Shown here piece after piece: positions 1 to 64,000 of a DNA stretch of 64,000 nt. The notes under the pieces were generated by a model. It did not search any database. It saw only the letters and a program-made list of their open reading frames with translations, and was not told the DNA's origin. Numbering within the stretch: position 1 is the first letter of the stretch; the number at the start of each line of letters is the position of its first letter. Origin of the DNA: Candidatus Poribacteria bacterium. Lineage in GTDB: Bacteria > Poribacteria > WGA-4E > WGA-3G. The position numbers were made by a program, and so were the translations under genes. Location of the stretch: positions 1,320,140-1,384,139 of the forward strand of contig OZ219753.1 of the NCBI GenBank assembly GCA_964291315.2, written 5' to 3'.

Positions 1-966
1 AACGTCTGGCTCAGCCAGCTTCTTGAGCGTCGTTATGCCTGCAGTCACAGCTAACGGATTGCCAGAGAGGGTCCCAGCTTGATAGACATCGCCCTCGGGG
101 GCAACACATCGCATGATGTCTCGATTTCCACCATAAGCTCCGACCGGCAAACCTCCGCCAATAATTTTCCCTAAACAGGTCATGTCTGGGGTGACGTTAT
201 AGTAAGATTGCGCGCCCCCATACGCCACGCGAAATCCGGTAATAACTTCATCAAAAATGAGTACGACACCGTGCTCTTCAGTGATCTCTCGGAGTTCCGT
301 GAGGTAGCCGTCTTTGGGCGGAACAATACCCATATTTCCCATAATGGGTTCAAGAATGAGACATGCAATTTCGCCCGGGTTAACCGCTATTGCTTCACGC
401 ACAGCATCGGCATTATTAAAGGGCACGGTGAGTGTATTTCGCGCGAAATCTTCTGGGACTCCTCCACTATCGGAGATCCCAAACGTTGCGACACCTGAGC
501 CTGCTTTTGTCAAGAGATGGTCCACATGCCCGTGATAGCATCCGTCGATTTTAATAATTTTATCCCGTCCCGTATACCCGCGAGCGACGCGAATCGCAGT
601 CATTGTCGCTTCAGTACCAGAGTTGACGAGGCGCACCTGTTCTATGGAAGGCACCGCATCGACGATGGTTTCGGCGAGTTCCGTCTCTAATGTCGTCGGG
701 GCACCAAAACTCGTACCCTTAGCCGCTGCCGAACGGACTGCGGCTACAACCTCGGGATGCGCATGCCCCAAAACCAAGGGACCCCAAGAAGCAAGATAAT
801 CAATGTACCCATTTCCATCGAGGTCATAGACTTTTGAGCCTACACCTCGGGCAATGAAACGCGGATATCTGCCCACTTTACTGAAGTTACGAACGGGGCT
901 GTTAACGCCACCGGGTATAAATTGTTGTGATTTTTGCCATGCGGCTAAGGACTTACTCGCCTCCAA
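1..966 (-). CDS. hemL: glutamate-1-semialdehyde 2,1-aminomutase (3' end runs off the window)
   Basis: This is my own minus-strand translation; the ORF is missing from the track because the stop lies outside the window. Blocks read: [78 protein letters not shown]. These are HemL/class-III aminotransferase blocks. The likely start is TTG at 966, preceded by GGAGGAAA. Confidence 0.85.
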
Positions 967-1113
967 AACATTTCCTCCAAATTTCTATAGCCATCGGCAA
1001 CCAGCAGTCAGGCGCGTCTGTTGCAGACAGTAATCACGAGGATTCCAGCTACTCATATCCTAACTCATAACCGGCACAGCTAACGGCTTTTTTATTAATA
1101 GCTGACAGCGAAC

Positions 1114-2085
1114 TTATAACCAGTCCACAACGGACTTCGCAAAATAGGTTAGAATCATGTCTGCCCCCGCGCGTTTTATGCCAGTCAACACTTCAAGGGC
1201 AACGCGCTCCTCGTCGATCCAACCGTTTGCTGCCGCTGCTTTAATCATCGCATACTCACCACTGACGTTGTAGGCCGCAACGGGTATCTGAAATGCTGCC
1301 TTGACTTGATGAATCACATCAAGATAGGCTAGTGCAGGCTTCACCATGAGGATATCAGCACCTTCTCCGATATCGAGTGAAACTTCCCGTAACGCCTCTT
1401 CCACATTCCCTGGATCCATCTGATACGTACGCCGGTCTCCGAATTGTGGCGTAGATTCAGCTGCTGCACGAAAGGGACCGTAAAAACCCGAGGCGTATTT
1501 AGCAGAATACGCCATGATCGGTATCTTTTGGTATCCATTTTCATCCAACGCTGTGCGAATAGCCCCAACGCGCCCATCCATCATGTCTGACGGCGCAATC
1601 ACATCCGCACCCGCACGCGCGTGCGAAAGACTCGCTTTCACAAGAAGGTCAAGCGTCTGATCGTTGTGGACTTCACCGGCTTCAACAACCCCACAATGCC
1701 CGTGGTCTGTGTATTCACAGAGGCAAACGTCAGTCATCACCAACAGGTCAGGCTCGCTATCTTTAATGGCTCGAACCGCTTGTTGAATGATGCCATCCTC
1801 GGCATAAGCTGCTAAACCGAAAGGGTCTTTTGATGCCGGAATTCCGAACAAGATTGTCCCTGGAATTCCAACTGCAGCAAGCTCTTTCGCAGCTCTGATG
1901 AGCGTATCAATTGAGTACTGGTAACACCCAGGCATTGCGGAAATTTCAGTTGCAGTGCCGCGCCCGGGAACCACGAACATCGGATAGATAAGGTCGCTAG
2001 CGGAAAGCGTTGTTTCGCGAACCAGTCGCCTCAGATTTTCATTCGCGCGAAGCCGCCTTGGGCGATAGACAGGAAAGGTACTCAT
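1114..2085 (-). CDS. hemB: porphobilinogen synthase (delta-aminolevulinate dehydratase)
   Basis: 323-aa ORF. Blocks read: [52 protein letters not shown]. These are classic ALAD blocks. The gene lies directly upstream of hemL on the same strand. Confidence 0.93.
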
Positions 2086-3002
2086 TCGCTCTCCGAACCG
2101 GATTTGATTTCATAACGGATCAACTCAAATTCTTTCTCTTCGGGGGGCTCTAACCCGATTGCCTCCGCGGCTTCGTCTTGATGGTGTTCCTGTGTAAGCT
2201 TAACAATACCAACATTCGGAGCCAACCAGAGCGTTGTAACTGATATGCCCTTTTGTTCTTGCACTCCCGGCTGTTGTGGAATTTCCGCGGAGAGAGCTGT
2301 TTCACTTGATACGTCTGTCCGGTACTCAACCACCAAACACTCCTCGAAAGTACCGGCATCTGTTTCTACAGTTTCTGTGCCTGTGATCTTCCCGATTTCT
2401 ACATAATTTGTGTAGGTTGTCGCCGTTTGCGTCGAACCCCCGGGGAATTCTATGCCGCTTCCGCTGATATTGATAGTCATAGTCACCGTAACATTTGCTT
2501 CAAGCGCCGTCCATTCTTCATCAAAAGTACCAGGGGTCGGCAGGAAATAGAAGTAGTCTTGCGAGGCTACATCGAGCTCATAATCTATGTCAAATGAGAT
2601 GTCAAACCCTGCGGGGGCCTGTGCCTGCATTTGCTGACGCATGAAGACCAACGCTTCATCCATCTGCTCTGTCTGGACCGCCTTAGTCGAGTTTTGCACC
2701 TCCTCCCCGACGAAGAACGCCACCCAGTCATCCCCGACTTGATAGTAATACGGATGCATATGATGCTCAAAGTCCGCCCAATTCTCTAAACTGGGCTCAT
2801 AACTGAAGGCCCGATAGGTGTCGCCCTCAATATTTGTTGTTTCTATAGCATACCGCGTCAACTCTTCGCCGTTTTGGTCTTCGTAAACCCAGTAACTTCC
2901 TAGAGTATCTGGGAAATAGTAATTTGCCCATTCGTTGCTCATTAACGCCCCGCTACAACTGAAGACGAGTAAAAGTATCAGAATAGACCGAATTTTTCTC
3001 AC
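2082..3002 (-). CDS. hypothetical lipoprotein
   Basis: 306-aa ORF with a signal peptide and lipobox (LLLVFSC/SG). Its stop overlaps the hemB start by 4 nt. No family recognised. Confidence 0.5.
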
Positions 3003-3114
3003 AGTAATATTCCTCCATTTTTTTATTTTTCCAACTCTCTACCTAAATATTATATAGAATTCTCTTGGAAACCGCAACGGAAACGTAACGCGTTCCGGGC
3101 ATCCCAAAAAGGGC

Positions 3115-4200
3115 TTAACGTTTCTCGTATTCAAAAGGGAAATAGATAGGGGCCCCCTCATTTGCCCATGAACGCGCCATAGCAACATCAATTTCGCGGT
3201 CTTTCCGCCCGTTGTATGCGCCATATTCGGGCTCTGTATCGTTGCGAACCGCATTGACGAGGCTCATTAATTCCGATGCAACGCTGATCTCGCCATCACT
3301 GAGCGGATAATTTTGTAACGGGTTCTCCCAAACAACTTTAGGTTTGGTATCCGCCACAAGCGCAGCCAATGTTTCGTATCCATCAACCCTATTCGTTTTA
3401 CGAGCAATATGAATTGGACGCTGGGCATCAGCGGTGCCGTTCAAGATGACTGCCTCATTTCGGAAACACATCCCGCGCTCTGCATAGAATTTTGAACCGT
3501 TAAATCCACGGAGGGGAGAGCCATAAGATAGGCTACTAAAATTGAAAATACCAAACGCACCATCTTTAAACTCAATTACAGCATGCTGCCAGTCCTCAGT
3601 GTTGCGCTCAGGCTGCCCCTGCCGCCAGATGTGATTCTGAACGTTATACTGTCTTCGGAAACCGTGAACTTGCACGGGTTCATTTTCGAAACCGAGGTAG
3701 CTGCGGATAAGTCCGATACCGTGGTACCCGTGCCCCCGAAAGTCGTTATAAGCCACATTGACTCTGCCGAAAACCCCTTCAAGAATCATTTCTCGTTTGA
3801 TGCGTTCGGTAGGAACACGGTAGTAGTTTTCGTTGACTTCCAACTTCGCGCCGTTGGTTTGTGCAGACGTAATCATCTTGTCTGCCCATCCCAGATCTGT
3901 GTCGATGGGCGTTTCAGTGCAATAACTGACTCCACGTTCGGAGCAGAGGAGGCCGGGAATATGATTATTACTAGGCGTAATGACGATTGCACAAATGTCA
4001 GGTTTCACACTATCCAACATGTGCTCAGTATCAGTGTAAGCCGGGACATTGTACTTTTCGGCTTGTTCCGTGGCGCTCTCTTCACGTTGATCGCAAACTG
4101 CAACCAATTCAAGATCGTCTGTCAACTTTGAGATAATTGGCAGATAGGTTCCGCTCCCGCGCCTGCCTGTACCGATATGTGTGATTTTGAGTCTCTCCAC
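3115..4200 (-). CDS. Gfo/Idh/MocA family oxidoreductase
   Basis: 361-aa ORF. It has an N-terminal Rossmann segment (KITHIGTGRRGSG...VAVCD) and the overall layout of Gfo/Idh/MocA dehydrogenases. Confidence 0.7.
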   Translation of the reverse strand: MERLKITHIGTGRRGSGTYLPIISKLTDDLELVAVCDQREESATEQAEKYNVPAYTDTEHMLDSVKPDICAIVITPSNNHIPGLLCSERGVSYCTETPIDTDLGWADKMITSAQTNGAKLEVNENYYRVPTERIKREMILEGVFGRVNVAYNDFRGHGYHGIGLIRSYLGFENEPVQVHGFRRQYNVQNHIWRQGQPERNTEDWQHAVIEFKDGAFGIFNFSSLSYGSPLRGFNGSKFYAERGMCFRNEAVILNGTADAQRPIHIARKTNRVDGYETLAALVADTKPKVVWENPLQNYPLSDGEISVASELMSLVNAVRNDTEPEYGAYNGRKDREIDVAMARSWANEGAPIYFPFEYEKR

Positions 4201-4240
4201 GCTTCTCTCCTCCGCCTGTGTTGATAGAGCTCTACGGGTG

Positions 4241-4726
4241 TCATTCTACCCAGAAGATATGGCTACGTTCAAAGAGATCATCCAGATAAATTTCCACGAA
4301 CCACTCCCCGGTAGTATCCGGTAAGTCTATGTAGAACCAAGTGATTTTATCCCCAGTCGTTGAGGTGAGCCTCTTTTTTTCGGTCCAGAACGGTGGATCC
4401 TCTACGTCCTCATCTGGCGAGAACCACGAAACCTCAACGACGTGTTCTTCTATGATATTATCCCACAGAATCCATAAAAACACTTGTTCATTGACATCGG
4501 CAGCAAACGTCGTCGTGATACCGTCGGGTCTATCATCAAAGACGCTAATTGCGAGAGCAGAATCAACGATGGTTGGTTCATCACGGCCGACATCCATAAA
4601 ACCGCTGCCACCAGAGGGGGTTTCACTACAACCGCTTAACACAACCGTCAAACATAACAGAGCGATCCCTAATACGGAATATAGGTTTGTGTGCAGTGTC
4701 TTGATAAAAACGCGTATCTGATACAT
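4241..4726 (-). CDS. hypothetical lipoprotein
   Basis: I chose the internal ATG at 4726 (MYQIRVF...) because GGAGAG lies upstream of it. The protein has a signal peptide ending in the lipobox LSGC. No family recognised. Confidence 0.45.
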   Translation of the reverse strand: MYQIRVFIKTLHTNLYSVLGIALLCLTVVLSGCSETPSGGSGFMDVGRDEPTIVDSALAISVFDDRPDGITTTFAADVNEQVFLWILWDNIIEEHVVEVSWFSPDEDVEDPPFWTEKKRLTSTTGDKITWFYIDLPDTTGEWFVEIYLDDLFERSHIFWVE

Positions 4727-4961
4727 GAGTTTCTCTCCTCTTGCCGGACAAAAGATACCCGGGCCAATTAATTGGGCATAAATCCTAACCGCTATTATAT
4801 CAAGTATCAGATTTTTTGTCAAAGAAAATCGTTCGATCCATTCTACCTCAGTTTTCCGTTGACATATCCAGCTTCCAATGATAGATTAGGTCTCTATAAT
4901 CCAGGCGGTAGACTATCAGATTGATACCGCAATAAGAGACAGCATAGTATGGGGAAAAACT

Positions 4962-6395
4962 GTGGAGATCTATAATTTAACCATCATCGGTGGCGGAAGC
5001 GCTGGGCTAGTGCTTGCAGTAGCAGGCGCAAAGTTAGGCAAAAAAACCGCCCTCGTAGAAAAACACCGCATCGGAGGCGATTGCCTCTGGACCGGGTGCG
5101 TACCGTCCAAAGCACTTCTCAAAGCAGCGAAAGTCGCAAATTACATCCGAAATGCAGAAAGATACGGCGTTGCTGCCATAGACCCTACGACTACTGCCGC
5201 CGATTGGCAGCAGGTGATGACGTATATACAAAGCGCACAACACACCATAGAAGAAGAACACGATAACCCCGAACGGTTTCGAGAACTAGGCATCGATGTT
5301 ATCTTCGGAAAAGGGCATTTTGAATCAGATGACACCTTCGTCGTCGAAGACGCAGAGAACGGCATGACACGTACCCTCAAAAGCAAAAAGTTTGTGATTA
5401 GCACCGGCTCTCGCCCACTCGTCCCGCCAATACCCGGATTGAACAGTTGTGAGTATCTCGATAGCGAAACAGTTTGGGAATTAGATGAACGCCCGAATCG
5501 GATGCTCGTTGTCGGCGCAGGGCCGATCGGTGTCGAACTTGGACAAGCTTTTCATCGCCTCGGCGCTGATGTAACAATAGCACAACGCAGCAGCCGCATC
5601 TTGACAAAGGAGGACGCGGAGGTCTCTGAACAGATGCTACGCTACCTTCGAGCAGACGGCCTCACTATCCGACTCAACACAAATATAACGGAGGTTAGGC
5701 AAAACGGAGAAGGCACAAAGGTGATGCTCACCAGTCCGGAGGAAGGCAGTGTAGAACAGACATTCGATAAAATTCTAATCGCTGCAGGACGTGCACCAAA
5801 CGTTGAGGACTTAGAACTTGACAGAATCGGCGTACGGTTAGGCAAACGCGGGATAGAAGTGAATAGTAGACTGCAGACGAGCGTTAAAAATATCTATGCC
5901 GCCGGTGATGTAATTGGACACTATTTGTTCACGCATGTTGCAGCGTTCCAAGCACAACTACTCCTCCGAAACATCTTCTTTCCGTTCGCCAGAGCGATTA
6001 ACTATGCAGTTGTACCCTGGACGACTTTCTCTGATCCAGAAGTGGCCCGCTGTGGTTTAACAGAGGCAGAAGCACGTGAGAAACATGGCGACATCGACGT
6101 TTTTACGCTCAACCAAGCAGACGTTGACAGAGCCGTCGCTGAAGGGGAAACACAAGGCTTCACGAAGGTGATCGCGAGTCGCTGGCGCGGAAAGATATTA
6201 GGGGTTCATATTGTCGGCACCAATGCCGGCGAGGTTATCCACGAGTACGTTTTGGCGATGCAAACAGGAACCACTTTGAGAAAATTAAGTCGTATGATCC
6301 ACGTCTACCCCACATTTTCTAGCAGCGCGTGGCGTATCGCAGGCAAATGGTTCTCCGAAGGAACGTTGATTCAAACGCTGCGAAAATTGTTCTAA
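4962..6395 (+). CDS. class-I pyridine nucleotide-disulfide oxidoreductase (dihydrolipoyl dehydrogenase/mercuric-reductase-like family)
   Basis: 477 aa with a GTG start. It has an FAD motif (IIGGGSAG), a redox-active disulfide (GGDCLWTGCVPSK), an NAD motif (VVGAGPIGVELG) and a C-terminal dimerisation region. There is no NmerA domain and no C-terminal Cys pair, so it is not called merA. Confidence 0.75.
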   Translation: MEIYNLTIIGGGSAGLVLAVAGAKLGKKTALVEKHRIGGDCLWTGCVPSKALLKAAKVANYIRNAERYGVAAIDPTTTAADWQQVMTYIQSAQHTIEEEHDNPERFRELGIDVIFGKGHFESDDTFVVEDAENGMTRTLKSKKFVISTGSRPLVPPIPGLNSCEYLDSETVWELDERPNRMLVVGAGPIGVELGQAFHRLGADVTIAQRSSRILTKEDAEVSEQMLRYLRADGLTIRLNTNITEVRQNGEGTKVMLTSPEEGSVEQTFDKILIAAGRAPNVEDLELDRIGVRLGKRGIEVNSRLQTSVKNIYAAGDVIGHYLFTHVAAFQAQLLLRNIFFPFARAINYAVVPWTTFSDPEVARCGLTEAEAREKHGDIDVFTLNQADVDRAVAEGETQGFTKVIASRWRGKILGVHIVGTNAGEVIHEYVLAMQTGTTLRKLSRMIHVYPTFSSSAWRIAGKWFSEGTLIQTLRKLF

Positions 6396-6682
6396 TCGGA
6401 TTAAGTGGTCACTATTCATTATCCATCAAAGAAAAAAAGCCGGAAACCATGTTCCCCGTTAGTTCAAAACGGCTCAGAGTCCTAACCTAACTCACGCAAC
6501 AGAGGTTTGACAGCTGCACCTTTTAGGAATATGGCTCCAGCTTGCCTAAGGAGGCTCACGGAAAAATAAAGCAAATGTCGTGCCACCCCAAAATAACTAT
6601 TTTGAGCGATTTACCGGATAAAAGTGCCTGTTTTTCGAACAAGTTCGAACAAATATGACTAAAAAATAGGCAGCTGTCTGCT

Positions 6683-8140
6683 TTAACCCTTCACAACCCC
6701 GACAGGGCGGAGGCGCGCTACACGACGCGAGAGACCGGCTTCGTCAACAACGCGAACCACTTCATCGACATCCTTGTATGCTTCTGGGACTTCTTCCTGA
6801 AGCGTGCGCCTGCCTTCAGCGCGCACATAGATACCTTGCGCCTCCAAATCCTTCTGAATGGAACGACCCTTTGTCAACGCGATCGCCTTTCGCCGGGAGA
6901 GAACTCTGCCCGCACCGTGACAGGTTGTCCCCCACGTCTCTGCCATCGCGCCGGGCTTACCGACAAGCACATAAGAGGCAGTGCCCATATCGCCAGGAAT
7001 CAGAACAGGTTGTCCAATTTTCTGGTATTTTTCGGGTATCTCTGGATGCCCCGCCGGAAATGCACGCGTTGCCCCTTTGCGATGGATAAATAACTCCCGT
7101 TCTTCTCCATCTACCGTGTGTTTTTCAAACTTCCCAATATTGTGGGCTACATCGTAGACCAGCTCTAAACCGAGCTCATCCGCTGTCGTTCCGAAAAACT
7201 GCATGAAGGTCTGGCGCACAAGGTGCATGATGCACTGCCGATTGTTCCATGCATAGTTCGCACCACACGCCATCGCAGCGATGTAGTCTTGTCCCTCAGG
7301 TGAATTGATTGGCGCTGAGGCAAGCTGCCGGTCGGGGAGAGTGATGCCGTATCTTTCAGCAACTTTAATCCAGCTTTTAACGTGTTCATCGCAAACCTGG
7401 TAACCGAAGCCACGCGAACCGGTATGAATCATCACACAGATGCTGCCCTCGCTGAGCCCCATCGCGTTAGCAGCTTCTCGGTAAAAAACGCGATCCACCG
7501 CTTGCACTTCAAGAAAGTGGTTACCCGACCCGAGCGTTCCGAGCTGATTCTTACCACGTTCTAAGGCGCGCCGGCTCGCAGCAGCGGCATCGGCGTGGTC
7601 TAGAAAACCTGTCGCCTCGGTAAAGTCGAGGTCACCGGCGTGTCCGTATTCACGCTCGATCGCCCACAGCGCACCTTTCTCTAACATCTGTCGTTCTTCT
7701 TGAAGGGTGAGCCGAATGTTGCCGCTTGAACCCACACCACACGGGATATTCTCAAACAGCTTGCCGACGAGTTCCCCGCGCTTCCCTTCAAGCTGCGAAA
7801 CATCAAGATTCGTTCGAATGAGTCGAACCCCGCAGTTGATGTCATACCCAATCCCGCCCGGAGAGACCACACCATCCGCTTGAGGATCTGTGGCAGCGAC
7901 ACCGCCGATAACGAACCCGTAACCCCAGTGCAAATCTGGCATCGCAAGCGAATGCTTGACAATACCCGGGAGATGCGCAACGTTCGCAACCTGCTGCAAC
8001 GCCTCGTCACTTTTTGCATGCTCAAGAAGCTTCTCGTTCGCATAGACAATACCATCAACCCGCATGCCCTTCATGTAGCTCTTCGGGATACGCCAACGGT
8101 ATTCGTCCAGCTTTTGGAGTGTTATGTTTTGTTGTGTCAT
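6683..8140 (-). CDS. rtcB: RNA-splicing ligase RtcB
   Basis: The ORF is full-length RtcB-like. Blocks read: VANVAHLPGIV, MPDLHWGYGF, GGIGYDINCG, GSGNHFLE, HTGSRGFG, HNI, CHGAGR. I used the ATG at 8140; an in-frame TTG at 8155 is the alternative start. Confidence 0.9.
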   Translation of the reverse strand: MTQQNITLQKLDEYRWRIPKSYMKGMRVDGIVYANEKLLEHAKSDEALQQVANVAHLPGIVKHSLAMPDLHWGYGFVIGGVAATDPQADGVVSPGGIGYDINCGVRLIRTNLDVSQLEGKRGELVGKLFENIPCGVGSSGNIRLTLQEERQMLEKGALWAIEREYGHAGDLDFTEATGFLDHADAAAASRRALERGKNQLGTLGSGNHFLEVQAVDRVFYREAANAMGLSEGSICVMIHTGSRGFGYQVCDEHVKSWIKVAERYGITLPDRQLASAPINSPEGQDYIAAMACGANYAWNNRQCIMHLVRQTFMQFFGTTADELGLELVYDVAHNIGKFEKHTVDGEERELFIHRKGATRAFPAGHPEIPEKYQKIGQPVLIPGDMGTASYVLVGKPGAMAETWGTTCHGAGRVLSRRKAIALTKGRSIQKDLEAQGIYVRAEGRRTLQEEVPEAYKDVDEVVRVVDEAGLSRRVARLRPVGVVKG

Positions 8141-8247
8141 ACCGCTATTATACAATATTTCTCACTATTAAGGTAACACATTCGCGTGAATAGCAGAATT
8201 ACCTAGAAACAAATCAGTATTCAGTATAGCGAGGCGGATAAAAAAAC

Positions 8248-8277
8248 TTGACACCGGCTGTCCATATTTCCTACAAT
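8248..8277 (+). promoter_or_regulatory. candidate sigma70 promoter upstream of the methyltransferase gene
   Basis: TTGACA (8248-8253), an 18-nt spacer, then TACAAT (8272-8277). Confidence 0.4.
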
Positions 8278-8431
8278 TGACAGACAGCTGATGCTAACTA
8301 AAAAATGGATACCCTAACTTGGATTAAAAGTATAACAAGGATCCTTAATTTTTGCGAAGAAATTTGAGACGACGCTTTAAATAGGACAATAGCTTTCACA
8401 TTTGCTACAGATGCCCGGGACCTAAAAACAG

Positions 8432-9864
8432 ATGACTCTATCGAATAGGACATTAATACGCGGCGATAATCTACAGGCAATGCGGGAGTTCTCCGATATT
8501 TGTATCGACTTGATCGCTACCGACCCGCCCTTCAACTCCAAACGAGACTACTTCTTGCCATACAGAGCCGAGAAAGGTCAAAAATCTGATGCCCTCGTCA
8601 AAGCGTTTTCAGATACATGGACATGGGGATCGGAAGCAGAGAGCACCTATCAAGAACTACTCATCGATGCCGAGGAACAGGTCAGCAGCACGATTCAAGG
8701 CCTACGCCAATGCCTCAACGAAATACCTATGATGGCATACCTAGTTATGATGACGGTACGCATTGTAGAAATGCATCGCATTCTCAAGGAAACCGGCAGT
8801 CTTTACCTGCATTGTGATCCTACGGCAAGCCACTACCTCAAAATCATACTCGATGCCGTGTTCGGTACACAGAATTTTAAAAATGAAATTGTGTGGCATT
8901 ACAAACGGTGGACAGCCGCTTCTAGACATTTTCAAAAAATGCACGATGTGATCTTCTGGTATTCTAAAACGGACGCTCATACCTTTACACAACCGCTGCA
9001 ACCTTTTTCTGATGAATCATATATCGAAAACACAGTGCGCGGTTTTGTCGACGGTAAACTGGTCCGATTAAAGCACAAAGACGGCAACTACGTCTTGCGC
9101 AAAACCCAAAAAGAGGGGTCTTGATGCACGATGTCTGGCATGACATCAACTTTATCCCGCCCTCAAGCACGGAACGGGCAGGCTACCCTACACAGAAACC
9201 TGTCGAACTTTACAAACGCATTATACAAGCGTCCTCAAATGCGGGTGATCGGGTCTTAGACCCATTTACAGGTTGCGGGACAACGGCCATCGCAGCAGAA
9301 AGCTTGAATCGTCAATGGATAGGTATAGACCGCACCTACCTTGCCGTCGGGACTGTCGCCCAACAAATAGAGAAATACTTTCCGCACCTCCGTGACGACA
9401 TCACTATTACCGGAACACCTGAAAACGCCCCTCAAGCGTTAGACCTAGCACACAGAAACCCACAAGACTTCGCGGAATGGATTGTCACGCACGTATTGAA
9501 ATTTAAATCGAATGCTAAGAAAGGTGGCGATGGCGGTATAGACGGTATCCTAAGATTCCCAATCGGTAAAGTCAACGGGAGACGAGCGTTCGGGAAAGCG
9601 GTGGCACAAGTCAAGGGCGGTCAATACACGCTTGGAGATCTCCGCGATTTTAGAACAGCTATGCGAAATCAAGAAGCTGAATTAGGAGTCTTTGTCGCTA
9701 CAACACCGCCCACGCGCGGCATGAAACAGGAAATCGCACGCGCAGGACGCTATAAGCATCCTAAATATAAAATGGAAATACCGAGCTTGCAACACTATCA
9801 GATACAAGACTATTTCACCGGTAAACTGCCGCAATTGCCTCACGCTGAGAGGAACCTCTTATAG
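8432..9864 (+). pseudogene. beta-class N6/N4 DNA methyltransferase fused to a C-terminal Mrr-type (PD-(D/E)xK) nuclease domain, split by a frameshift
   Basis: ORF 8432-9124 carries motif IV (IATDPPFN). ORF 9121-9864 is in the -1 frame and carries DVWHDI, ERAGYPTQKP and motif I (VLDPFTGCGTT), followed by GGDGGIDGIL...VAQVKGG...GVFVATT, which is Mrr_cat-like. The second frame is open from 9058. One extra G in the GGGG run at 9115-9118 would fuse the two parts as ...KEGVLMHDVW. Confidence 0.75.
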
Positions 9865-9920
9865 AAGATGTGTGGAAGATGTGCAGCGGAACCCTAAGAC
9901 GGGATCAGTCGGAAAACCTT

Positions 9921-9955
9921 ATCATTTTTTCTATACCGCCGATGCGTCCATTTAC
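9921..9955. repeat. 35-bp copy (33/35 identical) of part of the 15660-16130 gene (partner at 15814-15848)
   Basis: atcattttttctataccgccgatgcgtccatttac matches atcattttttctataccaccgatgcgttcatttac. On the minus strand it encodes VNGRIGGIEKM, against VNERIGGIEKM in the intact gene. Confidence 0.7.
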
Positions 9956-10190
9956 AACGTACGGACACCTCTGGCGGATATTTTTTTTACCTATAACGTG
10001 AGTTTGAAAAAAGAGTGAGCAGGCCCTTTTGTAGCAGAACGGTTTCGGTTCCTCTGCGAGGGGCTTGTAGCATAGACTGTCAGTTTCCTGTACCTCTTCG
10101 GCGCTTCTCACACCACCTGTTAGGCTGTGCAAGTACTCTCACTATCCACAGCTGATCTCAGCAATTATCAAGCCAGCGTTACGTATATGA

Positions 10191-11003
10191 TTAATTGTCG
10201 GCTTTTAGGCGTTTTATTTCAGCCAATGCGTCTGCGAGCTCTGCGTCTGCAGCGGCTGCGCGTGCATCGGCTTGTTGTCGTGCGTCTGCCTCTGTGGCTG
10301 CCCTGGCATCGGCCTCTGCGGCCCGTGCATCAGCCTCTTGTCGTGCTTTTGCCTCTGCTTGTGCTCGTGCATCAGCCTCTTGTCGTGCCTTTGCCTCTGC
10401 GGCTGCGCGTGCATCGGCGTGTCTAACCCGTCTCTCCAAAGGCTCTAGCCACGCTGAACGAACAGGATCATACAACCCGAGAGCCCCATCACGCTCGCCT
10501 AACTCTAAACCCAGCACAACCGACGGCAGACGACCGTTCACGAAGCCTATCTCCTCATACACGCCATCAACAAGACGATACCCGAGAAAAGAAGGCGACA
10601 CCTCGCCATAAGGATCGTAAATATAATACTCGCGCACCCCAAGCACCGACGCATACAACTCACGCTTAGCAGTCAAGTCCTGCCGATAGGTGCTGCGACT
10701 CGCTAACTCTAAGATAAAATCAGGCGCCTGCCCCTCTTCCCAGACCCGATAGGTGCGCCGCTGCTTTTTACTCACCCCGAAGACAACAAACACATCTGGC
10801 GACACCGATTTCCTCGGGTTCCCCTCCTTATAATACATCATGAGATTGCCAGAGACATATGCGTCGTTGACATCTTGGAAGTGGTGCTCCAGCATCTGAA
10901 TGCAGTCGATCATAAGTTTTCTGTGTTTGTCGGTTTCTGCCATAGGTTTATCGTCCGATTCGGGATAGACGAGCGTTGGAGCGGCTTTTATTTTGCTACA
11001 CAT
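10191..11003 (-). CDS. Uma2/DUF820-family putative PD-(D/E)xK endonuclease with ARA-rich coiled-coil tail (copy 1)
   Basis: 270 aa. Blocks read: [61 protein letters not shown]. These fit the Uma2 D...E.. ..K layout. The tail is made of [14 protein letters not shown] heptads and ends in [14 protein letters not shown]. Confidence 0.75.
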   Translation of the reverse strand: MCSKIKAAPTLVYPESDDKPMAETDKHRKLMIDCIQMLEHHFQDVNDAYVSGNLMMYYKEGNPRKSVSPDVFVVFGVSKKQRRTYRVWEEGQAPDFILELASRSTYRQDLTAKRELYASVLGVREYYIYDPYGEVSPSFLGYRLVDGVYEEIGFVNGRLPSVVLGLELGERDGALGLYDPVRSAWLEPLERRVRHADARAAAEAKARQEADARAQAEAKARQEADARAAEADARAATEADARQQADARAAAADAELADALAEIKRLKADN

Positions 11004-11048
11004 AGGTCTGCCTCCTGCCTCTACTATCGTAATAAACTTATAGAATAA

Positions 11049-11077
11049 AGTATATCAGCAAAAGCTGGATATATCAA
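11049..11077 (-). promoter_or_regulatory. sigma70-type promoter of Uma2 copy 1
   Basis: On the minus strand: TTGATA (11077-11072), a 17-nt spacer, then TATACT (11054-11049). GGAGG lies 8 nt before the ATG. Confidence 0.55.
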
Positions 11078-11120
11078 GTGGCTGATCTCAATAATTATCA
11101 AGGTTGCGTTGGGTATATGA

Positions 11121-11912
11121 TTACGTGTCAGTTTTTAGGCGTTTGAGTTCAGCCAATGCGTCTGCGAGCTCTGCGTCTGCAGCGTCTGCGCGTGCATCGG
11201 CTTGTTGTCGTGCGTCTGCCTCTGTGGCTGCCCGTGCGTCTGCCTCTGCTGCCCGTGTTTCTGCGCGTTGTCGTGCTTTTGCCTCTGCTTGTGCCCGTGC
11301 ATCGGCTTCTTGTGCCCGTGCATCGGCGTGTCTAACCCGTCTCTCCAAAGGCTCCAGCCACACCGAACGCACCGGATCATACAACCCGAGAACCCCATCA
11401 CGCTCGCCTAACTCTAAACCCAGCACAACCGACGGCAGACGATCCCCCACAAAACCTATCTCCTCATACACACCATCAACAAGACGATACCCGAGAAAAG
11501 AAGGCGACACCTCACCATAAGGATCGTAAATGTAATACTCGCGCACCCCAAGCACCGACGCATACAACTCACGCTTAGCAGTCAAGTCCTGCCGATAGGT
11601 GCTGCGACTCGCTAACTCTAAGATAAAATCAGGCGCCTGCCCCTCTTCCCAGACCCGATAGGTGCGCCGCTGCTTTTTACTCACCCCGAAGACAACAAAC
11701 ACATCTGGCGACACCGATTTCCTCGGGTTCCCCTCCTCATAATACAGCATGAGATTGCCAGAGACATATGCGTCGTTGACATCTTGGAAGTGGTGCTCCA
11801 GCATCTGAATGCAGTCGATCATAAGTTTTCTGTGTTTGTCGGTTTCTGCCATAGGTTTATCGTCCGATTCGGGATAGACGAGCGTTGGAGCGGCTTTTAT
11901 TTTGCTACACAT
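11121..11912 (-). CDS. Uma2/DUF820-family putative endonuclease with coiled-coil tail (copy 2)
   Basis: 263 aa. The N-terminal ~190 aa are almost identical to copy 1, and the tail is one heptad shorter. Confidence 0.75.
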   Translation of the reverse strand: MCSKIKAAPTLVYPESDDKPMAETDKHRKLMIDCIQMLEHHFQDVNDAYVSGNLMLYYEEGNPRKSVSPDVFVVFGVSKKQRRTYRVWEEGQAPDFILELASRSTYRQDLTAKRELYASVLGVREYYIYDPYGEVSPSFLGYRLVDGVYEEIGFVGDRLPSVVLGLELGERDGVLGLYDPVRSVWLEPLERRVRHADARAQEADARAQAEAKARQRAETRAAEADARAATEADARQQADARADAADAELADALAELKRLKTDT

Positions 11913-11957
11913 AGGTCTGCCTCCTGCCTCTACTATCGTAATGAACTTATAGAATAA

Positions 11958-11986
11958 AGTATATCAGCAAAAGCTGGATATATCAA
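11958..11986 (-). promoter_or_regulatory. sigma70-type promoter of Uma2 copy 2
   Basis: The same TTGATA-17-TATACT element is conserved in the repeated spacer. Confidence 0.55.
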
Positions 11987-12029
11987 GTGGCTGATCTCAA
12001 TAATTATCAAGGTTGCGTTGGGTATATGA

Positions 12030-12800
12030 TTACGTGTCAGTTTTTAGGCGTTTGAGTTCAGCCAATGCGTCTGCGAGCTCTGCGTCTAAAGCGTCTGCGC
12101 GTGCATCGGCTTGTTGTCGTGCGTCTGCCTCTGCTTGTGCTCGTGCATCAGCCTCTTGCCGGGCTCTTGCCTCTGCTTGCGCCCGTGCATCGGCTTCTTG
12201 TGCTCGTGCATCGGCGTGTCTAACCCGTCTCTCCAAAGGCTCCAGCCACGCTGAACGAACAGGATCATAAAATCCCAGTCGCCCCGCACGCTCGCCTAAC
12301 TCTAAACCCAGCACAACCGACGGCAGACGACCGTTCACGAAGCCTATCTCCTCATACACGCCATCAACAAGACGATACCCGAGAAAAGAAGGCGACACCT
12401 CACCATAAGGATCGTAAATGTAATACTCGCGCACCCCAAGCACCGAGGCATACAACTCACGCTTAGCAGTCAAGTCCTGCCTATACGTGCTGCGACTCGC
12501 TAACTCTAAGATAAAATCAGGTGCCTGCCCCTCTTCCCAGACCCGATAGGTGCGCCGCTGCTTTTTACTCACCCCGAAGACAACAAACACATCTGGCGAC
12601 ACCGATTTCCTCGGGTTGCCCTCCTCATAATACAGCATGAGATTGCCAGAGACATATGCGTCGTTGACATCTTGGAAGTGGTGCTCCAGCATCTGAATGC
12701 GGTCGATCATAAGTTTTCTGTGTTTGTCGGTTTCTGCCATAGGTTTATCGTCCGATTCGGGATAGACGAGCGTTGGAGCGGCTTTTATTTTGCTACACAT
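12030..12800 (-). CDS. Uma2/DUF820-family putative endonuclease with coiled-coil tail (copy 3)
   Basis: 256 aa with the same domain and the shortest tail. Confidence 0.75.
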   Translation of the reverse strand: MCSKIKAAPTLVYPESDDKPMAETDKHRKLMIDRIQMLEHHFQDVNDAYVSGNLMLYYEEGNPRKSVSPDVFVVFGVSKKQRRTYRVWEEGQAPDFILELASRSTYRQDLTAKRELYASVLGVREYYIYDPYGEVSPSFLGYRLVDGVYEEIGFVNGRLPSVVLGLELGERAGRLGFYDPVRSAWLEPLERRVRHADARAQEADARAQAEARARQEADARAQAEADARQQADARADALDAELADALAELKRLKTDT

Positions 12801-12845
12801 AGGTCTGCCTCCTGCCTCTACTATCGTAATGAACTTATAGAATAA

Positions 12846-12874
12846 AGTATATCAGCAAAAGCTGGATATATCAA
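12846..12874 (-). promoter_or_regulatory. sigma70-type promoter of Uma2 copy 3
   Basis: The same TTGATA-17-TATACT element is conserved in the repeated spacer. Confidence 0.55.
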
Positions 12875-12917
12875 GTGGCTGATCTCAATAATTATCAAGG
12901 TTGCGTTGGGTATATGA

Positions 12918-13751
12918 TTACGTGTCAGTTTTTAGGCGTTTGAGTTCAGCCAATGCGTCTGCGAGCTCTGCGTCTGCAGCGGCTGCGCGTGCATCGGCGT
13001 GTTGTCGTGCTTTTGCCTCTGCTTGTGCCCTGGCATCAGCCTCTTGTCGTGCTTTTGCCTCTGTGGCTGCGCGTGCATCGGCCTCTGCGGCCCTGGCATC
13101 GGCGTGTTGTCGTGCTTTTGCCTCTGCTTGCGCCCGTGCATCGGCTTCTTGTGCTCGTGCATCGGCAGTCTGCAGCCATACCGAACGAACAGGGTCATAA
13201 AATCCCAGTCGCCCCGCACGCTCGCCTAACTCTAAACCCAGCACAAGCGACGGCAGACGACCTTCCAAGAAGCCTATCTCCTCATACGCACCGTCCACAA
13301 GACGATACCCGAGAAAAGAAGGCGACACCTCGCCATAAGGATCGTAAATATAATACTCACGCACCCCAAGCACCGATGCATACAACTCACGCTTAGCAGT
13401 CAAGTCCTGCCTGTAGGTGCTTGGACTCGCCAACTCTAAGACAAAATTAGGCGCGTGTCCCTCTTCCCAGACGCGATAGGTGCGCCGATCCTGTTTGCTG
13501 ACGCCGAAGACAACGAACACATCCGGAGACACGGATTTCTTAGGGTTTCCCTCTTCATAATACAGCATCAGATTGCCAGAGACATATACATCGTTGACCT
13601 TGCGGAAGTGGTGATTGAGTTTCTGAATGCAATCCATCATGAGGCTTCTGTGTTTATCAGTTTCTGCCATAGGTTTACCGTCCGATTCGGGATAGAGGAT
13701 CGTTGGGTCTGGGTAGACCAACGTTGGAACGGCTTTTATGCTTCTCGGCAT
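12918..13751 (-). CDS. Uma2/DUF820-family putative endonuclease with coiled-coil tail (copy 4, divergent)
   Basis: 277 aa. The N-terminus is divergent and carries an internal duplication (PTLVYPDPTILYPESDGKP). It lacks the EPLERRVRH linker. Its upstream spacer is short (76 nt) and unrelated to the others. Confidence 0.7.
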   Translation of the reverse strand: MPRSIKAVPTLVYPDPTILYPESDGKPMAETDKHRSLMMDCIQKLNHHFRKVNDVYVSGNLMLYYEEGNPKKSVSPDVFVVFGVSKQDRRTYRVWEEGHAPNFVLELASPSTYRQDLTAKRELYASVLGVREYYIYDPYGEVSPSFLGYRLVDGAYEEIGFLEGRLPSLVLGLELGERAGRLGFYDPVRSVWLQTADARAQEADARAQAEAKARQHADARAAEADARAATEAKARQEADARAQAEAKARQHADARAAAADAELADALAELKRLKTDT

Positions 13752-13827
13752 GGCACTACCTCCTGTCTCTCTTGTTGTAATGAACTTATTGTATAGAGTT
13801 TATCCATACTGTTTGATCACGGAATCA

Positions 13828-14661
13828 TTATTTTTCAGTTTTCAGGCGTTTTATTTCAGCCAATGCGTCTGCGAGCTCTGCGTCTGCAGCTGCTGCGCGT
13901 GCATCGGCTTGTTGTCGTGCTTTTGCCTCTGCTTGTGCCCTGGCATCAGCCTCTTGTCGTGCTTTTGCCTCTGTGGCTGCCCGTGCATCGGCCTCTGCGG
14001 CCCTGGCATCAGCCTCTTGTCGTGCTTTTGCCTCTGCTTGCGCCCTGGCATCAGCTTCTTGTGCCCGTGCATCAGCGTGTCTAACCTGTTTATCCAAAGG
14101 CTCCAGCCATACCGAACGAACAGGATCATACAACCCGAGAACCCCATCACGCTCGCCTAACTCTAAACCCAGCACAAGCGACGGCAGACGATCCCCCGCA
14201 AAATCTATCTCCTCATACACACCATCAACAAGACGATACCCGAGAAAAGAGGGCGACACCTCGCCATAAGGATCGTAAATGTAATACTCACGCACCCCAA
14301 GCACCGAGGCATACAACTCACGCTTAGCAGTCAAGTCCTGCCGATAGGTGCTGCGACTCGCTAACTCTAACACAAAATCGGGCGCATGTCCCTCTTCCCA
14401 GACCCGATAGGTGCGCCGATCCTTTTTGCTGACCCCGAAGACAACAAACACATCTGGCGATACCGATTTCCTCGGGTTCCCCTCCTCATAATACAGCATG
14501 AGATTGCCAGAGACATATGCGTCGTTGACATCTTGGAAGTGGTGCTCCAGCATCTGAATGCAGTCGATCATAAGTTTTCTGTGTTTGTCGGTTTCTGCCA
14601 TAGGTTTATCGTCCGATTCGGGATAGACGAGCGTTGGAGCGGCTTTTATTTTGCTACACAT
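13828..14661 (-). CDS. Uma2/DUF820-family putative endonuclease with coiled-coil tail (copy 5)
   Basis: 277 aa. It carries the [19 protein letters not shown] variant shared with copy 6. Confidence 0.75.
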
Positions 14662-14706
14662 AGGTCTGCCTCCTGCCTCTACTATCGTAATAAACTTATA
14701 GAATAA

Positions 14707-14735
14707 AGTATATCAGCGAAAGCTGGATATATCAA
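14707..14735 (-). promoter_or_regulatory. sigma70-type promoter of Uma2 copy 5
   Basis: The same TTGATA-17-TATACT element is conserved in the repeated spacer. Confidence 0.55.
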
Positions 14736-14778
14736 GTGGCTGATCTCAATAATTATCAAGGTTGCGTTGGGTATATGA

Positions 14779-15591
14779 TTACGTGTCAGTTTTTAGGCGT
14801 TTGAGTTCAGCCAATGCGTCTGCGAGCTCTGCGTCTAAAGCTTGTGCGCGTGCATCAGCCTCTTGCCGGGCTCTTGCCTCTGCGTCTGCGCGTGCATCGG
14901 CGTGTTGTCGTGCTTTTGCCTCTGCTTGTGCTCGGGCATCAGCCTCTTGCCGGGCTCTTGCCTCTGCTTGCGCCCTGGCATCGGCTTCTTGTGCCCGTGC
15001 ATCAGCGTGTCTAACCTGTTTATCCAAAGGCTCCAGCCATACCGAACGAACAGGATCATACAACCCGAGAACCCCATCACGCTCGCCTAACTCTAAACCT
15101 AGCACAAGCGACGGCAGACGACCGTTCACGAAGCCTATCTCCTCATACACGCCATCAACAAGACGATACCCGAGAAAAGAAGGCGACACCTCACCATAAG
15201 GATCGTAAATATAATACTCACGCACCCCAAGCACCGACGCATACAACTCCCGCTTAGCAGTCAAGTCCTGCCGATAGGTGCTGCGACTCGCTAACTCTAA
15301 CACAAAATCGGGAGCGTGTCCCTCTTCCCAGACCCGATAGGTGCGCCGATCCTTTTTGCTGACCCCGAAGACAACAAACACATCTGGCGATACCGATTTC
15401 CTGGGGTTCCCCTCCTCATAATACATCATGAGATTGCCAGAGACATATGCGTCGTTGACATCTTGGAAGTGGTGCTCCAGCATCTGAATGCAGTCGATCA
15501 TAAGTTTTCTGTGTTTGTCGGTTTCTGCCATAGGTTTATCGTCCGATTCGGGATAGACGAGCGTTGGAGCGGCTTTTATTTTGCTACACAT
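14779..15591 (-). CDS. Uma2/DUF820-family putative endonuclease with coiled-coil tail (copy 6)
   Basis: 270 aa. Its upstream spacer matches the other units only up to about 15653, and the -10 element is degraded there. Confidence 0.75.
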
Positions 15592-15659
15592 AGGTCTGCC
15601 TCCTGCCTCTACTATCGTAATGAACTTATAGGATAAAGGGTATCAGCAAAAGCTGCCCC

Positions 15660-16130
15660 TTATGGTTGGACTATTCGCTGTTGTTTGAGGGTCTCTATAT
15701 CTGCTGCCAGCGCCTCGATCTGCTTTTCGAAGATGCGTTCTTTTCTAATGCGCCACATCATTATCACCTGTGGCAGCCCTATAACGACCCCTATTATTAC
15801 CATCAGCCACGTCATCATTTTTTCTATACCACCGATGCGTTCATTTACGCCGTCAATGCGTCCTTCTACGCCGTCAATGCGCCCATTTACAGCGTCTATG
15901 CGCCCTTCTACACCCTCGATGCGCCCGTTTACAGCGTCTATGCGCCCATTAAGGGCAGCGACTTGAGTCTTTAGGGTCACGATGTCGGCTCTTATCGGCT
16001 TCAGCTCCTCGCTGAGCTCCTCTTTGATGATCAACCGTATCTTATTCAGATCGGCATCCGTTAACGCACAAAACACAGGCGAGGCAATCACAAAAAAGAG
16101 CACAGAGAGTATAAATACCTTTTGCATCAC
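15660..16130 (-). CDS. small bitopic membrane protein with heptad repeats (hypothetical)
   Basis: 156 aa. It has an N-terminal signal/TM segment (VFILSVLFFVIASPVFCA) and six consecutive 7-aa repeats (RIDAVNG RIEGVEG RIDAVNG RIDGVEG RIDGVNE RIGGIEK). A TM helix (WLMVIIGVVIGLPQVIMMW) and a short coiled C-terminus follow. Confidence 0.6.
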   Translation of the reverse strand: MMQKVFILSVLFFVIASPVFCALTDADLNKIRLIIKEELSEELKPIRADIVTLKTQVAALNGRIDAVNGRIEGVEGRIDAVNGRIDGVEGRIDGVNERIGGIEKMMTWLMVIIGVVIGLPQVIMMWRIRKERIFEKQIEALAADIETLKQQRIVQP

Positions 16131-16179
16131 GGACTCCTCTGGACCAATTTAGCTTTCATGCTTACTTTTCATGCTCACT

Positions 16180-16208
16180 ATTGTCCCATTTTCTCAAGCG
16201 TTTGTCAA
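16180..16208 (-). promoter_or_regulatory. candidate promoter of the heptad-repeat membrane protein gene
   Basis: On the minus strand: TTGACA (16208-16203), a 17-nt spacer, then GACAAT (16185-16180). Confidence 0.4.
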
Positions 16209-16345
16209 GGAAATTGAGATGTGCCTACATTTGACTACACTACATTTGCCCCTATTTTTCGCGACTGCAACACGCCCCACCACTTGATAAAAAAAATGAA
16301 ACCGTCACCGCAGATTTATAGTTAAATTAACGATTGACTTTTTAG

Positions 16346-16375
16346 TTGACTTTTTTTCTAACGTCCGTGTATAAT
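16346..16375 (+). promoter_or_regulatory. candidate sigma70 promoter of the large adhesin gene
   Basis: TTGACT (16346-16351), an 18-nt spacer, then TATAAT (16370-16375). This leaves a leader of about 190 nt before the ATG at 16569. Confidence 0.5.
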
Positions 16376-16383
16376 ATAGGAAT

Positions 16384-16465
16384 ACCTTGTTGGGGCGGCA
16401 CTGCTAGGTCCTGTGCTGACAGGAACTGCCGCCCTACCATCCTAGCAGGGGGTCAAAAACAAGGT
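16384..16465 (+). promoter_or_regulatory. highly structured leader element (nested helices plus a crossing/alternative helix), class unknown
   Basis: All pairings below are perfect Watson-Crick. 16384-16391 (accttgtt) pairs with 16458-16465 (aacaaggt). 16393-16400 (gggcggca) pairs with 16427-16434 (tgccgccc). 16409-16414 (tcctgt) pairs with 16419-16424 (acagga) across a gctg loop. 16401-16408 (ctgctagg) pairs with 16441-16448 (cctagcag), which crosses the second helix. Confidence 0.35.
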
Positions 16466-16568
16466 CAGGGTAACCAGTTTTTTTCAAATCACAATAGACA
16501 TCACGGCATGCGGAGACTCCGTGATAAACGTGATGCATTGACAAGACAAGGAGAAGGATATTTTCTTT

Positions 16569-19500
16569 ATGAAAAACGTAATAACGCAAAAAATCGCCTT
16601 AAGCCTGCTGATAACGCTTGTATTAGCGTTCGGGGTGCCGGGAGGCGCAGACGCGATTACCAGGTTCACCAGAACCTCCAGCGACTACCCATTGGTAGCA
16701 CCTCAAACAGACTTCACCATTCGGTTCGGAGTCACCTTTACCTCCACCTCCACCGATTCAGAGACGGCTCGGATTACAGTATCGGGAGGCTCTCTCAAGA
16801 AAGTAGGAAACTTTGACGCTTCTGGAACTACCCAAGATTTAACGGAGGGAGGAACCGCCGGCAAAGGACAGCTCCTCAGCTCTCACACATTAACCCTGAC
16901 TTCCGGCGCAGCAGGCAAGATGAGCGTTACAATCTCGGATCGAACCTCCGGTGACAAAGCCAACGATTTGGTCTTTACGATCTACGTATCACCCGCTTTT
17001 ACAAGTACTAACGCTCCGGCCTTCAGCAGCAGCTCTGTTACGACCGCTAGAGGGGATGTAAAATTTTCAACCTCAACGCCGCTAACCCTTAGCGGGGAGC
17101 ACATCCGATTAAACTATAGGGTTACAGGTAACGGATCCGTCTTTATCAAAGAAGATGGCAAGGACGCAGGTACCACTTCAAAAAACCTGACCACATCTTC
17201 CGCGGCACCTGTCTATGTTCGTATGGGGGGAGGTACTAACAGAATAGCTATCTCTATTGTTGGTCAAAGAGCTAGCTCAACCATACAGGCTACCTATATC
17301 TATGGGGAGGAAACGGTACAAATAGTATCTGGCGATAAGCAGACCGGCGCAGTAGGCTCGGCTCTCGGCCAGCCGTTCGTTGTTAGGCTGACAGATACTG
17401 CGAATCGGCCTATTTCTGGCGTAAACGTTACATTTGATCCAGAAACAACAGATAATGACGAAGCTGCAATATTCATAAAAGATCTCGGTACGCCCGACGA
17501 TTTGCATGTTGCTTATGGTGCAGGCACTACTCCATTCACCACTACCCAAGGTCAAGCCGTAGTAAAAACCAATGCCAACGGCGAAGCCAAGGCTGTTTGG
17601 GTACTGCACCGGACTGCGCATGCCCTTGAGAATGTTGCCCATGCTCACCTGAGTGGGCGTTCTTCGGGAAGTAATGCTTCAGTTGCTTTTCAGGCAAGGG
17701 CTGTAGCAAAAAACCCGGTCGTGAGCTCTATTGTGATAGCATCCGGCAACGGGCAGAGCGCCGATCAATACGGAATCATCGCCAACCCTTTGGTGGTTAG
17801 CGTCCGAGATTCGGCCGGCCACTTGGTTAAAGGACAAACAGTGCTGTTCATCGCGTTAAGTGGCGGGACACTCAGTAACAGCTCAGACGAAGAGCCAGGG
17901 GCAGCCTCTGGCAGTAGCAGTGGTGCTAGTGTAACAGTCACAACAGATAACAGGGGTCAAGCCGGTGTTCGCTATGCGCCGTCGCAAGTCGGCGGAAGCC
18001 AGCAGGTGCGGGCGAGCATTACAGGGAGCGCCAGCTCCGTAACTTTTACTGTCAACGGCACACGAGGCACAACCCCAACTACACCTACAACTACACCCGA
18101 TTCCACCACACCCTCGACCCCAACCACACCTCCGCCGACGGACGGCGGGATTGTCGCAAGTCGCCTCAGAGTGGTGAGCGGTAACCAGCAGACCGGTGCA
18201 CCAGGGGCAGTGCTCAACCCGTTTGTCGTTCAACTCTTAGATACAGACGGCGACGGCATTGATCTCGTGGAGATCGATTTTGAAGTTGTATCCGGGAGCG
18301 GCACGCTCTCTGATAGCATGGATCAGACCGATGAGAGTGGCAATGCACGCTCAACGCTCACCCTCGGCAGTTCCGCTGGCACCGTAACCGTCCGGGTAAG
18401 CGTAGATTCCGATGAAATCGGGGGCCGTTCCATTTCCCCAGTCACCTTCACTGCAACGGCAGAGGTAACAACATTGCCACCCGATGCAATCAACATCGTC
18501 GGCGATGAAACGTTGACCGGCGATATCAACGAAGAGATAGAGCTCACCGTCCAAGTTGTAGATGCAGATGAAGATGGGGTAGACTTCGAACTCGTCACGT
18601 TCACCGTCACTGAAGGAAACGGGAGACTTCGCCCCAGTAGAGATCGAACCGACGAGGATGGCAATGCATCGACCTTTTTCACGCCTACCTCCCCGGGAAC
18701 GTTGGAAGTTCGAGCCAATTCAGGCGACCTGGATCCTGTCACTTTCACGATCACAACCTCCGATCCGCCTGACGCGATTACGATTATCTCCGGAAACAAC
18801 CAGAGCGGTAGACCCGGGGCCAGACTTGCCAACCCGTTTGTCGTTAGAGTGACTGATGCCCTCGACGACCCAGTTGCTGGGGTGACAGTCTCATTTTCGG
18901 TGACCGCAGGCGGCGGTAGCCTCTCCACCCAGAGCGCAACCACGAATAGCAACGGACGCGCACAGGCAGTGCTGACCCTCGGCGCTGACTCCGGCAATAA
19001 CACCGTCACTGCACGTGTCACAGGGCTGACGCCTGTTACCTTCAGGGCGATGTCGGGGGCAGAAGTGCACGTGGCTGCCGCACAGCGCCCACCGATGTAC
19101 TGGGTTGGTAGAGCCCAAGGCACGCTCCATCGCCTCGTCGGCGCCGCAGTTGAGAACCTCCTGCCGAATGTCACGGGTGTCACGGACATCGCAGTGGATG
19201 CAGCACAGGGAGCTCTCTATTTTGCTGTGAAAGTAGGTGAAAACAGAGGTTCCATCCGGAGTTCAGCCCTCAATGGACAGAACGTCAGGACTATCAAGAC
19301 GTTGACGGCTGTCCCCAACGGAATCGCCGTTGACGCGGCAAGCCAGACGGTCTATTGGACAAACTCCCGCGGCCGAATCCAATCTATCCCTGCAACGGGG
19401 AGCTCCAAGCTCACCAACGAAGTACAGAATATCTCTAACCCGAGCGCAATTGCGGTTTACAACCAATTTGTCTATTGGGTAGAGTTGAACCGGCTCCGCA

Positions 19501-20528
19501 GGGCCAGTCTCACTGCCACACCGCAGACGGCGGAAACGCTTGCAACGGCAGATGGCAATATTGTGAGCATCGCCGTCGCCAAAGGCAAAATTTACTGGAT
19601 CGAAAGCGGTGTAGGCGGACGGGGGACTCTCAAACGTTCCAACCTCGCAGGCAAGAACGTCGAAACCCTTAAAACCTTCGCCTCCAATGTACCCACTTCG
19701 GTAGCAGTGGATAGTTCAGACAACAAAATTTACTGGACGAAGGGCTCAGGTACAATCCAGCGCTCGAACCTCGCGGGTAAGTGGACGAAAAACATCGTTA
19801 CCGGATTGGCTAACCCGAGTGCTATCGCGCTTGGCACAATAACAGACAACCCGACTCCTGCCCAGCCGGCATCTTTGATATCAGAGGGGACAACGCCTAA
19901 AAAACCAACCACCTCCAAATACGATGTCAATGGCGATGGCAGCGTGGACGATCAGGATGTCACCCTTGTAGCACTCGCCCTTGACGGAAAATATAACGCA
20001 AAATACGACGTTAACGGTGACAAAGTGGTGGACGCAAAAGACCTCCGCGCAGTCATCAATAACACAGAGGACACTTCCGCAGCACCCGCAATCAATCTAG
20101 ACCTGAAGGCACTAGACATCGATTTCGATCGGGTTCAGGCACAGATTGAGAGCGTACTGGTATCCGACGATATGTCGCCCTCAACGCGACGCACATTGAT
20201 GTATCTCCAACACCTCTTGGCAACAGCGCGGCCCTCGGAGACAACGTTGTTAACCAACTATCCGAACCCGTTCAACCCAGAAACTTGGATACCGTATCAA
20301 TTGGCGGACAGCACCGAGGTGCGGATTAACATCTACGATGCCCAAGGCATCTTGATACGGGCATTGAACCTCGGGCATCAAACCGCGGGCTACTACACCC
20401 ACCGGAGTCGCGCCGCGTATTGGGACGGACGCAACGCCCTCGGCGAACCGGTTGCGAGCGGTATCTACTTCTACCAGCTCCAAACCGATACAACCTCCCT
20501 TATGCGGAAAATGGTTATCTTGAAGTAG
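16569..20528 (+). CDS. large secreted multidomain adhesin-like protein (Big_1 Ig-like repeats, YWTD-type beta-propeller, dockerin-like repeats, C-terminal T9SS/FlgD-type sorting domain)
   Basis: 1319 aa with a signal peptide. It has repeated Big_1-like modules (IVSGDKQTG..GSALGQPFVVRLTD, VVSGNQQTGAPGAVLNPFVVQLLD, IISGNNQSGRPGARLANPFVVRVTD) and a PT-rich linker. Blades follow with YWTN/YWVE/IYWIE/IYWTK. Next come two DVNGDGSVDDQD / DVNGDKVVDAKD calcium-binding repeats. The tail is NYPNPFNPETWIPYQL...GIYFYQLQ. Confidence 0.8.
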   Translation: MKNVITQKIALSLLITLVLAFGVPGGADAITRFTRTSSDYPLVAPQTDFTIRFGVTFTSTSTDSETARITVSGGSLKKVGNFDASGTTQDLTEGGTAGKGQLLSSHTLTLTSGAAGKMSVTISDRTSGDKANDLVFTIYVSPAFTSTNAPAFSSSSVTTARGDVKFSTSTPLTLSGEHIRLNYRVTGNGSVFIKEDGKDAGTTSKNLTTSSAAPVYVRMGGGTNRIAISIVGQRASSTIQATYIYGEETVQIVSGDKQTGAVGSALGQPFVVRLTDTANRPISGVNVTFDPETTDNDEAAIFIKDLGTPDDLHVAYGAGTTPFTTTQGQAVVKTNANGEAKAVWVLHRTAHALENVAHAHLSGRSSGSNASVAFQARAVAKNPVVSSIVIASGNGQSADQYGIIANPLVVSVRDSAGHLVKGQTVLFIALSGGTLSNSSDEEPGAASGSSSGASVTVTTDNRGQAGVRYAPSQVGGSQQVRASITGSASSVTFTVNGTRGTTPTTPTTTPDSTTPSTPTTPPPTDGGIVASRLRVVSGNQQTGAPGAVLNPFVVQLLDTDGDGIDLVEIDFEVVSGSGTLSDSMDQTDESGNARSTLTLGSSAGTVTVRVSVDSDEIGGRSISPVTFTATAEVTTLPPDAINIVGDETLTGDINEEIELTVQVVDADEDGVDFELVTFTVTEGNGRLRPSRDRTDEDGNASTFFTPTSPGTLEVRANSGDLDPVTFTITTSDPPDAITIISGNNQSGRPGARLANPFVVRVTDALDDPVAGVTVSFSVTAGGGSLSTQSATTNSNGRAQAVLTLGADSGNNTVTARVTGLTPVTFRAMSGAEVHVAAAQRPPMYWVGRAQGTLHRLVGAAVENLLPNVTGVTDIAVDAAQGALYFAVKVGENRGSIRSSALNGQNVRTIKTLTAVPNGIAVDAASQTVYWTNSRGRIQSIPATGSSKLTNEVQNISNPSAIAVYNQFVYWVELNRLRRASLTATPQTAETLATADGNIVSIAVAKGKIYWIESGVGGRGTLKRSNLAGKNVETLKTFASNVPTSVAVDSSDNKIYWTKGSGTIQRSNLAGKWTKNIVTGLANPSAIALGTITDNPTPAQPASLISEGTTPKKPTTSKYDVNGDGSVDDQDVTLVALALDGKYNAKYDVNGDKVVDAKDLRAVINNTEDTSAAPAINLDLKALDIDFDRVQAQIESVLVSDDMSPSTRRTLMYLQHLLATARPSETTLLTNYPNPFNPETWIPYQLADSTEVRINIYDAQGILIRALNLGHQTAGYYTHRSRAAYWDGRNALGEPVASGIYFYQLQTDTTSLMRKMVILK

Positions 20529-20540
20529 TCGCACAACATA

Positions 20541-20580
20541 AAAGAGGCACGGTCTCAAAACCGTGCCTCTTTTATTTATA
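20541..20580 (+). terminator. rho-independent terminator of the adhesin gene
   Basis: 12-bp perfect stem: aaagaggcacgg (20541-20552) pairs with ccgtgcctcttt (20561-20572) across an 8-nt loop. A T-rich tract (tatttata) follows. Confidence 0.8.
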
Positions 20581-20919
20581 AATAGATTGGAAAGCACCGC
20601 CTGGCCTTCCTTAAAATGGATCTCCTTGAACAGAAACGACGTGTGTATTAACCGTTTCCGTTTGTAATCTCCTTTGACTTGAATATCTTGGCGGACGCTC
20701 TGTCACTATATAGGCGCTTGTAGCATAGACTCTCATTTGAAAATAAAAACGAAAAAAAATAAAACTTTTTTCTCCGAGATGTGTATATACCTATTAAGAG
20801 GGCAACCTGTGTGTTATGTTGTTCTCTGTAAGTAGCATTTGAAAAGTATTCCGATTTCACTTATAGGTGTGAACGTTTCGCTGGAAGATGTGTAGCGTTT
20901 GCGAAGAAGGAGAAGAGTC

Positions 20920-21261
20920 ATGTCAACAGAGGTTCGTTATAAAGCAGGGGTTGTTATAGTTGAGCCCCGTGGCAAGATAATAGGTGGGCGTGTCTCGGAG
21001 CTACGGACTGCGATATTACCAGAGGTGAGAGCCTGTGATGCCCCTCGTATTCTGATAGATTTATCGCATGCACATCGTTTAGATTCCTCGGGTTTAGGGG
21101 TGCTGATGCAAGCGTATGTGCTGACGAAGCACAAGCGTGGGCGCATCGGTGTCATCCATGTCGGCAAACACATCAGGAACTTACTGGTTATCAGCCGGTT
21201 ATTGACATCATTTGAGCATTTCAACAGCGAGTCTGCGGCGGTTGCAGCGTTTGGAAAATAG
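20920..21261 (+). CDS. STAS-domain protein (anti-sigma-factor antagonist, SpoIIAA-like), copy A
   Basis: 113 aa counted from the ATG preceded by GGAGAAGAG. It has the typical STAS layout (VVIVEPRGKIIGG...ILIDLSHAHRLDSSGLGVLM). Confidence 0.75.
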   Translation: MSTEVRYKAGVVIVEPRGKIIGGRVSELRTAILPEVRACDAPRILIDLSHAHRLDSSGLGVLMQAYVLTKHKRGRIGVIHVGKHIRNLLVISRLLTSFEHFNSESAAVAAFGK

Positions 21262-21319
21262 GTAAAGAAGGCTGCAGCGCCCCTTTTGCGTTCGTTTGAA
21301 AAAACAGTTGTTCCGTCCC

Positions 21320-21351
21320 GGAGTCACAGCTGGATTGCCGGCTGTGGCTCC
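21320..21351 (+). terminator. 14-bp hairpin downstream of STAS copy A (possible terminator/attenuator)
   Basis: ggagtcacagctgg / attg / ccggctgtggctcc. The two G-U pairs form only on the + (sense) RNA. The hairpin is followed by gtgtttcc, which is a weak U tract. Confidence 0.35.
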
Positions 21352-21429
21352 GTGTTTCCAAATATCTACCCGCGCTGTTGAATACAAGCATCTCTTTCGC
21401 GGTTTTGCAAATTGTCACGGAGTATCCAA

Positions 21430-23577
21430 ATGAGATGTGTCACTAACGTCTTGATAGCGCTTCTGTTTCTGATTAACCCTATCGGGCATTCACAATCCGA
21501 TAACCGTATTGTAGCTTTTGATTGTCCAAAACTGCCGACTTCTGAATTCAATTTCGATGTAGATAGCCAAGTTATCGCGCTTTTAATGGAGGACCCAACC
21601 TCGGATATACCACCGTTGTTTAACACTATCGATGTTCTCTCCCTGCGCAGCTATCGAGGGCAGTCCGTCAGTTTCAAGGACATCGTTGAATATTATCAAG
21701 ATATTCTAGAAGCGCGCCAGTGGCACGTTTTAAGACTCCCCGCCGAAGATGATTTAGAAAGTGCCACTTTGCATCTCTATGTCCTCCAAGAAAACGACAC
21801 TGTTTACGGGATCTTTGCTATGATAAAAAGCACCGATACAGTGTACCTCATAAACATCACGGGTGCGATCCCGGAAGAGCAGCTAGGTGCCTTGCTCACA
21901 GGTCTCAATAAACTCAGTATTGAAATCCCGGAGCTCATGTCCCTGAATTCTGAGAGTGTGAAAGCTGCGCGAGCGGAAACATCAATGCCTGCTCAAACTG
22001 CCCCAGCAACGAGAACGCCTTCTGTTACACCGCGCGAGACTCCGCCGCTTACGCGAACTGTCTCACTCCTAAGATCTATGACTATCTCAGCGGCGGGCAG
22101 TAGCCCTGTCTACGAATCAATACCTGACACGTTAGTCGGGCAGAAAAACGACCTACAGGCTTCAAAAAACATCCCCCGTTTTTGGGCTGGCGACGTGCCT
22201 ATCCACGCTATACGAATCCGGGGAAACCAGAAAATTTCAGAACAGGTCATCCGACAGACACTCGAAAATAGTCAGTCGCCTGACCTCTCAAAAGCGCTGG
22301 AGACCCTCTTTAAAGCGGCTCCCTATTTTAAAGAGATCGCTTTACAAGTAGATAAGGAAAGTTCGAAATATATCGCCACAATTACGTTTAGTGAAAAACT
22401 GCTTTCTACCGGTGTATACCTCGGCTTCCACCGCCAACTGCGTCTCGGTTTCAACCGAGTGACAGGCTGGGAGATCGGGGCAACAGGTATTGAATTCGGT
22501 AAAAGAGAGAATGTCGGTCCGTTTTGGGTGTGGAACCTCAGCGATTCAGTCAGTGATCGCACCCACAAACTCTTTGGAGAGGCCAATTATGTCTTCGGCA
22601 ACCCGCGTTTTCACTACCGTTTGGGTGGAACGGCGAATTGGGGGAAGCTTCATACGTGGAGCCTCGGACTCACCGCACAAATTCACCGTTTGACAGATGT
22701 CGTTGCCCCTGAACTCTTTCCGAACATGCCGCTCCCTAATTTTCAACGGACTATCGGGGCACCGGACCTTCAAAATTACTATCTTCGCCAAGGTGCCGAG
22801 ATCGCGATGCGATGGTCACCCGAAATGCCGCTTCACACGTTCAAAATGACAATGCTTGCAGAGTCACAGTCGAGCCTACAGAAAAGCACAGATTGGTTTC
22901 TCACGAATTGGAGCTCAACCTACACTGTCAGGGAAAACCCACCAATACGCCCCGGGAAAATGCGAAGCATCGCCTTCCAATACGATTTTCGGGACCTGAA
23001 AAGAAGATCTTTGGGATGGCAGAATACCCTCCTCATCGAACATAGCAATACTCGCTTTGGATCCGACTTCGATTTTACACGTTTGCTCTTACACCTCCGG
23101 TACGCTTTTCCGCTCGGGGATCACCGAGTGCGCACCCGATTTCTTTTCGGGTTCTCCAACAGATCACTTCCCGTTCAACGCCAATTTGTTATAAATGGGA
23201 TAGCGGGACTCCGCGGATATCCTTGGTACAGAGAAGAAAATGAACCCGAAGGTTTTATGAATTACAAGTTCGGGCACACCGTTTCTCCCTATGCCTTTGC
23301 GGGAGACCGCGGGTTTCTACTCAACGTTGAATATCACCACAGCTTAGCAACCCTATTGAGGTGGAGTTTTTTCAAAACTGCGTTCGCGATTATCTTCTTA
23401 GACGAAGGACAAGTTTGGCATGTATCCGGCCCGGCGTATACTTTCAATCCCAAAGGGAACATCGGCATCGGTGCACAGATGTTAGTCGGTATTTTCCTTC
23501 TCCGAGCCAACATCGCAAAAGCCTTTGAGTCCGGAAAAGGGTTTCAAGTTACGACGGTTTTAAACCACCCGTTTTAG
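21430..23577 (+). CDS. Omp85/BamA-TamA-family outer-membrane protein (single POTRA-like module plus beta-barrel)
   Basis: The start was moved to the ATG at 21430, where GGAG lies 8 nt upstream. It has a signal peptide (VLIALLFLINPIGHS) and a PT-rich linker. A POTRA-like block (IHAIRIRGNQKISEQVIRQTLE) follows. The C-terminal region is long, aromatic- and Gly-rich, and ends in ...VLNHPF with a terminal Phe. Confidence 0.55.
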   Translation: MRCVTNVLIALLFLINPIGHSQSDNRIVAFDCPKLPTSEFNFDVDSQVIALLMEDPTSDIPPLFNTIDVLSLRSYRGQSVSFKDIVEYYQDILEARQWHVLRLPAEDDLESATLHLYVLQENDTVYGIFAMIKSTDTVYLINITGAIPEEQLGALLTGLNKLSIEIPELMSLNSESVKAARAETSMPAQTAPATRTPSVTPRETPPLTRTVSLLRSMTISAAGSSPVYESIPDTLVGQKNDLQASKNIPRFWAGDVPIHAIRIRGNQKISEQVIRQTLENSQSPDLSKALETLFKAAPYFKEIALQVDKESSKYIATITFSEKLLSTGVYLGFHRQLRLGFNRVTGWEIGATGIEFGKRENVGPFWVWNLSDSVSDRTHKLFGEANYVFGNPRFHYRLGGTANWGKLHTWSLGLTAQIHRLTDVVAPELFPNMPLPNFQRTIGAPDLQNYYLRQGAEIAMRWSPEMPLHTFKMTMLAESQSSLQKSTDWFLTNWSSTYTVRENPPIRPGKMRSIAFQYDFRDLKRRSLGWQNTLLIEHSNTRFGSDFDFTRLLLHLRYAFPLGDHRVRTRFLFGFSNRSLPVQRQFVINGIAGLRGYPWYREENEPEGFMNYKFGHTVSPYAFAGDRGFLLNVEYHHSLATLLRWSFFKTAFAIIFLDEGQVWHVSGPAYTFNPKGNIGIGAQMLVGIFLLRANIAKAFESGKGFQVTTVLNHPF

Positions 23578-23722
23578 GCCAAAACAAACCCTAACATACA
23601 ATATTAACTCGTCACATAGATGTAGTAGTTGTAAGATGTGGTATATTCAATCGGATCACGCTGAAATGACCCTGTATGCGGCATCGTTCCAGATGATGAG
23701 CGTGCATGGTGATTGTGAGGAC

Positions 23723-23754
23723 GAAGCCACAGCCGGCATCCCAGCTGTGGCTCC
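23723..23754 (-). terminator. hairpin downstream of STAS copy B (counterpart of 21320-21351)
   Basis: On the minus strand: ggagccacagctgg / gatg / ccggctgtggcttc. Two substitutions relative to the left copy change pair types (U-G to C-G, and G-C to G-U) without breaking the helix. Confidence 0.35.
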
Positions 23755-23814
23755 ATGATACAAGTGGTGTTTTTTTTCAAACGGACACAAAAGGGGCGCT
23801 GCAGGCTGCTTTAC

Positions 23815-24156
23815 CTATTTCGCAAACGCTGCAACCGCCGCAGACTCGCTGTTAAAATGCTCAAATGATGTCAATAAGCGAGTGATAACCAGTAAGCTCC
23901 TGATGTGTTTGCCGACATGGATGACACCGATGCGCCCACGCTTGTGCTTCGTCAGCACATACGCTTGCATCAGCACCCCTAAACCCGAGGAATCTAAACG
24001 ATGTGCATGTGATAAATCTATCAAGATCCGAGGCGCATCGTAGGCGCTCACCTCTGGTAATATCGCAGTCCGTAGCTCCGAGACACGCTCACCTATTATC
24101 TTGCCACGGGGCTCAACTATAACAACCCCTGCTTTATGACGAACCTCTGTTGACAT
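23815..24156 (-). CDS. STAS-domain protein (anti-sigma-factor antagonist), copy B
   Basis: 113 aa. It differs from copy A at about 7 residues, for example Y/H, G/E, RAC/SAY, N/S, S/T and G/A. Confidence 0.75.
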   Translation of the reverse strand: MSTEVRHKAGVVIVEPRGKIIGERVSELRTAILPEVSAYDAPRILIDLSHAHRLDSSGLGVLMQAYVLTKHKRGRIGVIHVGKHIRSLLVITRLLTSFEHFNSESAAVAAFAK

Positions 24157-24534
24157 GACTCTTCTCCTTCTTCGCAAACGCTACACATCTTCCAGCGAAA
24201 CGTTCACAGTGCAAGCAAATGGAAATAGCTTTCAAATACTTCTTACAGAGAACAACATAACACACAGGTTGCCCTCTTAATAGGTATAGATACATCTCGG
24301 AGAAAAAAGTTTGTTTTTTTTTATTTTTTTGTTCGCAGCAGAGGAAGATGAAGGGGATCGCCCAAAAACGTTCACTCTTAACGCACAAGCGGTATGCGTT
24401 TTTCGGCGGTTCTTGTGACACTGCAACGGGGTCATATCAGTCTGGTTTGCTGTTATACCGGATTGTATAACATGTGTGGTCGTAGATTAGACTCTTCAGC
24501 GCAAGTATGTGGTGTACGTTCGGGTGTATCTAGT

Positions 24535-25704
24535 TCATAGTGCGGAGAGCTCTGGTAGCTCTACCCACTTGCGGGTTTGGCAAGATTCCATGCCTTTTTC
24601 TGCTAATTGCACGCCCTTCGCGCCTGCAAGGAGGGTCCACGGAAACGGTTCGTCAGCCACGATATGTCGAAGGAACAGCTCCCACTGTGCTCTAAATGCG
24701 TTCTCATAGGCTTCCTGTTCTGGTATTTTGAGCCATCCATCGAAGAATTGAATCGGTTGCTCTATGTCAGGATTCCAGACGGGACGTGGGGTGCCGGAAA
24801 GCGGTTGGATCCAACAATCCCTCAAGCCTGCAACAGCGGAGCCGTTCAAACCGTCTACGTGTAGAGTCAGCAGATCGTCCCGCCGAACCCTGACCGCCCA
24901 AGATGAGTTAAAGTGTGCAATGATGCCGTTTTTCAATTCAAACGTTGCATAGGCGGCATCTTCAGCTGTGCAGGTGTAAGGTTTGCCTTCCTCATCCCAT
25001 CTTTCTGGCAGATGCGTCGCAGCGATACAGGAAACGGAGTTGACTGCCCCGAATAGGTGGTCGATGACGTATCGCCAGTGACTGAACATGTCGAGAATAA
25101 TACCGCCTCCGTCTTGGGCACGGTAGTTCCAGGAGGGGCGCTGCGTGGGAATGGCATCGCCTCGGAAAACCCAATAGCCGAACTCACCTCGCACTGCGAG
25201 AATCTCTCCGAAAAAGTCAGCATCTATCAGGCGTTTCAATTTCTGAATGCCGGGCAGCCAGAGCTTATCCTGAACGACACCGTTCTTGAGTCCGGCTTTC
25301 GCTGCTTGTTCATAGAGACTATAAGCGTCATCGGTAGTGGTAGCAGTCGGTTTTTCACAATAGATGTGTTTGCCAGCGCGTATTGCGGCTTGGACTGCCT
25401 CGACCCGGCGTGAGGTAACTTGTGCGTCGAAATAGACAGCGTAAGAATCATCAGCGAGGGCGGTATCGAGATCCGTGCTCCACTTCTCAACACCGGTAGT
25501 TGCAGCTAATCTCTCAAGCTTCTCTGCACTCCTACCGACGAGAAACGGTTCGGGCATAATAACGCTGCCATCCCCGATCGGAATGCCCCCGTCTTCTGCA
25601 ATTGCCAATATAGATCGGATAAGATGCTGGTTTGTTCCCATCCGGCCGGTCACACCGTTCATGATGATACCGACGCGGTGTGTCTGCTGGGTATGATTCG
25701 CCAT
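24535..25704 (-). CDS. Gfo/Idh/MocA family oxidoreductase
   Basis: 389 aa. It has an N-terminal Rossmann segment (RVGIIMNGVTGRMG) and a typical EKP motif (HIYCEKP). Confidence 0.7.
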   Translation of the reverse strand: MANHTQQTHRVGIIMNGVTGRMGTNQHLIRSILAIAEDGGIPIGDGSVIMPEPFLVGRSAEKLERLAATTGVEKWSTDLDTALADDSYAVYFDAQVTSRRVEAVQAAIRAGKHIYCEKPTATTTDDAYSLYEQAAKAGLKNGVVQDKLWLPGIQKLKRLIDADFFGEILAVRGEFGYWVFRGDAIPTQRPSWNYRAQDGGGIILDMFSHWRYVIDHLFGAVNSVSCIAATHLPERWDEEGKPYTCTAEDAAYATFELKNGIIAHFNSSWAVRVRRDDLLTLHVDGLNGSAVAGLRDCWIQPLSGTPRPVWNPDIEQPIQFFDGWLKIPEQEAYENAFRAQWELFLRHIVADEPFPWTLLAGAKGVQLAEKGMESCQTRKWVELPELSAL

Positions 25705-25718
25705 ATATAGTCCTTTGG

Positions 25719-26162
25719 TTAAGGTTTGTCAGTGCATTGCGGAGCTGCGCCCGCTGGCAGGGGCGGTGCGTCAACGCCGGCCTTCGGGAGAGTGCCAGCG
25801 AGTTCCTGTTTCCAGTGAGCTACATCGCCCGCGGGACCGTAGCAGTAGACCATATGCATCGGCGTGTCGCTGGTATTTGTCAATTGATGGAAACTCCAAG
25901 ACGGGATAAATACAGTCTGCCCCGCCGAGATGGTTTGACGTTCCTCGCCGAGACACATTTCGCCCTCACCTTCAACGATGAAGTAGATCTCTTCTTGTTC
26001 ATGGTTGTGCCATGGCACTTGTCCACCGTTCGGTTCTAAGACGACAAACCCGAGACAGAATTCATCTATCTGGATCGGAGAGGCACCACCGACGAGATTT
26101 CTGGTGAGTCTACGGGCCGGATAGGTTCGCCCATCCATTTCGTTTATGTCTGCGATTAGCAT
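25719..26162 (-). CDS. cupin-domain protein
   Basis: 147 aa. It has cupin motif 1 (GGQVPWHNHEQEEIYFIVEGEG) and motif 2 (GQTVFIPSWSFHQLTN). Confidence 0.7.
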   Translation of the reverse strand: MLIADINEMDGRTYPARRLTRNLVGGASPIQIDEFCLGFVVLEPNGGQVPWHNHEQEEIYFIVEGEGEMCLGEERQTISAGQTVFIPSWSFHQLTNTSDTPMHMVYCYGPAGDVAHWKQELAGTLPKAGVDAPPLPAGAAPQCTDKP

Positions 26163-26275
26163 GTCTATTGTCCTTTCAAGGAAGCTGTCTTTTTTTCGAG
26201 AGCGGATTTATCTATTATATAGGCGTGCTTTGCCGTCATGCACGCCTATATAATAACAAGACACGTCCGTTTACA

Positions 26276-28912
26276 CTAACCCTCATTTTCAATGACAGCT
26301 TGTGCTGCGGCGAGTCGTGCAATCGGCACACGGAACGGCGAGCACGATACGTAATCGAAGTCTAAGCCGTGGCAGAACTTCACAGAATTCGGCTCCCCGC
26401 CATGTTCACCACAGATACCGAGTTTGAGATCGGGCCGTGTTGCACGCCCTTTTTCAGAACCGATTTGCAAAAGACTGCCAACACCGTCCTGGTCGAGTAC
26501 CTGGAACGGGTCATATTCAAGAATACCGTTTCTGACGTAGGTATCAAGAAATTTCACTGCGTCATCACGACTCATGCCGAATGTCGTCTGGGTGAGATCA
26601 TTGGTGCCGTATGAGAAGAATTCGGCCTCGGCAGCGATTTTGTCAGCCGTGAGTGCTGCACGTGGTAGTTCAATCATCGTGCCGATAAGATACTCGACGC
26701 GCGTGTTGGTCTGTTTAAACACAGTTTCTGCTGTTTCAACAACAATCTTGCGCTGTAAAGATAATTCGTTGATGTGACCGACAAGTGGAATCATAATCTC
26801 TGGTAAGACGGGGATCCCCCGTTTTGAGACCTCGACAGCGGCTTCAAAGATGCCCCGGGCTTGCATCTCGGTTATCTCTGGATAGACGATACCGAGTCTA
26901 CATCCACGATGCCCAAGCATCGGATTAAACTCATGCAGTTCTTCAACACGCCCCCGCAGTTTTTCTGGTTCCACATCGATGCGAGCAGCCAATTCAAGGA
27001 TCTCAGCCTCGCTTTTCGGCAGGAATTCATGGAGCGGTGGATCAAGCGTGCGAATCGTGACCGGGTAACCCGCCATCGCCTCGAAAATACCGATGAAGTC
27101 TGAGCGCTGATGTGGGAGCAATTTTGTCAATGCTTGCTGGCGTTCTTCTATATCATCAGCAAGTATCATCTCACGCACAGCATCAATCCCCGTGCCGAAG
27201 AACATATGTTCGGTGCGACAGAGACCGATCCCTTCCGCGCCAAATTGCCTAGCATTTTTCGCATCTTCAGGCGTATCGGCGTTCGTGCGAATGCCTAAGG
27301 TTCGGATTTCATCCGCCCATTCCATGAGAGTTCCGAATTGACCACTCAGCTCAGGCTGGATAAGCGCGACCTTTCCCTCGAGAACATCCCCCGTAGATCC
27401 GTTGAGCGTGATGAAATCACCTTCAGTGTAGCGTTTCCCCTCAGCGTAAAATTCTCGTGCTTTTTCATTAATGAACAGAGTAGAGCATCCTGCCACACAG
27501 CACTTACCCATCCCGCGGGCGACGACCGCAGCGTGGCTTGTCATGCCTCCGCGGGCAGTGAGGATCCCCTCTGCGGCATCCATGCCGCCGATGTCCTCTG
27601 GTGATGTTTCCGTACGAACGAGAATAACCTTTTCCCCTTTGGCCGCGAGTTCTTCAGCGTGGAGGGCAGTGAAAACAACTTTGCCAACAGCAGCACCCGG
27701 GGAGGCAGGCAAACCTTGTGCGATCACTTCAACGTTAGCCTCCGGGTCAACGCTCGGATGCAGCAGCTGATCGAGATCGTTGGCCGGGACGCGCGTTAAA
27801 GCCGTCCGCTTATCGATTAAACGTTCCTCAGCCATCTCAACAGCGATGCGAACAGCGGCTTGACCGGTACGTTTCCCGTTACGGGTCTGGAGCATGTAGA
27901 GTTTGCCGTCTTGAATCGTAAATTCTACATCTTGCATGTCGCGATAGTGCATCTCAAGATTTAAGCCGATCTCGACCAATTCTTCATGCACATCGGGCAA
28001 GATGTTTTTCAATTCAGCGATGGGGAGCGGTGTACGGATGCCGGCGACCACATCTTCGCCTTGGGCATTCATGAGGAATTCTCCATAGAACTGGTTTGCC
28101 CCAGTTGACGGGTTCCGGGTGAAGGCTACTCCTGTCCCAGAACTTCCGCCCATATTTCCGAATACCATCGCTTGGACGTTAACAGCGGTACGCCCGAGCT
28201 CCTCGGAAATATCGTTGAGCCGACGGTAGGTAATAGCCCGCTGGTTTCCAGAAGATTCAAAAACAGCATCTCGTGCCATGTCTAGCTGCTGTCGAGGTTC
28301 ATCAGGAAAATCATCGCCTGTGTGCTGTCTAACAATGTTCTTAAACTCTTGGACGAGTTCCACTAAATCATGGGCTTCTAATTCAGTATCTAACGTAACG
28401 CCCTTAGTCTTTTTCTTTTCTTCGAGTAAATGCTCAAATTCATCGTGATCGACGTTAAGCACAACATTTCCAAACATCTGGACGAAGCGCCGGTAGGCAT
28501 CATAAGCGAAACGTTTGTTTTCGGATTTAGCGATCAGCCCTTTAACTGCATCATCATTTAAACCGAGGTTGAGAATTGTATCCATCATACCGGGCATCGA
28601 GACAGCAGCCCCAGAACGCACAGAAAGGAGGAGTGGGTTTTCGGTATCACCGAATTTTGAACCGAGGGCGGCCTCTAATTTCGCTAAGTTCTCGTCAATC
28701 TGTTCGTCGAGCCCAGCGGGGTACTGTTTGTCATTTTCGTAGTATAATTTACAGACCTCAGTGGAGATAGTGAAGCCGGGCGGAACAGGGATACCGAGAT
28801 TGCTCATCTCCGCAAGATTTGCTCCTTTCCCGCCGAGGAGCGACCGCATTGTAGCGTCGCCTTCGCTCTCACTACCTCCAAAGAAGTAGACATACTTTGG
28901 TTGTGGCATCAA
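26276..28912 (-). CDS. ppdK: pyruvate, phosphate dikinase
   Basis: 878 aa. Blocks read: LLGGKGANLAEM, the phospho-His block GGMTSHAAVVARGMGK, and the PEP-utilising C-terminal blocks GLCRTEHMFF and SYGTNDLTQ. Confidence 0.93.
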   Translation of the reverse strand: MMPQPKYVYFFGGSESEGDATMRSLLGGKGANLAEMSNLGIPVPPGFTISTEVCKLYYENDKQYPAGLDEQIDENLAKLEAALGSKFGDTENPLLLSVRSGAAVSMPGMMDTILNLGLNDDAVKGLIAKSENKRFAYDAYRRFVQMFGNVVLNVDHDEFEHLLEEKKKTKGVTLDTELEAHDLVELVQEFKNIVRQHTGDDFPDEPRQQLDMARDAVFESSGNQRAITYRRLNDISEELGRTAVNVQAMVFGNMGGSSGTGVAFTRNPSTGANQFYGEFLMNAQGEDVVAGIRTPLPIAELKNILPDVHEELVEIGLNLEMHYRDMQDVEFTIQDGKLYMLQTRNGKRTGQAAVRIAVEMAEERLIDKRTALTRVPANDLDQLLHPSVDPEANVEVIAQGLPASPGAAVGKVVFTALHAEELAAKGEKVILVRTETSPEDIGGMDAAEGILTARGGMTSHAAVVARGMGKCCVAGCSTLFINEKAREFYAEGKRYTEGDFITLNGSTGDVLEGKVALIQPELSGQFGTLMEWADEIRTLGIRTNADTPEDAKNARQFGAEGIGLCRTEHMFFGTGIDAVREMILADDIEERQQALTKLLPHQRSDFIGIFEAMAGYPVTIRTLDPPLHEFLPKSEAEILELAARIDVEPEKLRGRVEELHEFNPMLGHRGCRLGIVYPEITEMQARGIFEAAVEVSKRGIPVLPEIMIPLVGHINELSLQRKIVVETAETVFKQTNTRVEYLIGTMIELPRAALTADKIAAEAEFFSYGTNDLTQTTFGMSRDDAVKFLDTYVRNGILEYDPFQVLDQDGVGSLLQIGSEKGRATRPDLKLGICGEHGGEPNSVKFCHGLDFDYVSCSPFRVPIARLAAAQAVIENEG

Positions 28913-29049
28913 AAGCCTCCTATGATTGGTTATTAGTGTTGTATTGTATCGTCATCGGCATTCAGTAGACGATGGCAGCGGTTTTTATCGTTTTCACCTG
29001 CCACAAGATCTGCTCTACTGAACGCTGGGGTTATTTCGTTGACAACTCT

Positions 29050-30411
29050 TTAAATTGAGTAAATTGTACGGCTTGCTTCGTCAAATTCGGGTTTAAAAGG
29101 ATCCGTTGAAAGATAAAGAATCTGGTATGGCTCATAAAGTTGAATATAACTCCAATTCACCCCGCACAGCACTTTCCCTTGGTTTACTTTTTTGATGAAT
29201 TTGCCTCTAAACTTGGCTCTCGTGCGTTCAGGCGGGAAATTTTCAGCACGCCGAATTTGCTCGTCTCCGACAATCCGTTCAATCTCGCCCCGATTTTCGA
29301 GCGCATAGTAAAGACTTTCTTGCTGCCGTACGTTATGGTATTTTAAATCCAAGTGTTTGACTTGCGGAGCGTCCCAATCAAAACCGCGTCTTGTGAGATA
29401 TGTCTGTAACCACTTCCACTTAATCACCCAATCCAATTCGCGATCCAGCTGCGTTGGATCACTTTCTAAACAGGTGAGGACATACTCCCATCGCGCCATA
29501 ATTTGTGTTGTCGTTGCATCAGATTCGGCTTGTTCGAGGTAGCGTTTTGCACACTCTAAATACTGCCATTGCAGCTGAACAGCCGAGACTCGCTTTCCGT
29601 TTTGAAGTTCAATGAGGTGCTTGCAGGTAATGTCATTAGAAATATCGCGTATAGCTCTAACGGGGTTCCGAAGGGCGAAACGTTGTTCAATGAAATTGTC
29701 TTCAATCATACGGAGGATAATGCCGGTGGTTCCGACTTTCAAAAAAGTGGAAAATTCGGACATGTTTGAATCTCCCACGATAACGTGTAAGCGCCTATAT
29801 TTCTCCCGATCCGCATGCGGTTCATCGCGTGTGTTGATAATTCCGCGTGCGGTTGTTGTGCCGATAGAGATTTCTTCCCGGATGTGTTCAGCCCGCTGCG
29901 AGATGGCGTAATAACCTTGATGCCTCGGTTTGATTTTCCCCCCGCCTGTGAAGACCTGCCGCGTCACAAAGAATGGAATCAGCTGTGCTGCGATCTGTCG
30001 AAAATCGACATGACGCTCCATCAAATAGTTTTCATGGCATCCGTATGTATTTCCGGGGGTATCCAAGTTGTTCTTAAAAATGGATATCCTGCCGAAGAAT
30101 CCATCATTGCGCATGCGTCTTTCAGCTGTTGTTGCAAGGCGCGTAATGATACGCTCACCTGCCTTATCGTGAGCAACCAGCTCAGCAACGTCATCACACT
30201 CTGGGGTAGCATATTCTGGATGGCATCCTATATCTTGATAAAACCTTGCACCGTTTTCAAGGAAAACATCAGGATACATTCTCCCCGCCACGATTTCGCG
30301 GAAGAGATACATCACAACGTTCTGGACAGTGAGTGTTTTTCTACGCGGCGCGTCCGGGGTCCAGATGATCCCGAATTCAGTTTCCAGTCCGTAAATCCTA
30401 CGATTCATCAA
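29050..30411 (-). CDS. pafA: Pup--protein ligase
   Basis: 453 aa. Blocks read: YGLETEFGI, GCHENYL, RLHVIVGDSNMSE. It is the shorter of the two Dop/PafA paralogs and lies last in the cluster, as in actinobacteria. Confidence 0.8.
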   Translation of the reverse strand: MMNRRIYGLETEFGIIWTPDAPRRKTLTVQNVVMYLFREIVAGRMYPDVFLENGARFYQDIGCHPEYATPECDDVAELVAHDKAGERIITRLATTAERRMRNDGFFGRISIFKNNLDTPGNTYGCHENYLMERHVDFRQIAAQLIPFFVTRQVFTGGGKIKPRHQGYYAISQRAEHIREEISIGTTTARGIINTRDEPHADREKYRRLHVIVGDSNMSEFSTFLKVGTTGIILRMIEDNFIEQRFALRNPVRAIRDISNDITCKHLIELQNGKRVSAVQLQWQYLECAKRYLEQAESDATTTQIMARWEYVLTCLESDPTQLDRELDWVIKWKWLQTYLTRRGFDWDAPQVKHLDLKYHNVRQQESLYYALENRGEIERIVGDEQIRRAENFPPERTRAKFRGKFIKKVNQGKVLCGVNWSYIQLYEPYQILYLSTDPFKPEFDEASRTIYSI

Positions 30412-30492
30412 TTACCTCTCGATAAATACCTTTGCCATCATGAACTTGGCTGTATTTGCAAACAAACGGTGTCACATTGAATAGTTGGCAGA

Positions 30493-31218
30493 TCATGAGA
30501 GAAGATATGTGATCTCTTCAGTCGAAAGGCGACGGAATCTCCGGCGTTCAGCGGTCTGCTCAAGACAAGCAACCTCTATGGTTTGGGGGGTGATTTGATG
30601 CCCGGCTTCGAGCTCTGTCTCTGTTTCAACACTCTGAAAGGTTTCTGTTACGAGTCGGAGTGCTGCCGCCATTTCTAGTCCATCCGTATAATCTTGTTCC
30701 AGCCTTTCTGTTATCGCAGTAGTACGCCCGCCAATAACGGCATACTTTTCTTCTTCCGAGTAGATACCATCGAACGCAATATGGTAAATCTGAGTGTGTT
30801 GTCGCCGGCTTGTTCCTTCGTTACCGGCCATCCCGATTTCACACACAAGGAGTTCGATCTCCAAAGGTTTCGCATCCCATGCTTGGGCAACTGCCCCCAT
30901 ATGTTGTGAGTAGAGGTTGGTTAGCCATTTTGCAGTGACATCCTCTCGGTAGTACCGGAACCCTTTGATTTCAGATTCTCGGATACCGGCGACGCGTAAT
31001 GCTTCATATTCAGCAATCCGCCCTGCCGCTGCAAGAGCGATTCGGTCATAAATTTCGGAAATCTTATAAATGGTTTTGCGCGGGTTCTCGGCAACCATGA
31101 GGAGACCCCCTCGGTATTCTAAGACGACTACCTCTTTTGCCTGTGCAATGCCGCGTCGGACAAAATCTTCTTTATCCTGACGAATTTGATCGGGGGAAAC
31201 ATAATAAGGTGTGGACAT
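30493..31218 (-). CDS. prcA: 20S proteasome alpha subunit
   Basis: 241 aa. The N-terminus MSTPYYVSPDQIRQDKEDFVRRGIAQAKEVVVLEY..LLMVAENP...KISEIYDRIALAAAG is collinear with bacterial PrcA. Confidence 0.85.
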   Translation of the reverse strand: MSTPYYVSPDQIRQDKEDFVRRGIAQAKEVVVLEYRGGLLMVAENPRKTIYKISEIYDRIALAAAGRIAEYEALRVAGIRESEIKGFRYYREDVTAKWLTNLYSQHMGAVAQAWDAKPLEIELLVCEIGMAGNEGTSRRQHTQIYHIAFDGIYSEEEKYAVIGGRTTAITERLEQDYTDGLEMAAALRLVTETFQSVETETELEAGHQITPQTIEVACLEQTAERRRFRRLSTEEITYLLS

Positions 31219-31294
31219 GTCTGTGTTTTTTGTGTTCCGAGGAGTACGAAGACGACATTAGTGCCAGTTGACTATAGGTGCATTGAACTCAGCA

Positions 31295-32089
31295 CTATAG
31301 ACGGGCTATCAACCTTCTATAGAGCTCTTCAACAGTCGTCTCAGGAATGTCGGTCACTCCTTCTTTAGTGACGGTGTAAAACGTAGGGAAGATTTTCCGA
31401 ATGAGATCAGGGCCACCTGTTGCTATATCCTCATCAGCAGCATCCCAGAGGGCTTCTGCGGCGATGTCAAGTGTTTCCGGATAGGCGATTCCTGGCTTAT
31501 ACCGTTTTTTAAGCGTCGCGCGTGCATCTTTGCCACCGGAGCCGATAGCGTAATAGTCCGCTTCCTCATAACGACCACCGACGGCATCATATTTAAATAT
31601 CCTACCGCGTTGTTGTTTTAAGTCAAAACCGGCAAAGAGCGGCAAGACGACTAATCCCTGCATAGCGAGCCCGAGGTTTGATCGTACTAAGTGGGCAAGG
31701 AAGTTTGCCTGCCCTTCCAAGCTCAGACGGATACCTTCCGTTTTTTCATAAAATTCAACTTCAACTTGGAAGAGCTTTGCCATCTCAATGCAAGGGCCGG
31801 CGGCTCCCGCAACAGCGATTGCAGAGTGCCGATCCACCGGATAGACTTTCTGGATCCGCCGCTCACCAACTTGATGCCCTTCTGTTGCCTGCCGGTCACC
31901 AGCCATAATAACCCCAGCATTATAGACCACAGCAAGCACTGTTGTCCCTTCATAATATTGGGCGGAGGACTCCGTTATAACGGAATTGGAACCAGTATTA
32001 GACGAATGGAGCCCTGTTAACAATTCAGGATGGCGACGTTTGAGGATTTCAAAGAAGTTAGCGGTGCCATAGTCGCTGAGATCAAGCAC
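31295..32089 (-). CDS. prcB: 20S proteasome beta subunit (with propeptide)
   Basis: 264 aa with a GTG start 3 nt after the pup stop. A propeptide precedes the G/TTVLAV catalytic-Thr junction. The AGDRQAT block is present. Confidence 0.85.
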   Translation of the reverse strand: MLDLSDYGTANFFEILKRRHPELLTGLHSSNTGSNSVITESSAQYYEGTTVLAVVYNAGVIMAGDRQATEGHQVGERRIQKVYPVDRHSAIAVAGAAGPCIEMAKLFQVEVEFYEKTEGIRLSLEGQANFLAHLVRSNLGLAMQGLVVLPLFAGFDLKQQRGRIFKYDAVGGRYEEADYYAIGSGGKDARATLKKRYKPGIAYPETLDIAAEALWDAADEDIATGGPDLIRKIFPTFYTVTKEGVTDIPETTVEELYRRLIARL

Positions 32090-32091
32090 TC

Positions 32092-32289
32092 CTATTGCCC
32101 TCCCCGCTGGATATAGTTTTCGACGAATTCCTGTGAATTTTCTTCCAAGATGTCATCAATTTCATCAAGGAGCGCATCTAAGTTTTCAACAAATTCCTCG
32201 TCCATTTCGCCCTGCTCAACGTTCGGCTGAATCTCTTCGGTTCCATCAACCTGCCGATCAAGGTGTTCCTGTTGTTTTTCAGTAGACAT
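32092..32289 (-). CDS. pup: prokaryotic ubiquitin-like protein Pup
   Basis: 65 aa and acidic, with the C-terminal ...YIQRGGQ. A GGQ end implies Dop-dependent deamidation. It sits between dop and prcB. Confidence 0.85.
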   Translation of the reverse strand: MSTEKQQEHLDRQVDGTEEIQPNVEQGEMDEEFVENLDALLDEIDDILEENSQEFVENYIQRGGQ

Positions 32290-32366
32290 TGTTTTCTCCT
32301 TTTATACGTATCGGTATCTAATTAAAGCGTTTGTAGCGGTTGTGTTTTGTTCCGCTGCTACAATTG

Positions 32367-33914
32367 CTACTGACTGTTGACCCCTGACGACTGCTTTGAA
32401 GCATCGCCTCGGATATCCCTAACGAGTTCCTCTGCTGTACAAGTATTCAGCAACTCGCCAACGATCTGTTGTGTACCGAAGTGGGGGCGATCCATTATAA
32501 TTTTGTCAAGCCCCCCTGACTTACTGATAAAAATCATTGAGTTCCAGCTTGCACTATAAATGCTCTCTGGAAATTTCCGTAAACAGGTTCCGCGAAAGTA
32601 TGCCCGCGTATCTATAGGTGGATAATGCATCGCATGCACAACTTCTTCGTGGCTCAGTAAACGTTTAACATGACCATTCTTCGCTAGTCTCATATAGAGT
32701 CCTCTGTCTGGACGAAGATCATGGTATTGCAAGTCTAACATCTGGAGGTGTGAATCGTCCCATTGATATCCATGGCGCCTCCGATAGGCATCCAGTAACT
32801 TTTTTTTGATAACCCAATCGAGATAGTGCCCTAATCGGCTCGGGTCAACCGCTAAGTTATCAAGCACGTACTGCCATTTTTCAAGTACATCTTCGATCAC
32901 GGGGGTCCGTTCTTCAGCTGTGAGATGTTGCCGGGCCAGCTCAAGGTATGCGCGTTGCACCTCTATCGGGGTCCACGCCCTTCCGTCTTGGAGTTCTATC
33001 GGGTTTTTGCAGGAAAGATCGCGCGAGATGCTTTTTATCGCCGCGACCGGTTCCTTCAAACTAAATTGATCTTCGACAACCCCCTTTTCAATCAGCTGGA
33101 GTGCAATCATAGTAATACCAGCCTTGAGATAGATGCTGAACTCCGACATGTTAGAATCACCAACGATGACATGCAACCGGCGATAGTGTTTGTCATCTGC
33201 GTGTGGTTCATCGCGCGTGTTAATGAGCGGCCGATTTACCATAGTACTCAGCCCCACTTCTTGTTCAAAGAAGTCGGCACGCTGAGAAATTTGATAATCT
33301 ATGGTGTCAGCCGTATTTTCGGCACCGACTTTGCCGCTCCCGGTAATAATAATGCGAGTGACAAGGAACGGGATTAAGCCATCAATAATGTCCTCAAACG
33401 GAATTTTTCGGGACATGAGGTAGTTCTCATGTGACCCGTAACTATGCCCCTTGTAATCGGTATTGTTTTTATAGATGATAATCTCTTGATTGTCAAGCAG
33501 CAAACGTCCAGCTGCGGCTCTACTGACCTCTAATATTAATTCTCCTGCTTTTTCATACAGGAGCAGGTCGCGCGGGTTACTACATTCAGGCGTGCAATAT
33601 TCAGGATGCGCGTGGTCCACATAATAACGTCCACCGTTTATCAAGATGTCGTTGACAGTGCTACCTGTGTCGGGCTCCGCAGGAATCCGATCCGCCTCGG
33701 CTTGAAACCCGCGGGCATCCATTAACGGACTCTCTTGTTCATAATCCCACGTGACAGAAGCACCAGGGCTCGGCAGATCCGCGACGCAGCTTTTATACGC
33801 ATTGACTACCAAAGTAGAGGCAGCGACGGGGTCTTGCTCACGCGCGTTTTTGACTGAGATACCATACTCAGTCTCTGTTCCCATTATTATAGGAGTTCGC
33901 ATTTTTTTCGCCAT
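32367..33914 (-). CDS. dop: Pup deamidase/depupylase
   Basis: 515 aa counted from MAKKMRTPIIMGTETEYGI; the ORF stays open up to 33989, so the start is uncertain. Blocks read: GSHENYL and RLHVIVGDSNMSE. It is longer than PafA because of an extra loop region. It lies immediately upstream of pup. Confidence 0.78.
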   Translation of the reverse strand: MAKKMRTPIIMGTETEYGISVKNAREQDPVAASTLVVNAYKSCVADLPSPGASVTWDYEQESPLMDARGFQAEADRIPAEPDTGSTVNDILINGGRYYVDHAHPEYCTPECSNPRDLLLYEKAGELILEVSRAAAGRLLLDNQEIIIYKNNTDYKGHSYGSHENYLMSRKIPFEDIIDGLIPFLVTRIIITGSGKVGAENTADTIDYQISQRADFFEQEVGLSTMVNRPLINTRDEPHADDKHYRRLHVIVGDSNMSEFSIYLKAGITMIALQLIEKGVVEDQFSLKEPVAAIKSISRDLSCKNPIELQDGRAWTPIEVQRAYLELARQHLTAEERTPVIEDVLEKWQYVLDNLAVDPSRLGHYLDWVIKKKLLDAYRRRHGYQWDDSHLQMLDLQYHDLRPDRGLYMRLAKNGHVKRLLSHEEVVHAMHYPPIDTRAYFRGTCLRKFPESIYSASWNSMIFISKSGGLDKIIMDRPHFGTQQIVGELLNTCTAEELVRDIRGDASKQSSGVNSQ

Positions 33915-34001
33915 CGATAATTCATTGCGGCGGTTGCTGACGTTTGCACCTATCAAGACCGTTTTAGCTTCCAGCAACCGACAGTCCATAGCTGAAAGCC
34001 A

Positions 34002-35801
34002 TCAAAGAAAAGTGCCCCCGCGGGTTACACGGACGCTCTGTTTTTTCTCTTGTGTAGGTTCGTTAATCAAGGCACGGATATTGACAATCTTTTCGCCTTT
34101 ACGACCAGAAATTTTCGCCCAATCGTCGGGATTTGTCGTGTTCGGCAGGTCCTCGTTTTCTTGATACTCTTCTTGGATAGCTCCTTTCAGATCATCAAGG
34201 CGCATCCCTTTTTCCAACCCATCAGAACCGATAAACCGCTTGATCGCTGTTTTCTTTGCGCGGGACACGATGTTCTCAATCATCGCACCACTGACAAAAT
34301 CCTTGAAAAAGAGGGTCTCGCGTTCTCCGCGGGCGTAAGTTACTTCAATAAATCGATTCTTCTCAGTGGTTGCATACATTTCGTCTACCGCTTCAGTAAT
34401 AAAGTGTTTTGCGATTGCCTCAGGATCCCCCTCGAATTGCTGGCGGGTATCCTCAGAAAAGGGCAGCTCTGGTGTTAGGTATATGCCGAAGATGTCTTTA
34501 GCACCCTCCGGGCTGGGGCGGTCGATTTTAATCTTAATGTCTAGTCTGCCGGGCCGTAAAACCGCTGGATCAAGCAGATCTTGACGGTTGCTAGCTCCAA
34601 TGACAATTACGTCTCGTAGGTTCTCTATGCCATCAATCTCGGCGAGAAACTGCGGCACAAGGGTTGACTCCATATCCGATGAGATTCCCATACCTCTGGA
34701 TCGGAACAGTGAGTCCATTTCGTCAAAGAAGATAATAACCGGGAAACCTTCTCTGGACTTATCTCGTGCCTTCTGAAATATCTCTCGAATTTTACGTTCA
34801 GTTTCACCAACGTACTTATTGAGGAGCTCGGGGCCCTTGATATTAATAAAATAGCCGCGCACTTCGTCCCGGCCGGTTTGCTTGCGAACCCGCTCCGCAA
34901 TCCCGCTGGCAACCGCACGAGCTATCAAAGTTTTGCCACACCCCGGGGGGCCGTAGAGAAGCACACCTTTAGGGGGCGAGAGGTTGAATTCTTCGTACTC
35001 CTTCGGATACAGATACGGCATCTCAATAGCATCGCGAATTGCCTCTATCTGTGTATCAAGACCTCCGATGTCAGCGTATCCGATGTCTGGTACCTCTTCG
35101 AGAAAGAGATCTTCAACTTCATGTTTGGGAAGTTTCTCCATGAGCATACTTGTGGTATGGTTGAGAAGCACGTTATCCCCAGTTTTCAAAACGACCTCTT
35201 TGAGAGCTGCAGCGACTCTAACGACACGCTCTTCGTCCATGCGTAAACTAACGATAGCAAGTTCATCGTCAATCCGTTCTTTAATTTTCACGACCTCGCC
35301 ATGCCTCTCGGCAGCCTTAACGCCGACAACATTCATCCCGCTGTTGACGATAACTTCCTGTCCGACCGAGATATCTTGTGCCTTGAGTCCCGGATCAAGA
35401 TTGACCCGCCATTTTCTGCCGGTAATGTCGACATCAACGGTGCCGTCTTCGTTTGCACCCAGGAAAACCGCATAATTATTTGGCGGTGCGCTCAGCTGTT
35501 CAACCTTTTCCCTGAGTATCTGGAGTTTTTCTTTGGCTTCTTGTAGGGTCCCCGTCAACTTCTTGTTTCGACGATGCGCCGTCATCAACTCACGCTGCAT
35601 CTCATAGAGTCGACTTTCAAGATCTTTAACATAGGCTGCACGTTGCTGCTGCCGCATGCCTTCGAGCTCATCTTGAAGCATATCAACCGTCCCTTGGAGC
35701 GTACGAATCTGCTGTTGATACCAGACAGCATCAAATGTATCTTGCTCTTCAAAGGAATCCTTGGAATTTCCTCTTTTGATAGCCATACGTGAAATTCTCA
35801 C
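34002..35801 (-). CDS. mpa: proteasome-associated AAA+ ATPase (Mpa/ARC)
   Basis: 599 aa. It has an N-terminal coiled coil, an OB-like interdomain, Walker A (GPPGCGKT) and Walker B (IIFFDEMD). The C-terminus is ...GGTFL. Confidence 0.85.
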   Translation of the reverse strand: MRISRMAIKRGNSKDSFEEQDTFDAVWYQQQIRTLQGTVDMLQDELEGMRQQQRAAYVKDLESRLYEMQRELMTAHRRNKKLTGTLQEAKEKLQILREKVEQLSAPPNNYAVFLGANEDGTVDVDITGRKWRVNLDPGLKAQDISVGQEVIVNSGMNVVGVKAAERHGEVVKIKERIDDELAIVSLRMDEERVVRVAAALKEVVLKTGDNVLLNHTTSMLMEKLPKHEVEDLFLEEVPDIGYADIGGLDTQIEAIRDAIEMPYLYPKEYEEFNLSPPKGVLLYGPPGCGKTLIARAVASGIAERVRKQTGRDEVRGYFINIKGPELLNKYVGETERKIREIFQKARDKSREGFPVIIFFDEMDSLFRSRGMGISSDMESTLVPQFLAEIDGIENLRDVIVIGASNRQDLLDPAVLRPGRLDIKIKIDRPSPEGAKDIFGIYLTPELPFSEDTRQQFEGDPEAIAKHFITEAVDEMYATTEKNRFIEVTYARGERETLFFKDFVSGAMIENIVSRAKKTAIKRFIGSDGLEKGMRLDDLKGAIQEEYQENEDLPNTTNPDDWAKISGRKGEKIVNIRALINEPTQEKKQSVRVTRGGTFL

Positions 35802-35908
35802 TTTCCAAAACGTATTTTTGACCTCACCGGTGACAGCGAAGATCGGATAGACAAATAAATAGCCTCAATCGGGCTTCAGGCTTTACGCTAATCATCTCTA
35901 TTCATTAG

Positions 35909-35937
35909 AGTATAGCACACCGAAAATTTTGTGTCAA
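35909..35937 (-). promoter_or_regulatory. candidate sigma70 promoter of the mpa-dop-pup-prcBA-pafA operon
   Basis: On the minus strand: TTGACA (35937-35932), a 17-nt spacer ending in TGC (extended -10), then TATACT (35914-35909). Confidence 0.5.
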
Positions 35938-36068
35938 GAAAAAATTACAGACTCCGTTTCATCAACCCGCTCAGGCGATTTCATATACCTGAAAATTGGA
36001 AACTTTAAACGAAAAACGGGCGGTATCAGAAATTCGTGCCGTAAAGGTCCAGCACTTCACGCTATAGC

Positions 36069-37112
36069 CTACCCTTCGTCTTCCGTGTCTTCTTCAGGAA
36101 TCGCCCCCGCTGTTGGGGGGAGTGACAGATTCAGCGATTCTCGTATCTTGGCTTCTATCTCTGCCATAATCTCCGGATTATCTTCGAGATATTTCTTAGA
36201 GTTCGTCCTGCCTTGACCGATGCGTTCTCCGTTGTAAGCGAACCAAGAGCCGCTCTTCTGAATAAATTCTCTGTCAACAGCAATATCTAAGAGATTGCCC
36301 TCTTTGGATATCCCCTTCCCGAAGGTCAAATCGTACTCTGTCTCTTTAAAAGGCGGGGCAACTTTATTCTTTACGACCTTGATCCGGACGCTACTCCCAA
36401 GGACGTCAGTACCCTCTTTGATCTGTTTACCGCGGCGGAGTTCTAAACGAACAGAGGCATGAAACTTAAGGGCGAGTCCACCCGGCGTCGTATCCGGGTT
36501 ACCGAACATGATTCCAATTTTTTGGCGGATCTGGTTGGTAAAAATGACACACGTCCGAGATTTATTGGTGACCCCCGACAATTTACGAAGTGCCTTAGAC
36601 ATCAAGCGAGGCAGCAGTCCAACGTGTGCATCGCCCATTTCGCCCTCAATTTCAGCTTGCGGGGTTAAGGCTGCCACAGAGTCAACAACAACGACATCAA
36701 TAGCCCCACTGCGAATGAGAGTCTCAACAATTTCCAAGGCTTGTTCCCCGGCATCAGGCTGCGCGATCAGCAAGTTTTCCATGTTGACCCCGATACTTCG
36801 AGCGTACGTCGTATCGAGGGCGTGCTCAACATCAATGAAGACAGCTGTGCCCCCCAATTTTTGGGCTTCAGCCACAATATGGAGCGCCAAAGTGGTTTTC
36901 CCTGTGCCTTCATGTCCAAAAATTTCGGTGATCCTGCCGCGCGGGACTCCCCCGACACCGAGCGCGAGGTCAAGTGAAAGAGCCCCTGTTGGAATTGCCT
37001 CAACAGGCACCACCTCGTCACTAGCGAGGCGCATAATGGAACCCTTACCAAATTCACGTTCTACTTGTGAGATCGCTTGGTTAATCGCTTGCTGCTTTTG
37101 TTCATCTTGCAT
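36069..37112 (-). CDS. recA: recombinase RecA
   Basis: 347 aa. Blocks read: [52 protein letters not shown]. The C-terminal tail is acidic. Confidence 0.95.
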
Positions 37113-37172
37113 GTTTTAGCGGTTTCTCCTTTATGGCACCTACTGCCAAAAATAGTTTTTTGTATTCTGGAA

Positions 37173-37757
37173 TTACGTAGAAAAATGACATAAGTTCAAC
37201 GGCGTATAGACCGCCCCGTTCGGATGCAGGCGACTCTGCATGAGTGTCATTTCGTTCACATTCATGAGAGCCCCGTCAATTGTATCGTATCGTTGTAGCA
37301 TGTCTCTCAACGGTTTCAGATTCATCGGAGCTCGAAGCCGGGCAACTGTAAGGTGTGGATGAAAACGTTTGTCTATAGCGAAACCGAGATGCCTTAGCTC
37401 AAGATTTACGACACTTGCAAGACGTGAGACGGTCGGCGCCCCATGTTTGACACCTACCCACAGCACACGCGGACGACTCAAATTTGGAAACGCCCCGATC
37501 TTACCGAATTCAATCGAAAAGGAGGATTGGACAGCTGCCAAGCTTTGCATGACTTTACCGACACCTTCAACTGCTGGCGCGTGAACATCGCCCAAAAACT
37601 TTAGCGTGAGATGAAAGTTTCCAAATTTTGTCCATGAAGCTTTACGAATCTCCGGGTTAAGGCAGGTTTGCATGTGTTGCAGCGACTTTTGTATCGATTG
37701 CGGTATCTCAATAGCCACAAAGCAGCGAACAATCCCACGTTTAGCCGCCATGATCAT
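37173..37757 (-). CDS. thpR: RNA 2',3'-cyclic phosphodiesterase (2H family, ThpR/LigT)
   Basis: 194 aa with two H-x-T-x motifs (HLTLKFLG and HPHLTVARL). Confidence 0.75.
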   Translation of the reverse strand: MIMAAKRGIVRCFVAIEIPQSIQKSLQHMQTCLNPEIRKASWTKFGNFHLTLKFLGDVHAPAVEGVGKVMQSLAAVQSSFSIEFGKIGAFPNLSRPRVLWVGVKHGAPTVSRLASVVNLELRHLGFAIDKRFHPHLTVARLRAPMNLKPLRDMLQRYDTIDGALMNVNEMTLMQSRLHPNGAVYTPLNLCHFST

Positions 37758-38374
37758 GCCCCTGTTTCCGGATCGTAACGTCTCAAATGCGCCAAGGCAA
37801 ACAAAAATTTGCGGTTGTTGACGAGAAATTCCACGCCGGATGCAACAGTGAGAATTAGGGGTAAAAGCATCATAAAAAAGATGGGGCCCCGGTTCCGCAC
37901 AATTAATGCCGAATTCAACTCGCTCTGAAAAGCGAGCAGAGCTAAACCCGCAGCCGCTACAATCAGCTGCGAAACCATCTTATACTTCCCCCATTGGCTT
38001 GCCGAAACAACTCGTCCATATTTTGTCATAAAAACGACTCGCAAAATTGTAACGAGGACTTCACGCCCCATGATGATGACAACCATCCACATCGGAATAA
38101 GCCCATCTTCAACATGTTTAAAGAAAGCGAGACAGAGTAAAGTAGCACCAATGAGCAGCTTGTCAGCAAGCGGATCCATAAATTTTCCGAAACTAGTCAC
38201 GCCTTGCCTTCGCGCGATTCTGCCATCAAGATTGTCTGTTACTGCCGCAATAAGAAAAATAATGAGCGCTGGAACCATCATATCTGTCTGAAAACAGAAT
38301 ATGAATGGCGGTATCAAGAATAAACGTAACAGCGTCAGAAGATTTGCTAACCGCAAAAGGACACTGAAATTCAT
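37754..38374 (-). CDS. pgsA: CDP-diacylglycerol--glycerol-3-phosphate 3-phosphatidyltransferase
   Basis: 206 aa and multi-TM. It carries the CDP-alcohol phosphatidyltransferase motif DNLDGRIARRQGVTSFGKFMDPLADK. Confidence 0.8.
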   Translation of the reverse strand: MNFSVLLRLANLLTLLRLFLIPPFIFCFQTDMMVPALIIFLIAAVTDNLDGRIARRQGVTSFGKFMDPLADKLLIGATLLCLAFFKHVEDGLIPMWMVVIIMGREVLVTILRVVFMTKYGRVVSASQWGKYKMVSQLIVAAAGLALLAFQSELNSALIVRNRGPIFFMMLLPLILTVASGVEFLVNNRKFLFALAHLRRYDPETGA

Positions 38375-38416
38375 ATTATATTGGAAAAATGTTAGAGATA
38401 CCCTAATCGGAGCTCT

Positions 38417-39163
38417 CTATTTTTTTTCGGAAAGATCGATCACCTCAGCATCTTCAGGCACAACAAACCTGAAAAGATCCCGTGCCAACTGTTTATCTCT
38501 TTCAATCTGTGTGAGCTTGACAATGACGCTCTGACGGGTTCCGTCCTCAAATCGGGTTTCGTAGCCAAATTGCACAGGTAGCCATTCACCCGTCTTTACC
38601 CAAATTTGCAGCGTTTCCTGGGCGTTCGTACTTACCATATGAAGTTTAGGCTGCAGCTCGATGTGATGGATCCCTTTCGGGTTTGCAAATTCGTCGGGAA
38701 TCAACGCCATATCATAGTTCTGTTGAACATTCTCAAGCGAGGCCCCGATACCGGGAAACAACTCTCGCCGTTCCGGATTGTTCAACTTCATCTTATTGAC
38801 TTGGTTGAGTATAGGTGTATAGGTCCAACCGTATTCCCCATCCAAAACAGTGAGTTGGACAACTTTTGAGGTATCTTTCCGATCGACGTATTCTTTGCGG
38901 AGCAGATTTGGTCTACGGAATATAAAGCGCCCACGGGCGACGCTCTTCTTATTCGCGAAGAGCGTGGTTTCCTCAAAGTTCGCACTAAAATTTTCAGACT
39001 TCTCATAAGCCGTTTTGAAATTATGAAAAATTTCATCGACAGTTTGAGGATATACACGGTTGGCAGATAGTAGGAAGAGGAGGATAACTGCTACCAGCCA
39101 CTTTTCAAAATGTGAGGGTTTGCGCAAAATTCTGCCTCTACCTCTATAGGTCCGCCGAATCAT
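38417..39163 (-). CDS. LolA-like outer-membrane lipoprotein carrier/sorting family protein
   Basis: 248 aa with a signal peptide. The F.ANFEETT....KSVARGRFIFRRPNLLRKEY pattern resembles LolA/LolB-fold proteins. This is a family-level call only. Confidence 0.45.
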   Translation of the reverse strand: MIRRTYRGRGRILRKPSHFEKWLVAVILLFLLSANRVYPQTVDEIFHNFKTAYEKSENFSANFEETTLFANKKSVARGRFIFRRPNLLRKEYVDRKDTSKVVQLTVLDGEYGWTYTPILNQVNKMKLNNPERRELFPGIGASLENVQQNYDMALIPDEFANPKGIHHIELQPKLHMVSTNAQETLQIWVKTGEWLPVQFGYETRFEDGTRQSVIVKLTQIERDKQLARDLFRFVVPEDAEVIDLSEKK

Positions 39164-39226
39164 TTCATCACCCTTTCCTATTTGACCAAATTGTGTGTTG
39201 GAAAACTAATTTCATACTATTATAGT

Positions 39227-39256
39227 ATTATAGCACAATCTATTTTCATATGTCAA
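39227..39256 (-). promoter_or_regulatory. near-consensus sigma70 promoter upstream of the lolA-like/pgsA/thpR/recA gene string
   Basis: On the minus strand: TTGACA (39256-39251), an 18-nt spacer ending in TGC, then TATAAT (39232-39227). Confidence 0.55.
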
Positions 39257-39262
39257 TCTTTT

Positions 39263-39640
39263 TCAATTAGCCAAGCGCGTCCAATCGGTTAGGATAACTT
39301 CAAGACCCTCGGGGTCGTCTAATGCACAAAAAACGAGACGCTCTAATACTTGGGCAATAGACTCATCGCGGAATATCGCCTGAAACCAGTTTGCAAAGCT
39401 CTTAATTGCCTCTGGAGATTCGGCAGATGCCCAGAAGACGACACGACAAAAATCGAGGCCTTCGTCCACCCGCTTGTCAGAAATCTGAACATTTTGCGGA
39501 AAATCCCGAAAAATCGGCAAAAGGTCCGCCACTAACATCACTAGGTCATGATTGAGATACGATATCTCTGGCAGAATATCGAAATGGACAGCATATTTAT
39601 GTAACGGTAAATCCTGGCGGATATCGCCTCGGTTTTGCAT
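39263..39640 (-). CDS. hypothetical protein
   Basis: 125-aa ORF with no recognisable motifs. It fills the gap between metH (divergent) and the lolA-like operon. Confidence 0.35.
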   Translation of the reverse strand: MQNRGDIRQDLPLHKYAVHFDILPEISYLNHDLVMLVADLLPIFRDFPQNVQISDKRVDEGLDFCRVVFWASAESPEAIKSFANWFQAIFRDESIAQVLERLVFCALDDPEGLEVILTDWTRLAN

Positions 39641-39773
39641 AGGTTTCTCCAGACTTTAAGTGGACAAAACGGTGTCCAACGTGGTATACTATCTTGTAGC
39701 TTTAATGCATAGGCACTAGGACGTTTGGGCAATGTAGGCACGTGCATCTATCAAAGGACACAATATATATTCT

Positions 39774-42700
39774 ATGGCACATTCTCAACAAATAACACTT
39801 AAAAATGAACTGAAGAAGCGGATCCTGGTCCTTGACGGGGCGATGGGATCACTGCTACAAACCTACCGATTGACAGAAGACGATTTCCGTGGGGAAAAAT
39901 TTGCCAATCACCCTTGTGAGCTCAAAGGTTACAACGATCTGCTTTCAATAACGCAACCCCACATCGTAAGAGAAATACATGCCAACTATTGCAATGCCGG
40001 GGCGGACATCATCGAAACAAATACCTTTACCAGTACATCGATATCAATGGCGGACTATCAGCTTCAGGATATTGCCTATCAAGTTAACTATGCAGCTGCA
40101 CGCATCGCCCGCGAGGTTGCAGATAAATGGACATCACCGGACAAACCACGTTTCGTTGCCGGGAGCATGGGACCTACCAATCGAAGCTGCTCCATTTCGC
40201 CACATGTGAACGATCCGGGCTATCGGAATATCACCTTTTCACAACTTGTCTCTGCATATACCACACAAGCGGAAGGCCTGATTGATGGCGGCGTTGACCT
40301 CATCCTTATCGAGACCGTCATGGATACACTTAACTGTAAAGCCGCACTCTTTGCCGTACAAGCCCTCATTGAAACAAGAGCTATTGACATGCCACTCATC
40401 GTCTCCTCCGACAGAAGCGGCGGCGGCGGCAGAAACCTCTCCGGACAAACAGTCGAAGCTTTTTGGAACTCTGTTCGACATGCCGATTTGAGCGCTGTAG
40501 GGCTGAACTGCGGCTTCGGCTCGCAACAGATTCGCCCCTACCTTGCCGAAATGTCCAAAATAGCCGATATACCTGTTATCTGTTATCCGAACGCCGGGCT
40601 TCCGAATGAACTCGGACACTACACACAGACCCCCGAAGAAATGGGTAATTGGATGCGCGAATTCGCAGAAAACCAACTCGTCAACATCGTCGGCGGTTGC
40701 TGCGGCAGCCACCCTGAACATATTGAAGCTGTTGCTAAGATCGCCGCTGAATACCCACCCCGCGAACCTAGACCACAAAAACACGCCTGCCGCCTCAGCG
40801 GCTTGGAGGCGTTCAACATCACGCCCGACTCTCTCTTTGTTAACGTTGGAGAACGCACAAACGTAACGGGATCGCGCCGATTCGCAACACTCATCAAAAA
40901 CGATGACTATGAGACAGCCTTAGAAGTGGCACGTGACCAAGTGGAAAACGGGGCACAGATGGTTGACATCAACATGGACGCGAGTATGTTAGACGCCAAA
41001 ACCGCAATGGTCAAGTTCCTTAACCTCATTGCAGCAGAACCCGACATCAGTCGAGTGCCTATCATGCTAGATTCCAGCCGATGGGAGGTTATAGAAGCAG
41101 GATTAGCGTGTGTTCAGGGCAAGGGTGTCGTCAACTCAATTAGTTTAAAAGAGGGCGAGGAAGACTTCTTATCAAAGGCACGCCAAGTCCGCCAATATGG
41201 TGCAGCGGTTATCGTCATGGCCTTCGACGAAGACGGACAAGCGGATACCCGCGAACGGAAGGTGGAAATCTGCCGTAGAGCATATCGACTCTTGACAGAA
41301 GAGGCCGGGTTGCCCCCAGAGGACATTATCTTCGATCCCAATATTTTTGCGGTTGCAACAGGTATTGAGGAACATAACGCATACGCAAAGGCATTTATAG
41401 AGGCGTGTGAAGAAATCAAAACCGCATGCCCACACGCCCTCCTCAGTGGCGGTGTCAGCAATATTTCATTCGCTTTCCGGGGTAATGATGCCATCAGAGA
41501 GGCGATGCACGCAGCCTTTCTCTATCATGCGATTAACGCCGGCATGGACATGGGAATCGTCAACGCCGGGCAGCTCGCTGTCTATGACGATTTGCCAAAG
41601 CCACTTTTGGAGGCAGTAGAAGATGTTTTGTTCGATCGCAGAGAAGACGCGACCGAACGCCTCGTTAATCTCGCTAACACGCTGCGCGGAAAAGGCAAAA
41701 AGAAGCGTGTGAATCGGAGATGGCGCAAATTGCCGGTTGAAGAGCGACTCCGTCATGCACTCGTTGAAGGAATCCTTGAATACATTGAAGCGGACACAGA
41801 GGAAGCACGGCAAAGCTACGAACGTCCGATACAGGTGATTGAGGGGCCATTGATGGACGGCATGAACCGCGTCGGTGAACTTTTTGGGGACGGGAAAATG
41901 TTCCTACCCCAAGTGGTGAAAAGCGCACGCGTGATGAAAAAAGCTGTCGCACACCTCACCCCCTACATTGAAAAGGAACAAGCAGCCGGCGCTATCCCAT
42001 CGAGAGGCAAAATTGTGATGGCAACCGTGAAGGGCGATGTTCACGACATCGGGAAAAATATCGTCGGAGTTGTACTCGGATGCAACAACTACGATATTGT
42101 CGACCTCGGGGTCATGGTCCCTGCAGAAGATATACTGGAAACCGCTCGCAAAGAAAACGCTGATATCATCGGATTGAGTGGACTCATCACTCCTTCATTA
42201 GATGAAATGGTAAACGTCGCCGAAGAGATGGAACGTGAAGGTTTTCGGATACCGCTGCTCATCGGCGGGGCGACGACCTCAAAGGTGCATACCGCTGTTC
42301 AGATCGAAACGGCTTATAGCGGCTTAACAGTTCACGTCAAAGATGCCTCCCGAAGCGTGGGGGTTGTCGGCAATTTAATGAACAACGAAAAACAGCAGAA
42401 ATTCACACAGCAGACGCGGGAGGAATACGCAGATATTCGGGAACGACGTGCAAAACATCGGAAACAGGCGAAGCTGCTACCGTTTGACGTGGCACAACAG
42501 CGGAAATTTACGCCGGATTGGCGGAGCTATCGCCCCGCTACGCCCCAACAGCTCGGCACCCAAGTCTTTGACGATTATCCGTTAGCCAAACTCATAGATT
42601 ATATCGATTGGAGCCCCTTTTTCACCACCTGGGGACTCCGCGGGAAATACCCCGATATCTTGGAACACGCGGACGTCGGGACGGAAGCCCGTAGACTGCT

Positions 42701-43445
42701 TAAAGACGCAAAAACACTTCTCTATACCATCATTGAGCAGAAAAAACTCCAAGCCCGGGCTGTTGTCGGGCTTTTCCCAGCCAACGCGGTTAGCGAAGAT
42801 ACTGAGATTTACGCAGACAACGCACGAACAAAGGTGACCGCTACGGTGCACCACCTCCGTCAACAGACAGAACAACCTTTTATGAGACCCAACCTGAGCC
42901 TCGGTGATTTCATCGCCCCCAAGGCAACAGGCATTCAAGATTATATCGGGGCTTTTGCTCTAACAACTGGGAGCGGCGTCTCTGAGCTGTGTGCTGAATT
43001 TGAGCGGAAGCAGGACGATTATAACAGTATTATGACAAAGGCACTAGCAGACCGCCTGGCAGAGGCATTCGCGGAAAAGATACATCAACACGTCCGGACA
43101 ACACTTTGGGGCTACATCCCAGATGAGGCACTGGATAACGCGGCTTTAATCGCCGAACGGTATCGCGGAATTCGCCCCGCACCAGGCTACCCCGCCTGTC
43201 CCGACCACAATCAAAAACGGGTGTTGTTTGACTTGCTGAACGTTACAGAAAACACCGGGATCGCTCTCACTGAAAACCTAGCGATGTTCCCAGCCGCATC
43301 TGTGAGTGGATGGTACTATTCCCACCCAGATGCCCGATATTTCAGCATTGCCAGAATTGGGGAAGATCAAGCCGCGAACTATGCAGAACGAATTGGAATG
43401 GACCTAGAGACAGCAAACCGGTGGCTTAAGCCGCTGCTGACATGA
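39774..43445 (+). CDS. metH: cobalamin-dependent methionine synthase
   Basis: 1223 aa. It has an Hcy-binding N-terminus and a pterin-binding domain. The B12-binding motifs are [11 protein letters not shown] and [10 protein letters not shown]. The AdoMet-activation domain carries [12 protein letters not shown]. Confidence 0.95.
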
Positions 43446-43550
43446 AAAAATTGCGCTTTTGACAGATTGCCGTAGCGGCGAAGCCGCCGCGCAACTAATA
43501 GCTGGCTACGATACAAACAAAAACCGTTCCATCTTCTATAAAGAAACCTT

Positions 43551-44441
43551 ATGCAAACATCACATAAATATTTAGACCCGGTCGCCCTTTCCCGGATTGG
43601 CGGGTTAGAGCTTGTTGCAAGGCTCGTCGTTGAGGGATTCGTCACGGGCTTGCACAAGAGTCCATATCAAGGATTTAGCGTCGAATTCGCAGAACACAGG
43701 CAATATATGCCAGGCGATGAAATCCGCTATATCGATTGGAAAGTCTACGGAAAATCCGATCGGTATTATATCAAAAAATTTGAGGAGGAAACCAATCTGC
43801 GGGCATACCTTCTCCTTGATAAGAGTGCATCCATGAACTACAAGCATGCAGAGGACGGGTTGACGAAGTTTGAATACGGTTGTTATCTCGCAGCAACCCT
43901 CACCTACCTTATGCTGAAGCAACGGGACTCCGTCGGACTAGCGCTCTTCGATACCGCTATCACACAATATATTCCGCCAAGAGGCGCCGCAACGCACCTA
44001 CGGGCAATTATGACCGCCTTGGAAAATGCGACTCCGGGACAGGAAACACGGTTGAGCAGCCTCTTCCACGAACTCGCCAAACGCATCGTGAGACGTGGGT
44101 TAGTTATTGTTATCTCCGATCTGCTCGACGATCCCTCGCAAGTCATTTCCGCCTTGAAGCATCTACGGCATAAGAAACACGAAGTGATTGTCTTTCATCT
44201 ACTCGATCCTGCCGAACTCGCCTTCCCTTACACCGGTTCTGTCGTCTTTCGCGATATGGAAACAGGACAAACGCTTTCAACACAAGCCGATACGTTAAAA
44301 ACAGATTATCTTCAGAAACTCAACGAGTTTATCCAGAGCTATCGTAGAGGCTGCGGCGCAAGCCAGATTGATTATATTCAGATGGATACCGCAACGCCCT
44401 TTGATTACGCACTATCTGCCTATCTATCCCGCCGAAAATAG
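43551..44441 (+). CDS. DUF58 (vWA-like) domain protein
   Basis: 296 aa. Blocks read: FAEHRQYMPGDEIRYIDWKVYGKSDRYYIKKFEEE and LLLDKSASM. These are typical of DUF58 proteins, which are usually partnered with MoxR; no MoxR gene is adjacent here. Confidence 0.7.
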   Translation: MQTSHKYLDPVALSRIGGLELVARLVVEGFVTGLHKSPYQGFSVEFAEHRQYMPGDEIRYIDWKVYGKSDRYYIKKFEEETNLRAYLLLDKSASMNYKHAEDGLTKFEYGCYLAATLTYLMLKQRDSVGLALFDTAITQYIPPRGAATHLRAIMTALENATPGQETRLSSLFHELAKRIVRRGLVIVISDLLDDPSQVISALKHLRHKKHEVIVFHLLDPAELAFPYTGSVVFRDMETGQTLSTQADTLKTDYLQKLNEFIQSYRRGCGASQIDYIQMDTATPFDYALSAYLSRRK

Positions 44442-44479
44442 TCTTCCCCTCGGACATTAACCGTTCTCTTAGAGGGTTT

Positions 44480-47400
44480 CTACCATAGGATTGTGTCGAT
44501 TTGCTGCATGAGGGTGAGGGTCTCCGCAATAGAGACTAAGATGGCACGATAATGCCGTACCTCCTCATGACGCAACACCTCCCCGCGACGATCCCGAAGC
44601 CACTTCTCACAGACCTGATACGAGCCGATCTTATACGCCCAGACCTCCGGCGGTACGTCTGTGAAATATTGCGTGGCATTCATCCAAACCGCGCCCTCCA
44701 CATAACGCACCTTTCCGACAACGCCATCTCCCACGCCCTCAAAGCGGTGACGCGCCGGAATTTCTACGTCTTTCAAGAGGTGCCAGTTCATGAGGTGCTG
44801 CCCGAGCGATGCGAGTGTGTGGAACTGCTCGCTGTTGCGCGGCATGGGGATACGCGGGTAGTCGTATTTGAGGAAGTCGTAGTACCGTTTGCGATAGGTG
44901 GGGCTATGGAGCAGTGCGTAGAGATAGGCGAGGATCTGCTCGGGTGAGACGCGTTCGGGCAGCTGGAAGGGTTGAACCTGCTGGGCATCCAGCGCCTCTG
45001 AGAGCGCGGTGAGAAAGGTTGGTTTGAAATTGAGGGAGCGTTCTGTGTTAAGTCCTAATTCTTTGGGGTTTGGATAGAGATAGAGCGGGAATACATGGGT
45101 GGGACCGTCTTTATTTGAGATACAACAGGCATCGGTAATCTCGTTGGTAACAAAGACGTGCTGCCATGTGGTAGAGCTTTTGAAGCTGCGGTATGTGCCG
45201 AGGGCAAGGTTTTCTTTTTGCAAATGCGGCATAATCGCCGGTCGTGGCCTACAGTGAAAGCCGCGCGACCGTCCTGTGTAGTAGGTCCAGCGCGTGTCAA
45301 ACGGCCGGTAATTGATCGGCACAATGTGCTCTTCTGTGTTCGGATGATTGCGGAGGTCTGCTTGGGCGAGATGTACCTTCCAATCTTGGCTGTCTTTTGG
45401 CAACCCGTATTTTTCGCGGGCCTTGTCTACAGGGAGCGAGACAAAGTCGGTTACGGTGTCGCGAACATCTTCGGCAGTGCGATGGATTGTTAACTTATCT
45501 CGGGCGGTAACAATCCCGATTGAGCTTGCTTGAAAGATGTCGGTTATCCTCCATCCGACTTCGTATTCCTCTATGTGTTGCGTGTGACGTGGCACGAAAT
45601 GATAGAACGGGGAGTCGGGGGTGAGCTCTGTCCACGTTGTGCTCTGAACATCGGTATTGAGGAGGGTTTCGTATTTTTCTACGCGACTGCCCCACACGTC
45701 GGCATAGTAGATTTTCGCGGGTGCAGGGTTGTGCGGCTCTTTAACACAGAACAGAATGGCTGTTCCCTGCAGAATATCAAAGACGTTCTCATCGGTTTTA
45801 CCTTCGGGGACAATCTCTCCGATTCTAACGCTGCCGTGCAAGTTAAGACAGTAGATGGTGTTGAAGCTGTTGATCAGGCTCTGTCGCATACCGCGAAAGA
45901 TGATACCGTACAGAAACCCGTTATTTACGATGTATCCAACAACGCCTTCTCCATTTTTATCAATGCGCCATTGTGCCCACCGGATAAATTTGACGTAGTC
46001 ACTTTGAAGGGCTTGAACGTTTTGTTCTGTCATCCGTGCGCCATCGACGCTCCTATAATCTTCCATGAGCTGCCCGATGAAGTTTAAGCTTTTATCAGCG
46101 TTCCGGTTTGGATTGGCAGAGCTCCGTGGATAGGGTGGGTTGCCGAGGACGACGAGGAGGGTTCGTCGCGTTTCACTGACAACGCAGCGTTCGCCTCCTC
46201 GGAGATGAACTCCGTGAACGGCAACGGCGATTGCATCTCTTGCGGCTGTTCTAGTGTGTTGGTGAGGTAGATGCGTAGACGCTCATCCGCACGCCAGCCT
46301 TGCGATTCTAAGAAGAGACCCAACTTCAAGTGTGCGATGGTATACGGCGCAACAAGCAGCTCAAATCCAAAGAGGCGACGCACCAGATCCCCGTTGATAT
46401 ACTGTGCCCATTCCCCCGAGCCGTAGGTCGAGGTGACAGAAGCCTGGATCTGCTCAAGCACTGCCAACAGAAAGCCGCCCGTCCCCGTCGCTGGGTCGAG
46501 GATGAGCGTATCGGTATCCGCGAGACCGTCCGATCTACCGAGCTCTGTTTTCAAGAGGCTATCAACAGACCGCACAATATACGAGATCACCTGGGGCGGC
46601 GTATAGTAGACACCCCGATCAACCCGACGCTCCGGATTATACGCAGCGAGGAAGGTCTCATAGAAGTGGATAACAGGATCCTCGGCGTGAGTTCCCGGAG
46701 AAAATGCCGTGCGGATCATCTCTGTCTGCACGTTTCGCAGGAGCGTTGCGATGTCGTCGAGGATATAGATGACGTTCGCCTCTAGCGTTGGCGATGCGAT
46801 CTGATGAAAGAGCTGCACAAGAAATGGGTTGGATTTCGGAAGGGCTCCTGCGGCGGTGTGTCGTGAGAAGTTTGTGGCGTTCGGCAGCGTGCATCGGGCG
46901 GCGAATAGTCCATAGGCGAGCGTCTGTGCATACATATCCGCAAAATCAGCGGGGGTCAATGTAGAGAGCAGCAGCTCCTTGAAGGCGGAGAACATCCGAT
47001 AGAGGTTGCTGTTTTCATTAGTGAGTGCAGCGGCGACTTGCACCTGTAGCTCTCGGGTGCGTCTGGCGAGGTATCTGGCGAGCACCTCTGGTGTGGCGAT
47101 CTGAACGGGTTTGGCGTTTAGGAACCGTTCCAATAACATCTCCAAGTTTGCGGTGCCGTCTCCGGCGCGTGCTTGTGCGTGGAGTTGTCCGTCTGTCCAG
47201 AGCTGGAAGTCGACGAAGTTGGTCAGGATAAAGTTATCTAGGTTTTCGGTAAATCGTTTGTTCTGCTCTTGTGCGTGTCCTGTGAGCTTGTTGAGGTCTC
47301 TGCGGTATGACTCTGCTTCGATGTAGCCGATGGGGAGCAGTCCGTCTATTGCGACGAAGTCGGGTCTGCCGATCTGCTCGATATTTTTCGATTCTTGGAG

Positions 47401-47556
47401 GAAGTGTATGGTATTTCTGTGGAAGTGGTTAGCGGTTGTTTCCGCGAGGAATGCGTGTAGGTGTGGGAAGAGTGAGAGCTCTGGTGTTGCTGCGGTGTTG
47501 GCGCGGGTGTGTTGTATTCTCTGTAGGTAGCGGTTGGTGCGGGTGTGGAAGTCCAT
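44480..47556 (-). pseudogene. type IIG / type ISP-like N6-adenine DNA methyltransferase-specificity protein (YeeA-like), split by a frameshift
   Basis: The upstream ORF (46084-47556) carries motif I (LILDPATGTGGFL). Motif IV can be read only in the +1 frame across the ORF junction: LLVVLGNPPYPRSSANPNRNADKSLNFIGQL, which runs straight into MEDYRSVDG..., the start of ORF 44480-46066. The downstream part has DYVKFIRWAQWRI...YCLNLHGS, typical of this family. A fourth C in the CCC run (+ strand GGG, 46159-46161) would restore ...KRDEPLLVVLGNPPY. Confidence 0.7.
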
Positions 47557-47825
47557 ATGTTGTTTTGAGATTAATCCTGTTTAGGTTGAGGTGGCACAGA
47601 CGGGTCGTCTATGCTACAAGAAGTGTCTGGGCTACACACAATGGTTTATTTCTGACGTTTACGTTATTATACGGGTTTTGGTGGTTAGGTGCAAGTGTTT
47701 TCTGGGATCACATAACGTTTTGGAGCAGACGAAGTGCTTGAAAACTAGAAGTGGGCGTGGTATATTTAAGTTGATGGTTTCTGCTTATTAACTGAACTTT
47801 GGACAGCCTGGAAAAGGGGTTTATC

Positions 47826-48542
47826 ATGAAAGAGTCGCGGAAAATGCGTTACAAAGCCGTTGTGTTCGATTTGTACGGGACACTGGTCGAAAATTTCAGT
47901 CGCCAAGTCTACGATCGCGTCCAAAAGCGGATGGCGAAAATTCTGGATGTACCCTATCCAAAATTCTGGCAAGTCATGGGAGAAACCTTCTATAACAGGG
48001 TATCGGGCAGCAACCGTTCACCCGAAGAGGAGATGCTGGAAGTCTGTCGACGCTTAGGTGTTAAAGCAGATAACGCACAAATCGCGAAGTGCCTCGGCTT
48101 GCGTTACGAGTTCACCCGAAATTCTGTCATCCCTGAAACCGAAGTTTTGGAAGCATTAAGCATGCTGAAACGCAACGGCTTCCATATAGGACTCGTCACT
48201 AACTGCAACCGTGATGTGCCACTACTCTTTCCTGACTCACCTTTAGCGTCCTACATTGATGCCCCCATTTTCTCTTGTGTGGAAGGGGTTAACAAGCCTG
48301 ATCATCGCATCTATGAGATAGTATGTGAGCACCTGAAAATTCAACCCCAGGAATCTATTTACGTTGGAGACGGGAGCAGTGAAGAATTGACGGGCGCGGC
48401 CGCGATCGGCATGTTACCGATACTAAAGTGGCCCGATTTAACAGATGTCTACGACCGACACCGACCCGAGTTAGAAAACTGGCAAGGTATTACCATTAAC
48501 GACATTGCCGAGCTGCCAAACCTTCTTTCCGAGCTGACTTAG
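47826..48542 (+). CDS. HAD-superfamily hydrolase
   Basis: Motif I is VVFDLYGTLV, motif II is GLVTNC, and motif IV is YVGDGSSEEL. The start is ambiguous between 47799, 47826 and 47844. Confidence 0.7.
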   Translation: MKESRKMRYKAVVFDLYGTLVENFSRQVYDRVQKRMAKILDVPYPKFWQVMGETFYNRVSGSNRSPEEEMLEVCRRLGVKADNAQIAKCLGLRYEFTRNSVIPETEVLEALSMLKRNGFHIGLVTNCNRDVPLLFPDSPLASYIDAPIFSCVEGVNKPDHRIYEIVCEHLKIQPQESIYVGDGSSEELTGAAAIGMLPILKWPDLTDVYDRHRPELENWQGITINDIAELPNLLSELT

Positions 48543-48699
48543 GGAGACAGGGAGGCAAGCCCTAAAATCACGGGGCTTAATTCACAGAAAAAGTCTCTAG
48601 GAGTCAGTAGATTTGATACACTTTTCAGATAATATTTGACCGCATAGAGATATAAGAACGGACCGATAGCCGCTAATAGACTGTGCTGATAAACCATAT

Positions 48700-49416
48700 T
48701 CAAAGCACATCTGATAGCCGCACAAACCGGTACCCGTCTCGCTTTAGCGCTGTAATGATCAACGCTGTCGCTTTAACAGTTCCTGAACGGTTTGCGTTCG
48801 GATTTTCTGCTTTTCCATCGTGTAGGACGACGATTGAACCTGCACCTTTGGATAATCTTACCTTCCGCAGGACGGCTCCTGCAATTTTATTAGCGTTTTG
48901 TGTCATCCAATCCCAACCCCACGCATTGCAGCTGATATGGGTCCGGTTGCCTTTTGCAAGTACCCATGCGACTGGCAGGAATCTTGTTAACAACGGGGCT
49001 CGAATCAGGAGCTCACCTGTAACCCCGGCTTGACGAATCAGCTTATCTGTGCGTTCGATTTCTCGCTGAATATAGGCAGGCGGGCAGAAACCGAGTACAG
49101 GATGGCTGTAGGAGTGATTTCCAATTTGGTGCCCCTCAGCGATCACGCGCTGCACTGTTTCAGGATGTTTCTCAATCCGATTGCCGATCATAAAGAAGGT
49201 AGCTTTGACATCATGCTTGCTGAGGATGTCAAGAATCTGATCCGTATACGGAGGTTTCGGTCCATCATCGAAGGTGAGTGCAACCACACGATCGCCCGTA
49301 TTCAAACGAACGATATTTTTTCCGAAAGGAGGTTTAAAAAAAATCCACGACACGCCTAGTGTCGCAAGCCCTGACACAGCTGCAATTATTGATCTCATGA
49401 GGTTCTCCTTATTCAA
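48700..49416 (-). CDS. polysaccharide deacetylase (NodB homology domain)
   Basis: 238 aa with an N-terminal TM/signal segment. Blocks read: VALTFDDGP, IGNHSYSHP, LHD. Confidence 0.8.
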   Translation of the reverse strand: MNKENLMRSIIAAVSGLATLGVSWIFFKPPFGKNIVRLNTGDRVVALTFDDGPKPPYTDQILDILSKHDVKATFFMIGNRIEKHPETVQRVIAEGHQIGNHSYSHPVLGFCPPAYIQREIERTDKLIRQAGVTGELLIRAPLLTRFLPVAWVLAKGNRTHISCNAWGWDWMTQNANKIAGAVLRKVRLSKGAGSIVVLHDGKAENPNANRSGTVKATALIITALKRDGYRFVRLSDVL

Positions 49417-49550
49417 CTAATTTTTCTTGATGGTTTTTGCTAAACTTGCTATTATTAAGTAGTTATAGCACAAAATGGTTTGGAGTTTCCTCAATAACCC
49501 GCAAACACGGAAATGTCTAGGTGATTTTGTTACCCAATTTTGGAGTTTTT

Positions 49551-50654
49551 GTGAAAATTCGCTGTATTAACGCTTATCAAGTCGATCTCCCGCTCCATGA
49601 GGGCAGTTATAATTGGTCTGGCGGAAAATCTGTATCCGTCTTCGACAGCACTATTGTCTCAATAGAGACAGACGAAGGCATTACTGGTTACGGTGAGGTC
49701 TGCCCACTGGGCCCCTTCTATCTCCCTGCTTATGCAGCGGGGACCCGCACCGGCATTGCTGAACTTGCCCCGCATCTTATCGGTGAAGATCCTACACGAT
49801 TGCTTCCGATCAATCAACGCATGGATGCTGCACTCAAGGGGCACCCGTATGTAAAATCCGCAATCGACATCGCCTGTTGGGATATTCTCGGTAAAATCGG
49901 AGACCAACCTGTTTGCACCCTCCTCGGCGGCAGGTATGGCTCGGACTTCATGCTCTATCGCGCGATTTCGCAACAATCTCCGCATGAGATGGCGGCAAAG
50001 ATCGCAACCTACCGCCAAGAAGGATACCGCAAATTCCAGTTGAAAGTCGGTGGTGACCCAAATACCGATATTCAACGCATCCAAGCGGCTGCCGAACTAA
50101 TGCAACCCGGAGATGTGCTGATCGCTGATGCGAATACCGGTTGGTTAATGCACCAAGCCGCCCGCGTTGTTCGAGGCGTGCGCGATGTGGATGTCTACAT
50201 TGAGCAGCCCTGCCTTTCCTATGAAGAATGCCTCGCAATCCGGCACCGCATAGACCATCCTTTCGTTCTCGACGAAACGATTGATAGCATCCAAGCCCTC
50301 TTACGGGCTCATGCTGATCGCGCCATGGATGTCGTCAATATTAAAATAAGCAAATTCGGCGGACTGACTAAAGCGAAACTCGCTAGAGACCTGTGCATTG
50401 AACTCGGAATTGCGATGACGATTGAGGATAGCTGGGGCGGGGACATTACAACCGCCGCGATCGCCCATCTCGCCCACAGTACCCCACCAACGTTCCTTTT
50501 CACAGCAACCGATTTCAACAGTTACGTCACCGTCAGCACCGCAGCGGGCGCACCGCAGCGTATAAAAGGTAGAATGGCAGCCTCAACGCAACCCGGTTTA
50601 GGTATCACCCCGGATATGGAGATGTTAGGCGAACCGGTCCTCCGTGTGGAGTAA
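49551..50654 (+). CDS. mandelate racemase/muconate lactonizing enzyme family protein (enolase superfamily)
   Basis: GTG start with GGAG 6 nt upstream. It has KFQLKVGG and metal-ligand blocks ([22 protein letters not shown]). Confidence 0.75.
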
Positions 50655-50658
50655 TCGT

Positions 50659-51624
50659 ATGCGTATCAGAATTCTCTCTGCCTCCGATGTTCGAGCAGCT
50701 CTACCCATGCCTAAAGCCATCGAGGCAATGCGGCACGCTTACAGTCAACTGTCAGCAGGCAAAGCGACCGTACCACCGCGCCAACATATTTCTGCTGCTC
50801 AAGGGGTTACCCTCATAATGCCAGCACACCTGCCGCAACGCAGCGAGTTTGGGATCAAAGTGGTCTCAGTTTATGACAACAACCCCAAACTCAACTTACC
50901 GCGCATCACTGGCACAGTTTTGATCATCGATCCTGCCACGGGAACCCCAAAAGCGTTCATGGACGGCGCGAGTCTCACTGCCATCCGGACCGGAGCAGGG
51001 GGCGGCGTGGCAGCAGACCTACTTGCCCAAAAACACACAGAAACCGTCGGACTATTCGGGGCAGGTGTACAAGCAAGATCACAGCTCCAAGCAGTGATGG
51101 CCGTCAGAACCATCAAACGCGTGAACCTCATCAGTCGCACAAAAACCTCCGCACAACAATTCGCCACCGAAATTTCGGGATGGTCAGATGCCCCCGAAGT
51201 CAAACTTGCACACACACCACAACAGGTTGTAGAAGATGCTGATATTGTGCTATGCGCAACGACAGCAGCAACCCCGCTTTTTGACGGAAACGCACTGCAA
51301 ACCGGAACACACGTCACAGCAGTTGGTACGTTCGTGCCTGAAAAACGAGAGGTTGACACGGCAACCATAAGACGCGCCGATCGGGTCGTAGTGGATTCTC
51401 GGACAGACTGCTTAGCCGAGGCAGGCGAACTAATTATTTCCAACGCTAAAATTGACGCTGAAATCGGTGAAATCCTCAACGGGGACAAGCCCGGACGTCA
51501 AGCGGCTAGCGACATCACGTTTTTCAAATCGGTGGGCGTAGCGGCACAAGACGCAGTCGCAGGCGCAGCAGCACTCGCAGCAGCAGAAGCACAAGGGTTA
51601 GGCACCCTCGTTGAAATGTGCTAA
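50659..51624 (+). CDS. ornithine cyclodeaminase/mu-crystallin family protein
   Basis: The ATG is preceded by GTGGAG. Blocks read: ILSASDVRAALPM..AIEAM..A and the Rossmann motif VGLFGAGVQARSQLQA. Confidence 0.75.
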   Translation: MRIRILSASDVRAALPMPKAIEAMRHAYSQLSAGKATVPPRQHISAAQGVTLIMPAHLPQRSEFGIKVVSVYDNNPKLNLPRITGTVLIIDPATGTPKAFMDGASLTAIRTGAGGGVAADLLAQKHTETVGLFGAGVQARSQLQAVMAVRTIKRVNLISRTKTSAQQFATEISGWSDAPEVKLAHTPQQVVEDADIVLCATTAATPLFDGNALQTGTHVTAVGTFVPEKREVDTATIRRADRVVVDSRTDCLAEAGELIISNAKIDAEIGEILNGDKPGRQAASDITFFKSVGVAAQDAVAGAAALAAAEAQGLGTLVEMC

Positions 51625-51686
51625 TCACTATGAGTTTCAGGAGTCAGCTAGCATCTTGTAGCAGCGCGCACCCCTTGAACACCCCC

Positions 51687-52427
51687 TTAACGAGTAACTG
51701 AGGTCTGATCCCTTCTAAGACTGACATCCATTTTGCGTGCCTCCGGTAGATTCCACCACGGGATATACGGATATTCATGATGTTCCCAATGATAACCGAA
51801 GTGATAACAGGTGACAAACGACCAAAATGGCGAATACGCATTGCTCTGGGCCCGGTGTGGATTATCGTAGCCATCCCTCGGCATGCGATGCGGCAGATAC
51901 GTTCCAAAATAAAACAGCTGCAGAGTGCTAAGCAGGGCTGGAGACACCCAGAAGAGTATCAGATTCAGCCTCGGGATTCCTAGCACATGTTCCATGATTT
52001 GAAAAACAAGCGCCATACCCGCGATCTGTTTCCATCTGAGGTATTCCTTCATAAAATGAAGATACCACCTCACGAAGCCGCTATGTTCTCCATCATGAAA
52101 ATCTGGGTCAGTCCGGCTTGCGGGTTTTCGGTGGTGTTCCCAATGTTTTTCCAATAATATGCTATATGAAAATAGGGCATATAACCCGACAGCGATTGCC
52201 CCAATCGTATTGTTGACACGAGGATGTGTATTACAAACCGAACCGTGCATCGCATCGTGCGCAGTGATAAACACTCCTGTGTAGAGAAACGTCTGACAAA
52301 GGACCCCCAAAGGTATCAGCACAATGTTCTTCCGGGCAACGTCGAGGGTGAGTAACATCGACAGACTCACGCCCCACAGACCGATGATTGTTAGCGCGAT
52401 GAATAAACCTATGTTTGTTCGTTTCAT
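51687..52427 (-). CDS. crtW: beta-carotene ketolase (CrtW-type, fatty-acid-desaturase fold)
   Basis: The start was set at MKRTNIG, which overlaps the upstream stop as ATGA. The His boxes are HDAMHGS, HWEHHRKP and HWEHHEYP. FGTYLPHR...H.AQS......F.TCYHFGYH is collinear with CrtW. Confidence 0.75.
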   Translation of the reverse strand: MKRTNIGLFIALTIIGLWGVSLSMLLTLDVARKNIVLIPLGVLCQTFLYTGVFITAHDAMHGSVCNTHPRVNNTIGAIAVGLYALFSYSILLEKHWEHHRKPASRTDPDFHDGEHSGFVRWYLHFMKEYLRWKQIAGMALVFQIMEHVLGIPRLNLILFWVSPALLSTLQLFYFGTYLPHRMPRDGYDNPHRAQSNAYSPFWSFVTCYHFGYHWEHHEYPYIPWWNLPEARKMDVSLRRDQTSVTR

Positions 52428-53086
52428 AAGCTTTTCAAGTCCACCAGTCCAAAATAAATGAGCTGCGCAAGATAGAAGTGAAACGCGATACGAGGCAGCG
52501 GGGGCTGAGAAAACAAGCCCATTCTTATACCTAGCATCGTAAAAATAAAACTCAATCCGAACCACGCCAGATAGTTCTGCAAAGGAATACGGTTGTCCAC
52601 CCATGTCCAATAGTCTAATTTGCCTGCTGCGGGTTCTAAAAACAGATCAAAACAGACCATTAACAGCGCCGTCCAGAGCGCCAACCTGATACTGTTTTCA
52701 ACCACGGATTTCGGGCCGAACCGTTGGACGACAGCGGCTGAGGAGATGAGCATTACAAACCATGCAGCGCCAATACATGCGGGTACACCATCAATCAACG
52801 GTCGCAGTGTCTGGCCATATGTATACGCCCCGAAAATTTTCCCCGTTCGAACACCGAGCCATTCCACTCCGAAGCTGCACACCACAACGATCGCACTCCA
52901 AAAGACCAGTTTCTGCTTTTTCCGTTGTGGGGATATCCGCCAGCACTCCCAAAACAGCCAGACCCCTAAGCCGAAAACCATCGACGAGTTGAGGATCCGC
53001 ATGATGCCTTGGAAAACGTCGAGCATGTGCCACAATCCGCCCGCCCCTAGAAGTAGATAAAGCCCGCCTATTTTTAGCTTGTTCAC
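52424..53086 (-). CDS. carotenoid biosynthesis membrane protein (CruF-like carotenoid 1',2'-hydratase family)
   Basis: 220 aa with about 7 TM helices. It sits between crtW and a GT2 inside the carotenoid operon. The assignment rests on context and a general resemblance to the PF04240 family, and is not verified. Confidence 0.45.
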   Translation of the reverse strand: MNKLKIGGLYLLLGAGGLWHMLDVFQGIMRILNSSMVFGLGVWLFWECWRISPQRKKQKLVFWSAIVVVCSFGVEWLGVRTGKIFGAYTYGQTLRPLIDGVPACIGAAWFVMLISSAAVVQRFGPKSVVENSIRLALWTALLMVCFDLFLEPAAGKLDYWTWVDNRIPLQNYLAWFGLSFIFTMLGIRMGLFSQPPLPRIAFHFYLAQLIYFGLVDLKSL

Positions 53087-54208
53087 TTATCCGTTCACCT
53101 GTCTATTAATCTGCCGTCCTTTCCACTGTAAACGGCCGCGTTTGAACTGACAGAATGAATTGATACCAATCAGCAGAGTAGTCAAAATGCCAAGTGGGTG
53201 CAAAACAACACTTGTAAAGAACGGATGTCTGTATTTCAATGCCAGTACAGCGCGTATAACAGTGTTCATAGAGATTGCAGCGAGCGAGAGGGGTCTAAGC
53301 GATGCAGAACAGACCGTGATATACGGTAAAACGCAGATTGTGAACAGCACCAGCGTTAAAATAAAAAACGGGACTGTTTTGTAACGCACTAGCCCAAAAA
53401 GATTTTTGGAAAATCCGCTCCACACTTCACTGAACGAATGGTACATCCTACAACGTACTAAGCGCGTGCCAGCCAAGGTCAAGATTTTGATGCCCCTCTT
53501 TTTTGCCAAGCGACTTAATTCAACGTCTTCAACAATTTGATTCGAGACTGCCTGGTGTCCACCGACCTGTCGGTATGCCTCGCGGGTAAACGCGATCCAT
53601 AGACCGCTCGCCGCTGCGAGCGAGGGGAAACGACTAAAATATGTTAACCATAACGGTAGCCCAGCATAAACGAACATATCAATCACCGGTACCACGAGTT
53701 TTTCTGCGAATGTTCCTGTCACCTTCTCTGGAAACGCTGACAATAATCCAAGTTCAAACTTTTCCATGTAGGCAACAGTATTAGCAATCGCGTCCGGTGC
53801 GGGACGGTTATCGGCATCGGTGAAAATAAGTATGTCGCCGCTGGCATGTTGGCTCAATTGATGGCACGCCCAATTTTTCCCCAACCAGCCTGAAGGTAAC
53901 GATTCGCCCCGAATTGCTTGAACCTTCGGATACCGTTTCGCAAATTTTTCAATGATAGATCCAGTGAGATCCATCGATTGGTCGTCAAGAACGTGAATCT
54001 CAAAATTGTCATACTTCTGGGCCAAGAACCCTTGGATACAACTGCCTATATTGGATTCCTCGTTGCGAGCGGGAATCAGCACCGAGACGCACGGACAGTT
54101 TCGGCAATCATCTGCGTTTTTGAGCATCGGTGCAGTTAACGCATTAAACAACGTGACCGTCAAGGCAACTGTCAATATCCCGGTAGCGATAAACATCAGT
54201 ACAAACAA
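53087..54208 (-). CDS. family-2 glycosyltransferase (CruC-like carotenoid glycosyltransferase candidate)
   Basis: 373 aa. It has the GT2 core (VSVLIPARNEE...HVLDDQS...FTDADN) with flanking TM helices. Confidence 0.6.
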   Translation of the reverse strand: MFVLMFIATGILTVALTVTLFNALTAPMLKNADDCRNCPCVSVLIPARNEESNIGSCIQGFLAQKYDNFEIHVLDDQSMDLTGSIIEKFAKRYPKVQAIRGESLPSGWLGKNWACHQLSQHASGDILIFTDADNRPAPDAIANTVAYMEKFELGLLSAFPEKVTGTFAEKLVVPVIDMFVYAGLPLWLTYFSRFPSLAAASGLWIAFTREAYRQVGGHQAVSNQIVEDVELSRLAKKRGIKILTLAGTRLVRCRMYHSFSEVWSGFSKNLFGLVRYKTVPFFILTLVLFTICVLPYITVCSASLRPLSLAAISMNTVIRAVLALKYRHPFFTSVVLHPLGILTTLLIGINSFCQFKRGRLQWKGRQINRQVNG

Positions 54209-54238
54209 TACTATTACCCTACCTTTAATCGCTAATCA

Positions 54239-54895
54239 TTAAAGCAAATTTCGCCCCGCCTCTTGACCAAGGATTCGCACTGCCAAATCCTCCAACAAAA
54301 CGTTCTCGGTCTTTTCCAGCCAATCCATGCCGTAAAATGTGTCTGGATCGCACGAATAAACATCCCCAAACAAAAAAAACACCTTCGGACGTTTCTCACC
54401 GAGAAACTCGGTGCGGATACCTAGCGGAAGAACGGCTATTTGTTTTCCATACGCCCGTAAAATCCGTTCAATGCCGCGCTTATAGCCGAGGGGACGGGTG
54501 TGCCACGGCAGCAGTTCACCCTGAGGAAAGATGGAGACCAGCGGTGTTCCTTGATTCAATACCTCAACAGTGTATTCTAGCGACTCAACAATACCTTGCC
54601 GATGTTTCGGTTCTATGGAATAAGCCCCAAGCTTCGCAAAGAACTTGTATTTGGATAACTGCTCCTCAAGCATCATCAAATAGGCAGTTCGCTGGAAAAT
54701 TCGTTTATTGAGCAGATAAACGAAGAATCCATCCCACCAGGTACTGTGATTCGGAAGCAACAGCACGGGTAAATGAGACGGAATTTCCGGCAGCGCCCCC
54801 AAAACCTGAATCGTGTGAAAATGCCGCCTGAATAACCATGTGAGATACGGCTGGAAAATGAAGTCTGCCCAAAGCCGATGCTGTGCACGAATCAT
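54239..54895 (-). CDS. PlsC-family acyltransferase (CruD-like carotenoid glycoside acyltransferase candidate)
   Basis: 218 aa. It has the HxxxxD acyltransferase motif (NHSTWWDG) and an FPQGEL block. Confidence 0.55.
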   Translation of the reverse strand: MIRAQHRLWADFIFQPYLTWLFRRHFHTIQVLGALPEIPSHLPVLLLPNHSTWWDGFFVYLLNKRIFQRTAYLMMLEEQLSKYKFFAKLGAYSIEPKHRQGIVESLEYTVEVLNQGTPLVSIFPQGELLPWHTRPLGYKRGIERILRAYGKQIAVLPLGIRTEFLGEKRPKVFFLFGDVYSCDPDTFYGMDWLEKTENVLLEDLAVRILGQEAGRNLL

Positions 54896-55818
54896 TTATG
54901 TATCACAGAGTGTGCTGGACATAGTTTCTCTTGTGCTGATAGGAATTTCGATCGTAACCCCTCATGTACGAGAACCCCTACTTTCTGGAACGTCGGCACA
55001 AAAACCCGCCCCAAGAATGGATTGTAATTTTGGGATTCGATCCTTCTTAAGATACCCCGGTATATTTTAGCAGCCGAATAAATTGCATACTGGGATTCCG
55101 TATTGAGCAAGGAAATCCCTGGGAGCGCACCGGTGTAGTAAGCGTCTGCACGTTCAACTTGGAACTTGATGAGTGCTTTTAACCGAGGAGTCATTTTCTC
55201 TTGCAAGATATCTTCTTCAGAGACACCGAAGCGCACCAAATCTGCCTGCGGCAAATAGATACGGCCCAACTCTTTGTCTTCCTTGACATCCCGCAGAATG
55301 TTCGTCAGTTGCATAGCAGTGCCAAGGCGCTTAGCATAGTCGAAGACTCGCTTGTCTTTATAACCGAGAACGTGAGTCATCATCAGTCCAACGACGGACG
55401 CAACTCGATAGCAGAAGAGAGAGAGCTCATCAAACGTTTTGTATCGTGCCTGTTGCACATCCATAGCAACCCCTTTGAGCAGGTCAAGAGGATAGGCAAT
55501 CGGAATTGCATAAGATTTAGCAACAAGTATGAAGGCGCGAATGACAGGGTGTTCAGATTCACCCGTATTGTAGGCAATCCGTAATTCTTCCGCTAACCAT
55601 CTGATCTCTCTGAGAATCTCCGCCTCCGTTCGTTGCCGTGGCGTATCAATCAAATTGTCACAATGCCGACAGAAGCCATACAACGCGTATGTTGCCCAAC
55701 GACGCTTGCTGGGCAACACCCGAGTGGAGAAGTAAAAACTTTTTGAATAATAGGCAGTTATCCTGCGTGCATGTTCAAAAGCTGCACGATTCTCTGCTGC
55801 TGGTTTCCACAATTTCAT
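54892..55818 (-). CDS. crtB: phytoene synthase
   Basis: 308 aa. Blocks read: YGFCRHCDNLIDT and GTAMQLTNILRDVKEDKELGRIYLP, which are the squalene/phytoene synthase signatures. Confidence 0.88.
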   Translation of the reverse strand: MKLWKPAAENRAAFEHARRITAYYSKSFYFSTRVLPSKRRWATYALYGFCRHCDNLIDTPRQRTEAEILREIRWLAEELRIAYNTGESEHPVIRAFILVAKSYAIPIAYPLDLLKGVAMDVQQARYKTFDELSLFCYRVASVVGLMMTHVLGYKDKRVFDYAKRLGTAMQLTNILRDVKEDKELGRIYLPQADLVRFGVSEEDILQEKMTPRLKALIKFQVERADAYYTGALPGISLLNTESQYAIYSAAKIYRGILRRIESQNYNPFLGRVFVPTFQKVGVLVHEGLRSKFLSAQEKLCPAHSVIHK

Positions 55819-55860
55819 GATACTTCCTCCTCTCCCGATTAATGGTTGAGAACACTAAAA

Positions 55861-57342
55861 TTATGCTATCAGATCCTCAACAACCAATTTCACCGTCGTT
55901 TCCGCCGTCAGCAGGACCCCGGGAACGCCAGCACCCGGATGCGTACTCGCCCCGACGAAATAGAGGTTTTGTATATCTTCACTCCGGTTATGCGGTCGAA
56001 AATATGCTGTTTGTGTTAATTTCGGTTCAACCCCCCATGCACTGCCGAGATAGCTGTTCCGTTTTTCCTTGAAATCTGAAGGTGTGAACGTTTCGAGCAC
56101 CTCAATAGCATCTCTTAAGGCTGTCAGTCCGAAGTCCTTCTCCAAAAAAGTTAATACGGAATCCGTATATCTCTCTGTTGTCTTCTCCCAGTTAATACCG
56201 CTTGCCAAATTCGGCACAGGGATCAGTATGTACATACTCTCACACCCCTCAGGTGCCATAGACGGGTCGGTTTGCGACGGAATATGCAAATACATTGAAA
56301 AATCGTCAGAAAGAACTTTATTGTCAAAAATGTCAGCTACCAATCCCCTATATCTCTCGGAAAGAACAAGCGTATGATGCTTCAAGTGCGGGTACCTGTT
56401 TTTCACGCCCAGATAGAGTAAGAAAGCACTCATTGAATATTGGGTTTTCTTGAGTTTTCCATCCGACCATTTCTTTCGATGCTCCGCGTTAATAAGTCTT
56501 CCATAAGTGTGTAGCAGATCAGCATTGGAAATAACCCCGTCAGCTTCGTAAAATTGGTCTTTTACCAGCACACCTTTCGCTCTGCGATCTTCAACGACAA
56601 TCTGTTCGACTTCTGCCCCAGTTTCAATAACACCACCGAGTTTCTTAAAGACCTCTTCCAATGCAAGAACGAGATTATACATACCGCCTTTGCAAAACCA
56701 GACACCGCCGGTTTTTTCAAGATACGGAATCATTAGGTAAACTGCTGGCGCACGGAACGGATTACCACCTATGAATAGCGGATGAAATGAGAAAATGAAA
56801 CGGTGCCGCGGGTCCTTGAAATATTTTTTAACGACATCATAAGCCGGAGTCAGTGCCTGAAGACGTAACGCACGCGGTAGAAAACTGAGCAGTGTCTGCA
56901 AGTTAAACGGCGTAGAACCGAGCCCGTCCGTGATGACAGCATCGTAAAGTCGACCGGTATGCTCCATGAAACGATCATAGTTGTTAGCGTCTTTCTTGTT
57001 GAAACCTGCCATCTGCCGTTTCATCTGTTCACCATCGTCCGTATAGTCAAACGATGAACCGTCATGAAAATATATACTATAGAACGGATCCAGTTTTACT
57101 AGCTCAAGGTAATCTTCCATCTGAACCCCCGCACAAGCAAATACCCGTTGAATGAGATCAGGGGCGGTGATAATCGAAGGCCCCATGTCGAAAGTGTAAC
57201 CTTCCTTAACCAGCTGATAAGCGTGTCCACCGACTTTCTCGTTCTTTTCGAGAATCGTGACCTGCATACCTTTCGCTTGGAGTCGAATCGCTGCCGCGAG
57301 CCCGCCAAACCCTGAGCCGATGATAACGATTTTCCGTTTCAT
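55861..57342 (-). CDS. crtI: phytoene desaturase (bacterial CrtI type)
   Basis: 493 aa. The FAD motif is IVIIGSGFGGLAAAIRL. FDMGPSIIT is present. The C-terminal block is YFVGASTHPGAGVPGVL. Confidence 0.88.
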   Translation of the reverse strand: MKRKIVIIGSGFGGLAAAIRLQAKGMQVTILEKNEKVGGHAYQLVKEGYTFDMGPSIITAPDLIQRVFACAGVQMEDYLELVKLDPFYSIYFHDGSSFDYTDDGEQMKRQMAGFNKKDANNYDRFMEHTGRLYDAVITDGLGSTPFNLQTLLSFLPRALRLQALTPAYDVVKKYFKDPRHRFIFSFHPLFIGGNPFRAPAVYLMIPYLEKTGGVWFCKGGMYNLVLALEEVFKKLGGVIETGAEVEQIVVEDRRAKGVLVKDQFYEADGVISNADLLHTYGRLINAEHRKKWSDGKLKKTQYSMSAFLLYLGVKNRYPHLKHHTLVLSERYRGLVADIFDNKVLSDDFSMYLHIPSQTDPSMAPEGCESMYILIPVPNLASGINWEKTTERYTDSVLTFLEKDFGLTALRDAIEVLETFTPSDFKEKRNSYLGSAWGVEPKLTQTAYFRPHNRSEDIQNLYFVGASTHPGAGVPGVLLTAETTVKLVVEDLIA

Positions 57343-57483
57343 GTTTTCTAACCCCGTTCAATCGAAACATGCGATGTTTGATACTGCCGAGTGGACATCG
57401 CTCCGCGCCCGGCCTTCTCCGCAATTCTTCCAGACACGGGGTGTTTGTTCCCTTTAACTGTGATCAAACCCGTTAGGTGCCCC

Positions 57484-58986
57484 TTAATAGGCATCTGAAA
57501 TTTTTGACTCATGATTCTCCGCGATCAACATCGCTGCTATCTTTCCCGACAATAACACCAAGGGGATTCCACCGCCGGGGTGCACTGAACCGCCAGCAAA
57601 GTAGAGTCTATCGAGGGTCCGGCTTCTATTTGGTATTCGCCTGAACGCCGTGCTCTTGCTATTTGATGATGTACCGTAGATGCTCCCCTGATTGCTGGCG
57701 TAAAGTTTGGCAAAATCTTCTGGGGTGTAGATTTGCTCCATCTCAATTCGATCTGCGATGTCAAAACCGAGTCGTTTTAGCTTATCCAAAACGACTGCAC
57801 GCATCCGGACCTTTTCTTTCTCCCATAATTGCCCAGGAGCCAAGTACGGCATATTTAACAACACGAACCAATTTTCGCTGTCAGTCGGTGCATGCCCCGC
57901 ATCGGTTTTGCTGGTTATGGCAATGTAAATAGTGGGTTCATCCGGTACTTGTTGATGTTTGAAAATCTGTTCGAATTCCACTGCATAGTCGCTGGAGAAG
58001 ATAATGTTATGGTGTGCTAACTTCGGCTGTTTAGCACTAACCCCCCATAAGAATACCATTCCGGACAGCGATGGCTCCAATTGATTCAATTTTTCGCGGC
58101 GCTTCTGAGGGCTGTCAATCAGTTTCTCATGTGCTACGACTGCGTCCGTGCCACATAGGACGTAGTCCGCAGCAACCTTTTCACCATTGACTTGCACCCC
58201 GCTTACACGTTTACCATCACTGCAGATTCTTTCAACTTTTGCTGATGTATGAATCTGTACACCTAATCTACATGCTACTGATTTTAGAGCGTCAATCAGG
58301 CGATATATACCCCCTTTGATGTAGTATCCGCCTAAACCGTATTCGATATACGGAATTATATTCAGAGTCGCTGGTGCCTGAAATGGATCGGAACCGTTAT
58401 AAGTCGCGTAGCGGTCAAAAAGTTGGATGAGTCGAGCGTCTGAGAAAAATCGAGAGACGCTTTGATGTACCGTCCGAAACGGATCAATTTGATGAAGCCT
58501 GAATAACGTCTGAAAATAGCGAGGCTTCATGAGTTTCCTGAACTCATGGATCGGTGTAAACATAAAGATTTCAGCTGTTAAGGTGTAGATCCGTTCTGCA
58601 TATTTCAAGAACTGTTCATACGCTTTCACGTCATCAGGAGAGAGCTGCTCAATTGCCACCTCCATCTTTGCTCTGTCAGCACTTGCATCCATCACTGAAC
58701 CATCTGAAAAGAAGTATCGACATATCGGGTCAATTGGCACGAAGTCGAGATAATCTCGTCTCTTAAACCCTGCGAAATCGAACAGCTCGTCGATGACAAA
58801 AGGCATCGTTACTAACGATGCTCCGGTATCGAACCGGTAGCCCGCCCCAATTACCTCATTCACCTTTCCACCGATTTCTGGATTTTTCTCGAATAATTGG
58901 ACAAGGAATCCGAGCCGTGCAAGACGAATCGCGCCGCTTAGGGCACCGAGTCCGCCGCCAACAACCGCTATCCTCTTATTTTCCAT
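57484..58986 (-). CDS. CrtI-family carotenoid desaturase (CrtD-like 3',4'-desaturase candidate)
   Basis: 500 aa. Blocks read: IAVVGGGLGALSGAIRL, FDTGASLVT, YFAGGSVHPGGGIPLVL. It is the second CrtI paralog in the operon. Its exact regiospecificity cannot be read from the sequence. Confidence 0.6.
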   Translation of the reverse strand: MENKRIAVVGGGLGALSGAIRLARLGFLVQLFEKNPEIGGKVNEVIGAGYRFDTGASLVTMPFVIDELFDFAGFKRRDYLDFVPIDPICRYFFSDGSVMDASADRAKMEVAIEQLSPDDVKAYEQFLKYAERIYTLTAEIFMFTPIHEFRKLMKPRYFQTLFRLHQIDPFRTVHQSVSRFFSDARLIQLFDRYATYNGSDPFQAPATLNIIPYIEYGLGGYYIKGGIYRLIDALKSVACRLGVQIHTSAKVERICSDGKRVSGVQVNGEKVAADYVLCGTDAVVAHEKLIDSPQKRREKLNQLEPSLSGMVFLWGVSAKQPKLAHHNIIFSSDYAVEFEQIFKHQQVPDEPTIYIAITSKTDAGHAPTDSENWFVLLNMPYLAPGQLWEKEKVRMRAVVLDKLKRLGFDIADRIEMEQIYTPEDFAKLYASNQGSIYGTSSNSKSTAFRRIPNRSRTLDRLYFAGGSVHPGGGIPLVLLSGKIAAMLIAENHESKISDAY

Positions 58987-59647
58987 TCTTTAGTTTCTCG
59001 TAGACCATTGTGTTGAAAAGCATGAGTGTGAATCCGTATCCGAAATCCTCAATCGGGATAGTCCATATCCGGTAGCCCATCTGGTATGTTTCCCCGTACA
59101 AAACAATAGGACGGGCTGTGAGATAACCGTTGAATATCAGAATTAAACCTAAGACAATTGCCAAGTAGAGATAGGTTCTCGGTAGCAGGAGCAGATCGAC
59201 ACCTAATAATGTATCGAGCAATCCGAAGAGGCCGAAACAGAATATAACGAGTCCCGTATACTGCTTACCCATGCTAAACACCCACACACCCGCTGGTAGC
59301 GCAGCGTATAAGACCGTTCTGATGTTCCGTAACGACTCTAGGCGTATCTTCTGTTCTGCATGCGGCAGTGTTTCCCACACTAACAGAGACCCGAATGGAA
59401 CCGTGATAAAGAAAAGCCACTCCTCAATCGGCAAACCTAACAGTCGGAAGTCAAGTGTATACGCCTCGTTGAACCACCAATGGGAACCAGCGACCATAGC
59501 ATCCCATATAATATATGGGATCATGACTATCCCACTTGTCAGCAATTTCAATCGCCAACGCGAAACGAGTCTAATCTGACGACTGAAGTGTGATACGATA
59601 GGCCCCACAATAACGACGAGATTAAACAGAAGGTATTCAAATTTCAT
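58976..59647 (-). CDS. fused CrtYc/CrtYd-type lycopene cyclase
   Basis: 223 aa and multi-TM, built as two half-repeats. Each half carries the P-x-E-(E/D) motif (GLPIEEWLFF and TIPIEDFGYGF). Confidence 0.7.
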   Translation of the reverse strand: MKFEYLLFNLVVIVGPIVSHFSRQIRLVSRWRLKLLTSGIVMIPYIIWDAMVAGSHWWFNEAYTLDFRLLGLPIEEWLFFITVPFGSLLVWETLPHAEQKIRLESLRNIRTVLYAALPAGVWVFSMGKQYTGLVIFCFGLFGLLDTLLGVDLLLLPRTYLYLAIVLGLILIFNGYLTARPIVLYGETYQMGYRIWTIPIEDFGYGFTLMLFNTMVYEKLKNGK

Positions 59648-60240
59648 TGTTGCGTGCCTGGACGCTGAGATTCCAATGTGTTTTTAAGATTTTGAAGATA
59701 TATTTTCTCCTTAGGCATCAATTTAACGTTTTCAAGCAGGAACGCAATGATATTTACGATGAGTTTCCGATCATAGATATCCACTTGGGACTGCATCTGT
59801 TTAATAATTTTCTTGAAATCTTGCTGAGCATCATCGCTGCGTTGGAAGAAGAACGGGAGATGATAACACGTCATCCCATGGATGAATAGTGCTTCAATGT
59901 CGTTAGGGCTTTTCTGCAGGCCGCTGTCCATAACAGCCAAACCGCGCTTTGCCCATTTGAACTTCGTATACGGAAAAAAAGCATGCTTGCCTTTGAGAGC
60001 AATAAGTGCTCCGATGTAGACCTGTGCCCGTCCAATGTACTTCGGTTCCATTTGTCCAATACGCTCAAATAACGCAATTGTCGGTTTAATTTGTTTTTTC
60101 TCTTCGATCGCGCTATAGAATTGCTTGCGTGCAACCTCTAGCGTTTCTTCTACTAAATCGTCAGATGCCACACTGCTCAAGCAGAATAAGAAAGGGAGCA
60201 GTAATATCAAACTTGCAAGAAAAAATTGGTTAAGTTTCAT
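59644..60240 (-). CDS. hypothetical secreted protein, first gene of the carotenoid operon
   Basis: The start was set at MKLNQFFLASLILLLPFLFCLSSVAS, which is a signal peptide. Its stop overlaps the lycopene cyclase start as ATGA. No family recognised. Confidence 0.45.
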   Translation of the reverse strand: MKLNQFFLASLILLLPFLFCLSSVASDDLVEETLEVARKQFYSAIEEKKQIKPTIALFERIGQMEPKYIGRAQVYIGALIALKGKHAFFPYTKFKWAKRGLAVMDSGLQKSPNDIEALFIHGMTCYHLPFFFQRSDDAQQDFKKIIKQMQSQVDIYDRKLIVNIIAFLLENVKLMPKEKIYLQNLKNTLESQRPGTQQ

Positions 60241-60551
60241 TACAAAAACTGACCTGTTTGGACTATTCCACGCCATGATCCAACGCGAGTTTGCACCAAT
60301 ACGTGTAGCTGCCAGAGGTTTCCTGAACATCTTGTTTCAACGTGTGTATGTTAATCCATAGCAACAATTCGCAGATGGCGTTAAAGGCTAAAATCGAAAA
60401 TGTGATATGTAATTTACCTTCACATTGCTATATTTTAAATATATATTGCAATCTGCTAAGTTGCCACCTTAATAAAACAACACAATTTCAATCGATAAAT
60501 TGTATAAACACCATCTTTGGCAATAAGAGTCGTCGACAAGGAGTGCCGACT

Positions 60552-62168
60552 CTATTTGAAATCCTTGATTAGATTTTTCCGTGTTTTTTGCCCCGCTATC
60601 TTTTTTCTTGCAAGCATCATTTTTAAGGAGCAGCTCTGAAATTCTTGATTAAATATCGCAGGATTCCTGGCATCGCTGTCCGATCTCTGGAAATCTCCAA
60701 TCTCAAAGGGCAACTCGGACATGTCCATAAGTCCTTTTGTACCTATCTCACTGTTATCTTGCCAAAACAGGTTCGTCGACCCTTGATCTACGCCAGTAGC
60801 CCTCTCAAACATCTTACTGTTAACCTCATTTCTGATGTCCATCATCTTCAACGATGGACGTTTTTCCCAATGTTGTGGTACAGGATATCTCTGGTTATCT
60901 TTAGACGTTTCTAAATTCATTTGGGCATCGCCTTTCCCTTGGAGTCGCTTTTCATACGCGTGAGTATGTTCCTTGGATTGTTTGTGGAGCTGTCTGCTGT
61001 CTGCTTTCCATTTTGCTGCGGATATTCGGAGAGTATGAACTGCCTCGCGGGGTTGAGCAAGCTGAGCAGCGATCGACTTTTCGTTAAACCTTTCTTCTAG
61101 CTGTTGAGGTGCCTGAACGAATAACGAGATTTTCAAAGCTTTTAGAGGGGCTAATTGTGCCGTTGCCAATAACGGCAAAAAGGTTAGGAGTAAAGTTGCC
61201 CCAATCAGACGCAAGCGCGGTTTCGGTTGTACATCTAACCGGCGATTGTTTTTCAGGATAGAATCAATGCGAGAGCCCAACCGAGACCCCTGATTTAGGG
61301 ATAACACGGGCGGAATAATTCGGTTTTCATGCTGAACCAGATCTAGTAAACATTGGGCGTAGCTTTTTCTTGCACCTGTGAATTGAATCACCCAATCATC
61401 ACAGATACGTTCCCGTAGATGAGTGAGTTCGCGATTAAGAAAATGATAGGCCGGATGAAAAAAGAAAATAACTCCAATGAAGTGCGAAAAGAGGTTTGTT
61501 AACCAATCGAGGCGCTGCACATGTGCTAACTCGTGAATAGCTACTAACTCAAACTGCTCCACATTCAAATGTCCCGGAATCAAGATACAAGGCGATAACC
61601 AACCGAATGAGATCGGCGACACTACCCGATCTGATAGGTAGACTGTGACCGGGCGATCTATGTCTAGCTGCTTCGCTAACCGGCCACAGATTGCTTGATA
61701 CGACTCATCAGCCACTACCGCTCTGTGTTGCAGTTGACAAATTCGGTACAGACCAAACAGGAGATGGATTAACATAGTGAGTGCACCAATTGCCCAAAAA
61801 CCCAACAGGATGTCTGTTTTATCCCAATTGGCGAAAGACGAAGCACCAGAAAGCAATTGGCTCTCCGATTGTGTGGTGCCCTCAACAGCTGAAACTTCTG
61901 TTAGATCCGTAGTTAACACAGACAAGCCGAGTATGTTTACTTGCTCTGTCTGCCCTAATTTTGAACCCGTGCCCTCTATTGAGAGCGCTGGTACAAACTG
62001 ATTTAAACCGAACAAGATCGGTAAACTGAGTAAAGACAACAACCATAACAGATAAACAGTAGGGTTGGAACGGAGGAAACACTTCGCAACAAACCAAGTT
62101 ACTCCACATAGGAACATCCATTGCCATGAACAGTTGAGCAACGGAAGCAGGATGTGCTTACTCATCAC
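60552..62168 (-). CDS. BlaR1/MecR1-family M56 peptidase membrane sensor
   Basis: 538 aa with N-terminal TM helices and the zinc motif AIHELAHVQRLDW. The C-terminal half has no recognisable penicillin-binding domain. Confidence 0.7.
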   Translation of the reverse strand: MMSKHILLPLLNCSWQWMFLCGVTWFVAKCFLRSNPTVYLLWLLSLLSLPILFGLNQFVPALSIEGTGSKLGQTEQVNILGLSVLTTDLTEVSAVEGTTQSESQLLSGASSFANWDKTDILLGFWAIGALTMLIHLLFGLYRICQLQHRAVVADESYQAICGRLAKQLDIDRPVTVYLSDRVVSPISFGWLSPCILIPGHLNVEQFELVAIHELAHVQRLDWLTNLFSHFIGVIFFFHPAYHFLNRELTHLRERICDDWVIQFTGARKSYAQCLLDLVQHENRIIPPVLSLNQGSRLGSRIDSILKNNRRLDVQPKPRLRLIGATLLLTFLPLLATAQLAPLKALKISLFVQAPQQLEERFNEKSIAAQLAQPREAVHTLRISAAKWKADSRQLHKQSKEHTHAYEKRLQGKGDAQMNLETSKDNQRYPVPQHWEKRPSLKMMDIRNEVNSKMFERATGVDQGSTNLFWQDNSEIGTKGLMDMSELPFEIGDFQRSDSDARNPAIFNQEFQSCSLKMMLARKKIAGQKTRKNLIKDFK

Positions 62169-62544
62169 TTTTTTCTTCCTCAGGCTGATAGTTATTAATC
62201 AACGTTTGTAAGCGGTTGTGTTCCTCTAGGGTGGTTTGTCGCACTTCGAGCAGTGTATTGACCAATTTTTCGGCTGAGCTGTCAAAAAGCCTTTCCAATA
62301 AATCGCTAAGCATCGAACGCTTAATCTCAACCTCTTTGACTAAGGGCTGATAAACGAAAGTTCTACCGTCAACTTGATGCGACAAAAAACCTTTCTTTTC
62401 AAGATTTTTCATCGTCGTAGCGATGGTAGTATAGGCAAGTTTCCGATCAATATTATCAAGGACATCGTTGACCGTAGCATGCTTCAATTTCCATACTACT
62501 TTCATCACTTCAAGTTCTAGATGATGCAATCTCTTCGTCTTCAT
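62158..62544 (-). CDS. BlaI/MecI/CopY-family transcriptional repressor
   Basis: 128 aa with a winged helix (LELEVMKVVWKLKHATVNDVLD...AYTTIATTMKNLEKKGFL). It overlaps the M56 gene by 11 nt. Confidence 0.8.
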   Translation of the reverse strand: MKTKRLHHLELEVMKVVWKLKHATVNDVLDNIDRKLAYTTIATTMKNLEKKGFLSHQVDGRTFVYQPLVKEVEIKRSMLSDLLERLFDSSAEKLVNTLLEVRQTTLEEHNRLQTLINNYQPEEEKSDE

Positions 62545-62648
62545 TTGATTTCGTCCTTATAGAAAAAAACACCCGCGATCCAGAGCATTAGGGGATATGT
62601 TTCAAATTACGACCTAGTAAATACTAATATTGAATACTTAACAATAAC

Positions 62649-62691
62649 ATTATAGACTAGGAGAATACATTTTTCAAATTAATTTTGAAAA
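62649..62691 (-). promoter_or_regulatory. candidate blaI promoter with an overlapping 8-bp inverted repeat (operator candidate)
   Basis: On the minus strand: TTGAAA (62677-62672), a 17-nt spacer, then TATAAT (62654-62649). The inverted repeat ttttcaaa (62671-62678) / ttaat / tttgaaaa (62684-62691) overlaps the -35. Confidence 0.4.
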
Positions 62692-62941
62692 TTATAATTT
62701 TAATTCTCCTGCCTGCCCAAGCTTGAACCTTGTAATTAGCGGGCTGCCTTTACTGATTTGTACTTGTTATATCATACAGAATTCATAAGCGAGAAAAGCG
62801 TAACAGCGAGAGACACTCCTCCTGAGGGTTCTCACATCTACTTTCGCCGGATTGCTTGTCGTAAGGATTTCGTCCGTCCCAACGTTGTGAGCGAGATTGG
62901 CACATTTTGCGTGATCTCCATGTGCATACGAAATTGTGTTG

Positions 62942-64000
62942 TCAGTCGATTAATATCTGCTCAATGGAGTGTACAAACAATACATCTTTTACCCCATTGT
63001 ACTGCTGGAGTATTTGAGGCAGCGCGGCAGAATTAAGGTCTTCTCCTGTTAATCCAGTGATAATTAAGTCGGCCCGACCCGATCGATGGGATACTTCTTT
63101 TTCAAGCCCCTTCATACTGTCATAAGAGATAGGAGTTACATTCTGCATTGAAATGGGCAACCTCCCCTCTTTCATAAGCGTTGAGAGTTTGTCCGTTTCC
63201 CGTTCGGCTTCACCTTCAGCGCTTTTAGACGGAGAACAAGCGAAAAGGCTGATTTCAGCGCCTTTCCAGTCTGGATGCCCGATGGTGATATACGCCAACA
63301 ATAGCATCATCGCAGCGTTTTTCAAATTATCTTGTGTTACCCATACATGAATGGAGGACTTATAACCGAAGCGGTAAGCCGTAGATCTGAGGATTAGAAT
63401 ATTAAAAAGTGAGTTTACGGCGATCAGCGCCCCCTGTTTGATCTCCTCAATTTCCTCTGGATTCTCCTCATCGAATTCAAAGAGTATCGAATTATTAGGT
63501 AAACCGGAAATACCCGGCATTTGCACTATCTGGGTGAGGGCGAGTTGGAAAGTTGGACAAATGAGGGTGTCGACGAAGACACCGGCTCGACTGACTTCCG
63601 TCCGTTTGATTAATTCGTCAACATAGAGCCGCGCCTTTATTTTGTTCGAAAACGTGAAGTCACCCAAGTAGAGTTGAATAAAGTGCCCGAAACCGTGTCT
63701 GTGACAGATCCACCGAAGCAAGTCAAAATGCCCAAGACGGCGTTCCCCTAAACGTGAAACGGCGACAATAGACGGACGCCAGCCCCCTTCAGAGGTCATC
63801 ACCCGACTTTTTTGTAAGGTTGTCTGCAACCAGCGCGTTAACTGAAACATCGTCCCTTGAAAGATAGCAGCAAAGTCGCGTTCCCCTTGGCGGCTGCGAC
63901 GGAGGCCAATATAGGTTCCGCCCATGAGTACCAAGGCAATGAGCGCGTACAAGGCGCTAATCTGAACCATCATCAGACCGCACATCACAGTACCTGATAG
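62942..64000 (-). CDS. C-terminal part of a cation-chloride cotransporter/amino-acid-permease (SLC12-like) family protein; 5' end lies outside the window
   Basis: The frame stays open to the window edge. The last TM segment is followed by a cytoplasmic domain with GGWRPSIVAVS and LPNNSILFEF, which resemble the WRPQ.LV and PNT.V.GF blocks of CCC C-terminal domains. Confidence 0.4.
   Translation of the reverse strand, partial: LSGTVMCGLMMVQISALYALIALVLMGGTYIGLRRSRQGERDFAAIFQGTMFQLTRWLQTTLQKSRVMTSEGGWRPSIVAVSRLGERRLGHFDLLRWICHRHGFGHFIQLYLGDFTFSNKIKARLYVDELIKRTEVSRAGVFVDTLICPTFQLALTQIVQMPGISGLPNNSILFEFDEENPEEIEEIKQGALIAVNSLFNILILRSTAYRFGYKSSIHVWVTQDNLKNAAMMLLLAYITIGHPDWKGAEISLFACSPSKSAEGEAERETDKLSTLMKEGRLPISMQNVTPISYDSMKGLEKEVSHRSGRADLIITGLTGEDLNSAALPQILQQYNGVKDVLFVHSIEQILID

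Follow-up and report, generated by a model that had tools for sequence, protein, structure and literature searches.

A six-copy tandem array of Uma2-family nuclease-fold genes with heptad-repeat tails on a Poribacteria chromosome

Six intact Uma2-family genes lie head-to-tail on the minus strand of the analysed window (a 64-kb stretch of a Poribacteria chromosome), with ORFs at 10191-15591 encoding proteins of 256-277 aa that share 84-95% pairwise identity. The array is very probably genuine and reflects tandem amplification, specific to this lineage, of one promoter-containing gene unit whose copies have been exchanging sequence. A role in DNA surveillance or defence, as a stand-alone nuclease directed at foreign or structurally unusual DNA and amplified for dosage and for variants in stalk length, is proposed tentatively, and the amplified unit and the surveillance role taken as a whole are considered the best explanation with a probability of about 0.5. 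Few bacterial nuclease-fold families of unknown function are as large as Uma2/DUF820, and for twenty years its members have been debated as selfish genes, solo toxins or defence candidates.

Organization and expression of the array

At the DNA level the repeat has six copies with a period of 888-931 nt (Table 1). Each unit consists of a promoter, a 5'UTR with ribosome-binding site, an ORF encoding a Uma2 head and stalk, and a 3' flank of approximately 45 nt. The six minus-strand ORFs and the span of the repeat homology agree with the six-copy array and the coordinates given in a first-pass annotation, and the residue strings quoted there (KKQRR/GQAPDFIL, a string common to copies 3 and 4, and the VNGRLPSVV variants) were all present as stated. 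Copy 4 carries a 7-aa N-terminal insertion (YPDPTIL) that is also found in a dispersed paralog, P0064. Long plus-strand ORFs within the array (for example 10195-10611 and 15316-15636) were rejected as genes, being by-products of the Ala-rich repeat or present in some units only.

Table 1. Features of the array and its surroundings, in window coordinates
Feature	Position	Strand	Description
RtcB gene	6683-8155		Island flank
Lineage-specific island	8156-24534		16.4 kb, variable; between RtcB and oxidoreductase genes
N6/N4 DNA methyltransferase fused to Mrr-like domain	8432-9864	+	Two ORFs, frameshift near 9121
Whole tandem array	10151-15655	-	Six units, 888-931 nt each
Copy 1	10191-11003	-	270 aa; Uma2 head residues ~22-186; 12 heptads; tail DNA 10191-10445
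Promoter-like site, copy 1	11049-11077	-	TTGATA-17-TATACT, TG-extended
Copy 2	11121-11912	-	263 aa; 11 heptads; tail DNA 11121-11354
Promoter-like site, copy 2	11958-11986	-	TTGATA-17-TATACT, TG-extended
Copy 3	12030-12800	-	256 aa; 10 heptads; tail DNA 12030-12242
Promoter-like site, copy 3	12846-12874	-	TTGATA-17-TATACT, TG-extended
Copy 4	12918-13751	-	277 aa; 12 heptads; most divergent copy
Copy 5	13828-14661	-	277 aa; 13 heptads
Promoter-like site, copy 5	14707-14735	-	TTGATA-17-TATACT, TG-extended
Copy 6	14779-15591	-	270 aa; 12 heptads; first in direction of transcription
Small coiled-coil membrane protein gene	15660-16130	-	Immediately upstream of copy 6
1319-aa eukaryote-like surface protein gene	16569-20528	+	Big_1, LDL-receptor B repeats, dockerin, T9SS sorting domain
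GFO/IDH/MocA oxidoreductase gene	24535-25704		Island flank

Conservation of the spacers, which had been claimed for the array in general, holds for four spacers of 117 nt that are nearly identical to one another. It does not extend to the spacer 5' of copy 4, which is 76 nt long, divergent and lacks a promoter match, or to the region upstream of copy 6, where shared sequence is limited to the proximal ~64 nt. The sigma-70-type promoter-like site, with a TG before the -10 element, was found upstream of copies 1, 2, 3 and 5 only. It is followed by a leader of approximately 40 nt, and a GGAGG motif precedes the start codon in all six copies. At copy 6 the stop codon of the upstream gene occupies the -35 region and the -10 element reads TACCCT. 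The upstream gene, which has its own promoter-like site at 16180-16208, is probably co-transcribed with copy 6; it was rejected as a conserved partner, having no homolog in 77 Uma2 loci.

A homologous promoter occurs at the same position upstream of single-copy orthologs in approximately 12 other Poribacteria species, which strengthens the prediction that four units carry promoters of their own. No terminators were found in the array spacers, all terminator-like matches falling within coding sequence, and read-through between units is therefore also likely. No tRNA genes were found in the window.

Selection, sequence exchange and related copies

Values of dS were 0.08-0.19 among five of the copies and approximately 0.4 to copy 4, and dN/dS values of 0.15-0.26 indicated purifying selection on all six. 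The four-gamete test failed for 244/465 pairs of informative sites, with nine different bipartitions, and equal bipartitions were physically clustered (13 adjacent pairs vs 4.8 expected, adjacency test, p=1e-4). Copies 3 and 4 have an identical tract in alignment CDS columns 513-552, encoding ..ERAGRLGF.., despite 73 differences elsewhere (run-length permutation test, p<2e-4). All three observations support the gene conversion among copies that had been suggested from their mosaic residues. The array may have arisen by unequal homologous recombination or slippage of the promoter-containing unit, and was presumably maintained because the protein is useful, rather than as a set of decaying duplicates.

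At least seven further paralogs are located on the same 3.26-Mb chromosome contig beyond the array. Elsewhere, each of L034, L039, L058 and L044 has two copies 4-6 kb apart whose similarity (93-98.6% identity) is confined to the gene, the flanks being unrelated. Homology confined to the gene also fits a selfish, recombinogenic nuclease that cuts or nicks DNA, stimulates homologous repair and thereby spreads and homogenizes its own gene, with the host merely tolerating the copies. A selfish-gene hypothesis of this kind was put forward for the Uma2 family by Feder & Bujnicki in 2005 (PMC551604), and is favoured here by the presence of at least 13 paralogs on one chromosome and by a slightly higher identity between copies within a genome (93.9% and 94.9%) than between positional orthologs (91.5% and 93.7%). 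However, ordinary conversion between conserved paralogs would account for homology limited to the gene with no need for a nuclease, all copies are under purifying selection, and neither a transposase nor terminal repeats, an intron or intein context or target duplications were observed. Orthologs that carry the conserved strong promoter are also maintained at stable loci in different species and assemblies, and their retention elsewhere as single genes at such loci in many assemblies argues for a host-useful gene. The selfish nuclease is considered a possible but rather unlikely explanation, and, with low confidence, a stand-alone DNA-surveillance nuclease is preferred to one that is purely selfish. 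A transposable or homing element was rejected, since the units join via their native 3' flank and promoter, with terminal inverted repeats and target duplications both absent; the ORFs scanned around the array included no integrase.

Nuclease fold and heptad tail

All six copies matched the Pfam Uma2 profile (PF05685) at 70-74 bits (E ~1e-20), against a cut-off of 27 bits. In an AlphaFold (AF2) model with a pLDDT of 85, residues 22-186 form the head and residues 189-269 a helix. The top eight Foldseek matches in the PDB were all Uma2/DUF820 structures (6okh, 9y1l, 3ot2, 3ijm, 1wdj; prob 1.00), and 6okh was matched by phmmer as well. Among 42 homologs E23, E99 and K113 were invariant and D70 was present in at least 90%. 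The catalytic pattern of the Uma2/DUF820/COG4636 family described in PMC551604, E...PD...E-x-x-S...K with a migrated lysine, is common to the array proteins, and its residues were present in all six. Profile match, fold match and active-site residues are all in agreement with the original Uma2 and PD-(D/E)xK assignment. NCBIfam has no model for the array protein. The array products are predicted to be cytoplasmic, Mg-dependent DNA nucleases, although no demonstrated activity or phenotype is reported for any Uma2 protein in the family literature.

The solved Uma2 structures (1wdj, 3ot2, 6okh, 9y1l) have the same domain as the array proteins by HMM and fold but are heads of ~150-190 aa without a long tail, whereas the array proteins add a heptad helix of 70-91 residues. 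In each array protein this tail is one uninterrupted long helix of exactly 10-13 heptads, with four lengths among the six copies, small residues (Ala) at the heptad a/d positions and a conserved Leu-rich terminal motif. Heptad number differs among copies, paralogs and strains, and it differed in all four of the pairs of co-resident, near-identical Uma2 paralogs examined elsewhere. The heads may pair as a dimer, and the rigid tail may act as a dimerizing or spacing rod. In an alpha-helix each added heptad contributes approximately 1 nm of length.

There is a small chance that the stalk works as a ruler or as a sorting device or, in a related version, that the genes are recombination modules in surface-protein operons. 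In the ruler or sorting version, cells would contain nucleases mounted on rods of graded length, because co-resident paralogs differ in heptad number and the six copies span four lengths. Rod length would then set the spacing of two catalytic heads on DNA, or would prevent cross-pairing between paralogs. In the recombination-module version, the Uma2 genes of Poribacteria would be integrated in eukaryote-like surface-protein operons and would drive diversification of those host-interaction genes. The central repeats of the Type I restriction subunit HsdS (EcoR124I/II) form a repeat-length ruler in a coiled coil. HsdS offers a working analogy only, in that repeat number in its helical spacer, as in the array stalks, changes in-frame between close relatives.

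Genomic context, alternative roles and precedent

The array is located in an island between two genes, RtcB and a GFO/IDH/MocA oxidoreductase, that directly adjoin each other in more than 15 related species, and a Uma2 gene was present at the syntenic site in 0/80 related species. The neighbouring methyltransferase-Mrr gene had been taken to suggest a dedicated system with the array. This is not borne out, as a frameshift splits the gene, which lies on the opposite strand, and of 77 related Uma2 loci only 3-4 had a methyltransferase-Mrr-like gene within 10 kb. Type II restriction-modification was rejected on the same evidence, there being no intact co-occurring cognate methyltransferase. The surface protein gene is divergent from the array. 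Other Uma2 neighbourhoods were varied and included a P-type ATPase with glycosyltransferases, dehydrogenases and surface-protein operons; this heterogeneity indicates that an association with defence is not general.

The leaning towards DNA surveillance draws on three observations. The Uma2 head matches four PADLOC PDC-S03 models (E 1e-6 to 1e-12), which is a family-level domain match to a candidate defined only by defence-island enrichment and is not evidence of defence at this locus. One ortholog adjoins ThsB-TIR, DUF1156 and DUF499 genes, and the array itself adjoins the methyltransferase-Mrr gene in the window. No homolog of the array protein was found in phage genomes.

Uma2 was described as a likely solo toxin by Makarova et al. 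2009 (PMC2701414), DUF820 proteins lie near toxin-antitoxin genes in Synechocystis (PMC4963859), and a homolog on a cyanobacterial plasmid is located among VapC, Xre and RES genes. Each of these would be consistent with Uma2 acting as a solo toxin or in a stress module of toxin-antitoxin type, and the array would then stack up addiction or stress genes. This reading is regarded as improbable: there is no partner ORF, the 76-117 nt spacers contain neither an ORF nor a structured RNA, a near-consensus constitutive promoter is hard to square with an unneutralized toxin, and six toxin copies without antidotes are unlikely. A Type II toxin-antitoxin module was likewise rejected for want of an adjacent small antitoxin gene or RNA; the spacer RNA folds no better than shuffles (z = -0.47), and an Rfam scan of the whole window gave no match. 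It is very unlikely that a metagenome assembler inflated the copy number by joining strain variants into a chimera: although the source is a metagenome-assembled chromosome and the unit junction matches no other public assembly in exact searches of genome and metagenome collections, the copies differ by 5-15% and also in tail length and spacer, unlike a collapsed or inflated assembly repeat, the junction of 3' flank and promoter is present four times with small differences each, strain variants usually give bubbles rather than ordered tandem arrays, and the 3.26-Mb contig is typical of a long-read assembly.

The novelty implied for the array in the first-pass annotation does not hold. Feder & Bujnicki had already described tandem duplication of Uma2 genes in 2005, with a run of four consecutive genes in Crocosphaera (PMC551604), and Makarova, Wolf & Koonin wrote of 'cassettes of paralogous genes' in 2009 (PMC2701414). 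Like the cyanobacterial cassettes, the array consists of consecutive paralogs that form a species-specific branch and have close relatives elsewhere on the chromosome, with no conserved partner gene and no correlation with methyltransferases. It is an unusually large example of these already described cassettes, with six copies against four in the largest case of PMC551604. A per-unit conserved promoter, conversion tracts, purifying selection and variation in heptad number are recorded for the array and not for the cyanobacterial cassettes. Nuclease genes of another family, reported alongside Uma2 expansion in PMC9403480, are also tandem-amplified in particular lineages; as the family is different, the parallel is an analogy only.

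The locus does not reveal the function of Uma2, and because the bacterium that carries it is uncultivated it brings only a modest practical gain. It does provide a clean natural example, with six intact copies, most with their own predicted promoter, purifying selection, concerted evolution and a fast-changing heptad count, and it offers the active-site residues, stalk length and terminal leucine motif as experimental handles. Lineage-specific proliferation is a described property of the family (PMC551604) that the array shares. The phylum is Poribacteria instead of Cyanobacteria or Deinococcus-Thermus, and the array extends the Uma2 expansion seen in Cyanobacteria to sponge symbionts.

Array layout and concerted evolution

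The six Uma2 paralogs lie head to tail on the minus strand, numbered here by rising coordinate, with copy 6 transcribed first. The six-copy array described in the first-pass annotation was recovered in full by ORF listing and repeat finding, with start-to-start spacings of 909, 888, 930, 931 and 930 nt between the six DNA copies and limits of homology at 10151 (3' flank of copy 1) and 15655 (5' leader of copy 6), and every residue string it had quoted was found in the copies. Protein identity to copy 1 was 84–95 %, copy 4 being the outlier. The reported spacer conservation held for four 117-nt spacers, near-identical to one another, but not for the divergent 76-nt spacer 5' of copy 4, and upstream of copy 6 common sequence was limited to the proximal ~64 nt.

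Features of the window, and paired Uma2 copies at loci of other Poribacteria (positions within each locus)
Feature	Position	Strand	Product	Remark
RtcB	6683-8155			synteny anchor
N6/N4 DNA methyltransferase-Mrr fusion	8432-9864			two overlapping ORFs, frameshift ~9121
Uma2 copy 1	10191-11003	-	270 aa	ORF listing
Uma2 copy 2	11121-11912	-	263 aa	ORF listing
Uma2 copy 3	12030-12800	-	256 aa	ORF listing
Uma2 copy 4	12918-13751	-	277 aa	ORF listing
Uma2 copy 5	13828-14661	-	277 aa	ORF listing
Uma2 copy 6	14779-15591	-	270 aa	ORF listing
Small coiled-coil membrane protein gene	15660-16130			upstream of copy 6
Promoter-like site	16180-16208			upstream of membrane protein gene
Eukaryote-like surface protein	16569-20528		1319 aa	Big_1 Ig domains, LDL-receptor class B (YWTD) repeats, dockerin, T9SS sorting domain
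Omp85-like gene	21412-23577
GFO/IDH/MocA oxidoreductase gene	24535-25704
L034 pair	4242 / 10001		231 vs 273 aa
L039 pair	4210 / 10001		221 vs 256 aa
L058 pair	4127 / 10001		235 vs 249 aa
L044 pair	6051 / 10001		238 vs 231 aa

Nei–Gojobori estimates for the head region gave dN/dS of 0.15–0.26 for all copy pairs, with dS of 0.08–0.19 among copies 1, 2, 3, 5 and 6 and ~0.4 against copy 4. These values indicate neither decaying duplicates nor a brand-new amplification, and all six genes are kept by purifying selection. The copies evolve in concert. The 31 informative sites gave nine different bipartitions of the six copies, the four-gamete test failed for 244 of 465 site pairs, and equal bipartitions were physically clustered (13 adjacent pairs vs 4.8 in permutations, p=1e-4). 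Despite 73 differences among the 99 polymorphic sites, copies 3 and 4 have an unbroken identical run at alignment CDS columns 513–552 (p<2e-4); together these results support the gene conversion suspected earlier. Long identical 5' runs were common to several other copy pairs. Copy 4 resembles dispersed paralogs such as P0064 in a common YPDPTI(L/V) insertion and ERAGRLGF patch, so that exchange with paralogs beyond the array appears likely; at least seven (P0002, P0124, P0125, P0005, P0006, P0126 and P0064) are present on the same 3.26-Mb contig outside the window.

Tandem runs of this family are on record. Feder and Bujnicki (2005, PMC551604) describe massive lineage-specific proliferation, a virtually random genomic context in which the sole recurrent neighbour is another family member, and several tandem duplications, among them four genes in a row in Crocosphaera; Makarova et al. 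(2009, PMC2701414) report cassettes of paralogs. The present array thus adds a large case to a known kind and does not define a new one. The most useful additions are the conserved promoter of each unit, the exact-heptad but fast-changing stalk and the island context, together with a sister Uma2 clade tied to surface-protein operons. No paper that connects Uma2 with sponges or with Poribacteria came up in the literature search.

Nuclease head, heptad tail and promoters

All six proteins matched Pfam Uma2 (PF05685) at 70–74 bits against a threshold of 27 bits, and a PDB sequence search retrieved 6okh. The AlphaFold model (mean pLDDT 85, built on 42 homologs) comprised an alpha/beta head at residues ~22–186 followed by a single helix at 189–269, and its eight significant Foldseek PDB matches were all of Uma2/DUF820 type: 6okh, 9y1l, 3ot2, 3ijm and 1wdj. 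Among the 42 homologs E23, E99 and K113 were invariant and D70 was kept in at least 90 %; all four residues are present in all six copies and correspond to the unusual relocated-lysine active site set out by Feder and Bujnicki (PMC551604). The Uma2 identity first assigned by eye is thus confirmed, with an intact active site. On reading the protein sequence, no hydrophobic signal-like stretch was found at the N-terminus, so the proteins are presumably cytoplasmic.

In the 3' third of every copy Tandem Repeats Finder reported repeats of 21, 42 and 63 nt. With the end of the head (..WL) as starting point, the tails of copies 1–6 measure exactly 84, 77, 70, 84, 91 and 84 residues, or 12, 11, 10, 12, 13 and 12 heptads. 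Two registers, 4 and 3 residues apart, carry Ala over the length of the stalk, giving way to Leu, Ile or Val at its end, and the last two heptads hold L256, L260 and L266, invariant or nearly so family-wide. Because the composition also gives many i to i+4 acid–base pairs, the rod could form a coiled coil or stand as a stable single helix. Far beyond the window, too, stalk length is hypervariable: within one 90 %-identity cluster, proteins of different assemblies are offset in length by multiples of seven residues (237/251/258, 244/258/272 and 251/272/326). Two cyanobacterial plasmid homologs also have a shorter helical tail, ending RADRLTEKLRKLGIDL and RAERLAQRLRELGEDPD, which marks the tail and its terminal leucine motif as a subfamily feature, one that is expanded in Poribacteria. 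The published passages on Uma2 cited here make no mention of the tail.

In a consensus scan only copies 1, 2, 3 and 5 were preceded by TTGATA-17-TATACT with a TG-extended -10; these are the four promoters noted earlier, and the sites are backed by conservation in orthologs. In the 95 nt upstream of Uma2 orthologs from other Poribacteria species, about a dozen (L001–L013, L015) carried TTGACA or TTGATA, 17 nt and TGnTAnAAT, spaced alike from a conserved leader and GGAGG. As these regions show visible homology to the window spacer CTTGATATATCCAGC...TGATATACT, the predicted promoter is ancestral and was carried within the duplicated unit, not made at a duplication junction. For copy 6 the -10 reads TACCCT and the -35 is lost, its site being occupied by the stop codon of the upstream membrane protein gene; that gene and copy 6 probably share a transcript begun at the promoter-like site preceding the pair. 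The scan gave no match upstream of copy 4, and read-through out of copy 5 is probably what transcribes it. No terminator-like hairpins were found in the spacers, nor did the spacer RNA fold more stably than shuffled sequence (z = -0.47); with promoter-like sites but no terminators, internal initiation and read-through are both plausible.

A lineage-specific island

Homologs and related loci place the window in Candidatus Poribacteria, a sponge symbiont. The region matching the RtcB anchor was compared in 80 Poribacteria species (L081–L160), in which the RtcB/oxidoreductase junction is a variable site. The oxidoreductase gene ends 30–50 nt from RtcB in more than 15 of these, in others the gap holds differing genes, often T9SS-sorting-domain surface proteins, and a Uma2 gene was found at the site in none of the 80. 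The interval 8156-24534 is therefore a 16.4-kb lineage-specific island, comprising the frameshifted methyltransferase-Mrr, the six Uma2 genes and the membrane, surface and Omp85-like proteins. In other species, 77 loci surrounding the closest Uma2 relatives were compared: most were single-copy, eight had two copies 4–9.5 kb apart and none held a tight array.

The dedicated system with the methyltransferase-Mrr gene that had been proposed for the array was not upheld, since this gene is frameshifted and similar genes occurred near only 3–4 of the 77 related loci. This rarity agrees with the lack of correlation with methyltransferases in the account of Uma2 by Feder and Bujnicki (PMC551604). The frameshift adjoins A5 and G4 runs, and the split may mark a pseudogene or else stem from a homopolymer error in sequencing.

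The membrane protein gene has 21-nt (heptad) repeats of its own, VNGRIDA/VEGRIDG, at 15814-15950; its product gave weak XhlA/DUF7310-like matches, and no homologs were found near Uma2 in the 77 loci. A 35-nt relic 3' of copy 1 (9921-9955) is 94 % identical to 15814-15848 of this gene, and at this site a minus-strand ORF has the C-terminus ..VVNGRIGGIEKMIRFSD. One gene therefore borders the array on both sides, intact upstream of copy 6 and as a relic downstream of copy 1. LDL-receptor repeats, present in the 1319-aa protein, have been singled out as a eukaryote-like feature of Poribacteria (PMC3909097). A 609-nt inverted repeat (arms 20745-21353 and 23721-24329, 91 % identical) flanks the Omp85-like gene, and the segment could be invertible or recombining.

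Possible role and loci in other Poribacteria

Unequal recombination of a unit that carried its own promoter would have produced the array. Its product would be a Mg-dependent DNA nuclease with paired heads, the tail serving as a stiff rod for dimerisation or spacing, at ~1 nm per heptad. In a 2012 survey the family was still only a predicted endonuclease, and PADLOC lists the Uma2 domain as candidate PDC-S03. We tentatively favour, at a probability of roughly 40 %, a stand-alone nuclease of DNA-surveillance or defence type that is useful to the host, because orthologs with a strong conserved promoter keep stable loci from species to species and in many assemblies, every copy is under purifying selection, and some Uma2 neighbourhoods are defence-rich.

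The selfish, recombinogenic nuclease proposed by Feder and Bujnicki (2005, PMC551604) comes close in merit, even if somewhat unlikely in itself given that stability and selection. It would account for the paired copies at L034, L039, L058 and L044, which lie 4–6 kb apart and are 93–98.6 % identical over the gene only, with unrelated flanks, each pair differing by an in-frame tail indel of 1–6 heptads; within-genome copies are also slightly closer to each other than positional orthologs are. A solo toxin, an idea raised for Uma2 by Makarova et al. (2009, PMC2701414), is improbable: the constitutive promoter and the absence of a partner both speak against it. An assembly artefact is highly improbable given six mutually distinct copies.

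For 16 of 84 Uma2 genes from other Poribacteria (L015, L017, L034, L039, L049, L051, L053, L058, L066, L070–L072, L074, L075, L077 and L078) a surface protein gene ends 15–284 nt upstream on the same strand, with ~0.6 expected by chance. These upstream genes are large and eukaryote-like, with LRR, cohesin, dockerin and T9SS sorting domains, and at L034 two surface protein–Uma2 cassettes of this type lie 5.76 kb from each other. The arrangement suggests co-transcription of a nuclease-family gene with secreted host-interaction proteins. At L079 (1-9826) the Uma2 gene follows a defence-rich stretch of NOV_C, ThsB-TIR, DDE transposase and DUF1156 with DUF499, where the sister assemblies L161–L165 have a P-type ATPase, so that the Uma2 gene there marks the edge of a variable region.

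Follow-up and report, generated by a model that had tools for sequence, protein, structure and literature searches.

Uma2-family genes of a Poribacteria bacterium with C-terminal tails that differ in length by whole heptads

Six consecutive Uma2-family genes of Candidatus Poribacteria bacterium encode proteins in which a putative nuclease head is followed by a repetitive C-terminal tail, and the tails differ from one another by whole heptads. The genes lie within a 64,000-nucleotide stretch (the window) of contig OZ219753.1 from the GenBank assembly GCA_964291315.2. The tail is probably a coiled-coil stalk of variable length by which two (or more) nuclease subunits are held together, and its heptad frame appears to be kept by selection.

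The six-gene array and its putative nuclease heads

The genes, their parts and the spacers are listed below; the distance that closes each gene entry runs from the head's final conserved Trp to the first Leu of the cap and is the structurally relevant length.

10191–11003, minus strand: Uma2 copy 1, 270 aa; head 10449–11003, linker LEPLERRVRH 10419–10448, 8 heptad units 10251–10418, cap and tip (19 residues) 10194–10250; 70 residues (10 heptads)
11004–11120, minus strand: 117-nt spacer, near-identical at 11913–12029, 12801–12917 and 14662–14778
11121–11912, minus strand: Uma2 copy 2, 263 aa; 7 heptad units 11181–11327, cap 11124–11180; 63 residues (9 heptads)
12030–12800, minus strand: Uma2 copy 3, 256 aa; 6 heptad units 12090–12215, cap (19 residues) 12033–12089; 56 residues (8 heptads)
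12918–13751, minus strand: Uma2 copy 4, 277 aa, of a divergent lineage; linker LQT 13167–13175, 9 heptad units 12978–13166, cap 12921–12977; 70 residues (10 heptads)
13752–13827: deviating spacer of 76 nt upstream of copy 4, different from the 117-nt spacers
13828–14661, minus strand: Uma2 copy 5, 277 aa; 9 heptad units 13888–14076, cap 13831–13887; 77 residues (11 heptads)
14779–15591, minus strand: Uma2 copy 6, 270 aa; 8 heptad units 14839–15006, cap 14782–14838; 70 residues (10 heptads)

All six open reading frames are intact, and the protein lengths, which an earlier sequence-only reading had given correctly, all equal 4 modulo 7. Each 117-nt spacer carries a promoter-like TTGATA-17-TATACT element and a GGAGG ribosome-binding site before the next gene. 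The same reading had stated that the unit periods of 930, 909, 888 and 951 bp differ by multiples of 21 nt. This holds for those four, since the identical 117-nt spacers merely pass on the protein lengths, but a fifth period of 910 bp had been omitted; it results from the shorter spacer in front of copy 4, with 76 nt instead of 117 nt. The description of the genes as near-identical likewise fits copies 1, 2, 3, 5 and 6, whose heads differ at 17–39 of 558 nt, but not copy 4, which differs at 71–79 of 558. Copy 4 arrives at 277 aa by another route: seven N-terminal residues are duplicated in tandem (PTLVYPD|PTILYPE), and the linker is LQT, which is 7 residues shorter than the 10-residue LEPL(ERR/DKQ)VRH of the other copies. 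Its head is 83% identical to that of P0065, a paralogue with 3 heptads in the same genome, and its tail is a mosaic of units identical to ones in copies 1, 3 and 5. P0002 and P0005 are further paralogues in this genome. Long plus-strand open reading frames antisense to the tails (e.g. 10195–10611 and 14762–15199) encode low-complexity Ala/Ser/Cys/Arg sequence and were set aside as by-products of the GCN-rich repeat.

The heads are predicted to be PD-EXX-K nucleases of the Uma2/COG4636 type. They match the Uma2 model PF05685 with 71–74 bits (cut-off 27; E ~1e-20), and homologues are annotated 'Uma2 family endonuclease' by NCBI and JGI. The AlphaFold2 head, with pLDDT mostly above 90, has a PD-(D/E)XK α/β fold like that of TT1808 or Ava_3926, and Foldseek matched it with probability 1.0 to 6okh, 9y1l, 3ot2 and 1wdj (target-normalised TM-scores 0.54–0.71). 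Across an alignment of 72 sequences P69, E99 (within LELAS) and K113 never vary, and D70 is conserved in at least 90% of them; these residues align with the PD, E-I-L-S and K of 6okh. From this alignment D70, E99 and K113 would form a rearranged PD-EXX-K active site of the kind described by Feder & Bujnicki 2005, with putative catalytic roles. The head thus resembles the TT1808-type members of Uma2/DUF820/COG4636 by HMM, fold and these three residues, whereas the solved Uma2 structures (150–190 residues) lack the tail of the array proteins. No biochemical characterisation of any family member was found in the papers searched.

Four PADLOC models named PDC-S03 match the head only (E = 1e-11 to 1e-12), which denotes membership of a candidate list and is not evidence for a defence function. 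The neighbourhoods of 78 related loci share no conserved gene, and the largest group comprises 15 of them with no fixed orientation; a reading as a two-gene toxin-antitoxin or restriction-modification system was rejected for this reason. Uma2/DUF820 genes have been described as solitary and highly proliferated, with occasional tandem cassettes (Feder & Bujnicki 2005, PMC551604; Makarova 2009, PMC2701414). The present array of six consecutive genes exceeds the four reported for the Uma2/COG4636 family.

Tail anatomy and the heptad rule

At the DNA level each tail is a whole number of 21-nt units, with 8, 7, 6, 9, 9 and 8 units in copies 1 to 6, and Tandem Repeats Finder returned periods of 21, 42 and 63. 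Two types of unit are present, ADARAxx and EAKARQx, and they are followed by a Leu-rich cap that consists of (A/L), ten further residues and (L/I)KRLK. The tails had been described as built of Ala, Arg, Asp, Glu and Gln only; this is not strictly so, as 18 of 329 residues in the repeat region (5.5%) are K, T or H. The proposal that the number of heptads is the main variable is borne out, in that it is the most conspicuous structural variable among the copies (8–11 heptads).

The tails are 47% Ala and about 40% charged. In the heptad profile of the repeats, position a is Ala (48%) or Arg (46%) and position d is Ala (61%) or Glu (34%), so the repeat core is not classically hydrophobic. Leu, Val and Ile at a and d are confined to the head-proximal linker (L0, L3 and V7 after the conserved Trp) and to the cap (L0, L7 and L10 in the series L0, A3, L4, L7, L10). 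These hydrophobic positions share the heptad frame of the repeats.

The heptad rule extends to relatives of the array genes. In 207/207 Poribacteria-type homologues, which represent 179 unique tails, Trp and the first cap Leu lie a multiple of 7 residues apart (range 14–77), and chance is therefore excluded. When heptad numbers were mapped on a neighbour-joining tree of the heads (195 sequences), at least 86 changes were inferred and none was off-phase. The number of heptads ranges from 3 to 11 over the genome's ten paralogues and from 2 to 11 within the clade. In an Acidobacteriota-type clade 102 of the 104 unique tails (10–66 residues) are in a single phase and the other two are each displaced by +1, such that phase is kept in 309/311 tails over both clades.

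Strong tail repeats are present in 26 of 150 more distant representatives (clustering at ≤50% identity); their unit sequences are unrelated, and the period is 7, 14, 21 or 28 in all 26. With the Poribacteria head HMM as an anchor, the 150 fell into several phases (modulo 7: 19 at 3, about 10 at 0 and 6 at 4), as this anchor cannot be relied on for such distant sequences; when one of these clades was searched separately, the result was the 102/104 reported above. By contrast, the C-terminal tip past the cap (14–19 residues) varies freely in length, by 1–5 residues, and a 5-aa repeat is present only in this tip. Duplications of 7 aa were found also in the non-repetitive linker, e.g. VEEQVKQ.

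Identical 21-mers occur at different positions in different copies, which supports the suggested slippage or recombination inside the repeat and points to recombination, slippage or gene conversion of whole units. The heads are also mosaic between copies; together with the shared 21-mers, this indicates active recombination or gene conversion. The units are only 74–84% identical at the DNA level, and type-A units have a pS of 0.50 against a pN of 0.15, the signature of purifying selection; pS is 0.12 among the five similar heads. The units therefore predate the gene duplications and have been conserved as peptide. Since 207/207 and 102/104 tails are in phase, at least 86 changes include no off-phase one, pS exceeds pN in the units and 7-aa duplications occur in the non-repetitive linker, the register appears to be kept by selection, as the sequence-only reading had proposed, and not to be a by-product of slippage.

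Structure of the tail and competing explanations

Disorder of the tails had been named as an outcome that would overturn a coiled-coil reading, and the model argues against disorder. The AlphaFold2 monomer of copy 5 has, after the PD-(D/E)XK head, one continuous 88-residue helix (residues 189–276) at pLDDT 95–98. The seven-residue periodicity of a coiled coil runs along this whole helix, as seen in the unit parsing, in the 207/207 and 102/104 tails and in the periods of 7n. Hydrophobic a and d positions are present in the linker and cap, with Ala/Arg and Ala/Glu in their place along the repeats. Compared with solved structures, the tail alone gave chance matches only (E ≥1), and no solved structure with such a tail was found.

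In the reading that we favour, each protein would have a nuclease head followed by one uninterrupted α-helix of about 68–89 residues in a single heptad frame, made up in order of a hydrophobic head-proximal turn, n Ala/Arg-Ala/Glu heptads and the Leu-rich cap. As a coiled coil of variable length, the helix would build a multi-headed nuclease out of two (or more) subunits. The number of heptads would shift, within genes as well as from one paralogue to another, by unequal recombination, slippage and gene conversion among 21-nt units that have diverged moderately, and changes that break the frame between linker and cap would be purged by selection. Each genome would thereby hold graded stalk lengths, in steps of about 1 nm per heptad.

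We infer oligomerisation through the tail. The one piece of outside support is that DUF820 proteins of Synechocystis interact with themselves and with paralogues in yeast two-hybrid assays (PMC2779905), and these contacts may be mediated by the head. An in-register parallel homodimer would place like charges opposite each other at the Arg(a) and Glu(d) positions. Antiparallel a-d′ complementarity was set aside as evidence: its best shift is 0 for odd n and +1 for even n, and it supports no unique model because the alternating 14-residue pattern alone yields this odd/even result.

The length of the stalk may serve as a ruler or as a partner-sorting code, in keeping with the earlier suggestion that it could set pairing specificity or the spacing of nuclease heads, because partners of equal length can satisfy both hydrophobic ends at once. 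In an extended and unlikely form of this idea, the Leu cap must meet the head-proximal turn or the head of the partner, so that only paralogues of equal length pair, and the genome would keep a set of orthogonal two-headed nucleases that act as DNA calipers with about 1 nm per heptad and are diversified by repeat recombination.

A somewhat unlikely alternative to the coiled-coil stalk is a monomeric single α-helix (SAH) spacer, in which a stiff, charged Ala/Arg/Glu helix would hold the Leu cap at a set distance. The cap would then be a docking helix for a partner or for the head of another subunit, and heptad steps would change reach and not pairing. The continuous, high-confidence helix of the monomer model is consistent with this, as are the absence of a hydrophobic a/d core from the repeats and the dependence of the best antiparallel stagger on odd or even n. 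Ladders from i to i+4, Glu(d)-Arg(a) and Arg(g)-Glu(d), are also present, and Arg(a) and Glu(d) could form intrahelical salt bridges as in SAH domains. Such a spacer, however, gives no structural reason for a strict quantum of 7 residues, which turn a straight helix by about 20 degrees, and yet tails of both clades keep phase and every independent repeat period is 7n. SAH domains are rich in E, K and R, so that 47% Ala is atypical, and classical hydrophobic residues occupy a and d of the linker and cap in the frame of the repeats.

It is very unlikely that the heptad steps are a mutational by-product, with tolerant low-complexity tails gaining or losing whole units by slippage or unequal crossover without selection on register. 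The Tandem Repeats Finder periods, the 21-mers identical between copies and the mosaic heads would be expected on such an account. The DNA identity of the units and their pS and pN values, however, mark them as peptides under conservation and not as fresh slippage products. Against it also stand the primary 7-aa duplications in the non-repetitive linker, the 7n periods of unrelated units in 26/26 distant representatives, the absence of off-phase indels among the 86 or more changes, next to a tip that varies by 1–5 residues, and the two-letter alphabets at a and d.

Read evidence came from Logan unitigs, which are short, none spanning a whole tail; no joint over the whole array was found among them at 100% identity. 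The entire copy-3 tail is represented in run X1 by exact unitigs of single-copy depth, with a depth of ~996 in the part specific to copy 3 against 961 in the single-copy flank and about sevenfold depth in shared segments; unitigs specific to copy 4 have a depth of ~600. The array is multi-copy by read depth. In sample X2 a form of copy 3 shorter by 42 nt (2 heptads) was found at single-copy depth, with the joint 12099>12142. The concern that the length differences are assembly noise is thus partly addressed, through the copy-3 tail. An artefact in which the array or its length differences stem from a collapsed or expanded repeat would fit the shortness of the unitigs but is extremely improbable given the six intact open reading frames, these depths and the same quantised lengths in hundreds of independent assemblies.

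Comparison with known systems and significance

The cytoplasmic domains of bacterial chemoreceptors (MCPs) reportedly fall into heptad length classes from 24H to 44H, a scheme said to go back to Alexander and Zhulin in 2007. As in the Uma2 tails, the long helical stalk gains or loses whole heptads between homologues, with the register conserved across a large family. In MCPs, however, each indel has a symmetric partner in the antiparallel hairpin and the length classes are old and stable, whereas the Uma2 tail is a single helix that changes rapidly by way of its tandem repeat units (at least 86 changes among 195 sequences), and its length varies between paralogues of one genome and between samples.

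In the central conserved region of HsdS of type I restriction systems, the number of TAEL repeats, which distinguishes EcoR124I from EcoR124II, sets the length of the spacer in the DNA target. In both systems an enzyme that acts on DNA (putatively so for Uma2) has a helical spacer built of short tandem repeats that vary in number, and the TAEL repeats are a precedent for repeat number as a ruler. The HsdS unit, of 4 residues instead of 7, lies between two recognition domains of the same chain, and its effect on function has been demonstrated.

Alanine-rich coiled coils include the alacoil and the alanine zipper of Lpp, a periplasmic ruler. These share with the Uma2 tail the Ala at heptad core positions, and in them heptad length sets a physical distance; unlike them, half of the a/d positions in the Uma2 tail are Arg or Glu and the protein is a predicted cytoplasmic nuclease. 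The tail resembles ER/K SAH domains as a long, isolated and highly charged helix in which positions i and i+4 bear opposite charges, and differs from them in its Ala content, its strict heptad phase and its hydrophobic a/d ends. No mention of a coiled coil or of a heptad-quantised C-terminal extension was found in the Uma2 papers that were searched, and the word 'coiled' occurs 0 times in PMC551604.

Uma2/COG4636 is among the most proliferated of the uncharacterised bacterial nuclease families; cyanobacterial genomes have dozens of copies each, and Poribacteria and Acidobacteriota also have many. It was predicted to be a nuclease twenty years ago, and to our knowledge no function has been assigned to it since. 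The strictly heptad-phased stalk, its rapid evolution in length and the conserved cap at its end provide handles on a large part of the family. With more than 300 tails, at least 86 length changes and only two tails off-phase, the family also offers a clean natural dataset in which selection keeps a helical register while tandem-repeat recombination alters length.

Array architecture and tail units

The array consists of six tandem Uma2 genes, numbered by rising coordinate.

Uma2 genes of the array
Copy 1: 10191-11003, minus strand, 270 aa
Copy 2: 11121-11912, minus strand, 263 aa
Copy 3: 12030-12800, minus strand, 256 aa
Copy 4: 12918-13751, minus strand, 277 aa
Copy 5: 13828-14661, minus strand, 277 aa
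Copy 6: 14779-15591, minus strand, 270 aa

All six lengths are 4 mod 7 and all six proteins match Pfam Uma2 (PF05685) at 71-74 bits (cut-off 27 bits); the genes are ordinary members of the family. The heads also match the PADLOC candidate family PDC-S03. Four of the five intergenic spacers are near-identical 117-nt segments, each with a promoter-like TTGATA-17-TATACT and a GGAGG ribosome-binding site, while the remaining one, upstream of copy 4, is unlike the rest and is 76 nt long, therefore the unit periods are 930, 909, 888, 910 and 951 bp. The sequence-only reading had given four of these periods correctly but left out that of 910 bp.

In each protein the conserved motif DPVRSxW is followed by a linker, then by consecutive 7-aa units and by a cap, which is (A/L), ten residues and (L/I)KRLK, then three further residues. 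The linker reads LEPL(ERR/DKQ)VRH except in copy 4, where it is LQT. The units are of two types, ADARAxx and EAKARQx, with 8, 7, 6, 9, 9 and 8 per tail in copies 1-6. As had been proposed, the tails of all six copies parse into 7-aa/21-nt units without remainder at the protein and DNA levels; Tandem Repeats Finder gives periods of 21, 42 and 63. Residue counts over the 329 repeat positions are A 154, R 51, D 36, Q 36, E 34, K 10, T 5 and H 3. The distance from the last conserved Trp of the head to the first cap Leu, which divided by seven is the heptad number, is 70, 63, 56, 70, 77 and 70 residues in copies 1-6. On the plus strand, ORFs of 138-145 aa lie antisense to the tails (10195-10611, 11104-11520 and 14762-15199) and translate as Ala/Ser/Cys/Arg low-complexity sequence; these are most probably a side effect of the GCN-rich repeat rather than genes.

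Heptad phase among homologues

The named sources and related loci found in the homologue search were all Candidatus Poribacteria, with protein lengths grouping at 223, 230, 237, 244, 251, 265, 272 and 286 aa. When 120 homologues, the Uma2 ORFs of 78 related genome loci and those of the window were pooled, the Trp-to-cap distance was a multiple of seven in 207 of 207 sequences (179 unique tails, 14 to 77 residues). Fitch parsimony on a neighbour-joining head tree of 195 sequences gave at least 86 changes in heptad number, none off-phase; the tree is rough, but the changes plainly number in the dozens. Past the cap, the C-terminal tip varies freely (14-19 residues), and the non-repetitive linker too shows primary duplications of 7 aa, e.g. 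LQPLEKQVKQ-VEEQVKQ.

Several paralogues with differing heptad numbers are present per genome, at least 10 in this one (3-11 heptads). Among the 78 loci the Uma2 gene is usually solitary and no conserved neighbour gene was found. In the sole other tandem array, at locus L016 (8389-10732), the three Uma2 genes carry 3, 6 and 6 heptads; tails of unequal length in one array are therefore not peculiar to the window.

A second clade, the relatives of homologue P0137, is from Acidobacteriota or Blastocatellia wherever source names exist. Of its 104 unique tails, 102 fall in a single phase (10, 17, ... 66 residues, i.e. 3 mod 7), and the two exceptions, each +1, are related to one another. The heptad-stepped tails claimed for the array are confirmed and reach well past the window. 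Nearly all of the best 150 distant representatives, clustered at ≤50% identity, have an E/A/R/Q-rich tail with a terminal Leu zipper such as AEAELARLRAELERLR. Strong internal tail repeats, with unrelated unit sequences, were found in 26 of them, with periods of 7 (10 cases), 14 (12), 21 (2) and 28 (2) and no others. The family-wide phase, the 7n periods and the linker duplications argue that the helix register is under selection, beyond inheritance from a 21-nt slippage unit.

Divergence, tail exchange and variation between samples

The heads of copies 1, 2, 3, 5 and 6 differ at 17-39 of 558 nt, and that of copy 4 differs from the others at 71-79 of 558 nt. Shared variants in the heads are arranged in blocks, a mosaic that indicates gene conversion. 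Head pN/pS is 0.20-0.27, therefore the genes are under purifying selection. Type-A units within tails have a pS of 0.50 and a pN of 0.15, whereas pS between the five similar heads is only 0.12, and the peptide ADARAQA is encoded by eight different 21-mers. The units thus predate the duplication of the genes, with conservation at the peptide level; the same values rule out fresh slippage copies.

Copy 4 reaches 277 aa by its own route, with a 21-nt tandem duplication in the N-terminal part of the head (13695-13751; PTLVYPD then PTILYPE) and a linker of 6 nt (QT) in place of 27 nt (EPLDKQVRH). Among the 120 homologues, the duplication is common only to P0065, a paralogue in the same genome with a tail of only 3 heptads, to which the copy 4 head is 83% identical (copy 5, 74%). 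The duplication marks copy 4 as a separate lineage that either came into the array or was converted there. Some 21-mers of the copy 4 tail recur unchanged as units in copies 3, 5 and 1, therefore paralogues exchange tails. This exchange, the unit pS and pN and the family-wide phase support the proposal that tails change by recombination or slippage while selection keeps the register.

Sequencing runs X1-X4 were searched as Logan unitigs. In X1, depth is ~961 in the single-copy flank, ~6900-7200 in segments common to several copies and ~600 in copy-4-specific unitigs, and exact unitigs cover the whole copy-3 tail (copy-specific part at ~996); therefore the multi-copy array and the copy-3 tail sequence are present in reads. 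In X2, which has the same organism code and is a different sample, copy-3-specific bins are empty and a unitig joins 12099 to 12142, an in-frame 42-nt (2-heptad) deletion absent throughout the window, at a depth of 3450 against 3331 in the single-copy flank. An X4 contig lacks 93 nt and carries a 9-nt insertion at 10317-10411, a net in-frame loss of 84 nt (4 heptads), also in a form absent from the window. These variants thus indicate variation between samples in heptad quanta. Two further X1 unitigs, one matching from 13825 on after 255 nt of unrelated sequence and one skipping 44 nt downstream of copy 1 (10014-10059), suggest more paralogous loci elsewhere in the genome with the same 3' flank as the array unit.

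The array is surrounded by housekeeping genes (ALAD, RtcB, PPDK and a Pup ligase) and adjoins a frameshifted methyltransferase-Mrr fusion.

Other genes near the array
8432-9124 and 9121-9864, plus strand, N6/N4 DNA methyltransferase and Mrr_cat/NA-iREase1 nuclease fusion, split by a frameshift (G-tract 9114-9117)
15660-16130, minus strand, 156-aa protein directly upstream of the array (tandem repeat 15835-15950)
16569-20528, plus strand, 1319-aa protein (features read from translation)

The frameshift is seen in X1 unitigs and is therefore not an assembly error. Either +A at 9113 (X3) or +G at 9114 (~40% of X2 depth) restores one ORF of ~477 aa, and the frameshift may be homopolymer phase variation or strain polymorphism. 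In the 156-aa protein a hydrophobic N-terminal segment is combined with six 7-aa repeats (NGRIDAV, NGRIEGV, EGRIDAV, NGRIDGV, EGRIDGV and NERIGGI; DNA period 21 nt). The protein also holds a transmembrane-like segment, is helical in its C-terminal region and gives weak sub-threshold matches to the DUF7310 and XhlA coiled-coil families; its gene is a second heptad-repeat gene beside the array, unrelated to the Uma2 copies. The 1319-aa protein has a signal-peptide-like start, repeated Ig-like segments, a YWTD-like repeat region, DVNGDG dockerin-like motifs and a sorting-domain-like C-terminal end.

Predicted structure of the tail

AlphaFold2 modelled copy 5 from a 72-sequence alignment (mean pLDDT 88) as an alpha/beta head and a single uninterrupted helix at residues 189 to 276 (pLDDT 95-98). 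The head matches four known Uma2/DUF820 structures, 6okh, 9y1l, 3ot2 and 1wdj (Foldseek probability 1.0), all without the tail, and no solved-structure relative of the tail alone was found. The conserved head residues D70, E99 and K113 fit the PD-EXX-K site of Feder & Bujnicki (PMC551604).

Heptad profile of 179 tails, with Trp as anchor
a: Ala 48%, Arg 46%
b: Gln, Glu
c: polar
d: Ala 61%, Glu 34%
e: Glu, Ala, Asp
f: mixed
g: Arg, Ala, Glu

The hydrophobic residues of the linker (L0, L/P3, V/A7) and cap (L0, A3, L4, L/I7, L10) are in the same heptad frame, therefore the tail ends resemble a coiled coil of the classical kind. Between them the core is Ala/Arg-Ala/Glu and could just as well provide intrahelical salt bridges (i to i+4). 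A putative coiled coil is plausible, against the alternative of a single-alpha-helix ruler.

COG4636/Uma2 has been described as a predicted nuclease, erratically distributed among genomes and in part tandemly duplicated (PMC551604), and as a likely solo toxin forming paralogue cassettes (PMC2701414); self-interaction and paralogue-paralogue interaction were seen in yeast two-hybrid screens (PMC2779905). Nothing was found in the literature on a coiled-coil or heptad-quantised tail in this family, and the Uma2 stalk, heptad-quantised and fast-changing in length, appears to be a feature undescribed so far.

Follow-up and report, generated by a model that had tools for sequence, protein, structure and literature searches.

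An inverted pair of STAS cassettes around an Omp85-like gene at the edge of a Candidatus Poribacteria accessory island

Introduction

The closest described counterparts of the STAS genes treated here are anti-sigma-factor antagonists of the SpoIIAA/RsbV type, which they resemble in size (about 113 aa), in their full-length STAS domain, in matching the SpoIIAA profile and in the DSSGLG motif; their relatives also often adjoin sigma-family genes. They differ from that type in lacking a nearby SpoIIAB/RsbW-type kinase, PP2C phosphatase or sigma gene, in scoring under the TIGR00377 cut-off, and in enclosing, as an inverted pair, the gene of an outer-membrane protein. The protein encoded between them resembles the Omp85 superfamily (BamA/TamA) in its C-terminal barrel, which matches PF01103, and locally matches the C-terminal end of the BamA model, but it is very divergent, with a DUF4252-like N-domain instead of a POTRA array, and its gene, unlike that of BamA, is an island-borne paralogue and not the housekeeping copy.

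The locus lies on a chromosome of Candidatus Poribacteria, an uncultivated phylum of sponge symbionts. The whole stretch of DNA that was analysed, 64 kb long, is called the window below, and all coordinates are window positions.

Results

The inverted geometry that an earlier sequence-only reading had proposed, a STAS gene on either side of an Omp85-like gene, was right. Alignment gives two arms around a segment with one gene:

20745..21354, + strand: left arm, a complete STAS cassette with A/T-rich upstream region, RBS, gene, 3' spacer and stem-loop (repeat search, alignment)
20920..21261, + strand: STAS1, 113 aa, SpoIIAA-type single-domain STAS, with an AGGAG RBS 8-12 nt upstream (Pfam, TIGR00377, family profile)
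21319..21352, + strand: left stem-loop, 15 bp with loop AUUG, 58 nt past the STAS1 stop (fold)
21355..23720, no strand: inter-arm segment, unique, 2366 nt (2.37 kb), with a single gene (repeat search, alignment)
21430..23577, + strand: Omp85-like gene, 715 aa, with signal peptide, DUF4252-like N-domain, Pro/Thr-rich linker, one POTRA-like element and a divergent Omp85 barrel (Pfam, homologues)
23721..24329, - strand: right arm, the second STAS cassette, with the island edge about 200 nt off (repeat search, alignment, synteny)
23722..23755, - strand: right stem-loop, 16 bp with loop GAUG, and a + strand T8 run about 15 nt beyond (fold, sequence)
23815..24156, - strand: STAS2, 113 aa, 94% identical to STAS1 and convergent with the Omp85-like gene (Pfam)

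The arms are reverse complements, identical at 554 of 612 alignment columns (90.5%). The inverted repeat search returned them as three collinear pieces: 20868-21304/23772-24208 (437 nt, 95%), 20745-20857/24217-24329 (113 nt, 89%) and 21299-21353/23721-23775 (55 nt, 76%). Identity varies along the arms, from 91% in the distal upstream part to 45% in a 22-nt patch, 100% in the 5'UTR/RBS, 95% in the 113-codon STAS CDS (as had been estimated by eye), 76% in the 3' spacer and 85% in the hairpin. Immediately beyond both ends it falls to 24-29%. The two STAS genes differ at 17 nucleotides and 7 amino acids (7 non-synonymous and 10 synonymous changes, pN/pS 0.23); both are intact and, judged from this comparison, under purifying selection. 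The arms share identical runs of 112, 70 and 48 nt, and differences in the CDS lie in clusters (p about 0.016 for the longest identical run, 112 nt). This clustering, with the uneven identity (45% to 100%), could reflect gene conversion, the arms then interacting beyond passive duplication.

Public sequencing runs were examined as Logan k=31 contigs, which end, break or pop bubbles inside the arms. Contigs from three independent runs (X1, X2 and X3) reach across the two flank-to-arm junctions, and across the middle into the inner end of either arm; in X1 a single 2629-nt contig spans the middle and both inner arm ends, and X3 shows the structure at single-copy depth, in a strain diverged by 3-5%. 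Chimeric long reads can yield inverted repeats, and the locus might in principle be a fold-back chimera of the assembly. The arms, however, differ at 58 of 612 columns, both STAS genes are intact and selected, and independent runs hold the junctions and inner ends, so the structure is no assembly artefact.

These runs also bear on whether the repeat is active in recombination, with RecA-mediated crossover or gene conversion keeping both orientations of the Omp85 segment in the population and the arms evolving in concert. The long identical runs and the clustered CDS differences are what it would leave, a recA gene lies within the window at 36069-37112, and in a fourth run (X4) a contig coming in from the right flank has the 22-nt variable patch in its left-arm form. 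That patch could equally well be the ancestral state, however, and the assembly holds one orientation. Inverted junctions were seen in no read or contig, although a variant missing from k=31 contigs is no evidence on orientation, since these break inside the arms. We consider such activity unlikely; it would be compatible with the duplication favoured below, to which it adds ongoing exchange.

Assignment of the STAS genes is straightforward. STAS1 and STAS2 match PF01740 with E-values of 1e-12 and 3.6e-13 (48.2 and 49.6 bits, the cut-off being 22.6), with residues 4-107 of 113 covered, and the family profile matches the SpoIIAA structures 1AUZ and 1TH8 over the full length (E about 1e-11); for TIGR00377 the copies score 48-53 bits (48 for STAS1), under the cut-off of 53.45. 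Both carry D55-S56-S57-G58-L59-G60. L59 is the same in all 35 family members aligned, and conservation reaches at least 90% at each of S56, S57, G58 and G60; the serine of this loop that we take to be the equivalent of SpoIIAA Ser58 is a putative phosphorylation site. STAS1 and STAS2 are more similar to one another (94%) than to any other protein, none of which exceeds 69%. The absence of the usual STAS partners nearby, previously remarked, was confirmed by the Pfam scan, which found no kinase, PP2C or sigma gene among ORFs of at least 150 aa at positions 1114-49416; nor does the 64-kb window hold a homologue of the sigma-like partner that accompanies STAS in relatives.

In the STAS sense the left and right stem-loops fold at -29.6 kcal/mol (z -4.5) and -31.1 kcal/mol (z -4.2), and the antisense folds are weaker, at -24 (left) and -26 kcal/mol (right, + strand). 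The motif occurs in the two arms alone, with a chance expectation of 0. Pairing is kept despite substitutions between the copies, as the sequence-only reading had claimed, but the differences number three (21319, 21324 and 21350) and not two; all are single-sided transitions accommodated by G-U wobble, with no double compensatory change. On the STAS sense strand no U-tract follows directly on either stem (tails GUGUUUCC and GUCCUCAC); the only T-run is some 15 nt off, on the other strand. The stem-loops do not qualify as intrinsic (Rho-independent) terminators, and a consensus terminator scan reports no site, whereas the STAS genes of relatives carry canonical hairpin-plus-T terminators. Any terminator role of the window stem-loops is therefore putative.

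STAS genes are common in relatives but are arranged otherwise. In many genomes 2-4 copies stand in direct tandem, with a spacing of 460-700 nt that is about the length of an arm, and all 103 tblastn matches to STAS are on the same strand, with no inverted pair among the relatives' loci. A hairpin of its own follows every STAS gene of the relatives, and the cassette is therefore the usual unit. Outside the arrays their recurrent neighbours are sigma-factor or sigma-type genes, and the closest STAS clade is found on contigs that also carry Rep3, ParA, IS and restriction-modification genes. Ordinary duplication leaves the inversion itself unexplained, as no other of about 70 STAS loci shows it.

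The pairing with Omp85 is likewise particular to the window. No STAS gene was near the Omp85 family at 8 loci of relatives (L001-L003, L079-L083), and no Omp85 gene stood beside STAS at any of 69 STAS-family loci from Poribacteria genomes; one exception at a distance, L049, has an Omp85 paralogue (37% identical) 6 kb from STAS. The co-occurrence that had been proposed as a check thus came out negative, the view that STAS-Omp85 is not a standard module holds, and the suggestion that the geometry is kept for some purpose is unsupported. Unrelated neighbours of STAS in relatives had been named beforehand as the comparative sign of a duplication free of functional linkage, and unrelated neighbours are what relatives have. 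A functional module, the two genes being co-regulated or in one pathway and the symmetry selected so that Omp85 always lies downstream of a STAS promoter, would make sense of STAS1 and the Omp85-like gene standing 168 nt apart on the same strand, of a hairpin between them whose lack of a U-tract makes read-through possible, and of the retention of the structure in three strains. Against these counts it is very unlikely. The STAS proteins, moreover, are cytoplasmic, while a signal peptide and a barrel mark the Omp85-like protein, and the recurrent neighbours in relatives differ, sigma-type genes for STAS and PA14 and DUF4159 genes for the Omp85 family. We see no sign in the sequence data of a new STAS-to-outer-membrane regulatory link.

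The Omp85-like protein matches PF01103 marginally (25.5 bits against a cut-off of 24, residues 520-710) and DUF4252 under the family cut-off (E 3e-4). It has 326 homologues, of which the named ones are from Poribacteria; a precomputed PF01103 match is on record for all 120 homologues listed of the 326, and NCBI names some of them 'BamA/TamA family'. The window protein gives no Pfam POTRA match, and among the homologues two (P0017 and P0021) have a recorded PF07244 match; a beta-alpha-alpha-beta-beta pattern at residues 259-322 was seen in a low-confidence model. Compared with relatives of 800-840 aa, the window protein is about 100 aa shorter, with one POTRA-like domain fewer. The AlphaFold2 model of the barrel has pLDDT below 50, and profile search found no relative in the PDB. 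Identity as BamA was rejected, with TIGR03303 giving 28.1 bits against an equivalog cut-off of 297.15 and matching the last 167 residues alone. The gene is an accessory paralogue in a Poribacteria-wide DUF4252/POTRA/Omp85 outer-membrane family. Its closest relative (71% aa identity) matches the gene alone (window 21407-23588), without the arms, and the family member of the syntenic relative (P0075) is 54% identical, against 91% for the oxidoreductase of the same relative.

The whole unit stands at the edge of a larger insertion:

6683..8155, - strand: RtcB gene, conserved, left island border (Pfam RtcB E 2e-173, synteny)
8164..24550, no strand: accessory island, 16.4 kb, between the rtcB and oxidoreductase genes and absent from syntenic relatives (blastn synteny)
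16569..20528, + strand: giant surface protein, 1319 aa, with Big_1, LDL-receptor-B propeller, dockerin and T9SS-type C-terminal sorting domain, a short way upstream of the left arm (Pfam, NCBIfam)
24535..25704, - strand: GFO/IDH/MocA oxidoreductase, conserved, right island border, orthologue P0209 91% identical (Pfam, synteny)

Synteny by blastn with one relative (L085) ends at 8163 and restarts at 24551, and the oxidoreductase gene adjoins rtcB directly in two relatives (loci L084, L085 and L086). The island contains a split Type II methylase/Mrr nuclease, six tandem Uma2 genes, a coiled-coil gene, the giant surface protein and the STAS-Omp85-STAS unit. The Uma2 genes are a second amplification within it, and the giant surface protein gene has its own hairpin and T-run at about 20546-20578.

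The idea of a mobile-like segment, also raised from the sequence alone, stands insofar as the unit lies inside a 16.4-kb insertion missing from two syntenic relatives. It fails for the arms, which encode STAS alone, with no transposase or recombinase, and have no direct repeats outside them (left flank ...CATTTGAAAATAAAAACG, right flank TTGTTCGCAGCAGAGG...) and so no target-site duplication. A composite mobile module, with the arms as the element ends that brought the Omp85-like gene to this site, could draw on the position at the island's edge and on the plasmid-like and IS-bearing contigs of the closest STAS clade. It is highly improbable, given that no transposase or recombinase was found among the scanned genes of the island and flanks either, that no tRNA gene was found, that the arm flanks are lineage-specific, and that the closest Omp85 relative is without arms.

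Discussion

The comparisons probably describe a lineage-specific inverted duplication of a self-contained, duplication-prone STAS cassette at the island edge, the linkage to Omp85 being positional and not functional. On this account the cassette (upstream region, RBS, 113-codon gene and 3' stem-loop) would have been duplicated in inverted orientation at the edge of the 16.4-kb island between the oxidoreductase and rtcB genes, and the Omp85-like paralogue would have been caught between the copies. The STAS proteins would act in trans as cytoplasmic partner-switching components, with kinase, phosphatase or sigma partners presumably encoded elsewhere in the genome, beyond the 64 kb read. The stem-loops may mark or stabilise the 3' ends of STAS mRNAs. 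Because the arms are inverted they would bracket the Omp85-like gene, the left one damping read-through from STAS1 and the right one separating the convergent STAS2 and Omp85 transcripts. The arms should be long enough for RecA-dependent gene conversion or inversion, and an inversion, swapping like for like, would be phenotypically silent.

A bolder version can be put forward. In it a RecA-driven, invertible and gene-converting STAS pair keeps both isomers of the island edge in the population while the STAS copies evolve in concert; the STAS cassette, together with the pair of sigma-like gene and STAS that relatives have on plasmid-like contigs, may be a proliferating Poribacteria-specific regulatory unit; and read-through may couple Omp85 expression to a partner-switching signal. 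We hold this to be quite unlikely as a whole.

The significance of the simple inverted duplication is mostly limited to Poribacteria genomics. In this phylum, STAS genes of the single-domain kind act as small cassettes that duplicate readily, in tandem elsewhere and as an inverted pair here. A strain- or lineage-specific island between conserved housekeeping genes has collected accessory genes for surface proteins (the giant adhesin-like protein and the Omp85 paralogue). Local inversion or gene conversion could take place at the inverted pair, which is relevant in that respect to assembly and strain comparison.

In outline the locus recalls Hin/Gin/Fim-type switches and composite transposons, where inverted repeats likewise flank a gene-bearing segment. 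Unlike those switches it has no adjacent recombinase, its repeats are diverged gene copies of 610 bp and not short recombination sites, and inversion leaves the same kind of gene upstream; unlike composite transposons, its arms have no IS or transposase and no target-site duplication. Closest are the direct tandem STAS arrays of other Poribacteria, which share the family, the 460-700-nt cassette and a hairpin for every copy. Their copies are head-to-tail and adjacent, whereas in the window 2.4 kb with a foreign gene separates two inverted copies.

Structure of the STAS-Omp85 locus

Two STAS cassettes in inverted orientation lie on either side of a single Omp85-like gene:

20745-21354, plus strand: left arm
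20920-21261, plus strand: STAS1, 113-codon ORF with an AGGAG ribosome-binding site (Pfam STAS, E 1e-12)
21355-23720: middle segment
21430-23577: Omp85-like gene, 715 aa
23721-24329, minus strand: right arm
24156-23815, minus strand: STAS2, 113-codon ORF with an AGGAG ribosome-binding site (Pfam STAS, E 4e-13)

A repeat finder resolved the arms into three collinear inverted pieces: 20868-21304/23772-24208 (437 nt, 95%), 20745-20857/24217-24329 (113 nt, 89%) and 21299-21353/23721-23775 (55 nt, 76%). Aligning the left arm against the reverse-complemented right arm gave 554 identical columns of 612, and similarity drops to 24-29% beyond both arm ends. The arm copies can be told apart at 20938, 20987, 21030-21066, 21179-21222 and the mirror positions. 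Identity is very uneven within the arms: 91% in the distal upstream region, 45% in a 22-nt patch, 100% over the 52 nt preceding the start codon, 95% in the coding region, 76% in the 3′ spacer and 85% in the stem-loop. The inverted arms of a sequence-only reading, with coding identity estimated at about 95%, are thereby confirmed. Contigs in three independent public sequencing runs cover the entry from flank to arm for each arm, and one 2629-nt contig covers the middle segment with both inner arm ends. The divergence of the arms and these contigs establish the STAS-Omp85-STAS structure as genuine.

Recombination between the arms

The arms share identical runs of 112, 70 and 48 nt, and a recA gene is present in the window, so that either gene conversion or an inversion could mechanistically occur. 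Inversion would exchange one STAS cassette for the other, with no obvious change. The symmetry of the cassettes accounts for the arrangement being tolerated; it is no argument for selection of the arrangement.

The public runs of the locus were available as Logan k=31 contigs, which end or collapse in the arms and cannot be phased across identical stretches. In runs X1 and X3 one variant block specific to an arm is absent; homogenisation of the arms by gene conversion was considered as the cause and rejected, because the two arm variants sit between identical flanks as bubbles, which contig building pops. X1, in which every sampled word of the middle segment (100%) was present, is probably the source sample. 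The one positive hint comes from a further run, X4: its contig from the right flank carries the variant of the left arm in the 22-nt variable patch, which may reflect either gene conversion or an ancestral state. Contig depth in X4 was 7-9 over the Omp85 segment (21500-23550), 35-50 in the flanks and 20-25 for each STAS variant; strains lacking or replacing the middle segment may coexist with carriers there, or this may be a low-coverage effect.

The STAS genes

STAS1 and STAS2 differ at 17 nt, by 10 synonymous and 7 non-synonymous changes (7 aa differences). The resulting pN/pS of ~0.23 indicates that both copies have been under purifying selection since they diverged, and both are maintained as working genes. 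The profile of the 113-aa family matches solved SpoIIAA structures over its full length (E ~1e-11), and the DSSGLG loop is retained across the family; by family membership, the two proteins are predicted to be cytoplasmic partner-switching components. In our protein collection they are each other's closest sequences (94%, vs ≤69% for any other), so the duplication is specific to the lineage of the window.

The partners of these proteins must presumably be encoded elsewhere. No kinase, PP2C or sigma gene occurs among the scanned ORFs of at least 150 aa between 1114 and 49416, and over that range the absence of the usual STAS partners, remarked on from the sequence, holds. The window has no homologue of the sigma-like (Sigma70_r4) protein of relatives, and no remnant of a sigma-like partner gene was found upstream of STAS. 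No fold of the 5′ UTR was better than those of shuffled sequences, and there was no Rfam match. A connection with a defence system was rejected, as PADLOC gave no match for either STAS or Omp85. Looking up the exact sequences of the window's proteins gave no match, and the literature search found no publication dealing with STAS or with anti-sigma antagonists of Poribacteria.

Stem-loops

Each arm carries a stem-loop of 15-16 bp; on the STAS sense strand, the folding energies are -29.6 and -31.1 kcal/mol (z ~-4.3). The antisense forms are less stable (-24 and -26 kcal/mol) because wobble pairs turn into A-C mismatches; pairing is preserved on the sense strand only. The copies differ at three stem positions, in each case by a single-sided transition. 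Substitutions that preserve the helix had been taken as a sign of function; pairing is indeed kept, by single-sided wobble changes and not by compensatory double changes. Most likely, the stem-loops are structures at the 3′ ends of the STAS mRNAs; as no U-tract follows the stem, they do not qualify as canonical intrinsic terminators. The sole T-run lies on the opposite side, ~15 nt from the stem; at the right stem-loop, it could assist the ending of the Omp85 transcript. A dispersed REP-like repeat was ruled out: the element is confined to the two arms, with no further copy in the window or at any of 86 loci fetched from relatives.

The Omp85-like protein

The N-terminus of the Omp85-like protein resembles a signal peptide. 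A DUF4252-like domain scored below its cut-off (E 3e-4) and was modelled with moderate confidence, and a Pro/Thr-rich linker is present. The Omp85 barrel match is marginal (25.5 bits vs a cut-off of 24), and the protein is distant from BamA (28 bits, cut-off 297). Its profile found no relative of solved structure in the PDB, and the AlphaFold2 model is poor, barrel included (mean pLDDT 43.6).

All homologues with a named source are from Candidatus Poribacteria, and the family is Poribacteria-wide with a usual size of 800-840 aa; the window itself is part of a 3.26-Mb contig. About 100 residues that resemble one POTRA-type domain are missing from the window protein and from P0002, its closest relative (71%). 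A relative sharing the flanks of the window has its own family member, P0075, at another location and with only 54% identity; the window gene is therefore probably an accessory paralogue, not a displaced orthologue.

STAS and Omp85 loci in relatives

STAS and Omp85 do not form a module, judging from the loci of relatives. None of eight Omp85-family loci, six of them with long flanks, has a STAS gene, and none of 69 STAS loci from Poribacteria genomes has the window's Omp85 gene; one of the 69 has a 37%-identical paralogue 6 kb distant. Co-occurrence had been proposed as a check on the sequence-only reading, and with the pairing absent from these loci the functional reading of the geometry is unsupported. 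The usual neighbours of the Omp85 family are PA14 and DUF4159 genes (L002, L003). At the locus of the closest Omp85 relative (L001), another Omp85 gene lies upstream and an APH gene downstream; nucleotide similarity to the window is confined to the Omp85-like gene itself (window 21407-23588).

In relatives, STAS genes frequently occur as 2-4 direct tandem copies at a spacing of 460-700 nt, about the length of an arm, and almost every copy is followed by a hairpin and T-run of its own. All 103 STAS matches are on the same strand, so no relative locus has an inverted pair. In the clade closest to the window's genes (58-69% identity; L004-L008, L031, L077), STAS forms a conserved pair with a 180-215-aa protein that has matches to Sigma70 region 4 only (Sigma70_r4), ~45 nt upstream, and no anti-sigma kinase lies between the two. 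Several contigs of this clade also bear Rep3, ParA, IS or restriction-modification genes; Rep3, ParA or IS genes are found in L004-L006, whose contig names end in 'c', possibly meaning circular.

The conserved chromosomal STAS locus of relatives has ECF sigma genes on its flanks. In one example (L015), ECF sigma regions 2 and 4 are joined to a tubulin/FtsZ GTPase domain in an uninterrupted 406-aa ORF 3 kb upstream of the STAS gene (5680-6900 of that locus); immediately downstream of the STAS gene is a 572-aa ECF sigma that has a long C-terminal extension.

The accessory island

Immediately to the right of the right arm lies an oxidoreductase gene whose orthologue in a relative is 91% identical. 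That relative and a second genome share the gene order Mpa, Dop, Pup, proteasome beta/alpha, PafA, PPDK, (Uma2), cupin, oxidoreductase, RtcB, Pyr_redox, GFO, DUF3108, ALAD, with only 130-190 nt between oxidoreductase and RtcB. Nucleotide identity between window and relative is ~80% over 1114-8163 and 24551-34715; the intervening 16.4 kb (8164-24550) has no counterpart in this flank-sharing relative. No tRNA gene, integrase, target-site duplication or deviant G+C marks the island or its borders. This insertion contains:

8432-9124 and 9121-9864: Type II N6/N4 DNA methyltransferase split into ORFs overlapping by 4 nt, the second with a Mrr-type (Mrr/NA-iREase1) nuclease domain
10191-15591: six head-to-tail tandem Uma2 genes (PF05685, putative restriction endonuclease), period ~920 nt
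15660-16130: 156-aa coiled-coil ORF
16569-20528: 1319-aa surface protein with Big_1 Ig-like domains, LDL-receptor class B propeller, dockerin and T9SS-type C-terminal sorting domain
right edge: STAS-Omp85-STAS unit

The methyltransferase is either a frameshifted pseudogene or a frameshifted fused methylase-nuclease. The Uma2 array is a second local amplification within the island; its copies are 75-100% identical, with nearly identical 97-nt intergenic pieces, and have weak PADLOC matches to the candidate system PDC-S03. The coiled-coil ORF (DUF7310-like, below the cut-off) contains five 21-nt tandem repeats at 15809-15950, and a 45-nt, 87% identical copy of the repeat start lies 5.9 kb off at the other end of the array (9916-9960). 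Read depth at ~20255-20300, in the sorting domain, is several-fold to far above that of neighbouring sequence, with many divergent loose ends, pointing to a large number of paralogues that share this tail in the communities.

Outside the island, this Poribacteria chromosome has a complete Pup-proteasome cluster at 29050-35801, syntenic with loci L084-L086: a Mpa-like AAA ATPase, a Dop-like Pup ligase-family gene, two proteasome subunits, a PafA-like gene and Pup itself (32092-32289, minus strand, 65 aa, C-terminal GGQ). A Type ISP restriction-modification enzyme may be split across two adjoining minus-strand ORFs at 44480-47556, which carry an N6 DNA methylase domain and a C-terminal specificity domain of Type ISP.

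Origin of the inverted pair

The observation is thus confirmed and its functional interpretation unsupported. A duplication-prone STAS cassette would have been duplicated in inverted orientation inside the accessory island, and an accessory Omp85-type gene would have ended up between the copies or, alternatively, have been inserted between them. The full structure is found at single-copy depth in run X3, at a strain divergence of 3-5%; the duplication predates that divergence and arose after the syntenic relatives had split off. It is an ordinary kind of event in a new example: duplication of a paralogue in inverted orientation, within an accessory island, in a poorly studied phylum.
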